Assembly (NCBI RefSeq): GCF_964355755.1
Contig: NC_092674.1
Span: 17,360,001-17,424,000 of the forward strand
Origin: Antedon mediterranea
Lineage: Eukaryota; Animalia; Echinodermata
DNA length: 64,000 nt
Reading direction: 5' to 3'
Shown: positions 1 to 64,000 of the stretch, piece by piece
Layout of the letters: each line of letters starts with the position of its first letter
How positions within the stretch are numbered: the first letter of the stretch is position 1
Translations under genes and position numbers: made by a program
The notes under the pieces: generated by a model
Seen by the model: only the letters and a program-made list of their open reading frames with translations
What the model was told of the DNA's origin: nothing
The model's database searches: none

Positions 1-817
1 AGCGAGAGAGAGATAGATCAGCGAGAGAGAGAGATATAGACCAGCGAGAGGGAGATAGATCAGCGAGAGAGAGATAGATCAGCGAGAGAGAGATAGATCA
101 GCGAGAGAGAGATAGATCAGCGAGAGAGAGATAGATCAGCGAGAGAGAGAGATAGATCATCGAGAGAGAGATAGATCAGCGAGAGAGATAGATCAGCGAG
201 AGAGAGATAGATCAGCGAGAGAGAGATAGATCAGCGAGAGAGAAATAGATCAGCGAGAGAGAGATAGATCAGCGAGAGAGTGATAGATCAGCGAGAGAGA
301 GATAGATCAGCGAGAGAGAGATAGATCAGCGAGAGAGAAATAGATCAGCGGGAGAGAGAGAGATAGATCGAGGAGAGAGATAGATCAGCGAGAGAGAGAT
401 AGATCAGCAAGAGAGATATAGATCAGCGAGAGAGAGATAGATCAGCGAGAGAGAGATAGATCAGCGAGAGAGAGATAGATCAGCGAGAGAGAGATAGATC
501 TGCGAGAGAGAGAGATAGATCATCGAGAGAGAGATAGATCAGCGAGAGAGAGATAGATCAGCGAGAGAGAGATAGATCAGCGAGAGAGAGATAGATCAGC
601 GAGAGAGAAATAGATCAGCGAGAGAGAGATAGATCAGCGAGAGAGAGATAGATCAGCGAGAGAGAGATAAATCAGCGAGAGAGAGACACATCAGCGAGAG
701 AAAGACAGATCAGCGAGAGAGAGACAGATCAGCGAGAGAGAGAGACAGACATATCAGCGAGAGAGAGAGACAGATCAGCGAGAGAGACACAGATCAGCGA
801 AAAAGACACAGATCAGC

Positions 818-853
<36 letters not shown>

Positions 854-3800
854 TTAGCGAGAGAGAGACAGATCAGCGAGAGAGGGACAGATCAGTGAGA
901 GAGAGAGACAGATTGACTAGAGAGAGACAGATCAGCGAGAGAGAGACAGATCGGCTAGAGAGAGACAGATCAGCGAGAGAGAGACAGATCAGCGAGAGAG
1001 AGATAGATCAGCGAGAGGGAGATAGATCAGCGAGAGAGAGATAGATCAGTGAGAGAGAGATAGATCAGCGAGAGAGAGATAGATCAGCGAGAGAGAGAGA
1101 TAGATCAGCGAGAGAGAGATAGATCAGCGAGAGAGAGATAGATCAGTGAGAGGGAGATAGATCAGAGAGAGAGAGATAGATCAGCGAGAGAGAGATAGAT
1201 CAGCGAGAGAGAGAAAGATCAGCGAGAGAGAGATAGATCAGCGAGAGAGAGATAGATCAGCGAGAGAGAGATAGATCAGCGAGAGAGAGAAAGATCAGCG
1301 AGAGAGAGATAGATCAGCGAGAAAGAGATAGATCAGCGAGAGAGAGATAGATCAGCGAGACAGAGATAGATCAGCGAGAGAGAGATAGATCAGCGAGAGA
1401 GAGATAGATCAGCGAGAGAGAGATAGATCAGCGAGAGAGAGATAGATCAGCGAGAGAGAGAAAGATCAGCGAGAGAGATAGATCAGCGAGAGAGAGATAG
1501 ATCAGCGAGAGAGAGATAGATCAGCGAGACAGAGATAGATCAGCGAGAGAGCGATAGATCAGCGAGAGAGAGATAGATCAGTGAGAGAGAGATAGATTAG
1601 CGAGAGAGAGATAGATCAGCGAGAGAGAGATAGATCAGCGAGAGAGAGATAGATCAGCGAGAGAGAGACAGATCAGCGAGAGAGAGATAGATAAGCGAGA
1701 GAGAGATAGATCAGCGAGACAGATATAGATCAGCGAGAGAGAGATAGATCAGCGAGAGAGAGATAGATCAGCGAGAGAGAGATAGATCAACGAGAGAGAG
1801 AGATAGATCAACGAGAGAGAGAGATCAGCGAGAGAGATAGATCAGCGAGAGAGAGAGAGATAGGTCAGCGAGAGAGAGATAGATCAGCGAGAGAGAGATA
1901 GATCAGCGAGATAGAGATAGATCAGCGAGAGAGAGATAGATCAGCGAGAAAGAGATAGATCAGCGAGAGCGAGATACATCGGGGAGAGATAGATAGATCA
2001 GCGAGAGATAGATAGATCAGCGAGAGAGAGAGATAGATAGATCAGTTAGAGAGAGATAGATCAGCGAGAGAGAGAGATAGATAAGCCAGAGAGAGATAGA
2101 TCAGCGAGAGAGAGATAGATCAGTGAGAGAGAGAGATAGATCAGCGAGAGAGAGAGATAGATCAGCGAGAGAGAGATAGATCAGCGAGAGAGAGAGATAT
2201 AGACCAGTGAGAGGGAGATAGATCAGCGAGAGAGAGATAGATCAGCGAGAGAGAGATAGATCAGCGAGAGAGAGATAGATCAGCGAGAGAGATAGATCAG
2301 CGAGAGATAGATAGATCAGCGAGAGAGAGACAGATCAGCGAGAGAGAGATAGATAAGCGAGAGAGAGATAGATCAGCGAGAGAGAGATAGATCAGCGAGA
2401 GAGAGATAGATCAGCGAGAGAGAGATAGATCAGAGAGAGAGATAGATCAGCGATAGAGAGAGATAGATCAGCGAGATAGAAATAGATCAGCGGGAGAGAG
2501 AGAGATAGATCGAGGAGAGAGAGATAGATCAGCGAGAGAGAGATAGATCAGCGAGAGAGAGATAGATCAGCGAGAGAGAGATAGATCAGCGAGAGAGAAA
2601 TAGATCAGCGAGAAAGAGATAGATCAGCGAGAGAGAGATAGATCAGCGAGAGAGAGATAGATCAGCGAGAGAGAGATAGATCAGCGAGAGAGAGATAGAT
2701 CAGCGAGAGAGAGATAGATCAGCGAGAGAGAGAGATAGATCATCGAGAGAGAGATAGATCAGCGAGAGAGAGATAGATCAGCGAGAGAGAGATAGATCAG
2801 CGAGAGAGAGATAGATCAGCGAGAGAGAGAGATAGATAGATCAGTTAGAGAGAGATAGATCAGCGAGAGAGAGAGATAGATAAGCCAGAGAGAGATAGAT
2901 CAGCGAGAGAGAGATAGATCAGTGAGAGAGAGAGAGATAGATCAGCGAGAGAGAGAGATAGATCAGCGAGAGAGAGATAGATCAGCGAGAGAGAGAGATA
3001 TAGACCAGCGAGAGGGAGATAGATCAGCGAGAGAGAGATAGATCAGCGAGAGAGAGATAGATCAGCGAGAGAGAGATAGATCAGCGAGAGAGAGATAGAT
3101 CAGCGAGAGAGAGAGAGATAGATCATCGAGAGAGAGATAGATCAGCGAGAGAGATAGATCAGCGAGAGAGAGATAGATCAGCGAGAGAGAGATAGATCAG
3201 CGAGAGAGAAATAGATCAGCGAGAGAGAGATAGATCAGCGAGAGAGAGATAGATCAGCGAGAGAGAGATAGATCAGAGAGAGAGATAGATCAGCGATAGA
3301 GAGAGATAGATCAGCGAGAGAGAAATAGATCAGCGGGAGAGAGAGAGATAGATCGAGGAGAGAGAGATAGATCAGCGAGAGAGAGATAGATCAGCGAGAG
3401 AGAGATAGATCAGCGAGAGAGAGATAGATCAGTGAGAGAGAGAGATAGATCAGCGAGAGAGAGAGATAGATCAGCGAGAGAGAGATAGATCAGCGAGAGA
3501 GAGAGATATAGACCAGCGAGAGTGAGATAGATCAGCGAGAGAGAGATAGATCAGCGAGAGAGAGATAGATCAGCGAGAGAGAGATAGATCAGCGAGAGAG
3601 AGAGATAGATCATCGAGAGAGAGATAGATCAGCGAGAGAGATAGATCAGCGAGAGAGAGATAGATCAGCGAGAGAGAGATAGATCAGCGAGAGAGAAATA
3701 GATCAGCGAGAGAGAGATAGATCAGCGAGAGAGAGATAGATCAGCGAGAGAGAGATAGATCAGCGAGAGAGAGATAGATCAGAGAGAGAGATAGATCAGC

Positions 3801-5613
3801 GATAGAGAGAGATAGATCAGCGAGAGAGAAATAGATCAGCGGGAGAGAGAGAGATAGATCGAGGAGAGAGAGATAGATCAGCAAGAGAGAGATAGATCAG
3901 CGAGAGAGAGATAGATCAGCGAGAGAGAGATAGATCAGCGAGAGAGAAATAGATCAGCGAGAAAGAGATAGATCAGCGAGAGAGAGATAGATCAGCGAGA
4001 GAGAGATAGATCAGCGAGAGAGAGATAGATCAGCGAGAGAGAGATAGATCAGCGAGAGAGAGATAGATCAGCGAGAGAGAGAGAGATCAGCGAGAGAGAG
4101 ATAGATCAGCGAGAGAGAGATAGATCAGCGAGAGAGAGATAGATCAGCGAGAGAGAGATAGATCAGCGAAAGAGAGATAGATCAGCGAGAGAGAGCGATA
4201 GATCAGCGAGAGAGAGAGGTAGATCAGCGAGAGAGAAAGAGATAGATCAGCGAGAGAGAGATAGATCAGCGAGAGAGAGAGATAGATCAGCGAGAGAGAG
4301 ATAGATCAGCGAGAGAGAGAAAGAGAGAGAGATAGATCAGCGAGAGAGAGATAGATCAGCGAGAGAGAGAAAGATCAGCGAGAGAGATATAGATCAGCGA
4401 GAGAGAGATAGATCAGCGAGAGAGAGATAGATAGGCGAGAGAGAGAGAAAGATCAGCGAGAGAGAGATAGATCAGCGAGAGAGAGATAGATCAGCGAGAG
4501 AGAGATAGATCACCGAGAGAGAGATAGATCAGCGAGAGAGAGATAGATCAGCAAGAGAGAGAAAGATCAGAGAGAGAGAGATAGATCAGCGAGAGAGAGA
4601 TAGATCAGCGAGAGAGAGATAGATCAGCGAGAGAGAGATAGATCAGCGAGAGAGAGAGAGATATAGACCAGCGAGAGGGAGATAGATCAGCGAGAGAGAG
4701 ATAGATCAGCGAGAAAGAGATAGATCAGCGAGAGAGAGATAGATCAGCGAGAGAGAGATAGATCAGCGAGAGAGAGATAGATCAGCGAGAGAGAGAGAGA
4801 GAGATAGATCATCGAGAGAGAGATAGATCAGCGAGAGAGAGATAGATCAGCGAGAGAGAGATAGATCAGCGAGAGAGAAATAGATCAGCGAGAGAGAGAG
4901 ATAGATCAGCGAGAAAGAGATAGATCAGCGAGAGAGAGATAGATCAGCGAAAGAGAGATAGATCAGAGATAGAGATAGATCAGCGATAGAGAGAGATAGA
5001 TCAGCGAGAGAGAAATAGATCAGCGGGAGAGAGAGAGATAGATCGAGGAGAGAGAGATAGATCAGCGAGAGAGAGATAGATCAGCGAGAGAGAGATAGAT
5101 CAGCGAGAGAGAGATAGATCAGCGAGAGAGAAATAGATCAGCGAGAGAGAGATAGATCAGCGAGAGAGAGATAGATCAGCGAGAGAGAGATAGATCAGCA
5201 AGAGAGATATAGATCAGCGAGAGAGAGATAGATCAGCGAGAGAGAGATAGATCAGCGAGAGAGAGATAGATCAGCGAGAGAGAGATAGATCAGGGAGAGA
5301 GAGAGATAGATCATCGAGAGAGAGATAGATCAGCGAGAGAGAGATAGATCAGCGAGAGAGAGATAGATCAGCGAGAGAGATAGATCAGCGAGAGAGAAAT
5401 AGATCAGCGAGAGAGAGATAGATCAGCGAGAGAGAGATAGATCAGCGAGAGAGAGATAAATCAGCGAGAGAGAGACACATCAGCGAGAGAAAGACAGATC
5501 AGCGAGAGAGAGACAGATCAGCGAGAGAGAGAGAGACAGACAGATCAGCGAGAGAGAGAGACAGATCAGCGAGAGAGACACAGATCAGCGAAAAAGACAC
5601 AGATCAGCGAGAT

Positions 5614-5650
<37 letters not shown>

Positions 5651-8600
5651 TTAGCGAGAGAGAGACAGATCAGCGAGAGAGGGACAGATCAGTGAGAGAG
5701 AGAGACAGATTGGCTAGAGAGAGACAGATCAGCGAGAGAGAGACAGATCGGCTAGAGAGAGACAGATCAGCGAGAGAGAGACAGATCAGCGAGAGAGAGA
5801 TAGATCAGCGAGAGGGAGATAGATCAGCGAGAGAGAGATAGATCAGTGAGAGAGAGATAGATCAGCGAGAGAGAGATAGATCAGCGAGAGAGAGAGATAG
5901 ATCAGCGAGAGAGAGATAGATCAGCGAGAGAGAGATAGATCAGTGAGAGGGAGATAGATCAGAGAGAGAGAGATAGATCAGCGAGAGAGAGATAGATCAA
6001 CGAGAGAGAGAAAGATCAGCGAGAGAGAGATAGATCAGCGAGAGAGAGATAGATCAGCGAGAGAGAGATAGATCAGCGAGAGAGAGAAAGATCAGCGAGA
6101 GAGAGATAGATCAGCGAGAAAGAGATAGATCAGCGAGAGAGAGATAGATCAGCGAGACAGAGATAGATCAGCGAGAGAGAGATAGATCAGCGAGAGAGAG
6201 ATAGATCAGCGAGAGAGAGATAGATCAGCGAGAGAGAGATAGATCAGCGAGAGAGAGATAGATCAGCGAGAGAGAGATAGATCAGCGAGACAGAGATAGA
6301 TCAGTGAGAGAGCGATAGATCAGCGAGAGAGAGATAGATCAGCGAGAGAGAGATAGATTAGCGAGAGAGAGATAGATCAGCGAGAGAGAGATAGATCAGC
6401 GAGAGAGAGATAGATCAGCGAGAGAGAGACAGATCAGCGAGAGAGAGATAGATAAGCGAGAGAGAGATAGATCAGCGAGACAGATATAGATCAGCGAGAG
6501 AGAGATAGATCAGCGAGAGAGAGATAGATCAGCGAGAGAGAGATAGATCAACGAGAGAGAGAGATAGATCAACGAGAGAGAGATCAGCGAGAGAGATAGG
6601 TCAGCGAGAGAGAGAGATAGGTCAGCGAGAGAGAGATAGATCAGCGAGAGAGAGATAGATCAGCGAGATAGAGATAGATCAGCGAGAGAGAGATAGATCA
6701 GCGAGAGCGAGATACATCGGGGAGAGAGAGATAGATCAGCGAGAGAGAGATAGATAAGCGAGAGAGAGATAGATCAGCGAGAGAGAGATAGATCAGCGAG
6801 AGAGATAGATAGATCAGCAAGAGAGAGAGATAGATAGATCAGTTAGAGAGAGATAGATCAGCGAGAGAGAGAGATAGATAAGCCAGAGAGAGATAGATCA
6901 GCGAGAGAGGGATAGATCAGTGAGAGAGAGAGATAGATCAGCGAGAGAGAGAGATAGATCAGCGAGAGAGAGATAGATCAGCGAGAGAGAGAGATATAGA
7001 CCAGCGAGAGGGAGATAGATCAGCGAGAGAGAGATAGATCAGCGAAAGAGAGATAGATCAGCGAGAGAGAGATAGATCAGCGAGAGAGAGATAGATCAGC
7101 GAGAGAGAGAGATAGATCATCGAGAGAGAGATAGATCAGCGAGAGAGATAGATCAGCGAGAGAGAGATAGATCAGCGAGAGAGAGATAGATCAGCGAGAG
7201 AGAAATAGATCAGCGAGAGAGAGATAGATCAGCGAGAGAGAGATAGATCAGCGAGAGAGAGATAGATCAGCGAGAGAGAGATAGATCAGAGAGAGAGATA
7301 GATCCGCGATAGAGAGAGATAGATCAGCGAGAGAGAAATAGATCAGCGGGAGAGAGAGAGATAGATCGAGGAGAGAGAGATAGATCAGCGAGAGAGAGAT
7401 AGATCAGCGAGAGAGAGATAGATCAGAGAGAGAGAGATAGATCAGCGATAGAGAGAGATAGATCAGCGAGAGAGAAATAGATCAGCGGGAGAGAGAGAGA
7501 TAGATCGAGGAGAGAGAGATAGATCAGCGAGAGAGAGAGAGATCAGCGAGAGATAGATAGATCAGCGAGAGAGAGAGATAGATCAGCGAGAGAGAGATAG
7601 ATCAGCGAGAGAGAGAGATATAGACCAGCGAGAGGGAGATAGATCAGCGAGAGAGAGATAGATCAGCGAGAGAGAGATAGATCAGCGAGAGAGAGATAGA
7701 TCAGCGAGAGAGAGATAGATCAGCGAGAGAGAGAGATAGATCATCGAGAGAGAGATAGATCAGCGAGAGAGATAGATCAGCGAGAGAGAGATAGATCAGC
7801 GAGAGAGAGATAGATCAGAGAGAGAGAAATAGATCAGCGAGAGAGAGATAGATCAGCGAGAGAGAGATAGATCAGCGAGAGAGAGATAGATCAGAGAGAG
7901 AGATAGATCAGCGATAGAGAGAGATAGATCAGCGAGAGAGAAATAGATCAGCGGGAGAGAGAGAGATAGATCGAGGAGAGAGAGATAGATCAGCGAGAGA
8001 GAGATAGATCAGCGAGAGAGAGATAGATCAGCGAGAGAGACATAGATCAGCGAGAGAGAAATAGATCAGCGAGAAAGGGATAGATCAGCGAGAGAGAGAT
8101 AGATCAGCGAGAGAGAGATAGATCAGCGAGAGAGAGATAGATCAGCGAGAGAGAGATAGATCAGCGAGAGAGAGATAGATCAGCGAGAGAGAGAGATAGA
8201 TCATCGAGAGAGAGATAGATCAGCGAGAGAGAGATAGATCAGCGAGAAAGAGATAGATCAGCGAGAGAGAGATAGATCAGCGAGAGAGAGATAGATCAGA
8301 GAGAGAGATAGATCAGCGATAGAGAGAGATAGATCAGCGAGAGAGAAATAGATCAGCGGGAGAGAGAGAGATAGATCGAGGAGAGAGAGATAGATCAGCG
8401 AGAGAGAGATAGATCAGCGAGAGAGAGATAGATCAGCGAGAGAGAGATAGATCAGCGAGAGAGAAATAGATCAGCGAGAGAGAGATAGATCAGCGAGAGA
8501 GAGATAGATCAGCGAGAGAGAGATAGATCAGCAAGAGAGATATAGATCAGCGAGAGAGAGATAGATCAGCGAGAGAGAGATAGATCAGCGAGAGAGAGAT

Positions 8601-8945
8601 AGATCAGCGAGAGAGAGATAGATCAGCGAGAGAGAGAGATAGATCATCGAGAGAGAGATAGATCAGCGAGAGAGAGATAGATCAGCGAGAGAAAGATAGA
8701 TCAGCGAGAGAGAGATAGATCAGCGAGAGAGAAATAGATCAGCGAGAAAGAGATAGATCAGCGAGAGAGAGATAGATCAGCGAGAGAGAGATAAATCAGC
8801 GAGAGAGAGACACATCAGCGAGAGAAAGACAGATCAGCGAGAGAGAGAGACAGATCAGCGAGAGAGAGAGAGACAGACAGATCAGCGAGAGAGAGAGACA
8901 GATCAGCGAGAGAGACACAGATCAGCGAAAAAGACACAGATCAGC

Positions 8946-8981
<36 letters not shown>

Positions 8982-11900
8982 TTAGCGAGAGAGAGACAGA
9001 TCAGCGAGAGAGGGACAGATCAGTGAGAGAGAGAGACAGATTGGCTAGAGAGAGACAGATCAGCGAGAGAGAGACAGATCGGCTAGAGAGAGACAGATCA
9101 GCGAGAGAGAGACAGATCAGCGAGAGAGAGATAGATCAGCGAGAGGGAGATAGATCAGCGAGAGAGAGAGAGATCAGTGAGAGAGAGATAGATCAGCGAG
9201 AGAGAGATAGATCAGCGAGAGAGAGAGATAGATCAGCGAGAGAGAGATAGATCAGCGAGAGAGGGATAGATCAGTGAGAGAGAGAGATAGATCAGCGAGA
9301 GAGAGAGATAGATCAGCGAGAGAGAGATAGATCAGCGAGAGAGAGAGATATAGACCAGCGAGAGGGAGATAGATCAGCGAGAGAGAGATAGATCAGCGAA
9401 AGAGAGATAGATCAGCGAGAGAGAGATAGATCAGCGAGAGAGAGATAGATCAGCGAGAGAGAGAGATAGATCATCGAGAGAGAGATAGATCAGCGAGAGA
9501 GATAGATCAGCGAGAGAGAGATAGATCAGCGAGAGAGAGATAGATCAGCGAGAGAGAAATAGATCAGCGAGAGAGAGATAGATCAGCGAGAGAGAGATAG
9601 ATCAGCGAGAGAGAGATAGATCAGAGAGAGAGATAGATCAGCGATAGAGAGAGATAGATCAGCGAGAGAGAAATAGATCAGCGGGAGAGAGAGAGATAGA
9701 TCGAGGAGAGAGAGATAGATCAGCGAGAGAGAGATAGATCAGCGAGAGAGAGATAGATCAGCGAGAGAGAAATAGATCAGCGAGAAAGAGATAGATCAGC
9801 GAGAGAGAGATAGATCAGCGAGAGAGAGATAGATCAGCGAGAGAGAGATAGATCAGCGAGAGAGAGATAGATCAGCGAGAGAGAGATAGATCAGCGAGAG
9901 AGAGAGATAGATCATCGAGAGAGAGATAGATCAGCGAGAGAGAGATAGATCAGCGAGAGAGAGATAGATCAGCGAGAGAGAGATAGATCAGCGAGAGAGA
10001 AATAGATCAGCGAGAGAGAGATAGATCAGCGAGAGAGAGATAGATCAGCGAGAGAGAGATAGATCAGCGAGAGAGAGATAGATCAGAGAGAGAGAGATAG
10101 ATCAGCGATAGAGAGAGATAGATCAGCGAGAGAGAAATAGATCAGCGGGAGAGAGAGAGATAGATCGAGGAGAGAGAGATAGATCAGCGAGAGAGAGAAA
10201 GATCAGCGAGAGAGAGATAGATCAGCGAGAGAGAGATAGATCAGCGAGAGAGAGAGATAGATCAGCGAGAGAGAGATAGATCAGCGAGAGAGAGCGATAG
10301 ATCAGCGAGAGAGAGAGGTAGATCAGCGAGAGAGAAAGAGATAGATCAGCGAGAGAGAGATAGATCAGCGAGAGAGAGAGATAGATCAGCGAGAGAGAGA
10401 TAGATCAGCGAGAGAGAGAGATCAGCGAGAGAGAGATAGATCAGCGAGAGAGAGAGAGAGAGAGATAGATAGATCAGCGAGAGAGAGATAGATCAGCGAG
10501 AGAGAGATAGATCAGCGAGAGAGAGATAGATCAGCGAGAGAAAGATAGATCAGCGAGAGAGATAAAGATCAGCGAGAGAGAGATAGATCAGCGAGAGAGA
10601 GATAGATCAGCGAGAGAGAGAGAAAGATCAGCGAGAGAGAGATAAATCAGCGAGAGAGAGATAGATCAGCGAGAGAGAGATAGATCAGCGAGAGAGAGAT
10701 AGATCAGCGAGAGAGAGATAGATCAGCGAGAGAGAGATAGATCAGAGAGAGAGAGATAGATCAGCGATAGAGAGAGATAGATCAGTGAGAGAGAGAGATA
10801 GATCAGCGAGAGAGAGATAGATCAGCGAGAGAGAGATAGATCAGCGAGAGGGAGATAGATCAGCGAGAGAGAGATAGATCAGCGAGAGAGAGATAGATCA
10901 GCAAGAGAGAGCGATAGATCAGCGAGAGAGAGAGGTAGATCAGCGAGAGAGAGAAAGATAGATCAGCGAGAGAGAGATAGAACAGCGAGAGAGAGATAGA
11001 TCAGCGAGAGAGAAAGAGATAGATCAGCGAGAGAGAGATAGATCAGCGAGAGAGAGATAGATCAGCGAGAGAGAGAGATAGATCAGCGAGAGAGAGATAG
11101 ATCAGCGAGAGAGAGATAGATCAGCGAAAGAGAGATAGATCAGCTAGAGAAAGATAGATCAGCGAGAGAGATATAGATCAGCGAGAGAGAGATAGATCAG
11201 CGAGAGAGAGATAGATCAGCGAGAGAGAGAGATAGACCAGCGAGAGGGAGATAGATCAGCGACAGAGAGATAGATCAGCGAGAGAGAGATAGATCAGCGA
11301 GAGAGAGATAGATCAGCGAGAGAGAGAGAGATAGATCAGCGAGAGAGAAATAGATCAGCGAGAGAGAGAGATAGATCAGCGAGATAAGATAGAACGATCA
11401 GCGAGAGAGAGATAGATCAGCGAGAGAGAGATAGATCAGCGAGAGAGAGAGATATAGACCAGCGAGAGGGAGATAGATCAGCGAGAGAGAGATAGATCAG
11501 CGAGAGAGAGATAGATCAGCGAGAGAGAGATAGATCAGCGAGAGAGAGATAGATCAGCGAGAGAGAGAGATAGATCATCGAGAGAGAGATAGATCAGCGA
11601 GAGAGATAGATCAGCGAGAGAGAGATAGATCAGCGAGAGAGAGATAGATCAGCGAGAGAGAAATAGATCAGCGAGAGAGAGATAGATCAGCGAGAGAGAG
11701 ATAGATCAGCGAGAGAGAGATAGATCAGCGAGAGAGAGATAGATCAGAGAGAGAGATAGATCAGCGATAGAGAGAGATAGATCAGCGAGAGAGAAATAGA
11801 TCAGCGGGAGAGAGAGAGATAGATCGAGGAGAGAGAGATAGATCAGCGAGAGAGAGATAGATCAGCGAGAGAGAGATAGATCAGCGAGAGAGAGATAGAT

Positions 11901-14900
11901 CAGCGAGAGAGAAATAGATCAGCGAGAAAGAGATAGATCAGCGAGAGAGAGATAGATCAGCGAGAGAGAGATAGATCAGCGAGAGAGAGATAGATCAGCG
12001 AGAGAGAGATAGATCAGCGAGAGAGAGATAGATCAGCGAGAGAGAGAGATAGATCATCGAGAGAGAGATAGATCAGCGAGAGAGAGATAGATCAGCGAGA
12101 GAGAGATAGATCAGCGAGAGAGAGAGATAGATAGATCAGTTAGAGAGAGATAGATCAGCGAGAGAGAGAGATAGATAAGCCAGAGAGAGATAGATCAGCG
12201 AGAGAGAGATAGATCAGTGAGAGAGAGAGATAGATCAGCGAGAGAGAGAGATAGATCAGCGAGAGAGAGATAGATCAGCGAGAGAGAGAGAGATATAGAC
12301 CAGCGAGAGGGAGATAGATCAGCGAGAGAGAGATAGATCAGCGAGAGAGAGATAGATCAGCGAGAGAGAGATAGATCAGCGAGAGAGAGAGATAGATCAT
12401 CGAGAGAGAGATAGATCAGCGAGAGAGATAGATCAGCGAGAGAGAGATAGATCAGCGAGAGAGAGATAGATCAGCGAGAGAGAAATAGATCAGCGAGAGA
12501 GAGATAGATCAGCGAGAGAGAGATAGATCAGCGAGAGAGAGATAGATCAGCGAGAGAGAGATAGATCAGAGAGAGAGATAGATCAGCGATAGAGAGAGAT
12601 AGATCAGCGAGAGAGAAATAGATCAGCGGGAGAGAGAGAGATAGATCGAGGAGAGAGAGATAGATCAGCGAGAGAGAGATAGATCAGCGAGAGAGAGATA
12701 GATCAGCGAGAGAGAGATAGATCAGCGAGAGAGAAATAGATCAGCGAGAAAGAGATAGATCAGCGAGAGAGAGATAGATCAGCGAGAGAGAGATAGATCA
12801 ACGAGAGAGAGATAGATCAGCGAGAGAGAGATAGATCAGCGAGAGAGAGATAGATCAGCGAGAGAGAGAGATAGATCATCGAGAGAGAGATAGATCAGCG
12901 AGAGAGAGATAGATCAGCGAGAGAGAGATAGATCAGCGAGAGAGAGATAGATCAGCGAGAGAGAAATAGATCAGCGAGAGAGAGATAGATCAGCGAGAGA
13001 GAGATAGATCAGCGAGAGAGAGATAGATCAGCGAGAGAGAGATAGATCAGAGAGAGAGAGATAGATCAGCGATAGAGAGAGATAGATCAGCGAGAGAGAA
13101 ATAGATCAGCGGGAGAGAGAGAGATAGATCGAGGAGAGAGAGATAGATCAGCGAGAGAGAGACAGATCGGCTAGAGAGAGACAGATCAGCGAGAGAGAGA
13201 CAGATCAGCGAGAGAGAGATAGATCAGCGAGAGGGAGATAGATCAGCGAGAGAGAGATAGATCAGCGAGAGAGAGATAGATCAGCGAGAAAGAGAAAGAT
13301 CAGCGAGAGAGATATAGATCAGCGAGAGAGAGATAGATCAGCGAGAGAGAGATAGATCAGCGAGAGAGAGAGAAAGATCAGCGAGAGAGAGATAGATCAG
13401 CGAGAGAGAGATAGTTCAGCGAGAGAGAGATAGATCAGCGAGGGAGAGATAGATCAGCGAGAGAGAGATAGATCAGCGAGAGAGAGATAGATCAGAGAGA
13501 GAGAGATAGATCAGCGGGAGAGAGATAGATCAGCGAGAGAGAGATAGATCAGCGAGAGAGAGATAGATCAGCGAGAGAGAGATAGATCAGCGGGAGAGAG
13601 ATAGATCAGCGAGAGAGAGATAGATCAGCGAGAGAGAGATAGATCAGCGAGAGAGAGAGAGATAGATCGAGAGGAGAGAGATAAATCAGCGAGAGAGAGA
13701 TAGATCAGCGAGACAGAGATAGATCAGCGAGAGAGCGATAGATCAGCGAGAGAGAGATAGATCAGCGAGAGAGAGATAGATTAGCGAGAGAGAGATAGAT
13801 CAGCGAGAGAGAGATAGATCAGCGAGAGAGAGATAGATCAGCGAGAGAGAGACAGATCAGCGAGAGAGAGATAGATAAGCGAGAGAGAGATAGATCAGCG
13901 AGAGAGATATAGATCAGCGAGAAAGAGATAGATCAGCGAGAGAGAGATAGATCGGCGAGAGAGAGATAGATCAACGAGAGAGAGAGATAGATCAACGAGA
14001 GAGAGATCAGCGAGAGAGATAGATCAGCGAGAGAGGGAGATAGGTCAGCGAGAGAGAGATAGATCAGCGAGAGAGAGATAGATCAGCGAGACAGAGATAG
14101 ATCAGCGAGAGCGAGATACATCGGGGAGAGAGAGATAGATCAGCGAGAGAGAGATAGATAAGCGAGAGAGAGATAGATCAGCGAGAGAGAGATAGATCAG
14201 CGAGAGAGAGATAGATCAGCGAGAGAGATAGATAGATCAGCGAGAGAGAGAGATAGATAGATCAGTTAGAGAGAGATAGATCAGCGAGAGAGAGAGATAG
14301 ATAAGCCAGAGAGAGATAGATCAGCGAGAGAGAGATAGATCAGTGAGAGAGAGAGATAGATCAGCGAGAAAGAGATAGATCAGCGAGAGATAGATCAGCG
14401 AGAGAGAGAGATATAGACCAGCGAGAGGGAGATAGATCAGCGAGAGAGAGATAGATCAGCGAGAGAGATATAGATCAGCGAGAGAGAGATAGATCAGCGA
14501 GAGAGAGATAGATCAGCGAGAGAGAGAGATAGATCATCGAGAGAGAGATAGATCAGCGAGAGAGATAGATCAGCGAAAGAGAGATAGATCAGCGAGAGAG
14601 AGATAGATCAGCGAGAGAGAAATAGATCAGCGAGAGAGAGATAGATCAGCGAGAGAGAGATAGATCAGCGAGAGAGAAATAGATCAGCGAGAGAGAGATA
14701 GATCAGAGAGAGAGATAGATCAGCGATAGAGAGAGATAGATCAGCGAGAGAGAAATAGATCAGCGGGAGAGAGAGAGATAGATCGAGGAGAGAGAGATAG
14801 ATCAGCGAGAGAGAGATAGATCAGCGAGAGAGAGATAGATCAGCAAGAGAGAGATAGATCAGCGAGAAAGAAATAGATCAGCGAGAGAGAGATTGATCAG

Positions 14901-17900
14901 CGAGAGAGAGATAGATCAGCGAGCAAGAGATAGATCAGCGAGAGAGAGATAGATCAGCGAGAGAGAGATAGATCAGCGAGAGAGAGATAGATCAGCGAGA
15001 GAGAGATAGATCAGCGAGAGAGAGAGATAGATAATCGAGAGAGAGATAGATCAGCGAGAGAGAGATAGATCAGCGAGAGAGAGATAGATCAGCGAGAGAG
15101 AGATAGATCAACGAGAGAGAAATAGATCAGCGAGAGAGAGATAGATCAGCGAGAGAGAGATAGATCAGCGAGAGAGAGATAGATCAGCGAGAGAGAGATA
15201 GATCAGAGAGAGAGAGATAGATCAGCGATAGAGAGAGATAGATCAGCGAGAGAGAAATAGATCAGCGGGAGAGAGAGAGATAGATCGAGGAGAGAGAGAT
15301 AGATCAGCGAGAGAGAGAGAGATCAGCGAGAGAGAGATAGATCAGCGAGAGAGAGATAGATCAGCGAGAGAGAGATAGATCAGCGAGAGAGAGATAGATC
15401 AGCGAGAGAGAGATAGATCAGCGAGAGAGAGCGATAGATCAGCGAGAGAGAGAGGTAGATCAGCGAGAGAGAAAGAGATAGATCAGCGAGAGAGAGATAG
15501 ATCAGCGAGAGAGAGAGAGATAGATCAGCGAGAGAGAGATAGATCAGCGAGAGAGAGAGAGAGAGATAGATCAGCGAGAGAGAGATAGATCAGCGAGAGA
15601 GAGATAGATCAGCGAGAGAGATATAGATCAGCGAGAGAGAGATAGATCAGCGAGAGAGAGATAGATCAGCGAGAGAGAGAGAAAGATCAGCGAGAGAGAG
15701 ATAGATCAGCGAGAGAGAGATAGATCAGCGAGAGAGAGATAGATCAGCGAGAGAGAGATAGATCAGCGAGAGAGAGATAGATCAGCGAGAGAGAGATAGA
15801 TCAGAGAGAGAGAGATAGATCAGCGATAGAGAGAGATAGATCAGTGAGAAAGAGAGAGAGATAGATCAGCGAGAGAGAGATAGATCAGCGAGAGAGAGAT
15901 AGATCAGCGAGAGGGAGATAGATCAGCGAGAGAGAGAGAGATAGATCAGCGAGAGAGAGATAGATCAGCGAGAGAGAGATAGATCAGCGAGAGGGAGATA
16001 GATCAGCGAGAGAGAGATAGGTCAGCGAGATAGAGATAGATCAGCGAGAGAGAGATAGATCAGCGAGATAGAGATAGATCAGCGAGAGAGAGATAGATCA
16101 GCGAGAGAGAGATAGATCAGTGAGAGAGAGATAGATGAGCGAGAGAGAGAGATAGATCAGCGAGAGAGAGATAGATCAGCGAGAGAGAGATAGATCAGCG
16201 AGAGAGAAATAGATCAGCGAGAGAGAGATAGATCAGCGAGAGAGAGAGAGATAGATCAGCGAGAGAGAGATAGATCAGCGAGAGAGAGATAGATCAGCGG
16301 GAGAGAGATAGATCAGCGAGAGAGAGATATAGATCAGCGAGAGAGAAATAGATCAGCGGGAGAGAGAGAGATAGATCGAGGAGAGAGAGATAGATCAGCG
16401 AGAGAGAGATAGATCAGCAAGAGAGAGATAGATCAGCAAGAGAGAGATAGATCAGCGAGAGAGAAATAGATCAGCGAGAGAGAGATAGATCAGCGAGAGA
16501 GAGATAGATCAGCGAGAGAGAGATAGATCAGCGAGAGAGAAATAGATCAGCGAGAGAGAGATAGATCAGCGAGAGAGATATAGATCAGCGAGAGAGAGAT
16601 AGATCAGCGAGAGAGAGAGATAGATCATCGAGAGAGAGATAGATCAGCGAGAGAGATAGATCAGCGAGAGAGAGATAGATCAGCGAGATTGAGATAGATC
16701 AGCGAGAGAGAAATAGATCAGCGAGAGAGAGATAGATCAGCGAGAGAGAGATAGATCAGCGAGAGAGAGATAGATCAGCGAGAGAGAGATAGATCAGAGA
16801 GAGAGAGATAGATCAGCGATAGAGAGAGATAGATCAGCGAGAGAGAAATAGATCAGCGGGAGAGAGAGAGATAGATCGAGGAGAGAGAGATAGATCAGCG
16901 AGAGAGAGAAAGATCAGCGAGAGAGAGATAGATCAGCGAGAGAGAGATAGATCAGCGAGAGAGAGATAGATCAGCGAGAGAGAGATATATCAGCGAGAGA
17001 GAGATAGATCAGCGAGAGAAAGCGATAGATCAGCGAGAGAGAGAGGTAGATCAGCGAGAGAGAAAGAGATAGATCAGCGAGAGAGAGATAGATCAGCGAG
17101 AGAGAGAGATAGATCAGCGAGCGAGAGATAGATCAGAGAGAGAGAGAGAGAGAGAGAGATAGATCAGCGAGAGAGAGATAGATCAGCGAGAGAGAGATAG
17201 ATCAGCGAGAGAGAGATAGATCAGCGAGAGAGAGATAGATCAGCGAGAGAGAGATAGATCAGCGAGAGAAAGATAGATCAGCGAGAGAGATAAAGATCAG
17301 CGAGAGAGAGATAGATCAGCGAGAGAGAGATAGATCAGCGAGAGAGAGAGAAAGATCAGCGAGAGAGAGATAAATCAGTGAGAGAGAGATAGATCAGCGA
17401 GAGAGAGATAGTTCAGCGAGAGAGAGATAGATCAGCGAGAGAGAGATAGATCAGCGAGAGAGAGATAGATCAGAAAGAGAGAGATAGATCAGCGATAGAG
17501 AGAGATAGATCAGTGAGAGAGAGAGATAGATCAGCGAGAGAGAGATAGATCAGCGAGAGAGAGATAGATCAGCGAGAGGGAGATAGATCAGCGAGAGAGA
17601 GATAGATCAGCGAGAGAGAGATAGATCAGCAAGAGAGAGCGATAGATCAGCGAGAGAGAGAGGTAGATCAGCGAGAGAGAGAAAGATAGATCAGCGAGAG
17701 AGAGATAGAACAGCGAGAGAGAGATAGATCAGCGAGAGAGAAAGAGATAGATCAGCGAGAGAGAGATAGATCAGCGAGAGAGAGATAGATCAGCGAGAGA
17801 GAGAGATAGATCAGCGAGAGAGAGATAGATCAGCGAGAGAGAGATAGATCAGCGAAAGAGAGATAGATCAGCGAGAGAGAGATAGATCAGCGAGATAGAG

Positions 17901-18939
17901 ATAGATCAGCGAGAGAGAGATAGATCAGCGAGAGAGAGATAGATCAGTGAGAGAGAGATAGATGAGCGAGAGAGAGAGATAGATCAGCGAGAGAGAGATA
18001 GATCAGCGAGAGAGAGATAGATCAGCGAGAGAGAAATAGATCAGCGAGAGAGAGATAGATCAGCGAGAGAGAGAGAGATAGATCAGCGAGAGAGAGATAG
18101 ATCAGCGAGAGAGAGATAGATCAGCGGGAGAGAGATAGATCAGCGAGAGAGAGATATAGATCAGCGAGAGAGAAATAGATCAGCGGGAGAGAGAGAGATA
18201 GATCGAGGAGAGAGAGATAGATCAGCGAGAGAGAGATAGATCAGCGAGAGAGAGATAGATCAGCAAGAGAGAGATAGATCAGCGAGAGAGAAATAGATCA
18301 GCGAGAGAGAGATAGATCAGCGAGAGAGAGATAGATCAGCGAGAGAGAGATAGATCAGCGAGAGAGAAATAGATCAGCGAGAGAGAGATAGATCAGCGAG
18401 AGAGATATAGATCAGCGAGAGAGAGATAGATCAGCGAGAGAGAGAGATAGATCATCGAGAGAGAGATAGATCAGCGAGAGAGATAGATCAGCGAGAGAGA
18501 GATAGATCAGCGAGAGAGAGATAGATCAGCGAGAGAGAAATAGATCAGCGAGAGAGAGATAGATCAGCGAGAGAGAGATAGATCAGCGAGAGAGAGATAG
18601 ATCAGCGAGAGAGAGATAGATCAGAGAGAGAGAGATAGATCAGCGATAGAGAGAGATAGATCAGCGAGAGAGAAATAGATCAGCGGGAGAGAGAGAGATA
18701 GATCGAGGAGAGAGAGATAGATCAGCGAGAGAGAGATAGATCAGCGAGAGAGAGATAGATCAGCGAGAGAGAGATAGATCAGCGAGAGAGAGATATATCA
18801 GCGAGAGAGAGATAGATCAGCGAGAGAGAGCGATAGATCAGCGAGAGAGAGAGGTAGATCAGCGAGAGAGAAAGAGATAGATCAGCGAGAGAGAGATAGA
18901 TCAGCGAGAGAGAGAGATAGATCAGCGAGCGAGAGATAG

Positions 18940-18975
<36 letters not shown>

Positions 18976-21166
18976 TCAGCGAGAGAGAGATAGATCAGCG
19001 AGAGAGAGATAGATCAGCGAGAGAGAGATAGATCAGCGAGAGAGAGATAGATCAGCGAGAGAGAGATAGATCAGCGAGAGAAAGATAGATCAGCGAGAGA
19101 GATAAAGATCAGCGAGAGAGAGATAGATCAGCGAGAGAGAGATAGATCAGCGAGAGAGAGAGAAAGATCAGCGAGAGAGAGATAAATCAGCGAGAGAGAG
19201 ATAGATCAGCGAGAGAGAGATAGATCAGCGAGAGAGAGATAGATCAGCGAGAGAGAGATAGATCAGCGAGAGAGAGATAGATCAGAAAGAGAGAGATAGA
19301 TCAGCGATAGAGAGAGATAGATCAGTGAGAGAGAGAGATAGATCAGCGAGAGAGAGATAGATCAGCGAGAGAGAGATAGATCAGCGAGAGGGAGATAGAT
19401 CAGCGAGAGAGAGATAGATCAGCGAGAGAGAGATAGATCAGCAAGAGAGAGCGATAGATCAGCGAGAGAGAGAGGTAGATCAGCGAGAGAGAGAAAGATA
19501 GATCAGCGAGAGAGAGATAGAACAGCGAGAGAGAGATAGATCAGCGAGAGAGAAAGAGATAGATCAGCGAGAGAGAGATAGATCAGCGAGAGAGAGATAG
19601 ATCAGCGAGAGAGAGAGATAGATCAGCGAGAGAGAGATAGATCAGCGAGAGAGAGATAGATCAGCGAAAGAGAGATAGATCAGCGAGAGGGAGATAGATC
19701 AGCGAGAGAGATAGATCAGCGAGAGATAGATAGATCAGCGAGAGAGAGATAGATCAGCGAGAGAGAGATAGATCAGCGAGAGAGAGATAGATCAGCTAGA
19801 GAAAGATAGATCAGCGAGAGAGATATAGATCAGCGAGAGAGAGATAGATCAGCGAGAGAGAGAGATAGATCAGCGAGAGAGAGAGATAGACCAGCGAGAG
19901 GGAGATAGATCAGCGACAGAGAGATAGATCAGCGAGAGAGAGATAGATCAGCGAGAGAGAGATAGATCAGCGAGAGAGAGACAGATCAGCGAGAGAGAGA
20001 GATATAGATCAGCGAGAGAGAGATAGATCAGCGAGAGAGAGAGATAGATCAGCGAGAGAGAGATAGAACGATCAGCGAGAGAGAGATAGATCAGCGAGAG
20101 AGAGATAGATCAGCGAGAGAGAGATAGATCAGCGAGAGAGATATAAATCAGCGAGAGAGAGAGATAGATCAGCGAGAGAGAGATAGATCAGCGAGAGAGA
20201 GAGATAGATCAGCGAGAGAGAGATAGATCAGCGAGAGAGAGATAGATCAGCGAGATAGCGATAGATCAGCGAGAGAGAGATAGATCAGCGAGAGAGAGAT
20301 AGATCAGCGAGAGAGAGATAGATCAGCGAGAGGGAGATAGATCGGGGAGAGAGAGATAGATCAGCGAGAGAGAGAGATAGATCATCGAGAGAGAGATAGA
20401 TCAGCGAGAGAGAGATAGATCAGCGAGAGAGAGATAGATCAGCGAGAGAGAAATAGATCAGCGAGAGAGAGATAGATCAGCGAGAAAGAGATAGATCAGC
20501 GAGAGAGAGATAGATCAGCGAGAGAGAGATAGATCAGAGAGAGAGATAGATCAGCGATAGAGAGAGATAGATCAGCGAGAGAGAAATAGATCAGCGGGAG
20601 AGAGAGAGATAGATCGAGGAGAGAGAGATAGATCAGCGAGAGAGAGATAGATCAGCGAGAGAGAGATAGATCAGCGAGAGAGAGATAGATCAGCGAGAGA
20701 GAAATAGATCAGCGAGAGAGAGATAGATCAGCGAGAGAGAGATAGATCAGCGAGAGAGAGATAGATCAGCAAGAGAGATATAGATCAGCGAGAGAGAGAT
20801 AGATCAGCGAGAGAGAGAGATAGATCAGCGAGAGAGAGATAGATCGGCGAGAGAGAGATAGATCATCGAGAGAGAGATAGATCAGCGAGAGAGAGATAGA
20901 TCAGCGAGAGAGAGATAGATCAGCGAGAGAGAGATAGATCAGCGAGAGAGAGAGATAGATCAGCGAGAGAGAAATAGATCAGCGAGAGAGAGATAGATCA
21001 GCGAGAGAGAGATAAATCAGCGAGAGAGAGACACATCAGCGAGAGAAAGACAGATCAGCGAGAGAGAGACAGATCAGCGAGAGAGAGAGAGAGACAGACA
21101 GATCAGCGAGAGAGAGAGACAGATCAGCGAGAGAGACACAGATCAGCGAAAAAGACACAGATCAGC

Positions 21167-21200
<34 letters not shown>

Positions 21201-24200
21201 TTAGCGAGAGAGAGACAGATCAGCGAGAGAGGGACAGATCAGTGAGAGAGAGAGACAGATTGGCTAGAGAGAGACAGATCAGCGAGAGAGAGACAGATCG
21301 GCTAGAGAGAGACAGATCAGCGAGAGAGAGACAGATCAGCGAGAGAGAGATAGATCAGCGAGAGGGAGATAGATCAGCGAGAGAGAGATAGATCAGTGAG
21401 AGAGAGATAGATCAGCGAGAGAGAGATAGATCAGCGAGAGAGAGAGATAGATCAGCGAGAGAGGGATAGATCAGCGAGAGAGAGATAGATCAGTGAGAGG
21501 GAGATAGATCAGAGAGAGAGAGATAGATCAGCGAGAGAGAGATAGATCAGCGAGAGAGAGAAAGATCAGCGAGAGAGAGATAGATCAGCGAGAGAGAGAT
21601 AGATCAGCGAGAGAGAGATAGATCAGCGAGAGAGAGAAAGATCAGCGAGAGAGAGATAGATCAGCGAGAAAGAGATAGATCAGCGAGAGAGAGATAGATC
21701 AGCGAGACAGAGATAGATCAGCGAGAGAGAGATAGATCAGCGAGAGAGAGATAGATCAGCGAGAGAGAGATAGATCAGCGAGAAAGAGATAGATCAGCGA
21801 GAGAGAGATAGATCAGCGAGAGAGAGATAGATCAGCGAGAGAGAGATAGATCAGCGAGAGAGAGATAGATCAGCGAGACAGAGATAGATCAGCGAGAGAG
21901 CGATAGATCAGCGAGAGAGAGATAGATCAGCGAGAGAGAGATAGATTAGCGAGAGAGAGATAGATCAGCGAGAGAGAGATAGATCAGCGAGAGAGAGATA
22001 GATCAGCGAGAGAGAGACAGATCAGCGAGAGAGAGATAGATAAGCGAGAGAGAGATAGATCAGCGAGACAGATATAGATCAGCGAGAGAGAGATAGATCA
22101 GCGAGAGAGAGATAGATCAGCGAGAGAGAGATAGATCAACGAGAGAGAGAGATAGATCAACGAGAGAGAGATCAGCGAGAGAGATAGATCAGCGAGAGAG
22201 AGAGATAGGTCAGCGAGAGAGAGATAGATCAGCGAGAGAGAGATAGATCAGCGAGATAGAGATAGATCAGCGAGAGAGAGATAGATCAGCGAGAGAGAGA
22301 TAGATCAGCGAGAGCGAGATACATCGGGGAGAGAGAGATAGATCAGCGAGAGAGAGATAGATAAGCGAGAGAGAGATAGATCAGTGAGAGAGAGATAGAT
22401 CAGCGAGAGAGATAGATAGATCAGCGAGAGAGAGAGATAGATAGATCAGTTAGAGAGAGATAGATCAGCGAGAGAGAGAGATAGATAAGCCAGAGAGAGA
22501 TAGATCAGCGAGAGAGGGATAGATCAGTGAGAGAGAGAGATAGATCAGCGAGAGAGAGAGATAGATCAGCGAGAGAGAGATAGATCAGCGAGAGAGAGAG
22601 ATATAGACCAGCGAGAGGGAGATAGATCAGCGAGAGAGAGATAGATCAGCGAAAGAGAGATAGATCAGTGAGAGAGAGATAGATCAGCGAGAGAGAGATA
22701 GATCAGCGAGAGAGAGAGATAGATCATCGAGAGAGAGATAGATCAGCGAGAGAGATAGATCAGCGAGAGAGAGATAGATCAGCGAGAGAGAGATAGATCA
22801 GCGAGAGAGAAATAGATCAGCGAGAGAGAGATAGATCAGCGAGAGAGAGATAGATCAGCGAGAGAGAGATAGATCAGAGAGAGAGATAGATCAGCGATAG
22901 AGAGAGATAGATCAGCGAGAGAGAAATAGATCAGCGGGAGAGAGAGAGATAGATCGAGGAGAGAGAGATAGATCAGCGAGAGAGAGATAGATCAGCGAGA
23001 GAGAGATAGATCAGCGAGAGAGAGATAGATCAGCGAGAGAGAAATAGATCAGCGAGAAAGAGTTAGATCAGCGAGAGAGAGATAGATCAGCGAGAGAGAG
23101 AGATAGATCAGCGAGAGAGAGATAGATCAGCGAGAGAGAGATAGATCAGCGAGAGAGAGATAGATCAGCGAGAGAGAGAGATAGATCATCGAGAGAGAGA
23201 TAGATCAGCGAGAGAGAGATAGATCAGCGAGAGAGAGATAGATCAGCGAGAGAGAGATACATCAGCGAGAGAGAAATAGATCAGCGAGAGAGAGATAGAT
23301 CAGCGAGAGAGAGATAGATCAGCGAGAGAGAGATAGATCAGCGAGAGAGAGATAGATCAGAGAGAGAGAGATAGATCAGCGATAGAGAGAGATAGATCAG
23401 CGAGAGAGAAATAGATCAGCGGGAGAGAGAGAGATAGATCGAGGAGAGAGAGATAGATCAGCGAGAGAGAGAGAGATCAGCGAGAGAGAGATAGATCAGC
23501 GAGAGAGAGATAGATCAGCGAGAGAGAGATAGATCAGCGAGAGAGAGATAGATCAGCGAGAGAGAGATAGATCAGCGAGAGAGAGCGATAGATCAGCGAG
23601 AGAGAGAGGTAGATCAGCGAGAGAGAAAGAGATAGATCAGCGAGAGAGAGATAGATCAGCGAGAGAGAGAGATAGATCAGCGAGAGAGAGATAGATCAGC
23701 GAGAGAGAGAGAGAGAGATAGATCAGCGAGAGAGAGATAGATCAGCGAGAGAGAGAAAGATCAGCGAGAGAGATATAGATCAGCGAGAGAGAGATAGATC
23801 AGCGAGAGAGAGATAGATCAGCGAGAGAGAGAGAAAGATCAGCGAGAGAGAGATAGATCAGCGAGAAAGAGATAGATCAGCGAGAGAGAGATAGATCAGC
23901 GAGAGAGAGATAGATCAGCGAGAGAGAGATAGATCAGCGAGAGAGAAATAGATCAGAGAGAGAGAGAGATAGATCAGCGAGAGAGAGATAGATCAGCGAG
24001 AGAGAGATAGATCAGCGAGAGAGAGATAGATCAGCGAGAGAGAGATAGATCAGCGAGAGAGAGATAGATCAGCGAGAGAGAGATAGATCAGCGAGAGAGA
24101 GATAGATCAGCGAGAGAGAGAGAGATAGATCGAGAGGAGAGAGATAGATCAGCGAGAGAGAGATAGATCAGCGAGACAGAGATAGATCAGCGAGAGAGAG

Positions 24201-27200
24201 ATAGATAAGCGGGAGAGAGATAGATCAGCGAGAGAGATATAGATCAGCGAGAAAGAGATAGATCAGCGAGAGAGAGATAGATCGGCGAGAGAGAGATAGA
24301 TCAACGAGAGAGAGAGATAGATCAACGAGAGAGAGATCAGCGAGAGAGATAGATCAGCGAGAGAGAGAGATAGGTCAGCGAGAGAGAGATAGATCAGCGA
24401 GAGAGAGATAGATCAGCGAGACAGAGATAGATCAGCGAGAGCGAAATACATCGGGGAGAGAGAGATAGATCAGCGAGAGAGAGATAGATAAGCGAGAGAG
24501 AGATAGATCAGCGAGAGAGAGATAGATCAGCGAGAGAGAGATAGATCAGCGAGAGAGATAGATAGATCAGCGAGAGAGAGAGATAGATAGATCAGTTAGA
24601 GAGAGATAGATCAGCGAGAGAGAGAGATAGATAAGCCAGAGAGAGATAGATCAGCGAGAGAGAGATAGATCAGTGAGAGAGAGAGATAGATCAGCGAGAA
24701 AGAGATAGATCAGCGAGAGAGAGATAGATCAGCGAGAGAGAGAGATATAGACCAGCGAGAGGGAGATAGATCAGCGAGAGAGATAGATCAGCGAGAGAGA
24801 GATAGATCAGCGAGAGAGAGATAGATCAGCGAGAGAGAGATAGATCAGCGAGAGAGAGAGATAGATCATCGAGAGAGAGATAGATCAGCGAGAGAGATAG
24901 ATCAGCGAAAGAGAGATAGATCAGCGAGAGAGAGATAGATCAGCGAGAGAGAAATAGATCAGCGAGAGAGAGATAGATCAGCGAGAGAGAGATAGATCAG
25001 CGAGAGAGAAATAGATCAGCGAGAGAGAGATAGATCAGAGAGAGAGAGATAGATCAGCGATAGAGAGAGATAGATCAGCGAGAGAGAAATAGATCAGCGG
25101 GAGAGAGAGAGATAGATCGAGGAGAGAGATAGATCAGCGAGAGAGAGATAGATCAGCGAGAGAGAGATAGATCAGCGAGAGAGAGATAGATCAGCGAGAA
25201 AGAAATAGATCAGCGAGAGAGAGATTGATCAGCGAGAGAGAGATAGATCAGTGAGCAAGAGATAGATCAGCGAGAGAGAGATAGATCAGCGAGAGAGAGA
25301 TAGATCAGCGAGAGAGAGATAGATCAGCGAGAGAGAGAGATAGATAATCGAGAGAGAGATAGATCAGCGAGAGAGAGATAGATCCGCGAGAGAGAGATAG
25401 ATCAGCGAGAGAGAGATAGATCAACGAGAGAGAAATAGATCGGCGAGAGAGAGATAGATCAGCGAGAGAGAGATAGATCAGCGAGAGAGAGATAGATCAG
25501 CGAGAGAGAGATAGATCAGAGAGAGAGAGATAGATCAGCGATAGAGAGAGATAGATCAGCGAGAGAGAAATAGATCAGCGGGAGAGAGAGAGATAGATCG
25601 AGGAGAGAGAGATAGATCAGCGAGAGAGAGAGAGATCAGCGAGAGAGAGATAGATCAGCGAGAGAGAGATAGATCAGTGAGAGAGAGATAGATCAGCGAG
25701 AAAGAGATAGATCAGCGAGAGAGAGATAGATCAGCGAGAGAGAGCGATAGATCAGCGAGAGAGAGAGGTAGATCAGTGAGAGAGAAAGAGATAGATCAGC
25801 GAGAGAGAGATAGATCAGCGAGAGAGAGAGATAGATCAGCGAGAGAGAGATAGATCAGCGAGAGAGAGAGAGAGATAGATCAGCGAGAGAGAGATAGATC
25901 AGCGAGAGAGATATAGATCAGCGAGAGAGAGATAGATCAGCGAGAGAGAGATAGATCAGCGAGAGAGAGAGAAAGATCAGCGAGAGAGAGATAGATCAGC
26001 GAGAGAGAGATAGATCAGCGAGAGAGAGATAGATCAGCGAGAGAGAGATAGATCAGCAAGAGAGAGATAGATCAGCGAGAGAGAGATAGATCAGAGAGAG
26101 AGAGATAGATCAGCGATAGAGAGAGATAGATCAGTGAGAAAGAGAGAGAGATAGATCAGCGAGAGAGAGATAGATCAGCGAGAGAGAGATAGATCAGCGA
26201 GAGGGAGATAGATCAGCGAGAGAGAGAGAGATAGATCAGCGAGAGAGAGATAGATCAGCGAGAGAGAGATAGATCAGCGAGAGGGAGATAGATCAGCGAG
26301 AGAGAGATAGGTCAGCGAGATAGAGATAGATCAGCGAGAGAGAGATAGATCAGCGAGATAGAGATAGATCAGCGAGAGAGAGATAGATCAGCGAGAGAGA
26401 GATAGATCAGTGAGAGAGAGATAGATGAGCGAGAGAGAGAGATAGATCAGCGAGAGAGAGATAGATCAGCGAGAGAGAGATAGATCAGCGAGAGAGAAAT
26501 AGATCAGCGAGAGAGAGATAGATCAGCGAGAGAGAGAGAGATAGATCAGCGAGAGAGAGATAGATCAGCGAGAGAGAGATAGATCAGCGGGAGAGAGATA
26601 GATCAGCGAGAGAGAGATATAGATCAGCGAGAGAGAAATAGATCAGCGGGAGAGAGAGAGATAGATCGAGGAGAGAGAGATAGATCAGCGAGAGAGATAA
26701 AGATCAGCGAGAGAGAGATAGATCAGCGAGAGAGAGATAGATCAGCGAGAGAGAGAGAAAGATCAGCGAGAGAGAGATAAATCAGCGAGAGAGAGATAGA
26801 TCAGCGAGAGAGAGATAGATCAGCGAGAGAGAGATAGATCAGCGAGAGAGAGATAGATCAGCGAGAGAGAGATAGATCAGAAAGAGAGAGATAGATCAGC
26901 GATAGAGAGAGATAGATCAGTGAGAGAGAGAGATAGATCAGCGAGAGAGAGATAGATCAGCGAGAGAGAGATAGATCAGCGAGAAGGAGATAGATCAGCG
27001 AGAGAGAGATAGATCAGCGAGAGAGAGATAGATCAGCAAGAGAGAGCGATAGATCAGCGAGAGAGAGAGGTAGATCAGCGAGAGAGAGAAAGATAGATCA
27101 GCGAGAGAGAGATAGAACAGCGAGAGAGAGATAGATCAGCGAGAGAGAAAGAGATAGATCAGCGATAGAGAGATAGATCAGCGAGAGAGAGATAGATCAG

Positions 27201-28740
27201 CGAGAGAGAGAGATAGATCAGCGAGAGAGAGATAGATCAGCGAGAGAGAGATAGATCAGCGAAAGAGAGATAGATCAGCGAGAGGGAGATAGATCAGCGA
27301 GAGAGATAGATCAGCGAGAGATAGATAGATCAGCGAGAAAGAGATAGATCAGCGAGAGAGAGATAGATCAGCGAGAGAGAGATAGATCAGCTAGAGAAAG
27401 ATAGATCAGCGAGAGAGATATAGATCAGCGAGAGAGAGATAGATCAGCGAGAGAGAGATAGATCAGCGAGAGAGAGAGATAGACCAGCGAGAGGGAGATA
27501 GATCAGCGACAGAGAGATAGATCAGCGAGAGAGAGATAGATCAGCGAGAGAGAGATAGATCAGCGAGAGAGAGACAGATCAGCGAGAGAGAGAGATATAG
27601 ATCAGCGAGAGAGAGATAGATCAGCGAGAGAGAGAGATAGATCAGCGAGAGAGAGATAGAACGATCAGCGAGAGAGAGATAGATCAGCGAGAGAGAGATA
27701 GATCAGCGAGAGAGAGATAGATCAGCGAGAGAGATATAAATCAGCGAGAGAGAGAGATAGATCAGCGAGAGAGAGATAGATCAGCGAGAGAGAGAGATAG
27801 ATCAGCGAGAGAGAGATAGATCAGCGAGAGAGAGATAGATCAGCGAGATAGCGATAGATCAGCGAGAGAGAGATAGATCAGCGAGAGAGAGATAGATCAG
27901 CGAGAGAGAGATAGATCAGCGAGAGGGAGATAGATCGGGGAGAGAGAGATAGATCAGCGAGAGAGAGAGATAGATCATCGAGAGAGAGATAGATCAGCGA
28001 GAGAGAGATAGATCAGCGAGAGAGAGATAGATCAGCGAGAGAGAAATAGATCAGCGAGAGAGAGATAGATCAGCGAGAAAGAGATAGATCAGCGAGAGAG
28101 AGATAGATCAGCGAGAGAGAGATAGATCAGAGAGAGAGATAGATCAGCGATAGAGAGAGATAGATCAGCGAGAGAGAAATAGATCAGCGGGAGAGAGAGA
28201 GATAGATCGAGGAGAGAGAGATAGATCAGCGAGAGAGAGATAGATCAGCGAGAGAGAGATAGATCAGCGAGAGAGAAATAGATCAGCGAGAGAGAGATAG
28301 ATCAGCGAGAGAGAGATAGATCAGCGAGAGAGAGATAGATCAGCAAGAGAGATATAGATCAGCGAGAGAGAGATAGATCAGCGAGAGAGAGATAGATCAG
28401 CGAGAGAGAGATAGATCGGCGAGAGAGAGATAGATCAGCGAGAGAGAGAGATAGATCATCGAGAGAGAGATAGATCAGCGAGAGAGAGATAGATCAGCGA
28501 GAGAGAGATAGATCAGCGAGAGAGAGAGATAGATCAGCGAGAGAGAAATAGATCAGCGAGAGAGAGATAGATCAGCGAGAGAGAGATAAATCAGCGAGAG
28601 AGAGACACATCAGCGAGAGAAAGACAGATCAGCGAGAGAGAGACAGATCAGCGAGAGAGAGAGAGAGACAGACAGATCAGCGAGAGAGAGAGACAGATCA
28701 GCGAGAGAGACACAGATCAGCGAAAAAGACACAGATCAGC

Positions 28741-28776
<36 letters not shown>

Positions 28777-31700
28777 TTAGCGAGAGAGAGACAGATCAGC
28801 GAGAGAGGGACAGATCAGTGAGAGAGAGAGACAGATTGGCTAGAGAGAGACAGATCAGCGAGAGAGAGACAGATCGGCTAGAGAGAGACAGATCAGCGAG
28901 AGAGAGACAGATCAGCGAGAGAGAGATAGATCAGCGAGAGGGAGATAGATCAGCGAGAGAGAGATAGATCAGTGAGAGAGAGATAGATCAGCGAGAGAGA
29001 GATAGATCAGCGAGAGAGAGAGATAGATCAGCGAGAGAGAGATAGATCAGCGAGAGAGAGATAGATCAGTGAGAGGGAGATAGATCAGAGAGAGAGAGAT
29101 AGATCAGCGAGAGAGAGATAGATCAGCGAGAGAGAGATAGATCAGCGAGAGAGATAGATCAGCGAGAGAGAGATAGATCAGCGAGAGAGAGATAGATCAG
29201 CGAGAGAGAGATAGATCAGCGAGAGAGAGATAGATCAGCGAGAGAGAGATAGATCAGCGAGAGAGAGATAGATCAGCGAGACAGAGATAGATCAGCGAGA
29301 GAGCGATAGATCAGCGAGAGAGAGATAGATCAGCGAGAGAGAGATAGATTAGCGAGAGAGAGATAGATCAGCGAGAGAGAGATAGATCAGCGAGAGAGAG
29401 AGATAGATCAGCGAGAGAGAGACAGATCAGCGAGAGAGAGATAGATAAGCGAGAGAGAGATAGATCAGCGAGACAGATATAGATCAGCGAGAGAGAGATA
29501 GATCAGCGAGAGAGAGATAGATCAGCGAGAGAGAGATAGATCAACGAGAGAGAGAGATAGATCAACGAGAGAGAGATCAGCGAGAGAGATAGATCAGCGA
29601 GAGAGAGAGATAGGTCAGCGAGAGAGAGATAGATCAGCGAGAGAGAGATAGATCAGCGAGATAGAGATAGATCAGCGAGAGAGAGATAGATCAGCGAGAG
29701 AGAGATATATCAGCGAGAGCGAGATACATCGGGGAGAGAGAGATAGATCAGCGAGAGAGAGATAGATAAGCGAGAGAGAGATAGATCAGCGAGAGAGAGA
29801 TAGATCAGCGAGAGAGATAGATAGATCAGCGAGAGAGAGAGATAGATAGATCAGTTAGAGAGAGATAGATCAGCGAGAGAGAGAGATAGATAAGCCAGAG
29901 AGAGATAGATCAGCGAGAGAGGGATAGATCAGTGAGAGAGAGAGATAGATCAGCGAGAGAGAGAGATAGATCAGCGAGAGAGAGATAGATCAGCGAGAGA
30001 GAGAGATATAGACCAGCGAGAGGGAGATAGATCAGCGAGAGAGAGATAGATCAGCGAAAGAGAGATAGATCAGTGAGAGAGAGATAGATCAGCGAGAGAG
30101 AGATAGATCAGCGAGAGAGAGAGATAGATCATCGAGAGAGAGATAGATCAGCGAGAGAGATAGATCAGCGAGAGAGAGATAGATCAGCGAGAGAGAGATA
30201 GATCAGCGAGAGAGAAATAGATCAGCGAGAGAGAGATAGATCAGCGAGAGAGAGATAGATCAGCGAGAGAGAGATAGATCAGCGAGAGAGAGATAGATCA
30301 GAGAGAGAGATAGATCAGCGATAGAGAGAGATAGATCAGCGAGAGAGAAATAAATCAGCGGGAGAGAGAGAGATAGATCGAGGAGAGAGAGATAGATCAG
30401 CGAGAGAGAGATAGATCAGCGAGAGAGAGATAGATCAGCGAGAGAGAGATAGATCAGCGAGAGAGAAATAGATCAGCGAGAAAGAGTTAGATCAGCGAGA
30501 GAGAGATAGATCAGCGAGAGAGAGATAGATCAGCGAGAGAGAGATAGATCAGCGAGAGAGAGATAGATCAGCGAGAGAGAGATAGATCAGCGAGAGAGAG
30601 AGATAGATCATCGAGAGAGAGATAGATCAGCGAGAGAGAGATAGATCAGCGAGAGAGAGATAGATCAGCGAGAGAGAGATAGATCAGCGAGAGAGAAATA
30701 GATCAGCGAGAGAGAGATAGATCAGCGAGAGAGAGATAGATCAGCGAGAGAGAGATAGATCAGCGAGAGAGAGATAGATCAGAGAGAGAGAGATAGATCA
30801 GCGATAGAGAGAGATAGATCAGCGAGAGAGAAATAGATCAGCGGGAGAGAGAGAGATAGATCGAGGAGAGAGAGATAGATCAGCGAGAGAGAGAGAGATC
30901 AGCGAGAGAGAGATAGATCAGCGAGAGAGAGATAGATCAGCGAGAGAGAGATAGATCAGCGAGAGAGAGAGATAGATCATCGAGAGAGAGATAGATCAGC
31001 GAGAGAGAGATAGATCAGCGAGAGAGAGATAGATCAGCGAGAGAGAGATAGATCAGCGAGAGAGAAATAGATCAGCGAGAGAGAGATAGATCAGCGAGAG
31101 AGAGATAGATCAGCGAGAGAGAGATAGATCAGCGAGAGAGAGATAGATCAGAGAGAGAGAGATAGATCAGCGATAGAGAGAGATAGATCAGCGAGAGAGA
31201 AATAGATCAGCGGGAGAGAGAGAGATAGATCGAGGAGAGAGAGATAGATCAGCGAGAGAGAGAGAGATCAGCGAGAGAGAGATAGATCAGCGAGAGAGAG
31301 ATAGATCAGCGAGAGAGAGATAGATCAGCGAGAGAGAGAGATAGATCAGCGAGAGAGAGATAGATCAGCGAGAGAGAGCGATAGATCAGCGAGAGAGAGA
31401 GGTAGATCAGCGAGAGAGAAAGAGATAGATCAGCGAGAGAGAGATAGATCAGCGAGAGAGAGAGATAGATCAGCGAGAGAGAGATAGATCAGCGAGAGAG
31501 AGAGAGAGATAGATCAGCGAGAGAGAGATAGATCAGCGAGAGAGAGAAAGATCAGCGAGAGAGATATAGATCAGCGAGAGAGAGATAGATCAGCGAGAGA
31601 GAGATAGATCAGCGAGAGAGAGAGAAAGATCAGCGAGAAAGAGATAGATCAGCGAGAGAGAGATAGATCAGCGAGAAATAGATAGATCAGCGAGAGAGAG

Positions 31701-34700
31701 ATAGATCAGCGAGAGAGAGATAGATCAGCGAGAGAGAAATAGATCAGAGAGAGAGAGAGATAGATCAGCGAGAGAGAGATAGATCAGCGAGAGAGAGATA
31801 GATCAGCGAGAGAGAGATAGATCAGCGAGAGAGAGATAGATCAGCGAGAGAGAGATAGATCAGCGAGAGAGAGATAGATCAGCGAGAGAGAGAGAGATAG
31901 ATCGAGAGGAGAGAGATAGATCAGCGAGAGAGAGATAGATCAGCGAGACAGAGATAGATCAGCGAGAGAGAGATAGATAAGCGGGAGAGAGATAGATCAG
32001 CGAGAGAGATATAGATCAGCGAGAAAGAGATAGATCAGCGAGAGAGAGATAGATCGGCGAGAGAGAGATAGATCAACGAGAGAGAGAGATAGATCAACGA
32101 GAGAGAGATCAGCGAGAGAGATAGATCAGCGAGAGAGAGAGATAGGTCAGCGAGAGAGAGATAGATCAGCGAGAGAGAGATAGATCAGCGAGACAGAGAT
32201 AGATCAGCGAGAGCGAAATACATCGGGGAGAGAGAGATAGATCAGCGAGAGAGAGATAGATAAGCGAGAGAGAGATATATCAGCGAGAGAGAGATAGATC
32301 AGCGAGAGAGAGATAGATCAGCGAGAGAGATAGATAGATCAGCGAGAGAGAGAGATAGATAGATCAGTTAGAGAGAGATAGATCAGCGAGAGAGAGAGAT
32401 AGATAAGCCAGAGAGAGATAGATCAGCGAGAGAGAGATAGATCAGTGAGAGAGAGAGATAGATCAGCGAGAAAGAGATAGATCAGCGAGAGAGAGATAGA
32501 TCAGCGAGAGAGAGAGATATAGACCAGCGAGAGGGAGATAGATCAGCGAGAGAGAGATAGATCAGCGAGAGAGAGATAGATCAGCGAGAGAGAGATAGAT
32601 CAGCGAGAGAGAGATAGATCAGCGAGAGAGAGATAGATCATCGAGAGAGAGATAGATCAGCGAGAGAGATAGATCAGCGAGAGAGAGATAGATCAGCGAG
32701 AGAGAGATAGATCAGCGAGAGAGAAATAGATCAGCGAGAGAGAGATAGATCAGAGAGAGAGAGATAGATCAGCGATAGAGAGAGATAGATCAGCGAGAGA
32801 GAAATAGATCAGCGGGAGAGAGAGAGATAGATCGAGGAGAGAGAGATAGATCAGCGAGAGAGAGATAGATCAGCGAGAGAGAGATAGATCAGGGAGAGAG
32901 AGATAGATCAGCGAGAAAGAAATAGATCAGCGAGAGAAAGATTGATCAGCGAGAGAGAGATAGATCAGCGAGCAAGAGATAGATCAGCGAGAGAGAGATA
33001 GATCAGCGAGAGAGAGATAGATCAGCGAGAGAGAGATAGATCAGCGAGAGAGAGAGATAGATAATCGAGAGAGAGATAGATCAGCGAGAGAGAGATAGAT
33101 CCGCGAGAGAGAGATAGATCAGCGAGAGAGAGATAGATCAACGAGAGAGAAATAGATCGGCGAGAGAGAGATAGATCAGCGAGAGAGAGATAGATCAGCG
33201 AGAGAGAGATAGATCAGAGAGAGAGAGATAGATCAGCGATAGAGAGAGATAGATCAGCGAGAGAGAAATAGATCAGCGGGAGAGAGAGAGATAGATCGAG
33301 GAGAGAGAGATAGATCAGCGAGAGAGAGAGAGATCAGCGAGAGAGAGATAGATCAGCGAGAGAGAGATAGATCAGCGAGAGAGAGATAGATCAGCGAGAA
33401 AGAGATAGATCAGCGAGAGAGAGATAGATCAGCGAGAGAGAGCGATAGATCAGCGAGAGAGAGAGGTAGATCAGCGAGAGAGAAAGAGATAGATCAGCGA
33501 GAGAGAGATAGATCAGCGAGAGAGAGAGATAGATCAGCGAGAGAGAGATAGATCAGCGAGAGAAAGAGAGAGATAGATCAGCGAGAGAGAGATAGATCAG
33601 CGAGAGAGATATAGATCAGCGAGAGAGAGATAGATCAGCGAGAGAGAGATAGATCAGCGAGAGAGAGAGAAAGATCAGCGAGAGAGAGATAGATCAGCGA
33701 GAGAGAGATAGATCAGCGAGAGAGAGATAGATCAGCGAGAGAGAGATAGATCAGCAAGAGAGAGATAGATCAGCGAGAGAGAGATAGATCAGAGAGAGAG
33801 AGATAGATCAGCGATAGAGAGAGATAGATCAGTGAGAAAGAGAGAGAGATAGATCAGCGAGAGAGAGATAGATCAGCGAGAGAGAGATAGATCAGCGAGA
33901 GGGAGATAGATCAGCGAGAGAGAGAGAGATAGATCAGCGAGAGAGAGATAGATCAGCGAGAGAGAGATAGATCAGCGAGAGGGAGATAGATCAGCGAGAG
34001 AGAGATAGGTCAGCGAGATAGAGATAGATCAGCGAGAGAGAGATAGATCAGCGAGATAGAGATAGATCAGCGAGAGAGAGATAGATCAGCGAGAGAGAGA
34101 TAGATCAGTGAGAGAGAGATAGATGAGCGAGAGAGAGAGATAGATGAGCGAGAGAGAGATAGATCAGCGAGAGAGAGATAGATCAGTGAGAGAGAAATAG
34201 ATCAGCGAGAGAGAGATAGATCAGCGAGAGAGAGAGAGATAGATCAGCGAGAGAGAGATAGATCAGCGAGAGAGAGATAGATCAGCGGGAGAGAGATAGA
34301 TCAGCGAGAGAGAGATATAGATCAGCGAGAGAGAAATAGATCAGCGGGAGAGAGAGAGATAGATCGAGGAGAGAGAGATAGATCAGCGAGAGAGAGATAG
34401 ATCAGCGAGAGAGAGATAGATCAGCAAGAGAGAGATAGATCAGCGAGAGAGAAATAGATCAGCGAGAGAGAAATAGATCAGCGAGAGAGAGAGATAGATC
34501 AGCGAGAGAGAGAGAGATAGATCAGCGAGAGAGAGATAGATCAGCGAGAGAGAAATAGATCAGCGAGAGAGAGATAGATCAGCGAGAGAGATATAGATCA
34601 GCGAGAGAGAGATAGATCAGCGAGAGAGAGAGATAGATCATCGAGAGAGAGATAGATCAGCGAGAGAGATAGATCAGCGAGAGAGAGATAGATCAGCGAG

Positions 34701-37700
34701 AGAGAGATAGATCAGCGAGAGAGAAATAGATCAGCGAGAGAGAGATAGATCAGCGAGAGAGAGATAGATCAGCGAGAGAGAGATAGATCAGCGAGAGAGA
34801 GATAGATCAGAGAGAGAGAGATAGATCAGCGATAGAGAGAGATAGATCAGCGAGAGAGAAATAGATCAGCGGGAGAGAGAGAGATAGATCGAGGAGAGAG
34901 AGATAGATCAGCGAGAGAGAGAGAGATCAGCGAGAGAGAGATAGATCAGCGAGAGAGAGATAGATCAGCGAGAGAGAGATAGATCAGCGAGAGAGAGATA
35001 TATCAGCGAGAGAGAGATAGATCAGCGAGAGAGAGCGATAGATCAGCGAGAGAGAGAGGTAGATCAGCGAGAGAGAAAGAGATAGATCAGCGAGAGAGAG
35101 ATAGATCAGCGAGAGAGAGAGATAGATCAGCAAGCGAGAGATAGATCAGAGAGAGAGAGAGAGAGAGAGATAGATCAGCGAGAGAGAGATAGATCAGCGA
35201 GAGAGAGATAGATCAGCGAGAGAGAGATAGATCAGCGAGAGAGAGATAGATCAGCGAGAGAGAGATAGATCAGCGAGAGAAAGATAGATCAGCGAGAGAG
35301 ATAAAGATCAGCGAGAGAGAGATAGATCAGCGAGAGAGAGATAGATCAGCGAGAGAGAGAGAAAGATCAGCGAGAGAGAGATAGATCAGCGAGAGAGAGA
35401 TAGATCAGCGAGAGAGAGATAGATCAGCGAGAGAGAGATAGATCAGCGAGAGAGAGATAGATCAGAGAGAGAGAGATAGATCAGCGATAGAGAGAGATAG
35501 ATCAGTGAGAGAGAGAGATAGATCAGCGAGAGAGAGATAGATCAGCGAGAGAGAGATAGATCAGCGAGAGGGAGATAGATCAGCGAGAGAGAGATAGATC
35601 AGCGAGAGAGAGATAGATCAGCAAGAGAGAGCGATAGATCAGCGAGAGAGAGAGGTAGATCAGCGAGAGAGAGAAAGATAGATCAGCGAGAGAGAGATAG
35701 AACAGCGAGAGAGAGATAGATCAGCGAGAGAGAAAGAGATAGATCAGCGAGAGAGAGATAGATCAGCGAGAGAGAGATAGATCAGCGAGAGAGAGAGATA
35801 GATCAGCGAGAGAGAGATAGAACGATCAGCGAGAGAGAGATAGATCAGCGAGAGAGAGATAGATCAGCGAGAGAGAGATAGATCAGCGAGAGAGAGATAG
35901 ATCAGCGAGAGAGAGATAGATCAGCAAGAGAGAGATAGATCAGAGAGAGAGAGAGAGATAGATCAGCGATAGAGAGAGATAGATCAGCGAGAGAGAAATA
36001 GATCAGCGAGAGAGAGAGATAGATCGAGGAGAGAGAGATAGATCAGCGAGAGAGAGATAGATCAGCGAGAGAGAGATAGATCAGCGGGAGAGAGATAGGT
36101 CAGCGAGAGAGAGATAGATCAGCTAGAGGGAGATAGATCAGCGAGAGAGAGATAGATCAGCGAGAGAGAGAGATAGATCAGCGAGAGAGAGCGATAGATC
36201 AGCGAGAGAGAGAGGTAGATCAGCGAGAGAGAGAGAAAGATAGATCAGCGAGAGAGAGATAGATCAGCGAGAGAGATAGATAGATCAGCGAGAGAGAGAT
36301 AGATCAGCGAGAGAGAGAGAGAGAGATAGATCAGCGAGAGAGAGATAGATCAGCGAGAGAGAGATAGATCAGCGAGAGAGAGATAGATCAGCGAGAGAAA
36401 GATAGATCAGCGAGAGAGATATAGATCAGCGAGAGAGAGATAGATCAGCGATAGAGAGAGATAGATCAGCGAGAGAGAGATAGATCAGCGAGAGAGAGAT
36501 AGATCAGCGAGAGAGAGATATATCAGCGAGAGAGAGAGAGATAGATCAGCGAGAGAGAGATAGATCAGCGAGAGAGAGATAGATCAGCGAGAGAGAGATA
36601 GATCAGCGAGAGAGAGATAGATCAGCGAGAGAGAGATAGATCAGCGAGAGAGAGATAGATCAGCGAGAGAAAGATAGATCAGTGAGAGAGAGATAGATCA
36701 GCGAGAGAGAGATAGATCAGCGAGAGAGAGATAGATCAGCGAGAGGGAGATAGATCAGCGAGAGAGAGATAGATCAGCGAGAGAGAGATAGATCAGCGAG
36801 AGAGATATAAATCAGCGAGAGAGAGATAGATCGAGGAGAGAGAGATAGATCAGCGAGAGAGAAATAGATAAGCGAGAGAGAGATAGATCAGCGAGAGAGA
36901 GATAGATCAGCGAGAGAGAGAGAGAGAGACAGATCAGCGAGAGAGACACAGATCAGCGAAAAATACACAGATCAGCGAGAGAGAGAGAGAGAGACAGACA
37001 GACAGATTAGCGAGAGAGAGAGACAGATCAGCGAGAGAGGGACAGATCAGCGAGAGAGAGAGACAGATTGGCTAGAGAGAGACAGATCAGCGAGAGAGAG
37101 ACAGATCGGCTAGAGAGAGACAGGTCAGCGAGAGAGAGACAGATCAGCGAGAGAGAGATAGATCAGCGAGAAGGAGATAGATCAGCGAGAGAGAGATAGA
37201 TCAGTGAGAGAGAGATAGATCAGCGAGAGAGAGATAGATCAGCGAGAGAGAGAGATAGATCAGCGAGAGAGAGATAGATCAGCGAGAGAGAGATAGATCA
37301 GCGAGAGAGAGATAGATCAGAGAGAGAGAGAGAGAGAGATAGATCAGCGAGAGAGAGATAGATCAGCGAGAGAGAGAAAGATCAGCGAGAGAGAGATAGA
37401 TCAGCGAGAGAGAGATAGATCAGCGAGAGAGAGAGAGATAGCTCAGCGAGAGAGAGAAAGATCAGCGAGAGAGATAGATCATCGAGAAAGAGATAGATCA
37501 GCGAGAGAGAGATAGATCAGCGAGACAGAGATAGATCAGCGAGAGAGAGATAGATCTGCGAGAGAGAGATAGAGCAGCGAGAGAGAGATAGATCAGTGAG
37601 AGAGAGATAGATCAGCGAGAGAGAGATAGATCAGCGAGAGAGAGAAAGATCAGCGAGAGAGAGATAGATCAGCGAGAGAGAGATAGATCAGCGAGAGAGA

Positions 37701-38127
37701 GAGATAGATCAGCGAGACAGAGATAGATCAGCGAGAGAGTGATAGATCAGCGAGAGAGAAATAGATCAGCGAGAGAGAGATAGATTAGCGAGAGAGAGAT
37801 AGATCAGCGAGAGAGAGATAGATCAGCGAGAGAGAGAGATAGATCAGCGAGAGAGAGACAGATCAGCGAGAGAGAGATAGATAAGCGAGAGAGAGATAGA
37901 TCAGCGAGAGAGATATAGATCAGCGAGAGAGAGATAGATCAGCGAGAGAGAGATAGATCAGTGAGAGAGAGAGATAGATCAGCGAGCGAGAGATAGATCA
38001 GCGAGAGAGAGATAGATCAGCGAGAGAGAAAGATAGATCAGCGATAGAGAGAGATAGATCAGCGAGAAAGAGATAGATCAGCGAGAGAGAGAGATAGATC
38101 AGCGAGAGAGAGATAGATCAGCGAGGG
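1..38127 (+). repeat. 19-bp tandem satellite, consensus CAGCGAGAGAGAGATAGAT (~2000 units), open at the 5' window edge
   Basis: A period of 19 is directly visible, with 17/21-bp variants from (GA)n slippage. 15 of 19 bases are purines on +, and each unit has one GATC and one CpG. It ends abruptly at ...GATCAGCGAGGG|AGCGCACAATG. Confidence 0.99.
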
Positions 38128-38383
38128 AGCGCACAATGCAACTTTTCAATGCTAATCAGCGGCGGCCGATCAGCATATCGCGATGCAACCTGTTTTTTGG
38201 GTGCAATTATGCTGATTTCAGATGCACTCGCGTCGATTGAAGAATTTTCAGCAGTTAGGTAATCACTGGCATTCAGCCTCTTTCACTAATTTTATAAATA
38301 AACCCATCCGGACGCGGTGTTTTTTTAAATTTTTAAATTCATCTGTATTGATCTGATCGTTAAAACAGACTGTTTGTAGAAAG
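38128..38383 (+). promoter_or_regulatory. Probable promoter/5' UTR exons of the recombinase gene
   Basis: CpG-containing patch in AT-rich DNA. Candidate donor AG|GTAATC at 38259 and a 15-nt micro-exon 38369-38383 (AACAG|...AAAG|GTAAGG). Lies upstream of the first in-exon ATG at 39165. Inferred; no transcript evidence. Confidence 0.4.
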
Positions 38384-38533
38384 GTAAGGCTATAAGCTAG
38401 GTACTTTTATTACATTTTATTATCCTAACATAAATTTTTATTGCATAACCAAGTGCCTTAATCCCTGTACTAAAGTACAGAGATTTTTTGTTTTAAATGG
38501 CCAAAATAAAAAAATACCACCATAAAATGATTG

Positions 38534-39075
38534 TGGCCTAGCCTAGCCTAGGCCCAGGCCTAGCCTAGAGGCCCCTAGTTAGGCTTAGGCCTACTAGCCT
38601 AGGCCCTAGAGGGCTAGGTCTAGGCCTAGCTAGGCTAGGCCTAGGCCTAGCTAGCTAGCTAGAGGCCTAACAATAATTAATAAGCCCTCCTAGCTAGGCT
38701 AGGTCCTAGCTAGCTTAGCTAGGCCTAGCCTAGGAGGCATAGCCTACCTAGCTAGGCCTAGGCCTGCGTATTAAAGTATTATTATAGGCCTAGGCCTAGA
38801 TAGGGTAGGAACTAAACCTACCTCCTTGGGCCAGGCTATAGGGCCTACTAGCCTGGTCTACCTAGCTAGGCCTAGGCTAGGTTAATAATAGTTTAGGCCT
38901 AGCCTAGTTGGCTGAATCTGTCTGTAGCCTAGATAGGAGGTTAGGTGTAGGCCTATGTCATGTATAGGCCTAGTCTCTAGCTAGGCCTATCAATCATACC
39001 ACACTAGCTAGGTTAGAGTAGGCCCCTAGGCCTAGCATAAAGGAGAGGGTATTAAAAGTTGGACCACAGTAGGCC
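38534..39075. repeat. Low-complexity palindromic TAGGCCTA/CTAG-rich tract
   Basis: Dense irregular AGGCCT, CCTAGG and CTAGCTAG motifs within the presumed first long intron. Confidence 0.9.
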
Positions 39076-39164
39076 CTTCTCGTTAGCAAGTATATGCTAC
39101 CCCTGGCTTCAGTGCTTTTTTTTTCTTCAAAAAATGTATCATTTGTTCCACAGATTATTTCAAA

Positions 39165-42100
39165 ATGGACCGTTTTTGTAATTCACCCGTAAGTAAACAA
39201 TTCATTTACCTAAATTTACCTGAATCCAGGATGATTTATTCCAGGTTTGGTGGAGCGATTCAACTCGCTTTGTATACTGAAACATCCAGATTTTATGCTG
39301 GACCAAATGGTTGTTGTCAGTTGTTGGTATTTTAAGTTTATAAAATGTTATCGCTAAAGCAGACTTTTTATAAAATGTACGTCATTACTAATCTAATCTC
39401 CTAAATGAGCTGACATGTCCCGTACTGATAATGCTCCTTGGCTGAATCACAAATGTAATAATCCATTTATCTAGAGCTTATCTTAGTCATGGAATTCAAC
39501 TTTTTCAAGTACAGTATATAAAAGTAAGGTTAAGCCTTAGAAAAGTAATAATAATACTGCACTATGTAATAATAGTTACGGATAACTTTAGTTTAATTAT
39601 TTGTAACAAATATACAATAATAATAACATTATTTTTTTATAGCAACCTGATGAATTAACTGAAAGCGATTTTTTTTAATCATGAAGACTGGTAAGTATAG
39701 TTAGAAATTTATTGATAAATTACTCCATTTTTACATCCATGACAAATTTAGATGGTAAGTATTTTATTTTTAATTCCAATATTGTATCTTCGTTGGTACA
39801 GCCTTCTTGAAAAATGACATGTTATAAACAAACCTTTATTCATTTTTATTCATAATGATAAAAAAGTAAGGGTTTGAAATGATTTTTTTAATTATTTGCT
39901 TTAATGAAATAAAAGAGGTTAATAATTAGAGCCTGTATTTGTTTTTCAAAGTAAAAATTAACTAACAATATTTGTTTAATTTTATTATTAGTAGCAAAGA
40001 AGACTACATGTCTGACAAAGTGTAAGTATCCAATTTGAGAATAAATCTGTTGTGTTTGTATGAACCACGACATCCAGATTACTGATCTTGCGCTGATGGC
40101 TAGGGTTTAATTTGAGCCTACCTTGCAAATTTTAATATTAATCGGTTCAATAATTAACCAGTTAGTTAACTCGGGTGATTTGTTATCTGTGATAAACCAT
40201 TTTTGCCATAAATTTACAATTTTGTTTTATTTTGACGTAATTATTTATACTTTATTATTCACACCATACAATTCAAACTTATTTTTGTTAAAAAATAAAT
40301 ACTTGAAATTATTTTGTTAACGAAGAATAGGATATATACTGTTGTTTATTTACCTAAAGCCAAACATCTATTCTAATTTGTGCAAACATACATGCTTATA
40401 TAATTTCTATATTATTTCATAGTAGGTCTATAAATAGTTTTTTTTTTCGACTTTTATTTTAATACACCTACAATATTTGTGTGTACTTTGTGAACTATTA
40501 ATAGAAGTGAGGATGGAGAATTTGAGAAGAAAGAAAATAAGGAAGAGGAAAACATGGAGGAGGAAGAAAATGAGAAAGAAGACGAGGAAGAAGAAATGGA
40601 GGAAGAGGAAAACATGGAGGAGGAGGAGGAGATGGAGGAGGAGGAGGAGGAGGAGGAAGAAGAAGAAGAAGAAAGCGAGAAAGAAGACGAGGAAAAAGAA
40701 GAGGAGGTAGTTGAGATGTAAGTTATGAACTGTTTTGTATTTAGACATTCTAGAATGAACATAGTTTATCATTTTCTAAAATTTACCAGTATTATTTTTC
40801 TAGATTGAGCTTATTATGTAGCAAAACATATACTATTGAGCATCCTTATTTGTGTTAACTTTAGTTATTACTATAACCATAACAATATTTTTTTAATTTG
40901 TTTAGGTATAGTGATTTTCAAAAGAAGGGAAAAAAGTAAATATAATATTTTTTGACTAATACTGTAATTAAAATAAACAGCCAATGGATCACTTAGGCCC
41001 TAAATGCTATGTTATTAAATAATGTAAAAATAAAAATACGGTAGTTATATACAGTTAACATGAAATATTATATTACTTTATCAGTACTTTTCCTTTAATA
41101 CCTATGTGTTGTATTTTGTTTTTATTAGGAAGGACATAGAAAAGAAGAAAGCTGTAAGGGAAAGTAGCATATTGAATATACTTTTGTACTTAATTTGAAG
41201 TAAAATATTAACTTAAACTTTGTTTCCTCATTTTTTTTATTATCAATTTAGCTAGATTAAATTTTCCCTGTAGATTAGCATCAAAAATCTAATTACCGTA
41301 GATAGTTGTAGTTTACATCTGTGGTTACTGAAGTCTTAAATTATTTAACTTCATTAAAATAGTTTTTTTTATTGAATACAAATAATATAAAATTTTATAT
41401 TTTGATATTGGTTGTTGATAATGAATAGACCTTAAAGCATTCATTCAAAATAGTCATGGTTTATTATTGCCTACAGAACAGAAAATTGTTAACATGCATT
41501 CTGTGTGGCCGCATAAGCAGGTACCTTGCCAGCCATCTGGAAAAGGCCCACAAAATAATAAATAGAGAAATAATTAAAAACATGGTTGCTGATGCTAGAA
41601 AAAGGTGAGTACTTCATTCATTATGAACAATTTTTTTCATGTGGTTACCAGCTAAATTATAAATAACATATTGTTAAGTATAACATGGAGTTTCTTCAGC
41701 TAAATATAATAAATTACATATTTTTATTTATCTTAGTTTTGTTTGCAGTTTCTTTTTTATAGAATATTTTACTAGTTAACTCTACCAATACTGGAAACCG
41801 AAAACTGCACTTGTAATGTATTGAAAACCAAACATTCTCAATGGTTTCTATTTTTGGGTGAATTGAATACTGTGATTGGATTATTGAAAAATGATAAACA
41901 GTTTTGTATGTTTTATCTAGTTATCATGAGTGTATCATTTAAAGTTTTCTAGATACTAATGATAAAGGGGGAAAAAAAAAGGCCAGACATTCCTGCAGTG
42001 TGCCTGGATGTTCGGCTAAAAACCTGGCAAGGTATGACATGCATCTGCAAAGGAAGCATAAATTCCCTGTAAGTTAAAATTCTTTCAACTTTAGCAGATA

Positions 42101-45100
42101 TATGTTCAATCAAATGTTAAATTAAATTTTTTGTTTTATTTCAGACCAAGAAATAGTGTGTAGAGTAGTAATGTATTTCCAACTATTATAATTGTTTGTT
42201 TATTGTTTATTTTTTTTTAAAATATGTATGTTAATTACAAAAATCTTTTTTTTAGAGTTCGTAGAGTATCACCACTCTGTCTCAGGTCCAAATTTTGAGG
42301 TGTACATGCAGTACACTTTAAAATTATTTATTATTTTGTTAGTATTTAATAGAATGTGTGTTTGTTTTATTTTAATCTATGCTTAAATCCACCACATTCA
42401 AATTCGGATGTGGCATACACTTTCATATTAACATCATCCACCAGATAACTGCATGCATGTTTATTTGTTTAGTAGTTTATAGAATGTGTTTGTATGTTTG
42501 TTTTTTTTTTATTTAATCTATGCTAATTTTTCAGATTCAAATCCTGATGTGGCATACACTTTCATATTAACATCATCCACCAGATAACTGCATGCATGTT
42601 TATTTATTTAGTAGTTTATAGAATGTGTTTGTGTGTTTGTTTTATTTTAATTTAATCTATGCTAATCACTCAGATTCAAATCCTGATGTGGCATACACTT
42701 TCATATTAACATCATCCACCAGATAACTGCATGAATGTTTATTTGTTTAGTAGTTTATAGAATGTGTTTGTATGTTTGTTTTATTTTAATTTAATCTATG
42801 CTAATCACTCAGATTCAAATCCTGATGTGGCATACACTTTCATATTAACATCATCCACCAGATAACTGCATGCATGTTTATTTGTTTACTAGTTTATAGA
42901 ATGTGTTTGTGTGTTTGTTTTTTAAAAATTTAATCTATGCTAATTTTTCAGATTCAAATCCTGATGTGGCATACACTTTCATATTAACATCATCCACCAG
43001 ATAACTGCATGCATGTTTATTTGTTTAGTAGTTTATAGAATGTGTTTCAGTTTTTGTTTTTTTTAATTTAATCTATACTAATTTTTCAGATTCAAATTCG
43101 GATGTGGCATACACTTTCATATCTCACATCATCCACCAGATAACTGCATGCATGTTTTTTTTGTTTAGTAGTTTATAGAATGTGTTAATCCATGCTAATC
43201 ACTAAAATCTATTTCTTTTATAGAATGCTATCATAGCTCAGCTGGTAGAGCATCGGCACTCTTGTCGAAGGTCTCGGGTTCAAATCCTGATGTGGCATAC
43301 ACTTTCATATTAACATCATCCACCAGATAACTGCATGCATGTTTATTTGTTTAGTAGTTTATAGAATGTGTTTGTGTGTTTGTTTTATTTTAATTTAATC
43401 TATGCTAATTTTTCAGATTCAAATCCTGATGTGGCATACACTTTCATATTAACATCATCTACCAGATAACTGCATGCATGTTTTTTTGTTTAGTAGTTTA
43501 TAGAATGTGTTTGTGTGTTTATTTTACTTTAATTTAATCTATGCTAATCACTCGGATTAAAATCCTGATGTGGCATACACTTTCATATTAACATCATCCA
43601 CCAGATAACTGCATGCATGTTTATTTGTTTAGTAGTTTATAGAATGTGTTTGTGTGTTTATTTTTGTTAATTTAATCTATGCTAATCACTCAGATTCAAA
43701 TCCTGATGTGGCATACACTTTCATATTAACATCATCCACCAGATAACTGCATGCATGTTTTTTTTGTTTAGTAGTTTATAGAATGTGTTAATCTATGCTA
43801 ATCACTAAAATCTATTTCTTTTATAGAATGCTATCATAGCTCAGCTGGTAGAGCATCGGCACTCTTGTCGAAGATCTCGGGTTCAAATCCTGATGTGGCA
43901 TACACTTTCATATTAACATCATCCACCAGATAACTGCATGCATGTTTATTTGTTTAGTAGTTTATAGAATGTGTTTGTGTTTTGTTTTATTTTAGTTTAA
44001 TCTATGCTAATTTTTCAGATTCAAATCCTGATGTGCCATACACCTTCATATTAACATCATCCACCAGATAACTGCATGCACGTTTTTTTGTTTAGTAGTT
44101 TATAGAATATGTTAATCCATGCTAATCACTAAAATCTATTTCTTTTATAGAATGCTATCATAGCTCAGCTGGTAGAGCATCGGCACTCTTGTCGAAGGTC
44201 TCGGGTTTGAATCCTGATGTGGCATACACTGTCATATTAACATCATCCACCAGATAACTGCATGCATGTTTTTTTGTTTAGTAGTTTATAGAATGTGTTT
44301 GTGTGTTTATTTTATTTTAATTTAATCTATGGTAATCACTCAGATTCAATTCCTGATGTGGCATACACTTTCATATTAACATCATCCACCAGATTACTGC
44401 ATGCATGTTTATTTTTTATTTACTTTGTAATTGTTTTTAAATACTTTAATTTTCGCTGTATGTCTTAATCCATGCTAATTTCTTAGCTTAATTGTGATGC
44501 AAATCAAAGTTATATAGGTAAGTTATACATTTACATTTTTTTTTTGGTTGGCAGTCCTGAATATATTAAGTTCAGACAACAAAAAGTCTGTAAATTTGCA
44601 GGTAACCTTTTATTTATAAAATTATTATAAAGTTTCATTTTTTGATAGATAATTAATAGTTTCAATTTAAAAATAAATGTGTACCTTTTATTGACAAAAA
44701 CAATTCATTTTATCTATGCTGGAGAATTATAATTACCTAATTTCTACTACTAACTACTACATTTAGGTCAAATACAAAGTTCTCTTTATCCCAAATAATT
44801 ACTATTAATTTAGATAACCAATCCCAGACACTAATAAATAAAATTACTGTAATAACAATTGTAATATAATAATAATTATGTCATGGGTCAACTTTCGGAT
44901 CCTGAACTTTGTTTTCCAAGAATGGACTTATTTTTAATGTCATTAAAGTCTTTTTAACTTCTATAGAGCCATCTACAACAATGAGCCGGTTCAAGGCCTA
45001 CATGTTAGAAACTTTAAAAATACCGGCAAAGCATGCAGCACAGGTCATAAAGGGGATAGAGGGAATTTGGAGTGAAGCAGGGGAGAAGGGATATTCTCCA

Positions 45101-48100
45101 AAGATATTAAAGACGTAACATTTTTTTATTACAATTATATTAATAGAAAAAGGAAGAAGCCAAACAATTTAAATTTCATTTAGCATTAAAATAAAAAGTT
45201 TTCTTAAATTTCAGCTATAGATTGTGAGTATAATGTATTATTGCCTGCTACCTTCATTTTCTTGAAGGAAGAAATAAATGTTAAGTTGAATTTGAATTGA
45301 ATTTTAAACCATGTGAAGTTACCATGAATCACTTGATCCTAATTACCATATTGAAGATATTACATATTTTAATATTTGATTTTTGTGTATTGTACTCTTC
45401 TTTTCATTTTTTTAAAAATAATTGTTTAGTGCTGTTAGCCATTTACAATTGAAGCTTGCTGGCTCCACGTTAAGACACTACCTGTGCTCCTTTGTGAAAA
45501 TATTGGACTACATTTCAATATACGAATCTAAATCTGTTTCGCTTGCCGAAATATACAAGTGCAAAGATGCATGCAAAGGCCTGAGCAAAGCTCTCAGAAA
45601 ACGCATTTCTGAAGAGAAGGCCAAAAAGCACGAAGAAATTGAAGGTAACATCTACTGAATTAAAGTTTTTCTTTTCATCAAATGTTTGAAAGTCATATTA
45701 TTTAAATTGAAATAATAATAATAATATGTTTTAATTTTCTTTTAAGGTGATCTAGTTTCGGCGGACGAACAATCCCATTATCTCAGAAAATCTGAGAAAA
45801 CAATTAAAAGCATAGTTGGTATGTTTTTTATATTATTTCTTTATCCATAAAATGTATTGATAATCATAAGATTTATCATATTGTATGTTATTAGGTAAAG
45901 ACTAGGAGAAACTTGGAGAAATAACTAAAACTAACCTTAATCCTAGCTTATTTAGTCATTGTGTTAGTAAAGGTAATTAGGTATAGGTAAAATGTTGATT
46001 ATGATATTGTTCTAAGGTTCACCTGTATTTACCAGGACAAGGTCACTATGTAAATGATCAAAATCCTTTTACTAAACTAAGTACAGTAGTAGTTAATTGA
46101 TTTCCAAGTACCCTTAATCTATCTGGGTGCATTCTTGCACAATATTATTATGGTTGTCTGGCTGGCTATCCTTTTACTTTTACTATTGATATATAAAAAT
46201 GTAGTATGTTACCTTTTATTTCAGGCATTGGATGATTGGCAATTTTAATTTTATTAAATTAAACTAGGAGAATGGGAAAAGTAAACTATTTTAAAGGCAA
46301 AAATATTCACACATAATTTTATAATAAATAAATAACCTTATTTCTGAACATTTACATCTAGTTCAAATCCTGATGTGTCATACATCATCCACTCAATAAC
46401 TGTGTATTTAATTTTTAATATTTTGTTTTAGTGGTTTATAGAATGTGTTAATCCATGCTAATCACTAAAATCTATTTCTTTTATAGAATACTATCATAGC
46501 TCAGCTGGTAGAGCATCGGCACTCTTGTTGAAAGTCTCAGGTTCAAATCCTGATGTGGCATACACTTTCATATTAACATCATCCACCAGATAACTGCATG
46601 CATGTTTTTTTTTTGTTTAGTAGTTTATAGAATGTGTTTGTGTGTTTATTTTACTTTAATTTAATCTATGCTAATCACTCAGATTCAAATCCTGATGTGG
46701 CATACACTTTCATATTAACATCATCCACCAGATAACTGCATGCATGTTTATTTGTTTAGTAGTTTATAGATTGTGTTAATCCATGCTAATCACTAAAATC
46801 TATTTCTTTTATAGAATGCTATCATAGCTCAGCTGGTAGAGCATCGGCACTCTTGTCGAAGGTCTCGGGTTCAAATCCTGATGTGGCATACACTTTCATA
46901 TTAACATCATCCACCAGATAACTGCATGCATGTTTATTTATTTAGTAGTTTATAGAATGTGTTTGTGTGTTTGTTTTATTTTAATTTAATCTATGCTAAT
47001 CACTCAGATTCAAATCCTGATGTGGCATACACTTTCATATTAACATCATCCACCAGATAACTGCATGAATGTTTATTTGTTTAGTAGTTTATAGAATGTG
47101 TTTGTATGTTTGTTTTATTTTAATTTAATCTATGCTAATCACTCAGATTCAAATCCTGATGTGGCATACACTTTCATATTAACATCATCCACCAGATAAC
47201 TGCATGCATGTTTATTTGTTTAGTAGTTTATAGAATGTGTTTGTATGTTTGTTTTATTTTAATTTAATCTATGCTAATCACTCAGATTCAAATCCTGATG
47301 TGGCATACACTTTCATATCTAACATCATCCACCAGATAACTGCATGCATGTTTATTTATTTAGTAGTTTATAGAATGTGTTTGTGTGTTTGTTTTATTTT
47401 AATTTAATCTATGTTAATCACTCAGATTCAAATCTGATGTGGCATACACTTTCATATTAACATCATCCACCAGATAACTGCATGAATGTTTATTTGTTTA
47501 GTAGTTTATAGAATGTGTTTGTATGTTTGTTTTATTTTAATTTAATCTATGCTAATCACTCAGATTCAAATCCTGATGTGGCATACACTTTCATATTAAC
47601 ATCATCCACCAGATAACTGCATTAATGTTTATTTGTTTAGTAGTTTATAGAATGTGTTTGTGTGTTTGTTTTTTTTAAATTTAATCTATGCTAATTTTTC
47701 GGATTCAAATCCTGATGTGGCATACACTTTCATATTAACATCATCCACCAGATAACTGCATGCATGTTTTTTGTTTAATAGTTTATAGAATGTGTTAATC
47801 CATGCTAATCACTAAAATCTATTTCTTTTATAGAATGCTATCATAGCTCAGCTGGTAGAGCATCGGCACTCTTGTCGAAGGTCTCGGGTTCAAATCCTGA
47901 TGTGGCATACACTTTCATATCTCACATCATCCACCAGATAACTGCATGCATGTTTATTTATTCAGTACTTTATAGAATGTGTTTGTGTGTTTATTTTTGT
48001 TAATTTAATCTATGCTAATCACTCGGATTCAAATCCTGATGTGGCATACACTTTCATATCTAACATCATCCACCAGATAACTGCATGCATGTTTATTTGT

Positions 48101-51100
48101 TTAGTAGTTTATAGAATGTGTTTCAGTTTTTGTTTATTTTAATTTAATCTATACTAATTTTTCAAATTCAGATGTGACATACACTTTCATATCTCACATC
48201 ATCCACCAGATAACTGCATGCATGTTTATTTGTTTAGTAGTTTATAGAATGTGTTTGTGTGTTTGTTTTATTTTAGTTTAATCTATGCTAATTTTTCAGA
48301 TTCAAATCCTGATATGGCATACACTTTCATATCTCACATCATCCACCAGATTACTGCATGCATGTTTATTTGTTTAGTAGTTTATAGAATGTGTTTGTGT
48401 GTTTATTTTACTTTAATTTAATCTATGCTAATCACTCAGATTTAATTCATGATGTGGCATACACTTTCATATCTCACATCATCCACCAGATAACTGCATG
48501 CATGTTTATTTATTTAGTAGTTTATATAATGTGTTTGTATGTTTGTTTTATTTTAATTTAATCTATGCTAATCACTCAGATTCAAATCCTGATGTGGCAT
48601 ACACTTTCATATTAACATCATCCACCAGATAACTGCATGCATGTTTTTGTTTAGTAGTTTATAGAATGTGTTAATCCATGCTAATCACTAAAATTTATTT
48701 CTTGTATAGAATGCTAACATAGCTCAGCTGGTAGAGCATCGGCACTCTAGTCGAAGGTCTCCGGTTCAAATCCTGATCTGGCATACACTTTCATTTTTAT
48801 TTTGTTTTAGTAGTTTATAGAATGCTTTTTTCAATACTAATTAGTCATCAAATCCTGAATATTAACATCCACCTGACATGCACATGTTTATTTCTTTTAT
48901 TTCATTTTATTTTTAATTTTTGCTGATCATAAAAATCTATTTCTTTTAGAAAATGCTATTGGTAAGAAATCCATATTTTATGGGGTTTTTTTTCGGTCTT
49001 GCTCCTTCACTTATACAAATCTACTGATGTATAAGTTTGATTCAACAGATTTTTAGTACTAAAGTGGTTCCTCAACCTAATTTAGTTTTTATTAAAAAAA
49101 CTGTTTATCAAACTTTCAGAAACGATAAAGAACGGGGAGAGTTTGGAAAACCCATCTAAGCGGTTCCTCCGCATTCATATTATGCTACTTCTGTCCATGA
49201 ACAATGGCTGTAGGACTGGTGTTCTGGCAAATGCTACATTGGAGCAGTACTATAAAAGAACAGCAGCCACAAATGGCATGTCAGTTATGAAAGTGAGTAA
49301 AATATACATTTTTTAATGTATTCTTGAATATATGAATTAACAGTTTACATGTTTTGGTTGTTGTACACAGTTTAAGTTGTTCAGTGGGCTATCATTACAC
49401 AAATCAACAGCTACAGAAATATGATGAAGTCGATGAAGTAAGCTACAGAACAGTAAGAGTATTGTGAATTATAAAACATCCTTAGCAACCAATTTTGTTA
49501 TGTTGTCTATATGTTATATGTTAATAATCATTACTGTAAGTGATTTTGCAGGTTTCAAAGCATAAAACATCTTGTAAATTTGGTGCAGCAAATTTAGTGA
49601 TAACTGAAGAACTGGCTGAATTAATAGAGATTTACATAAAGTACTGTAGGCCAATACAATCGGCAACCGACCACCTGTTCCTGAGTTGCACAGGGGCATC
49701 AATTAGATGCGCTCAGGAAATGACCCGCCACTGGGCGGAAGTAACACACAGCACCAGGCCCATCAATCCCACCAATTTAAGAAAGGCAGCAGCCACTCTA
49801 GTATGTGATTGTTACTTATTGCTTTAAACCTATCAATAGATGAGAAATATTATTTTCAAGTGATAAACCATCAGTTATATTTTGTTTTGGGAATTATGTG
49901 GGACACAATTTGTAAGTGTAGAATAATTCATTACATATTACCTTCTCTTTAAATAATTTCATCAGTCCTGGGGTCACTGCGACGAAAGGGAAAGAGTTGT
50001 GGTTGCTGACCATATGGCCCACAAATTATCAACGCAAGAGGCATACTATAAAGCCACGCAATCCCGGGAGACGGCTGTAAGAGCCCACAATCTTATAGCA
50101 GCAAACCGTCAACTCGGGAGAAGTGGGGTAAGATTTAATTTCTGTCTAAAATGTTTGTATCCCGAAAGATGTTTATTTTTTATTGAAACATAACATAATA
50201 TAAAGAATATATCTAACACTTTAATAATTAGCAATCAACAAGAAAACAAACATTGCATCTATTAACTAAAATTTTACTTTACTTTTTTTAATGTGCTATG
50301 TACACTTTTTCAGAATATAAATGAAACTGCTGATGTCCAGGTAAGGATGGCCATTACTTTCATATAAAAAACAAAAGAATGCAAACTGTATAATTTATGT
50401 GTTTTATAAATGCTGTATAACTACCAATTAAAGGAACACAATTTCGCATCTTAAATCATTTTAATATTAAGCTTTTATTATCCCAAATGCAATACATACT
50501 TCACCTTAAGGTATATCTTTTCTAGGTAGCATTTTCACATGTGGAGATGAAATGCTGGTAAGATACAATTTTCACATAAATATATATTTTTCCAGTGTCC
50601 ATTTATTTACAGGACTGAATTCTATGTAATCATTATTATTATCTTGTATACCTCTTTACGAATAATGAAACAAGTAATGGTATTATGTACAATATTATTT
50701 TACATTCACCAGGAAATTTCTCAAGCACATGCGAATGAAGCGCCATCATCTGTAAGTATTCAATAATTGTTAATAAGGACACATTTGTAAAGCATCAAAC
50801 TAATATTGCCAGACCACACTCCAGTCCACACTCTTTTTAATTGGTACTGCAATATATGGTCAACGTTGATGTAGTATTTTTAAACAATTTGTATGAGTAC
50901 TGTACATTATCGTTTTAGTACTGCAGTATGATTCCTTGGGTGATGGTAGGATTTTGAGTCTCCCAATATATTGCACTAATGTTTTTACCAGGTCAGCAAA
51001 GTTTCCTGGTATATTTGGCTTTACTGTACTTGTTTAATTAGTTTTTATTTCAGGTCAGCAAAATGTCCCTTGTACTTGTATGGACATTCTTTAACTGTTT

Positions 51101-52501
51101 TTATCAGGTCTTGGTATCTCAAAAAACAGGAAAATGTTTACTTTTTAAATTTGCACATTACTCTTTGTATTCTCTAGTTTGTATGCTTAGTTAATTTATT
51201 TATACAAACTAATTTGAGGCCTCCCCAAGATAACTTCTGTAGTTTCTAAAGTAATTGTTCAAATCCTCACTTTGCAGTTGTATATTGTTTAAATGTAGTA
51301 GTTTTCAGAATGATTTTTCCATACTAAATATCAACATCTTCTTCTGTTATAGAATGCTATCATAGCTCAGTTGGTAGCTTAGTAGTTTATAGAATGTGTT
51401 TGTGCTTTTTTTTTTATTTAATCTATACTAATTTTTCAGATTCAAATCCTGATATGGCATACACTTTCATATCTCACATCATCCACCAGATAACTGCATG
51501 CATGTTTATTTGTTTAGTAGTTTATAGAATGTGTTTGTGTGTTTGTTTTATTTTAGTTTAATCTATGCTAATTTTTCAGATTCAAATCCTGATGTGGCAT
51601 ACACCTTCATATTAACATCATCCACCAGATAACTGCATGCACGTTTTTTGTTTGTTTAGTGGTTTATAGAATGTGTTGATCCATGCTAATCACTAAAATC
51701 TATTTCTTTTATAGGATGCTATCATAGCTCAGCTTGTAGAGCATCGGCACTCTGGTCTCGGGTTCAAATCCTGATGTGCCATACACTTTCATATTAACAT
51801 CATCCACCAGATAACTGCATGCACGTTTTTTGTTTGTTTAGTGGTTTATAGAATGTGTTAATCCATGCTAATCACTAAAATCTATTTCTTTTATAGGATG
51901 CTATCATAGCTCAGCTGGTAGAGCATCGACACTCTTGTCTCGGGTTGAAATCCTGATGTGGCATACACTTTTATTTTAACATCAACCACCAAATAACTGC
52001 ATGCATTTTTAGTTTTGTGTAGTACTGAGTTTATAGAATGTGTTTATTTTATTTTAATTTAATCTATGCTAATCACCCATAATCAAATCCATATGTGGCA
52101 TACAATTTCATATTAACATCATCCACCAGATAATCTTACAAGCACTTTAATTACTCCTGGTATTATTGTCATTATTATTGTTATCTAAAACATCAATACA
52201 ATTCTCATTTGAAATACTTAAAGTACATTTTCTGTAAAACTTATTTCACCTATTAATTTGACTTTATTATTTTTCTACTTTCAATATAACTAGTCTGTAA
52301 GCCATCCTCTATGTATGTTTAATGTTTATGTATTATCTATTTAATTGTAATAATCACCATCACATTATTAAATACAATTTTTATTTTTTTTTGTAGGCAA
52401 GAGAAGTCTATAACAAAAATCCAGTTCTCCATTACTCTGAATTTCAACAGTTATATGACAAAATGAGGAGGATCCATCCAAAGGTAGGTTTATGTTTTTA
52501 A
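39165..52501 (+). CDS. Multi-exon tyrosine recombinase (phage-integrase fold) with N-terminal acidic tract and two C2H2 zinc fingers; Crypton-like DNA transposon protein
   Basis: Phase-compatible exons: 40505-40717, 40906-40935, 41129-41153, 41477-41604; then 44967-45114, 45215-45223, 45430-45644, 45747-45818, 48950-48961, 49120-49292, 49552-49800, 49966-50127, 50314-50340; probable 50713-50751 and 52397-52483 (reading through gives TAA at 52499-52501). Putative first coding exon 39165-39188 (MDRFCNSP|GTAAGT). Motifs NGCRTG, VSKHKT, PTNLRKAAAT, ADHMAH, TQEAYY. Joins at 39.2-40.5 kb and 41.6-44.9 kb are unresolved. Confidence 0.85.
40505..40717 (+). CDS. Exon: Glu-rich acidic low-complexity tract of the recombinase
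   Basis: TTAATAG acceptor and GTAAGT donor at 40718. The frame reads SEDGEFEKKENKEEENMEEEE...EEVVE, and the split codon AT|G joins exon 40906 in frame. Confidence 0.75.
41477..41604 (+). CDS. Exon: C2H2 zinc finger 1
   Basis: CTACAG|...AG|GTGAGT. Translates NRKLLTCILCGRISRYLASHLEKAHKII (CxxC...L..H....H), in frame with exon 41129-41153. Confidence 0.85.
41953..42068 (+). CDS. Exon: C2H2 zinc finger 2
   Basis: TTCTAG|...CCT|GTAAGT. Translates KARHSCSVPGCSAKNLARYDMHLQRKHKFP. Its start phase does not directly match the finger-1 exon, so an intervening micro-exon or a lesion is needed. Confidence 0.75.
42335..44410 (+). repeat. Intronic tandem array 1 of tRNA-derived repeat (139-bp short unit and ~188-bp unit with full tRNA-like head)
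   Basis: CAGATTCAAATCCTGATGTGGCATACAC recurs at 42532, 42671 and 42810 (period 139). Full heads at 43227, 43830 and 44154. Confidence 0.95.
43227..43297 (+). pseudogene. tRNA-like/SINE head (representative copy; others at 43830, 44154, 46490, 46818, 47837, 48713, and truncated at 51356, 51718, 51900)
   Basis: A box TAGCTCAGCTGG, D stem GCTC/GAGC, stem TCGGC/GTCGA with a 6-nt loop, B box GGTTCAAATCC in T stem TCGGG/CCTGA. The acceptor stem is imperfect (GCTATCA/TGTGGC). Confidence 0.85.
44967..45818 (+). CDS. Four exons (one of 9 nt) encoding the probable core-binding (SAM-like) helical domain of the recombinase
   Basis: 44967-45114, 45215-45223, 45430-45644 and 45747-45818 join in frame: MSRFKAYMLETLKIPAKHAAQVIKGIEGIW...TYRFAVSHLQLKLAGSTLRHYLCSFVKILDY...GDLVSADEQSHYL. 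The STLRHYLxS motif resembles integrase N-terminal helices. Confidence 0.8.
46358..48900 (+). repeat. Intronic tandem array 2 of the same tRNA-derived repeat
   Basis: Same 139/~188-bp units with degenerate units at both edges; fills most of intron 45819-48949. Confidence 0.95.
49120..50127 (+). CDS. Three exons encoding the tyrosine recombinase catalytic domain
   Basis: Arg 49212-49214 (NGCRTGVLAN), Lys 49564-49566 (HKT), Arg 49780-49782 (TNLRK), His 50020-50022 (MAH), Tyr 50044-50049 (EAYY). Both internal introns are phase 0 with canonical GT-AG, and there are no stops. Confidence 0.92.
51350..52135 (+). repeat. Intronic tandem array 3 of the tRNA-derived repeat
   Basis: Same units; the heads at 51718 and 51900 share a short deletion in the anticodon-arm/variable region. 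Confidence 0.92.
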
Positions 52502-52570
52502 TTTCAGTGGCATGCAGTAGCAAGAAATTATTTAAAAGCATTGCAAGTTTTCTATAGAACTATGAAGATT

Positions 52571-55503
52571 TGCAAATACATAGTAGAATAATCAGTGAAT
52601 TGTCTAGTCAAAATGTAGTTGATTAGTCAGTAACAGTTTAGATAATTTAAACTGCAAATACATAGTAGAATAATCAGTGAATTGTCTAGTCGAAATGTAG
52701 TTGATTAATCAGTAACAGTTTAGAGAATTTAAACTGCAAATACATAGTAGAATAATCAGTGAATTGTCTAGTCAAAATGTAGTTGATTAGTCAGTAACAG
52801 TTTAGATAATTTAAACTGCAAATACATAGTAGAATAATCAGTGAATTGTCTAGTCGAAATGTAGTTGATTAATCAGTAACAGTTTAGAGAATTTAAACTG
52901 CAAATACATAGTAGAATAATAAGTGAATTGTCTAGTCAAAAGTAGTTGATTAGTCAGTAACAGTTTAGATAATTTAAACTGCAAATACATAGTAGAATAA
53001 TCAGTGAATTGTCTAGTCAAAAGTAGTTGATTAGTCAGTAACAGTTTAGATAATTTAAACTGTGTGTAAATAGTACAATAATCAATGAATTGTCTAGTCA
53101 AAATACAGTTGATTATTCAGTAACAGTTTAGAGAATTTAAACTGCAAATACATAGTAGAATAATCAGTGAATTTTTTAGTCAAAAGACAGTTGATTATTC
53201 AGTAACAGTTTAGAGAATTTAAACTGCAAATACATAGTAGAATAATCAGTGATTTTTTTAGTCAAAAGACAGTTGATTATTCAGTAACAGTTTAGAGAAT
53301 TTAAACTGCAAATACATAGTAGAATAATCAGTGAATTTTTTAGTCAAAAGACAGTTGATTATTCAGTAACAGTTTAGAGAATTTAAACTGCAAACACATA
53401 GAATAATCAGTGAATTGTCTAGTCAAAAGACAGTTGATTATTCAGTAACAGTTTAGATAATTTAAACTGCAAATACATAGTAGAATAATCAGTGAATTGT
53501 CTAGTCAAAATGTAGTTGATTAGTCAGTAACAGTTTAGATAATTTAAACTGCAAATACATAGTAGAATAATCAGTGAATTGTCTAGTCAAAAGACAGTTG
53601 ATTATTCAGTAACAGTTTAGAGAATTTAAACTGTAAATACATAGTAGAATAATCAGTGAATTGTTTAGTCAAAAGACCGTTTATTATTCAGTAACAGTTT
53701 AGAGAATTTAAACTGCAAATACATAGTAGAATAATCAGTGAATTGTTTAGTCAAAATACAGTTGATTATTCAGTAACAGTTTAGATAATTTAAACTGCAA
53801 ATACATAGTAGAATAATCAGTGAATTGTTTAGTCAAAAGACAGTTGATTAGTCAGTAACAGTTTAGGGAATTTAAACTGTGTGTAAATAGTAGAATAATC
53901 AGTGAATTGTCTAGTCAAAAGACCGTTTATTATTCAGTAACAGTTTAGATAATTTAAACTGCAAATACATAGTAGAATAATCAGTGAATTGTTTAGTCAA
54001 AAGACAGTTGATTAGTCAGTAACAGTTTAGGGAATTTAAACTGTGTGTAAATAGTAGAATAATCAGTGAATTGTCTAGTCAAAAGACCGTTTATTATTCA
54101 GTAACAGTTTAGATAATTTAAACTGCAAATACATAGTAGAATAATCAGTGAATTGTTTAGTCAAAAGACAGTTGATTAGTCAGTAACAGTTTAGGGAATT
54201 TAAACTGTGTGTAAATAGTAGAATAATCAGTGAATTGTCTAGTCAAAAGACCGTTTATTATTCAGTAACAGTTTAGATAATTTAAACTGCAAATACATAG
54301 TAGAATAATCAGTGAATTGTTTAGTCAAAAGACAGTTGATTAGTCAGTAACAGTTTAGAGAATTTAAACTGTGTGTAAATAGTAGAATAATCAATGAATT
54401 GTTTAGTCAAAATACAGTTGATTATTCAGTAACAGTTTAGAGAATTTAAACTATGTGTAAATAGTAGAATAATCAATGAATTGTCTAGTCAAAATACAGT
54501 TGATTATTCAGTAACAGTTTAGAGAATTTAAACTGCAAATACATAGTAGAATAATCAGTGAATTGTCTAGTCAAAATGTAGTTGATTAGTCAGTAACAGT
54601 TTAGAGAATTTAAACTGCAAATACATAGTAGAATAATCAGTGAATTGTCTAGTCAAAATGTAGTTGATTATTCAGTAACAGTTTAGATAATTTAAACTGT
54701 AAATACATAGTAGAATAATCAGTGAATTGTTTAGTCAAAAGACCGTTTATTATTCAGTAACAGTTTAGAGAATTTAAACTGCAAATACATAGTAGAATAA
54801 TCAGTGAATTGTCTAGTCGAAATGTAGTTGATTAGTCAGTAACAGTTTAGAGAATTTAAACTGCAAATACATAGTAGAATAATCAGTGAATTGTCTAGTC
54901 AAAAGTAGTTGATTAGTCAGTAACAGTTTAGATAATTTAAACTGCAAATACATAGTAGAATAATCAGTGAATTGTTTAGTCAAAAGACAGTTGATTAGTC
55001 AGTAACAGTTTAGAGAATTTAAACTGTAAATACATAGTAGAATAATCAGTGAATTGTTTAGTCAAAAGACCGTTTATTATTCAGTAACAGTTTAGAGAAT
55101 TTAAACTGTAAATACATAGTAGAATAATCAGTGAATTGTTTAGTCAAAAGACAGTTGATTATTCAGTAACAGTTTAGAGAATTTAAACTGTAAATACATA
55201 GTAGAATAATCAGTGAATTGTTTAGTCAAAAGACAGTTGATTATTCAGTAACAGTTTAGATAATTTAAACTGCAAATACATAGTAGAATAATCAGTGAAT
55301 TGTCTAGTCAAAAGTAGTTGATTAGTCAGTAACAGTTTAGAGAATTTAAACTGCAAATACATAGTAGAATAATAAGTGAATTGTCTAGTCAAAAGACAGT
55401 TGATTATTCAGTAACAGTTTAGAGAATTTAAACTGCAAATACATAGTAGAATAATCAATGGACTGTATAGTCAAAATGTAGTCAGTAACAGTTTAGATAA
55501 TTT
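52571..55503. repeat. 82-bp tandem satellite (~36 units)
   Basis: Unit AAACTGCAAATACATAGTAGAATAATCAGTGAATTGTCTAGTCAAAATGTAGTTGATTAGTCAGTAACAGTTTAGATAATTT. TACATAG occurs at 52741 and 52823. An alternating dimer variant (CTGTGTGTAAAT/GACCGTTT) spans ~53.85-54.35 kb. Confidence 0.98.
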
Positions 55504-56012
55504 CCAAGGATATCCTTATAACCCTTTTTAAAAATTGGAGTCACTTGTGCCACCTTCAAGTCATCATGAAAAACACCTGTGACAAGTTATAAGTTAATAA
55601 TATATGTTAATGGCTTTGCAATAACAATAGATGAATCCTTAATTAATCTAGCAGATAACTGGTCATGTCAAGTGGACTTTTTTATATCTATATTTCTTAA
55701 TAATTCTTTAAATTCTAAAACAGGTTTCCAAAATAAAAGAGGAACTAATTGAATTTTTCAAATAATCATTGGAACTTTTTTGAGAACAATCAATCTTGCT
55801 TGCTAATTTCTGCCGATATTTACAAAATAATCATTAAACAAGTCGGCTTTTTGTTCATTGGAATTACATTCAATATTAACATCATTTAATGATTCTTTAA
55901 GTTTATCTGGAATAATTTCATGAACAGTCTGACTTTTGCCTTTAAGAATACTATTTATAATTCCCCCATGTTTTAGTAGTATTACTATTTGTTTTTTACT
56001 TTTCATAAACAA
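55504..56012 (-). mobile_element. Degenerate CR1/L2-group non-LTR retrotransposon ORF2 fragment (region preceding RT)
   Basis: The minus strand reads QKADLFNDYFVNIG and KST*HDQLSARLIKDSSIVIAKPLTYIINL*LVTGVFHDDLKVAQVTPIFKKG, with in-frame stops. Confidence 0.85.
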
Positions 56013-56018
56013 ATCACC

Positions 56019-57168
56019 ATTTAAACCATGGAGTTATATTTACTCCATGTTTAAACAAAACGTGTGTGGTTTTTTAGATATTAGTTGCTTAGTTGATTTA
56101 AACAAAACATGTGTCATGATTTAATCAGTAATTGTTGAACTGATTTAAACCATGGAGTTATATTTACTCCATGTTTAAACAAAACATGTGTGGTTTTTTA
56201 GACATTAGTTGCTTAGTTGATTTAAACAAAACATGTGTCATGGTTTAATAAGTAAGTGTTGAACTGATTTAAACAAAACATGTGTCATGGTTTAATCAGT
56301 AATTGTTGACCTGATTTAAACAAAACATATGTCATGGTTTAATCATTAATTGTTGACCTGATTTAAACAAAACATGTGTTGTGGTTTAATCAGTTTGCTT
56401 AGTTGATTTAAACAAAACATGTGTCATGGTTTAATCAGTAATTGTTGAACTGATTTAAACCATGGAGTTATATTTACTCCATGTTTAAACAAAACATGTG
56501 TGGTTTTTTAGACATTAGTTGCTTAGTTGATTTAAACAAAACATGTGTCATGGATAAGTAATTGTTGACCTGATTTAAACAAAACATATGTCATGGTTTA
56601 ATCAGTAATTGTTGACCTGATTTAAACAAAACATGTGTGGTGGTTTAATCAGTTTGCTTAGTTGATTTAAACAAAACATGTGTCCTGGTTTAATCAGTAA
56701 TTGTTGAACTGATTTAAACCATAGAGTTATATTTACTCCATGTTTAAACAAAACATGTGTGGTTTTTTAGACATTAGTTGCTTAGTTGATTTAAACAAAA
56801 CATGTGTCATGGATAAGTAATTGTTGACCTGATTTAAACAAAACATATGTCATGGTTTAATCAGTAATTGTTGACCTGATTTAAACAAAACATGTGTGGT
56901 GGTTTAATCAGTTTGCTTAGTTGATTTAAACAAAACATGTGTCCTGGTTTAATCAGTAATTGTTGAACTGATTTAAACCATAGAGTTATATTTACTCCAT
57001 GTTTAAACAAATCATGTGTGGTTTTTTAGACATTAGTTGCTTAGTTGATTTAAACAAAACATGTGTCATAGTTTAATCAGTAATTGCTGACCTGATTTAA
57101 ACAAAACATGTGTCATGGTTTAATCAGAATTGTTGAACTGATTTAAACAACATATGTACTGTGGTTAT
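56019..57168. repeat. 45-47-bp tandem repeat with ~259-bp higher-order unit and periodic hairpin variant
   Basis: Unit GATTTAAACAAAACATGTGTCATGGTTTAATCAGTAATTGTTGACCT. The hairpin variant CATGGAGT-TATATTT-ACTCCATG occurs at ~56027, 56151, 56461, 56720 and 56979. A degenerate continuation lies at 58754-58850. Confidence 0.95.
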
Positions 57169-57249
57169 TTAGGGTATGTCCAGACTCTTGGCCTAACACT
57201 TAAATTGTTACAAAACCATTGGTGTTGAAAAAGCTGTATATGGTTTTGA

Positions 57250-57510
57250 CCGTTCAGTTAGGAACCTTCTACATCAATCTAATTTCGTTATAAATTTAGT
57301 AGTACCAACCCTGCCTATTATTTCATTTATCCGTGGCATTGGATATGCATTTTTTTGTAATTCATGTTAAAGCGAGCTGTACCGTCCCGTTTTGGACAGT
57401 GAGACTCTTCTTTTACTTTGCCTAACTTAGCCTGATGAATTGGATAAGCTTTTTGTCTAACTGGGTGTACGTCATGCTTTATTACAGTAGTTTTTCCATG
57501 CGAATTTTCA
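57250..57510 (-). mobile_element. Ty3/Gypsy pol fragment (N-terminus of RT), internally deleted
   Basis: HGKTTVIKHDVHPVRQKAYPIHQAKLGKVKEE...CPKRDGTARFNMNYKKM, followed by KFITKLD, resembles the Gypsy G.T..I.H...P..Q..Y / PK.DG..RF..DY.K / F.TKLD motifs. Confidence 0.75.
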
Positions 57511-57516
57511 GTTATT

Positions 57517-58545
57517 ATGAACATTTCCATCTACATTCCGCACACTAATCTTGGAAAAGAGGTCCTTTGTGAAATAAATGATGTTATCTTAGATATTGAA
57601 GCCAAATACGCTGATGCTTATATTATAATAAATGATGATTTTAATCGCAATAATCAATCGCAATGGATCAATATTACACGAACGTTATACATTATTCTCA
57701 TTTATAGGGTACAAACACCAACACAGTGTCAGAATAATGTATTTTGATCTATCATCGGCCTTCATCTGTTGACAAATAATTTGATAAATGCCAACGTACC
57801 TAATAAGTTGAATGGCCTTGTACTTAATTTTGTTGACACATAGATATCAATATATTAAACTGAACAGCGAAGTTAAATATGAAATTATTGTTTAGTAACA
57901 CAGGTTCCCCACAGGGCACAGTTTTAGCCCCTTTCCTATTCACTGTGTTCACTTCAGACTTTAAGTCCGATCACCCAGATTGTCCTGTTATCAAATTAGC
58001 TGATGACACAGCCATCCTGGGTCAAACATGACAACTATGGTTATTATAAAGCTGAAATTGACCGGTTTGTAAGGTTTTTGGAATAAAAACCATCTTAAAC
58101 TTAATACTGCTATTCTAAGACCAAAGAAATGGTAATAGATTTTCGTAATAAATTTAGGGCATCTACTGATATTATTCATTCATTATTGATGGTAATCATG
58201 TAGAGATAGATTAAATTTTTCTGAATATTTAGAATATATTAGTAAGAAATTAAATACTCGTATGTAAATGCTTTTAATGTGAGTAACAAAACCATCAATA
58301 TCTTTTATACGTCAGTTGTTTGTGGGGTTTGGAGTTATTGCTTAACGGGATGGGGAGAAATTGCTTTTAACAAAGATAAAGAATTAATAGATCGTCTGAT
58401 TAGAAAAGTTAGCAGAATCACTTGTGTCTGTTTGCCTTCAGTTGACTATCTCTACAGAGTAAGGATAACAAATTTGTTTTCTCATATAAAAACTGATGAA
58501 CTTTATTTCCTCCATGATGTGGTTATCAGTCATACTATCCCTAGG
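57517..58545 (+). mobile_element. Rex/Babar-like (CR1 group) LINE ORF2 relic, collapsed by internal deletions
   Basis: Ordered fragments: endonuclease SIYIP...IINDDFN; RT RIMYFDLSSAF, TGSPQGTVLAPFLFTVFTSD, IKLADDTAILG, KTKEMVIDFR; C-terminal FYTSVVCGVWSYCLTGWG. Many frameshifts. Confidence 0.85.
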
Positions 58546-58871
58546 TGGACGTATCATGTGGGGAGAACCCAGTAGACTCCTGCGGTATCTCCCTATAAGC
58601 AAATAATAGGTACGGAAGCAATTTATTCCATTCCCGGGGATCATCCTGAACAAACCATACACTTAAGGGTGCCATTAAAGCTTTCCACTAATTCCTCGGT
58701 TTGTGGATGGTAGGGAGAAGTAGTACTTTTACGTCAAGAGTCTGAACATACCCTTAATAAGTAATTGTTAGTTGATTTAGACAAAACATGTCTCATCGTT
58801 TAATATTTAACATTAATTGTTTGTGTGGTGGTTTAATAACATATGTAGTTGATAAATTATTCATTATTGTA

Positions 58872-59315
58872 CAGTCAACTTTCCTAATACCGGACACCTG
58901 GCAGAATATGTTGGATTCCGTAACGGTTTGGTATTTGGAATGTGTTTTTTAACGAGTTTACATCCTGTTCCGCATAGCAGGAAGTCCGCTAAAGTGGATA
59001 AGCGTGCAACTATGTAGTGATTGTCTCAGTCAGCTAAATTAAAACAAAAGATTAAACCACATGTGCGGCTGCTTATGAAGCCCCTCAAACGATATGTTAT
59101 GCATGACTTGGCAAATAAAGCTATCCTGGTCCCATCACCTTATTGAAAATAGACCTGTCTGCTCAGTTACACAAAACTTTCCCTACATTCTTTGGAAAAT
59201 TCTCTTAATATTAAAAGCTTAGGAATTTGGGGTCTTCTGGTCCTCAAGACAATTCTGGTATTGGGAGAGTGTTCGGTTTTTTCAGTTCAGAGTCCAGTAT
59301 TTGGAGAGTCGACTA
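58872..59315. mobile_element. Tc1/mariner-superfamily (pogo/Tigger-like) MITE, 444 bp
   Basis: Imperfect 24-bp TIRs: CAGTCAACTTTCCTAATACCGGAC and GTCCAGTATTTGGAGAGTCGACTA. TA on both sides (58870-58871, 59316-59317). No ORF. Confidence 0.75.
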
Positions 59316-61538
59316 TATTATATTCATAGCATGTGTTAATAATGAATTGTTGAAATGTTATACTATTTTAAATGATTTAATAATGGAAATGTTAATTTAA
59401 GTTACAAAAAAAGAAAAAGAAAATTCTATAAAGTAATTAATGAAAACAGTAGTTTTGTCTTCTATGCAAGGAAAGACCTTTCAAGATGTTATATATGGAT
59501 CATCAAATCACAGACAGGTTAAACATAATTCTAGCATTCTGTAGCTTAATAGATTATTCAGAAAATTGGCAGAAATAGAACGTGAAGCCAATCCCAAGCA
59601 TATCCTAACATGGCAGTATTTTAGTTAATGATAAAGCCACCACAACATGCTACCTTATTATTTTCATATGTTTTGATGTTGATTAACATGTAGTTTGAGT
59701 TACTTTGAGTTTCTTTCAGAGTCATGGTTTTTAGCAGTCATTATTACAACAAACACATTTAGACCTGGTAAGTTATAACCACACTGTAGCTAGTTTGCAA
59801 AAACTATTTTACTTGTAATAGGTTATTTTTATTTCTGCTTTCTCCTTTTTAACACCAACTCTTCTGTATGTATACTCTGAGTATACGCTAATGTTAAATA
59901 CCCTAAAATAGCAGGGCATTATTTCAAAAAGCTGATCTAAACAAAAGGTTTAGTATAATTTTTACAAATATTGTTATAAATGAAAAAAAAAAAGTTATAA
60001 ATTATTAATTGACAGTGAATTATTATTTGTAATTGGGTAATATCTATCTATATATAGTTTGTCTATCAGTTGTCTAATAAATATAAACTGAAAACTCTAA
60101 TATTTTAATATGCCATTAATTTTCCACCAACAGTTAGTTGCTGTTAACATTCTGGATATTCTTCATCATAACATCCTTTTGCAGTTTAAAAGTAAGAGTT
60201 TACAATACGTATGTTTTGTATGCATGTGTTTTATTTAATTAAATGTCAAATTAAATAATAATACTGCACAACTTAACGAACTGTGTTGTATCAAATATGA
60301 GATGAAATATTTTGTTTCTGTTTTGTTTACTAGTAGGAGTGTTGACTATAATGCTTTGTTCACAATTCAACACAACACCCTTGTTACACGGCTGGTTCCC
60401 CCACCTGTGACTTCACATTCTATCTCTGGCACACAACATTATTAGTAAATTACAATGTGGCGTACGATTGAAAACTGTTGAGAACTCCTGCTTTATTATT
60501 GGTACCTGTGTTGTTTATTCTGACGCTAGTTATTACTAACTTCCCCCACATTACTGAACTCAGAACAACTGTATTTACATTGTTATACTTTCAGTTTCAT
60601 CTATGTGGGTTGGTGTTGAGGTCATTAATGATGACAACTATTGTAACTGGTTGCATTTACTGTATTCAGGTAATTCCCAAGGTAATCCATTAATCAATCA
60701 AATAAATTTTTATTCCATAATACTTAAAATAAGGTTGTGTTCAGAACATTGTGTGCATGCAGAGATATTAGGACGTCCTCCCTCACTCCTCAACTTGGCA
60801 GTTTTGATGTATTCTAGTTTCAGATGACCACCGACAACCTACCTAAGGTCAGATCAATCGAAAGGTAGTTTCTACAGAAGTTATTAAGGCAACACAATTA
60901 CCACCTGCACATTACGTTATAATCAATTTTATTTTTGGTTTTCCTTGTATAGTGTCATATGTCTTCCTGGAACTTTCTACGACAGAGATGTAATTCTACA
61001 TCAGAGATTCAGAGCACCTCGGGCCTGCCTGTCTTCCCTGTTGTATACTAGCAATTGTCACTTTTAAAGCAAAAAATGTCATATAATAACATAATGCTGT
61101 CTCTTCTCAATCATGCTCCATTTATGTTATGCTATGGTAGAATCATCTAATTTTATAGCTTCATGTTAGAATTACAAATTATATGGAATTCTCAGGATTA
61201 AATTAATTACAAACTCATCCGATGATCAAATCAAATATTGATACATTGAAGACTTGCTTAATGTAACTTTGGTTGAGATTCAAAGCATTTGTTTTTCTTC
61301 TCTTTTGTGGGTATCGCCCACCTTTATTCTTATTTCCCTTATAAAACATTTTCTCTTTATGGTCTTATGACGTCATTACAGCTTCTTTCGCTGTACCCCC
61401 ACATTCGTGCTTGTTTTTACATTGATGACCGAATAAATATTATTATTATTTACCTCATAAATTTTGTTTCTGTTTTGCAATACAATGCATAAAGTCTTAT
61501 AATTTATGTTGTTTTCATATTTTCTTAACAAAATTTAG

Positions 61539-62550
61539 GAACTTGAGGATTCCACTGGACTGGACAGCATTCCAGGCTGCTACCTTATGCAGTTTAAGGA
61601 AGACAGTGAAGTCATAAGTCAAAGTCATGCTGAACATGTCACAAAGTTGTGGAACAACCTGGATGCGTATGACAAAACCGTTAAGCGCAAAGCACGGCAT
61701 CATGATTACCTCACAAAAGGCAGGTTCAAGAAAAGTAAAACGACTGCTGTAATACCTGGTGTTGAAAGCACTCGACAGTAAGGCAGTTTCCTGCGTTTTT
61801 CACTTTGTAGGTTAACAGATGCTTCTTAGGTCAGAACACCGGACCAGCCCAATGGCCGGACTGCAATCGATATATGGAGTGCCTTATTACAAAACTATGT
61901 GAAGAGTATCCGCCTACCGTATATATCGGAGGGAAACATTTCCAGCGCTGGCCGCTAATCGGCAAAGGCTACAAAAACATTCGTCGGAAAGTGCTATCAA
62001 ATGGACACCTGATGTTGTTTGGTAAGCTTCAGTTGATGGAGATAAATCATACGACACTCATCCAGCGGTGAGTTTTAACTTGTTATTGATGTTATTACAG
62101 GTACAACAGAACATCAAAGAAGCAAGAGCAGCAAGTTTTGGAATCTGGCATCTCAGCAACAATACCCAAACTTGTCTCTGATAATACCCTACTTGAACCT
62201 TTAACCAATCCAGCGGTGCTAAACGATCCTGCAAGCGCTCCATCTCTCACATTTGTCCAACCAAAAAACACTTCCGGCCGAGCAACTCTAGGAAACAGAC
62301 TGTCGATCCCAGTTCCAGGCGAGATAGCAAACCCACCACCATCAGTCCCTGCGGCTAGTAGTACTCGCATTCCTAGAACTACCCTCTTGTACAGAAAACG
62401 AGTGGCTAAAGACATTGGAAACCGATCAAAATGTACAAACCAAGAATGTCTGTGATTGTGTGCTCAAAGTGTAAGCAACCAAGGTTAAATAAGAACCACA
62501 CTCAGTACTATGGAAATTGGTATTGTGCTGCAACATCTGATGAAGCATGA
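61539..62550 (+). pseudogene. 3' exons of a degraded spliced gene, tentatively the DUF6729-associated (probable transposon) protein family with a C-terminal Cys/His finger
   Basis: Exons 61539-61777, 61819-62067 and 62101 onward join in frame: GRFKKSK...PGVESTRQ|CFLGQNTGPAQWPDCNRYME...NHTTLIQR|YNRTSKKQEQQVL. A frameshift near 62.43 kb precedes CSKCKQPRLNKNHTQYYGNWYC, with TGA at 62548. The family call is from recalled motif resemblance only. Confidence 0.65.
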
Positions 62551-62788
62551 AATTCGGCTATTGGTTGCCACCCGTCACCATCGTCAAGAGTGGAAAAAAA
62601 AACAGCAACAAGAATGATTCCAAATGATTTTTGTAGCCATGGATAGAGTTTTTATACTGTTTCATATATATATATATCTTCTATTTTTTGTTTTGTTCTG
62701 TTATTTTATTTTCACTTTTTACAAAATATTTTATATTTTATGCAATTTGGCCATTGGGCCACCATATCTAATGGTTTTCTGAATGTGC

Positions 62789-62794
62789 AATAAA
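62789..62794 (+). terminator. Candidate polyadenylation signal for the 61.5-62.6 kb gene
   Basis: AATAAA ~240 bp after the last coding segment. The region is AT-rich, so this may be chance. Confidence 0.3.
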
Positions 62795-64000
62795 GTTAAT
62801 AAAAATAATAATAAAAAAAAAGTTTTTAATGCTGCCAAATCCAAAGAGCAATGGTTAATGTAGTGAATTATTTTGTAATTTTTATATTATTACAATAAGT
62901 TTATATAATTACATTATAATTTACATTAAATCATTCATTGCACTTTGTATTTGAAGGTCCCAAGCCCTTACAAAAAAGCAGAGGGGAAACTTTTGCAATG
63001 AAATGTGTACATTAAATTGTGATTTCTATATTCTTGTCATGAGTATTTTATATTTCAAGAGTAATTCCACTATAATTCATTTTAATATGAATCAAATATT
63101 TCCTTCCACGAATTCTAATATTTTTGATAAACATGTCTCGTCATATTAAAAAAAAGGATTTTATATTAATATTATTTAATATTTTTATTTATTTAATACA
63201 TTGATCATTTGATAATCCTCTAAAATGGACAGTTTTTAGTCTGCCGGTATTCAAAACCTCCTAGCTTCATTGGTCAATTGTCCAGTTTCCTCATTATGTT
63301 TTTACTTTGTATGTATATTTTATGATTTTCCTAATAAATTCAAATCAAATTAATTATTATTTCTTATTTTAAATAAATATTTATTGTTCATTGCATAATT
63401 CCCAGTCAAATTTAAGCATTTCATGTAATGGAATATTGACACTCTCTGTGTGATGTAATCAATAAAATTTTAAATATTGTATTGTGTTTTGTTTCACTCT
63501 TGAATTTTTTTTGTCTCTCAAATGATATTTATGGTAGATACGACAGTGTCTTCCTTTTATGAAATCGAAGGTAATGCTTTTAAAATGGTGTTTCAGAAGA
63601 TTTATTATTTTCTTTACAGTATGTTCTTTACATTAGGGTACACCATGACCATTTCTATCGGCACAGTTTACCTGGCATCAAATGAATATTTTTTAGTTTT
63701 TTCTAGTAATTTGATTTGGTTTCGGCTGACCTAATTTGTAAATTTTTTTCTGAAAATTGTTTTTATTGACGATTGTCTATAAGAGATGTGTTTTTTGTTG
63801 GTAAGTAGGGATGCGGCAACAGACATGATCAGTGGCCGAAATTCACTGAGCTGTTTATTAGCCAATGAGGTTGATGTCCCGATAGCCGCAACACCAAATG
63901 TTGATGATTGATAGAAAATACTAATTTACAACAGAAAAACAGAACAACTTGTACGGAATGTAAACTTGATCGATGGCCTCATCCAACAAGACCTTATCCT

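What the first reader, a model, noticed from the sequence alone, without database searches (positions are those of the whole stretch)
39165..52501. Intron-rich zinc-finger tyrosine recombinase (Crypton-like) with an apparently intact catalytic core, hidden from the ORF track
Seen: nine consecutive exons from 44967 to 50340 join in frame without stops and give R (NGCRTG), K (HKT), TxxR in place of HxxR, H (MAH) and Y (EAYY). Upstream are an acidic tract and two C2H2 fingers; downstream is a QQLYDKMR tail. Established: eukaryotic intron-containing YR genes without RT are typical of Crypton DNA transposons or their domesticated derivatives. Inference: ~15-20 exons including 9-, 12-, 25- and 27-nt micro-exons over 13 kb, the sequence-specific-looking fingers and the internal repeat cargo suggest a large, possibly undescribed YR mobile element lineage in an invertebrate.
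Basis: partly seen in the sequence, partly recalled or inferred. Interest (0 to 1): 0.88.

Follow-up and report, generated by a model that had tools for sequence, protein, structure and literature searches.

The report
Satellite-edge spliced recombinase transposon, feather star
This is a real, intron-split gene for a DNA cut-and-rejoin enzyme (a tyrosine recombinase) that starts right where a huge satellite repeat ends in a genome whose closest named matches are feather stars; it is likely the engine of a repeat-homing jumping gene of the known but thinly described CryptonV kind, and this copy looks damaged outside its catalytic core.

Summary
Observation confirmed. Nine AG/GT-bounded exons (44967-50340) join into 355 codons without a stop and align colinearly, 27.5% over 327 columns, E 3e-38, with a crinoid protein of the same layout: acidic start, C2H2 fingers, helical domain, recombinase, acidic linker, helical tail. 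Models of two homologs have Cre/Xer recombinases as top, weak fold hits. TxxR for HxxR is a family trait (T or S in 4 of 4 homologs), not a lesion. New here: the gene's 5' region abuts a 38-kb 19-bp satellite at 38125, a junction also held by a second sample; variant contigs hint at three or more copies; differences to a second organism are mostly synonymous (dN/dS about 0.25). Three frame problems lie outside the core, the micro-exons are unproven, and the right end is not in the window. Best reading: a CryptonV-like, repeat-homing recombinase DNA transposon; membership could not be tested by sequence. This scan noted the same layout before in other genomes (e1-9814851, e1-9071664). Real and under-described, but not a new kind.

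The parts
1..38125 (+). 19-bp GA-rich satellite array, about 1960 units, ending part-way through a unit directly before the element; candidate target
   Evidence: period 19, 1963.5 copies; 1341 of 1823 units are 19 nt; the last unit stops after its first six bases; junction bridged in run X5 by a 298-nt contig over 38084-38366
38126..39150 (+). probable left end and promoter region: CpG-rich first 200 bp, then a CCTAG-rich low-complexity stretch
   Evidence: CpG observed/expected 1.27 in 38126-38330 against 0.08-0.58 in five other stretches; no stable hairpin, z 0.08; that it is the element's end is inferred
39165..41153 (+). six candidate 5' exons (39165-39188, 39643-39690, 39992-40021, 40505-40717 acidic tract, 40906-40935, 41129-41153); the second has a stop in all three frames
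   Evidence: splice signals only
41477..41604 (+). C2H2 finger exon 1
   Evidence: aligns to a finger of P0014, score 59, 0 of 2000 shuffles reach it; covered by organism B contigs with mostly synonymous differences
41953..42068 (+). C2H2-like finger exon 2; out of phase with exon 1 unless an 11-nt exon is used; joins the core in frame through 44487-44517
   Evidence: match to P0014 weak (57 of 2000 shuffles reach it)
42331..44418 (+). intronic tandem array 1 of a 139/217-bp module with tRNA-like copies
44967..45818 (+). four exons (one of 9 nt) for the helical N-terminal domain, likely the core-binding (SAM-like) domain
   Evidence: score 102 against P0014 151-300, 0 of 1000 shuffles reach it; helical in the P0014 model
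46361..48824 (+). intronic tandem array 2 of the same module
48950..48961 (+). 12-nt candidate micro-exon, doubtful
   Evidence: in frame with or without it; context matches the repeat module
49120..50127 (+). three exons for the tyrosine recombinase catalytic domain (R, K, TxxR, H, YY)
   Evidence: Pfam Phage_integrase E 0.15 on exon 49552 only; fold hits of homolog models
50314..50751 (+). linker exons 50314-50340, 50526-50557 (frame-shifting in this copy) and 50713-50751
51333..52133 (+). intronic tandem array 3 of the same module
52397..52483 (+). exon for the last part of a helical C-terminal domain (YDK.R motif), Myb/SANT-like in homologs by weak hits
   Evidence: 0, 2 and 10 of 2000 shuffles reach its scores against P0014, P0005, P0003; P0003 tail hits SANT/Myb families below cut-off
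55724..55765 (+). candidate last exon (13 codons and a stop) after an 82-bp tandem array at 52571-55476
   Evidence: splice signal and frame only

Best explanation
The spliced gene encodes a tyrosine recombinase with zinc fingers and a helical tail, and it is likely the transposase of a CryptonV-like DNA transposon that homes to tandem repeats, here the 19-bp GA-rich satellite next to which it starts. Shown: the exons, the catalytic residues in order, homologs with the same layout, the satellite junction in two samples. Hinted: several copies per genome and purifying selection. Inferred from how Cryptons are proposed to move (Goodwin model as summarised in PMC3212892): the enzyme would bind the two element ends, cut through a phosphotyrosine link, release the element as a circle and rejoin it at a few matching bases inside a satellite unit, without inverted repeats or a true target duplication; the fingers and the tail would help read the repeat or the ends. 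Because a DNA transposon is not copied through RNA, its gene keeps introns, and these have filled with a tandemly amplified tRNA-like module. This copy is likely crippled outside the core (three frame problems, which may be mutations, assembly errors or unmodelled exons).
For: Nine exons in frame with R-K-TxxR-H-Y. Colinear match to P0014, 27.5% over 327 columns, E 3e-38, and to P0003 and P0005, E 1e-24 and 3e-23; these are Anneissia and Amphiura proteins. For both homolog models the ten best PDB rows are tyrosine recombinases (Cre E 1.0e-3, probability 1.0; XerH, Tn1549 Int, XerA, E 0.09-0.36), and XerH is the top VIA row for P0014 (Z 8.6, rmsd 11.5, 178 aligned, tied with unrelated helical chains). 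The satellite stops part-way through a unit and a CpG-rich stretch begins at once; run X5, another sample and study, has one contig across the junction at depth 11.7, about the summed depth of X5 elsewhere on the gene, so most of its copies may share the junction. In run X1 variant contigs split about 2:1 (101:50, 108:58, 106:61) and 3:1 (133:44), and one differs at 15 of 160 bases, which fits three or more copies better than two alleles (the tool warns that depth is no copy number). Of 27 listed exon differences to organism B, 14 are synonymous where 21% would be expected, P 5e-4, dN/dS about 0.25. CryptonV families are reported to insert specifically in microsatellites (PMC8869645 passage). 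Atlas neighbours of P0002 are unnamed chordate and cnidarian clusters at 0.95-0.96.
Against: Only one end is seen: no satellite, and no direct or inverted copy of the left end, was found in 38200-64000, so no terminal repeat, empty site or second flank was shown. A shared junction in two samples of one species may be one inherited locus, not repeated targeting. No sequence comparison with Repbase CryptonV was possible. Profile evidence is weak: Phage_integrase E 0.15 against a cut-off of 27 bits, no Pfam recombinase hit for P0014 or P0003, no PDB Foldseek hit with E under 0.001, and the models are of homologs with mean pLDDT 47 and 59. The syn/non-syn count rests on the 40 differences listed per call (118 and 70 more were not shown). 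Purifying selection also fits a host gene. The 19-bp target is a satellite, not a microsatellite.
Confidence: 0.55

Rival explanations
1. A mobile Crypton-like recombinase element without a preference for this satellite: it sits at the array's edge because repeat-rich regions collect transposons, or because the satellite grew beside it.
For: The rest of the window holds other decayed elements (a LINE-like RT remnant and a DUF6729-family fragment). Only one junction is known. Animal CryptonA and CryptonI have no terminal repeats and no target preference was noted in the part read (PMC3212892 part 2).
Against: The array is unbroken for 38 kb (largest gap between unit marks 66 nt) and ends within a unit exactly where the CpG-rich start lies; X5 holds the junction at about its full depth; two earlier notes of this scan report the same kind of gene in telomere repeats (unchecked).
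Confidence: 0.22
2. A domesticated, host-retained recombinase gene lying in a duplicated block at a satellite boundary; it would act as a DNA-binding or recombining host protein and no longer move.
For: About 20 exons, a CpG-rich start, purifying selection, and RefSeq isoform models for the Anneissia homolog (7 members).
Against: Domesticated DUF3504 genes lost the tyrosine and second arginine; here both stand. Identity to the Anneissia protein is only 27.5%, and Anneissia has at least two divergent loci, one with a partial tandem duplication of the catalytic part. The window's copy has frame problems, and samples of the same species differ by indels and insertions.
Confidence: 0.15
3. The integrase end of a larger endogenous DNA virus-like element, as in repeat-inserting nimaviruses of crustaceans, whose other genes lie beyond the window.
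For: Majaniviral recombinases carry a C2H2 finger and an N-terminal SAM-like domain and insert in repeats; two whispoviruses have multi-exon recombinase genes (PMC10871703 passages).
Against: No long ORF (longest 122 aa) and no virus-like gene among the pieces scanned in 38-64 kb; introns are large and host-like; the viral structure library gives only generic integrase and VLF-1 rows; no related locus in viral contigs.
Confidence: 0.05

Closest known systems
CryptonV (Kapitonov and Jurka 2012, Repbase Reports 12:2034; not seen, known here only from the citing passage and reference in PMC8869645 and the class tables in PMC4455052 and PMC5753468)
   Same: Animal DNA transposon lineage with a tyrosine recombinase; some families insert specifically in microsatellites; described from cnidarians, where the Atlas also places look-alikes of the homolog.
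   Different: Its domain layout, intron content and ends are not given in the passages I could read, so they could not be compared; the target here is a 19-bp satellite.
CryptonA, CryptonI, CryptonF, CryptonS (Kojima and Jurka 2011, PMC3212892; parts 1-2 of 7 and 12 passages read)
   Same: Recombinase without reverse transcriptase; proposed excision as a circle; short or no terminal repeats.
   Different: CryptonA and I have no C-terminal domain and F has GCR1_C; this protein has N-terminal fingers and a helical tail, and neither its exons nor its homologs hit DUF3504 or GCR1_C.
Repeat-targeting recombinases of endogenous nimaviruses and related decapod YR-like genes (Kawato et al. 2023, PMC10871703; abstract, 12 passages, sections 15 and 26, search of 3 supplements)
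   Same: C2H2 finger, SAM-like N-terminal domain and recombinase; only five of seven key residues located; insertion into tandem repeats; some genes multi-exon; relatives outside viruses.
   Different: Those sit in large viral genomes and target telomere repeats or 28S rDNA. Their tree used CryA, F, I, S, Kangaroo and Tec alignments and names no CryptonV, so the link between the two is open.
Starship captains (DUF3435)
   Same: Recombinase at the start of a large element with cargo; Atlas rows at 0.85-0.86, one cluster with C2H2 (leads only).
   Different: Fungal; no DUF3435 Pfam hit here.
Uncharacterised proteins LOC117114584 and LOC117103586 of Anneissia japonica, XP_072048483.1 of Amphiura filiformis, XP_069107072.1 of Argopecten irradians
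   Same: True homologs with the same motifs; the first has the whole layout.
   Different: 27-34% identical; unannotated; their genomic context could not be fetched.

Membership tests
Tyrosine recombinase superfamily | Catalytic R, K, HxxR, H/W, Y in order and spacing | tested here: met
   R183, K214, R286, H311, Y319/320 of the joined core; the H of HxxR is T here and T or S in 4 of 4 homologs
Tyrosine recombinase superfamily | Integrase catalytic fold | tested here: met
   Weakly and through homologs: ten best PDB rows for both models are Cre, Xer or Tn1549 Int, best E 1.0e-3; models low in confidence; Atlas rows with a family are Phage_integrase clan
Crypton (any group) | Recombinase is the only mobilising enzyme, no reverse transcriptase | tested here: inconclusive
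   No RT in the gene; a decayed LINE-like RT piece lies 2 kb past it between 32-nt inverted repeats and looks like a separate insertion, but the element's right end is unknown
Crypton (any group) | Short 4-6 bp direct repeats at both ends, or no terminal repeats; no TIRs | not testable with these tools
   Right end not found in the window; no genome held
Crypton (any group) | Dispersed multiple copies | tested here: inconclusive
   Contig variants and depth ratios hint at three or more copies; their places are unknown
CryptonV | Target-specific insertion in simple repeats | tested here: inconclusive
   Left junction with a satellite in the window and in run X5; one end and possibly one locus only
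CryptonV | Recombinase groups with Repbase CryptonV sequences | not testable with these tools
   No Repbase or Dfam library; the defining report and the 2020 review are not held
CryptonA / DUF3504 | DUF3504-type recombinase with no C-terminal domain | tested here: not met
   No DUF3504 hit for 7 exons of this gene or for P0002-P0005, P0014, P0016; a conserved C-terminal domain is present
CryptonF | C-terminal GCR1_C domain | tested here: not met
   No GCR1_C hit in homologs or in the tail exon
Nimaviral telomere-type recombinases | C2H2 finger and SAM-like domain before the catalytic domain | tested here: met
   Finger exons and a helical domain conserved with P0014; the label SAM-like is inferred from position and helices
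Nimaviral telomere-type recombinases | Encoded in a nimavirus genome inserted in (TAACC)n or 28S rDNA | tested here: not met
   Flank is a GA-rich 19-mer; no long ORF in 38-64 kb; no rRNA match
Nimaviral telomere-type recombinases | Phylogenetic grouping | not testable with these tools
   The sequences are not in the 3 supplements searched nor among my hits
Starship | DUF3435 captain | tested here: not met
   No Pfam DUF3435 hit; Atlas rows under 0.9 are leads only
DIRS / Ngaro retrotransposons | RT-RNase H ORF overlapping or next to an intron-poor recombinase ORF | tested here: not met
   Recombinase split by large introns; no ORF over 122 aa in 38-64 kb

The most novel reading that the evidence does not exclude
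A metazoan-wide but barely described lineage of large, intron-rich, repeat-homing recombinase elements (finger - core-binding - recombinase - helical tail) that retargets to whatever tandem repeat a host has, here a species-level 19-bp satellite instead of a microsatellite or telomere; it spans more than 26 kb, carries amplified tRNA-like polymerase III modules in its introns, and is the pool from which crustacean nimaviruses took their repeat-specific integrases.
Probability: 0.25. Interest if true: 0.72.

Novelty: new member of a known kind. Interest (0 to 1): 0.46.

Why it matters
Animal recombinase transposons that choose repeats are known mostly from database entries; their targeting rules, ends and proteins have hardly been worked out in papers I could find. 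An apparently whole catalytic core beside a clean satellite junction, with near-identical copies and a sister species under selection, gives a handle on how a eukaryotic tyrosine recombinase recognises a tandem repeat, on whether such elements shape satellite boundaries, and on where nimavirus integrases came from. A repeat-specific eukaryotic integrase would also be of interest as a safe-harbour insertion tool. It also shows why the family is missed: no exon reaches a Pfam cut-off and the homologs are all 'uncharacterized'.

Tried and rejected
No whole genome is held, so copies, flanks and empty sites could not be counted. No RNA holder was listed; run X5, guessed as RNA, has contigs that run through introns with no joints, so no splice junction was tested. 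Run X9 held a small share and only 3 short pieces were laid; not used. Organism B runs X6 and X8 give almost no depth on the satellite bin (30 and 5 against 1.27 million and 0.63 million in X1 and X5) and no cover of 38218-38360 or of most of 39076-39790; lack of cover proves nothing and is not counted. Word-indexed protein search with exon 49552-49803 found 0 of 29 candidates; with alignment A2, 1 of 6837, the query itself. The full HMMER search gave 7 hits; I dropped 3 (P0001, P0006, P0007) as repeat-driven and kept 4. PDB sequence searches gave 0 and 2 irrelevant rows; PHROGs gave no integrase family; tblastn of P0014 against phages no match; no related loci in metagenome contigs (596 pattern matches, none confirmed) or viral contigs. 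The wide VIA search of the P0003 model listed no recombinase among 50 rows, best Z 6.6, filled by helical chains. Candidate exons 45895-45972, 46225-46280, 49371-49452, 42256-42299 and 44555-44601 were rejected for stops or frame. No exon for the first helices of the C-terminal domain was found in 50341-56020. No hairpin at the left end, no copy of the left end or of the satellite downstream. The idea that the DUF6729 gene is the element's second gene was set aside: only the last third is present and it is frameshifted. Paper searches: DUF6729/PF20499 0 papers; CryptonV/H terms 19 papers, 16 listed, none devoted to the group; five-term search with C2H2 and satellite 1 review; further searches showed no paper describing this layout in echinoderms by title or abstract start; subscription journals and Repbase Reports were not searched.
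Full report
Reading 38.5-54 kb and fixing boundaries by script gave nine exons between 44967 and 50340, each with AG before and GT after, that join into 355 codons with no stop, while the other frames have 24 and 28. The residues R, K, TxxR, H and YY fall at 49212, 49564, 49771-49782, 50020 and 50044-50049. A stop-to-stop ORF list shows these exons only as pieces of under 100 aa, which is why an ORF track hides the gene.

Homology is the stronger test. A full HMMER search with the largest exon gave 7 hits, of which 4 are true relatives and 3 are repeat artefacts. The four are uncharacterised proteins of the crinoid Anneissia japonica (two loci), the brittle star Amphiura filiformis and the scallop Argopecten irradians. 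The joined core aligns to the Anneissia isoform P0014 colinearly, 27.5% over 327 columns, E 3e-38. P0014 has the same order of parts as the window's gene: acidic start, C2H2 fingers, a helical domain, the catalytic domain, an acidic linker and a helical tail ending in a YDK.R motif. The first finger exon and the tail exon each match it better than all 2000 shuffles; the second finger matches weakly, 57 of 2000. The place of the H in HxxR holds T or S in 4 of 4 homologs, so it is a family trait.

That it is a tyrosine recombinase rests on the motifs plus several weak, agreeing signals: Pfam Phage_integrase at E 0.15 on one exon; Atlas neighbours in the integrase clan; and models of two homologs (mean pLDDT 47 and 59) whose ten best PDB rows are Cre (E 1.0e-3) or XerH, Tn1549 Int and XerA (E 0.09-0.36). 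XerH tops the wide structural search for P0014 at Z 8.6, rmsd 11.5, 178 aligned, tied with unrelated helical chains. No single signal passes a strict cut-off, and the window's own spliced protein was not folded.

The copy is clean only in the core. Exon 39643-39690 has a stop in every frame. The two finger exons are out of phase unless a weak 11-nt exon is used. Exon 50526-50557 shifts the frame if included and is 10 nt shorter than in X5 and X6 contigs, and most X1 depth there carries other letters; skipping it keeps the frame. These may be mutations, assembly errors or exons I failed to model. The 9- and 12-nt micro-exons are optional and lower the score to the homolog (341 with, 365 without); the 12-nt one begins with 28 bases that are 93% identical to the intronic repeat. 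In all I count 22 candidate exons, 1912 nt, from 39165 to a possible last exon at 55724-55765.

Bases 1-38125 are a 19-bp GA-rich satellite of about 1960 units, with no gap over 66 nt between unit marks, ending after the sixth base of a unit. A CpG-rich 200 bp follows at once (observed/expected 1.27), then a CCTAG-rich stretch and the first coding exon 1 kb in. Run X5, another sample and study of the same organism, has a 298-nt contig over 38084-38366 at depth 11.7, close to its summed depth elsewhere on the gene. In run X1, 49 contigs were laid on 48850-51300 (21 at 99% or more, 16 at 95-99, 9 at 90-95, 3 under 90); variants split about 2:1 at three places and 3:1 at one, and one contig differs at 15 of 160 bases. 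This hints at three or more copies, though the tool warns that depth is no copy number. A second organism holds the gene from about 40.7 kb on; of 27 listed differences in six exons 14 are synonymous, against 21% synonymous sites, P 5e-4, dN/dS about 0.25, on lists that showed only the 40 best-supported differences per call. No right end was found up to 64000.

Three introns hold arrays of one 139/217-bp module, 41 pieces in all. Seven copies match the Rfam tRNA family above its gathering score; ARAGORN calls none, and the folded copy has a 6-nt anticodon loop and no better energy than shuffles. They are tRNA-like, likely pseudogene- or SINE-head-derived, with A- and B-box-like words (read by eye, consensus recalled). 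Whether they are cargo with a role or just amplified intron DNA is open. Downstream lie a decayed RT piece and the last third of a DUF6729-family gene, 81-88% identical in one exon to Antedon mediterranea proteins, with a deletion and a frameshift; this places the host among feather stars by likeness and looks like a separate dead element.

Mechanism. The most likely reading is a recombinase-driven DNA transposon that homes to tandem repeats. By the Crypton model (PMC3212892 part 1) the enzyme would excise the element as a circle and insert it by strand exchange over a few matching bases; here those would lie in the satellite unit. Gene, residues, homologs and left junction are shown; copy number and selection are hinted; excision, circle, targeting and the role of fingers and tail are inferred. 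Rivals: a mobile element that merely lies at the satellite's edge (0.22), a domesticated gene in a duplicated block (0.15), the end of a large endogenous virus (0.05).

Comparison. CryptonA and I lack a C-terminal domain and CryptonF has GCR1_C; no DUF3504, GCR1_C or DUF3435 hit was seen, so it is none of these. CryptonV is named as a target-specific group from cnidarians that inserts in microsatellites (PMC8869645 passage and reference; class tables in PMC5753468 and PMC4455052); I saw no sequence or structure for it, so it works like CryptonV but membership is untested. Nimaviral recombinases have a C2H2 finger and SAM-like domain, insert in repeats, are sometimes multi-exon and have non-viral relatives in decapods (PMC10871703); that paper's tree names no CryptonV, and its supplements held no recombinase sequences that my search found. 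Intron-containing Cryptons are not new in themselves: most Glomhopper CryptonA copies have introns (PMC13465315 part 1 of 9 and 9 passages). Earlier notes of this scan describe the same layout in telomere repeats of other genomes; they are unchecked leads, and I had reached the CryptonV reading before opening them.

Verdict: a real gene and most likely a new member of a known but thinly documented kind. Interest 0.46; higher if the right end, the flanks of other copies and a tree show a broad lineage that retargets to host satellites and supplied viral integrases.

Noticed in passing
window 43227-43297, 43830-43900, 44154-44224, 46495-46555, 46818-46888, 47837-47907, 48713-48783: Seven tRNA-like copies (Rfam RF00005 above gathering, not called by ARAGORN, 6-nt anticodon loop) inside a tandem module spread over three different introns of the recombinase gene; two more decayed copies near 51.7-52.0 kb.
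   Followed up: partly
window 61539-62600: Last third of a DUF6729 (PF20499)-family gene with two introns, a 24-nt deletion and a frameshift near 62419; full-length Antedon relatives show D, D, DxxH and E motifs that by eye recall a DDE transposase (recalled, not tested); no paper in the library names DUF6729.
   Followed up: partly
window 57165-58760: Decayed LINE-like reverse transcriptase piece (RVT_1 E 2e-5) framed by a 32-nt inverted repeat at 57165-57196 and 58729-58760, inserted in a 47-bp repeat array.
   Followed up: partly
window 52571-55476 and 56019-57157: An 82-bp array of 35.5 copies (in the putative last intron) and a 47/124/259-bp higher-order array just past the putative stop.
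   Followed up: no
window 59720-61050: Five or six short exon-like pieces with AG/GT signals and no Pfam match; possibly part of another gene.
   Followed up: partly
window 1-38125: The satellite has extreme strand skew (GC skew about 0.56, AT skew about 0.6) and very high summed depth in two samples of organism A (1.27 million and 0.63 million), so it is a major repeat of that genome.
   Followed up: partly
window 49686 and 50328 (run X5 loose ends): Contigs of the second sample leave the window's sequence inside catalytic exon 49552-49800 and inside exon 50314-50340, which suggests insertions that break some copies in that individual.
   Followed up: no
proteins P0002/P0019 (Anneissia LOC117114584) and P0004/P0020 (Argopecten): Both homolog loci show tandem partial duplications of the catalytic region in their gene models.
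   Followed up: no

What the first reader, a model, noticed from the sequence alone, without database searches (positions are those of the whole stretch)
42335..52135. Three introns of the recombinase carry arrays of whole tRNA-like heads interleaved with tRNA 3'-end-only units
Seen: ~188-bp units have a full A-box/B-box tRNA-like head, whereas 139-bp units keep only TTCAAATCCTGATGTGGCA (T loop to acceptor end) with the same downstream body. The family occurs in three separate introns, always on +, and nowhere else in the window. Established: many prokaryotic tyrosine integrases use tRNA 3' ends as att sites and duplicate that segment, and SINEs also derive from tRNA. Inference: most simply a SINE-derived satellite, but it could be a Pol III-transcribed small-RNA array or att-like substrates tied to the recombinase.
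Basis: partly seen in the sequence, partly recalled or inferred. Interest (0 to 1): 0.7.

Follow-up and report, generated by a model that had tools for sequence, protein, structure and literature searches.

The report
tRNA-like arrays riding a recombinase transposon
Three introns of a recombinase gene that likely belongs to a jumping DNA element hold 36 tandem copies of a broken tRNA-like unit, which apparently travel with the element instead of being scattered through the genome; they are likely passenger repeats, although six keep intact-looking RNA polymerase III promoter boxes that could shield the gene from the satellite DNA beside it.

Summary
Observation confirmed: 36 units, all on +, in three predicted introns of a tyrosine-recombinase (YR) gene; 9 carry a whole tRNA-like head (7 pass Rfam's tRNA cut-off) and 27 keep only its 3' part. 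The gene belongs to a multi-copy element with mostly synonymous changes; its left end abuts a 38-kb GA-rich satellite, as described for CryptonV (membership untested). Public contigs show array edges joined to the same introns in a second organism, and repeat depth matches element-borne arrays alone, so an abundant genome-wide SINE or satellite is not supported. The att reading also fails: tail units are internal deletions that keep the head's own upstream flank, and 26 of 27 lose the B-box G. Best reading: a pseudo-tRNA Pol III unit, tandemly amplified and homogenised across introns, carried as cargo (0.6). Bolder reading: the heads act as TFIIIC/Pol III barriers against satellite heterochromatin (0.2). 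Six heads keep both promoter boxes, and a third organism's head contig appears unchanged over 151 nt. Expression, the element's right end and whole-genome distribution were not testable. No look-alike sequence in earlier scan notes; other notes describe Cryptons in satellites, without tRNA arrays.

The parts
1..38129 (.). 19-bp GA-rich satellite that abuts the element's left end; candidate target sequence
   Evidence: TRF 1963 copies; summed contig depth 3.1e7 in X1 and 6.6e5 in X5 but 4.75 and 2.67 in X6 and X9 in the first bin
38130..38330 (+). Left end of the multi-copy YR element (terminus placed at about 38130-38135)
   Evidence: X1 contig starts at 38135 at depth 1066; X9 contig starts at 38131; X5 contig 38084-38366 spans the junction at depth 11.7, equal to element depth
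41477..42068 (+). Two zinc-finger-like exons of the YR gene (41477-41604, 41953-42068); their joining phase was not resolved
   Evidence: second finger matches fish homolog P0020, E 3e-05
42258..55765 (+). Predicted 13-exon open chain of the YR gene: core-binding region, catalytic exons 49120-49292 (R), 49552-49800 (HKT..LRK), 49966-50127 (MAH..YY), and C-terminal exons
   Evidence: open for 443 codons; homology; homolog fold hits XerH, XerA, Tn1549 Int, Cre
42331..44479 (+). Array 1 in intron 42300-44486: 14 units, heads at 43227, 43830, 44154
   Evidence: left edge joined to the upstream exon in organism B (record 24)
46361..48959 (+). Array 2 in intron 45819-49119: 17 units, heads at 46490, 46818, 47837, 48713; decayed units at both edges
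   Evidence: left-edge sequence appears as a loose end in organism B (X6 at 51837, matched by eye)
51282..52140 (+). Array 3 in intron 50752-52396: 5 units, heads at 51718 and 51900 (7-nt loss in the anticodon arm), 5'-only head fragment 51356-51377
   Evidence: right edge joined to exon 52397-52483 in X1, X6 (records 7, 22)
46818..46888 (+). Modal tRNA-like head (identical at 43227 and 47837): A box and B box intact, cloverleaf is the minimum-energy fold
   Evidence: Rfam 38.8 bits; fold (z -0.78); box scan
52571..55476 (.). 82-bp satellite, 35.5 copies, filling the last predicted intron (52484-55723)

Best explanation
The arrays are likely passenger cargo of a multi-copy, likely mobile (Crypton-type) tyrosine-recombinase element: 36 copies of a pseudo-tRNA unit and its deletion derivative sit in three predicted introns and are likely copied whenever the element is. 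Inferred history: a tRNA-derived Pol III unit (upstream flank, 71-nt pseudo-tRNA, about 44-nt trailer, T-run) entered an intron and duplicated in tandem. An internal deletion of 71 bp plus a 24-bp T-rich gain made the 139-bp headless unit. Unequal exchange and gene conversion spread both types between introns and kept the cores alike while the edges decayed. Shown: unit anatomy, the deletion relationship, equal divergence within and between arrays, array edges at the same introns in two organisms. Inferred: mobility of the element, its homing on the GA satellite, neutrality of the arrays.
For: The tail unit aligns to the head unit on both sides of one 71-nt gap. Tail units differ by 6.2-7.3% within arrays and 6.5-7.9% between arrays, with 4 identical pairs between arrays 1 and 2; edges are decayed. 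26 of 27 tail units lack the B-box G; 3 of 9 heads have lost an A or B box and 2 of 9 have lost part of the anticodon arm. The same gene holds an unrelated 82-bp satellite in another intron and a 47-bp array just downstream, so it gathers tandem repeats generally. Element depth in X1 is flat at about 1100-1500 from 38135 on, with co-existing variants at depths 147-970; 9 of 11 listed differences in the catalytic exons are synonymous. Single-contig ratios to element depth: head 6.3-7.0 and body 24-27 in X5, head 4.5-4.8 in X1, against 6 and 22 copies of such words in the window. Summed depth on one unit in X1 is 101x, 216x and 140x against 100-125x, 272-313x and 127-162x simulated for element-borne arrays only. 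SINE-derived tandem arrays are a known kind (PMC10702118, abstract and Discussion read).
Against: Six heads keep both promoter boxes. Organism C's head-unit contig shows 6 differences from the window copy over 151 nt, the number that separates that copy from the modal unit, and 5 are listed and match. The same run differs from the window at 117 of 2288 positions outside the repeats. That hints at selection on the head unit. The simulation is sensitive: counting only pieces of 40 nt or more predicts 14x, well under the 101x seen, and the tool warns that contig depth is no copy number. A few long loose ends in the repeat (X5 48656; X6 51388, 51425; X9 51535, 51577) show some partial copies in other contexts, and 13 loose-end rows were hidden. 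Organism B has no cover over 38198-38345 and patchy cover to 40400, and the right end was not found, so mobility rests on copy number and one end.
Confidence: 0.6

Rival explanations
1. The arrays are cargo kept by selection: the heads would bind TFIIIC/Pol III and act as tDNA barriers that keep the recombinase gene transcribable inside satellite heterochromatin, with headless units as spacers.
For: The element abuts a 38-kb satellite, also in a second sample. Six heads have intact A and B boxes. Heads per element look similar in three organisms (depth ratios 4.5-7 in A, 4.4-8.1 in B, 2.3-4.7 in C), while summed depth on one unit varies from about 4-7x in C to over 40x in A. The head unit appears unchanged in organism C over 151 nt (P 4e-4 at the pooled 5.1% divergence, 0.02 at 2.5%). 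[quoted passage not shown]
Against: Headless units lack the B-box G (26 of 27), so they are poor extra-TFIIIC sites. The heads lie inside the gene, 5-14 kb from the satellite junction, not between the satellite and the promoter. This satellite is not seen in B or C. Within the window, heads vary as much as their flanks (2.2% against 1.5-2.2%, few events). The cross-species comparison is one low-depth contig.
Confidence: 0.2
2. The heads are transcribed by Pol III into discrete RNAs of about 115-160 nt (pseudo-tRNA plus trailer) that do something for the element, for example guide or regulate the recombinase.
For: Intact boxes; T-runs 44-86 nt after the tRNA end in six of the nine head units and a cloverleaf minimum-energy fold.
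Against: The trailer has no unusual match to the element's left end (10 nt, 54 of 500 shuffles as good) or to the satellite (6 nt, 495 of 500). The folds do not beat shuffles (z -0.09 to -1.28). Terminator position varies among heads.
Confidence: 0.1
3. The repeat is an abundant genome-wide SINE or satellite that happened to land three times in this gene.
For: tRNA head plus unrelated body is SINE-like anatomy; a few loose ends lie outside the element; summed-depth expectations are model-dependent.
Against: Only 11 of 247 X1 contigs laid were partly unmatched, and no loose end among the 24 shown falls at a head's 5' boundary. Single-contig depth ratios match the window's own counts. No poly(A) run of 8 or more. 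Array edges are shared with organism B.
Confidence: 0.07
4. Tail units are att-like recombination substrates, as prokaryotic integrases duplicate tRNA 3' ends.
For: The tail unit's T-arm is an imperfect inverted repeat with a 9-nt centre, the general shape of a YR site.
Against: That hairpin is inherited from the T-arm and does not beat shuffles (z -1.28). Tail units are flanked on both sides by head-unit DNA, unlike attL/attR. The visible element end is at the satellite. Active sites inside the gene's own introns would delete its exons.
Confidence: 0.03

Closest known systems
CryptonV (Kapitonov and Jurka 2012, Repbase Reports; seen only as cited in PMC8869645, passage read)
   Same: YR-encoding DNA transposons, some inserted specifically in microsatellites; here a YR element starts at the edge of a GA-rich 19-bp satellite.
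   Different: No CryptonV sequence was available to compare. Only one end was seen. No tRNA-like intron arrays are mentioned in the passages read.
CryptonA / CryptonI (Kojima and Jurka 2011, PMC3212892, abstract and passages read)
   Same: Animal YR DNA transposons without terminal repeats.
   Different: Those have no C-terminal domain; this protein has N-terminal zinc-finger-like motifs and a conserved C-terminal segment, and its exons did not hit DUF3504 in Pfam.
SINE-derived satellites of squamates (sSat; PMC10702118, abstract and Discussion read)
   Same: Tandem units cut from a Pol III-type repeat, homogenised within and between loci, with longer parent-like units present.
   Different: sSats occur at many chromosomal loci and derive from abundant SINEs. 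Here whole and deleted units are interleaved, appear confined to one element's introns, and no abundant parent SINE is seen.
Helenus / Cassandra (TRIMp3; PMC10886601, abstract, passages and section 3.5 read)
   Same: A mobile element that carries a non-functional tRNA-like sequence with conserved A and B boxes.
   Different: Those are short LTR retroelements that need the promoter to make their RNA template. Here the carrier is a DNA element, the units are intronic and tandem, and no PBS or polypurine tract was found.

Membership tests
Crypton-type YR DNA transposon | Encodes a tyrosine recombinase with catalytic residues | tested here: met
   R, K, R, H and Y motifs align with homologs; the HxxR histidine is T/S across the family. 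Homolog P0016 hits PF00589 at 6e-06; a homolog's model ranks only YRs in its top ten, E 0.012-0.059, probability 0.72-1.0, none under 0.001. The window exon alone scores E 0.13.
Crypton-type YR DNA transposon | Multi-copy with a defined end; no reverse transcriptase | tested here: met
   Several co-existing variants in one sample and a sharp left edge at 38130-38135. No RT-like frame seen in 38130-55765; the RT-like fragments further right lie inside a separate insertion.
Crypton-type YR DNA transposon | Both ends defined; short direct repeats or none; empty sites | not testable with these tools
   No genome held; the left-end 12-mer does not recur in the window.
CryptonV | Insertion into microsatellite-type repeats | tested here: inconclusive
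   Left junction with the satellite in the window and in X5 at element-level depth; no right junction; satellite not seen in B or C.
CryptonV | YR groups with Repbase CryptonV proteins | not testable with these tools
   No CryptonV sequences in the libraries searched (searches returned unnamed echinoderm, mollusc and fish proteins).
Functional tRNA gene | Complete cloverleaf with 7-bp acceptor stem and 7-nt anticodon loop | tested here: not met
   One-base gaps in both; ARAGORN finds none.
Type 2 Pol III promoter | A box and B box at tRNA spacing, downstream T-run | tested here: met
   6 of 9 heads have both boxes; T-runs follow. 1 of 27 tail units has a B box. Sequence only; activity untested.
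tRNA-derived SINE | Many dispersed monomers with target duplications and a simple-repeat tail | tested here: not met
   Few foreign junctions and no depth excess in contigs; no poly(A); no clear flanking duplication. Indirect: no assembly.
Helenus (TRIMp3) | LTR pair with PBS and polypurine tract | tested here: not met
   No purine run of 10 or more on +, only A-runs on -; the TGG sites found lie within the tRNA-like head or its 3' remnant.
tRNA-targeting integrative element (att in tRNA 3' end) | Partial tRNA 3' copy at the element end, next to non-tRNA-locus DNA | tested here: not met
   Partial copies are internal, intronic and keep the head's own upstream flank.

The most novel reading that the evidence does not exclude
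A satellite-homing tyrosine-recombinase transposon carries its own tDNA insulators: intronic pseudo-tRNA genes, kept at a few copies per element across species, recruit TFIIIC/Pol III and hold the recombinase gene open inside heterochromatin. It would be a DNA transposon that captured a chromatin barrier to survive in its safe-haven target.
Probability: 0.2. Interest if true: 0.75.

Novelty: new variant of a known kind. Interest (0 to 1): 0.42.

Why it matters
As passenger DNA, it is a clean case of a tRNA-derived satellite that is born, homogenised and inherited inside one transposon family, shared between species, and it marks a little-described animal YR family with zinc fingers. If the heads are functional, it answers how elements that target satellites stay expressed, and gives a small natural test system for TFIIIC barriers in an invertebrate. 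Nine literature searches listed no paper describing tRNA-like arrays in Crypton introns. The library lacks most subscription journals and Repbase Reports, so this is weak evidence of novelty.

Tried and rejected
No whole genome is held, so dispersal was tested only through public contigs. No RNA holder listed; X5 is only guessed to be RNA and covers introns, so it says nothing on expression. Exact repeat motif: 0 hits in metagenome contigs, 1 isolated 19-nt hit in viral contigs (L001; not examined, taken as chance). YR relatives in metagenome and viral contigs: 127 and 56 pattern matches, none confirmed. A word-indexed search with the single exon found nothing; Atlas hits were all under 0.9; a PDB sequence search found nothing. 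Top hits P0002 and P0008 are repeat artefacts and P0007 had no matched stretch; all three were dropped. Guide-RNA idea rejected on the shuffle test. TRIM/Helenus array rejected. A right terminus matching the left one was not found in the window. In one search the satellite swamped X1's tables, so its loose ends say nothing on the tRNA repeat. PMC7290008 (passages) was not relevant; PMC4455052 and PMC5753468 (passages) only list CryptonV by name. A 2020 review could not be read. Supplements were not opened; Crypton sequences in the supplement of PMC3212892 might help classification.
Full report
Observation. The window is AT-rich animal-type DNA: a 19-bp GA-rich satellite fills 1-38129 and several tandem arrays follow. 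A both-strand scan found 36 T-loop anchors, all on +, in three clusters of 14, 17 and 5 units, with decayed edges at 42331-44479, 46361-48959 and 51282-52140. Nine units carry a whole head and 27 do not. Seven heads pass Rfam's tRNA gathering score (30.7-38.8 bits against 29) and an eighth scores 24.3. ARAGORN calls none, and the Rfam alignment shows one base missing in the acceptor 3' strand and one in the anticodon loop, so these are pseudo-tRNAs whose isotype I could not assign. The modal head folds to a cloverleaf but not better than shuffles (z -0.78). Six of nine heads keep both an A box and a B box (box patterns recalled).

The host gene. Exons at 49120-49292, 49552-49800 and 49966-50127 carry the YR motifs and align colinearly with proteins named from Anneissia japonica, Amphiura filiformis and Argopecten irradians; further homologs come from four fish genera. 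One homolog hits Pfam Phage_integrase at 6e-06. A model of another ranks only YRs in its top ten (XerH, XerA, Tn1549 integrase), with E-values 0.012-0.059, none under 0.001. The family has zinc-finger-like motifs in front and a conserved C-terminal segment. A 13-exon GT-AG chain reads open for 443 codons and places the arrays in three separate introns. It is a prediction, contains one 37-bp intron, and skips a micro-exon where this copy differs from the majority contig by a 10-nt gap. Earlier notes on this genome call it a feather star; I did not test that beyond the homolog names.

The element. Nine runs from three coded organisms hold the stretch; I laid four, one per study. In X1, depth is flat at about 1100-1500 from 38135 onward, with co-existing variants at depths from 147 to 970, some 10-12% divergent, which indicates several copies. 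Of 11 listed differences in the three catalytic exons, 9 are synonymous; in a zinc-finger exon, 4 of 8 (only the best-supported 40 rows per call were shown). A contig from a second sample spans the satellite junction at element-level depth, and organism C's contig starts at 38131. Some CryptonV families are reported to insert in microsatellites (PMC8869645, passage), so this works like CryptonV, but membership is untested. The right end was not found, organism B lacks cover over part of the left end, and the satellite is not seen in B or C.

Are the arrays tied to the element? In organism B one contig runs from the exon at 42258 into array 1 (record 24), another from array 3's last unit into the next exon (record 22), and a loose end matches array 2's left edge by eye. 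Organism C holds both repeat and gene, but no junction was seen. Only 11 of 247 X1 contigs were partly unmatched, most of those shown at non-repeat places; none of the 24 loose ends shown (13 hidden) lies at a head's 5' edge, though five long ones in X5, X6 and X9 show partial copies elsewhere. Single-contig depth ratios are 6.3-7.0 for heads and 24-27 for bodies in X5 and 4.5-4.8 for heads in X1, against word counts of 6 and 22 in the window. Summed depth on one unit in X1 is 101x on average, 216x and 140x at two sites; a unitig simulation with element-borne arrays only gives 100-125x, 272-313x and 127-162x if pieces of 25-31 nt count, but 14x if only pieces of 40 nt or more count. The tool warns that contig depth is no copy number, so this is supporting, not decisive.

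Origin of the tail units. A head unit and a tail unit align on both sides of a single 71-nt gap, with a 24-nt T-rich gain in the tail unit. The tail unit therefore keeps the head's own upstream flank, which an att-type duplication would not. The T-arm's last 5' base is changed, so 26 of 27 tail units lack the B-box G. Tail units are as alike between arrays (6.5-7.9%) as within them (6.2-7.3%), as in concerted evolution of SINE-derived satellites (PMC10702118, Discussion). A T-run of five or more precedes the head's flank in 8 of 9 cases, suggesting an ancestral tandem Pol III unit with its own terminator. The unit has no unusual match to the element end or the satellite and no PBS, polypurine tract or poly(A), which excludes Helenus-type TRIMs (PMC10886601).

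Signs of function. Organism C's head-unit contig has 6 differences from the window copy over 151 nt; exactly 6 separate that copy from the modal unit, and the 5 listed match. The same run differs at 117 of 2288 non-repeat positions, giving P 4e-4, or 0.02 for its closest pieces; the window copy's private changes inflate that divergence a little. The dominant body variant in B and C differs from A's (table 4), which argues against simple contamination. Heads per element look similar in the three organisms. TFIIIC-bound tRNA genes act as heterochromatin barriers in yeasts (PMC10530723, passages). Against: this rests on one low-depth contig, heads within the window vary as much as their flanks, a third of them have lost a box, and the gene also collects unrelated satellites.

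Verdict. The feature is real and linked to the recombinase element, not through att sites. Passenger cargo 0.6, selected barrier 0.2, functional small RNA 0.1, dispersed SINE or satellite 0.07, att substrate 0.03. New variant of known kinds; interest 0.42. No paper describing this arrangement was listed in nine searches, and no look-alike sequence or nearby note was found among earlier scan findings.

Noticed in passing
window 1-38129: The 19-bp GA-rich satellite is extremely abundant in organism A's runs and essentially unseen in B and C, although all three hold the YR element.
   Followed up: partly
window 57171-58753: A 1.6-kb insertion with about 30-bp terminal inverted repeats (88% complementary) and an apparent TTA duplication interrupts the 47-bp array; it holds decayed RT-like fragments. 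The Harbinger-like reading is from recalled features.
   Followed up: partly
window 52571-55476 and 56019-57157: 82-bp satellite in the last predicted intron and a 47-bp higher-order array downstream of the gene; they share a short TAATCAGT word. Whether they also travel with the element was not tested.
   Followed up: no
window 38530-39030: A 500-bp region built of CCTAGG/CTAG palindromes near the element's left end, ahead of the gene; raised depth and many loose ends suggest similar DNA elsewhere.
   Followed up: no
window 44465-44486 and 48950-48961: Repeat-derived sequence supplies a branch-point-like motif just before a predicted acceptor, and a decayed unit forms a possible in-frame 12-nt micro-exon; every unit contains acceptor-like signals.
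   Followed up: partly
window 61539-62455: Broken reading frames that look like a decayed mobile-element gene; no Pfam hit and Atlas hits under 0.9.
   Followed up: partly
   Followed up: no
window 38150-38220: Three ATCAGC words (two on +, one on -) just inside the left end; the same word occurs in the satellite unit. Candidate recombinase binding sites, significance not tested.
   Followed up: no
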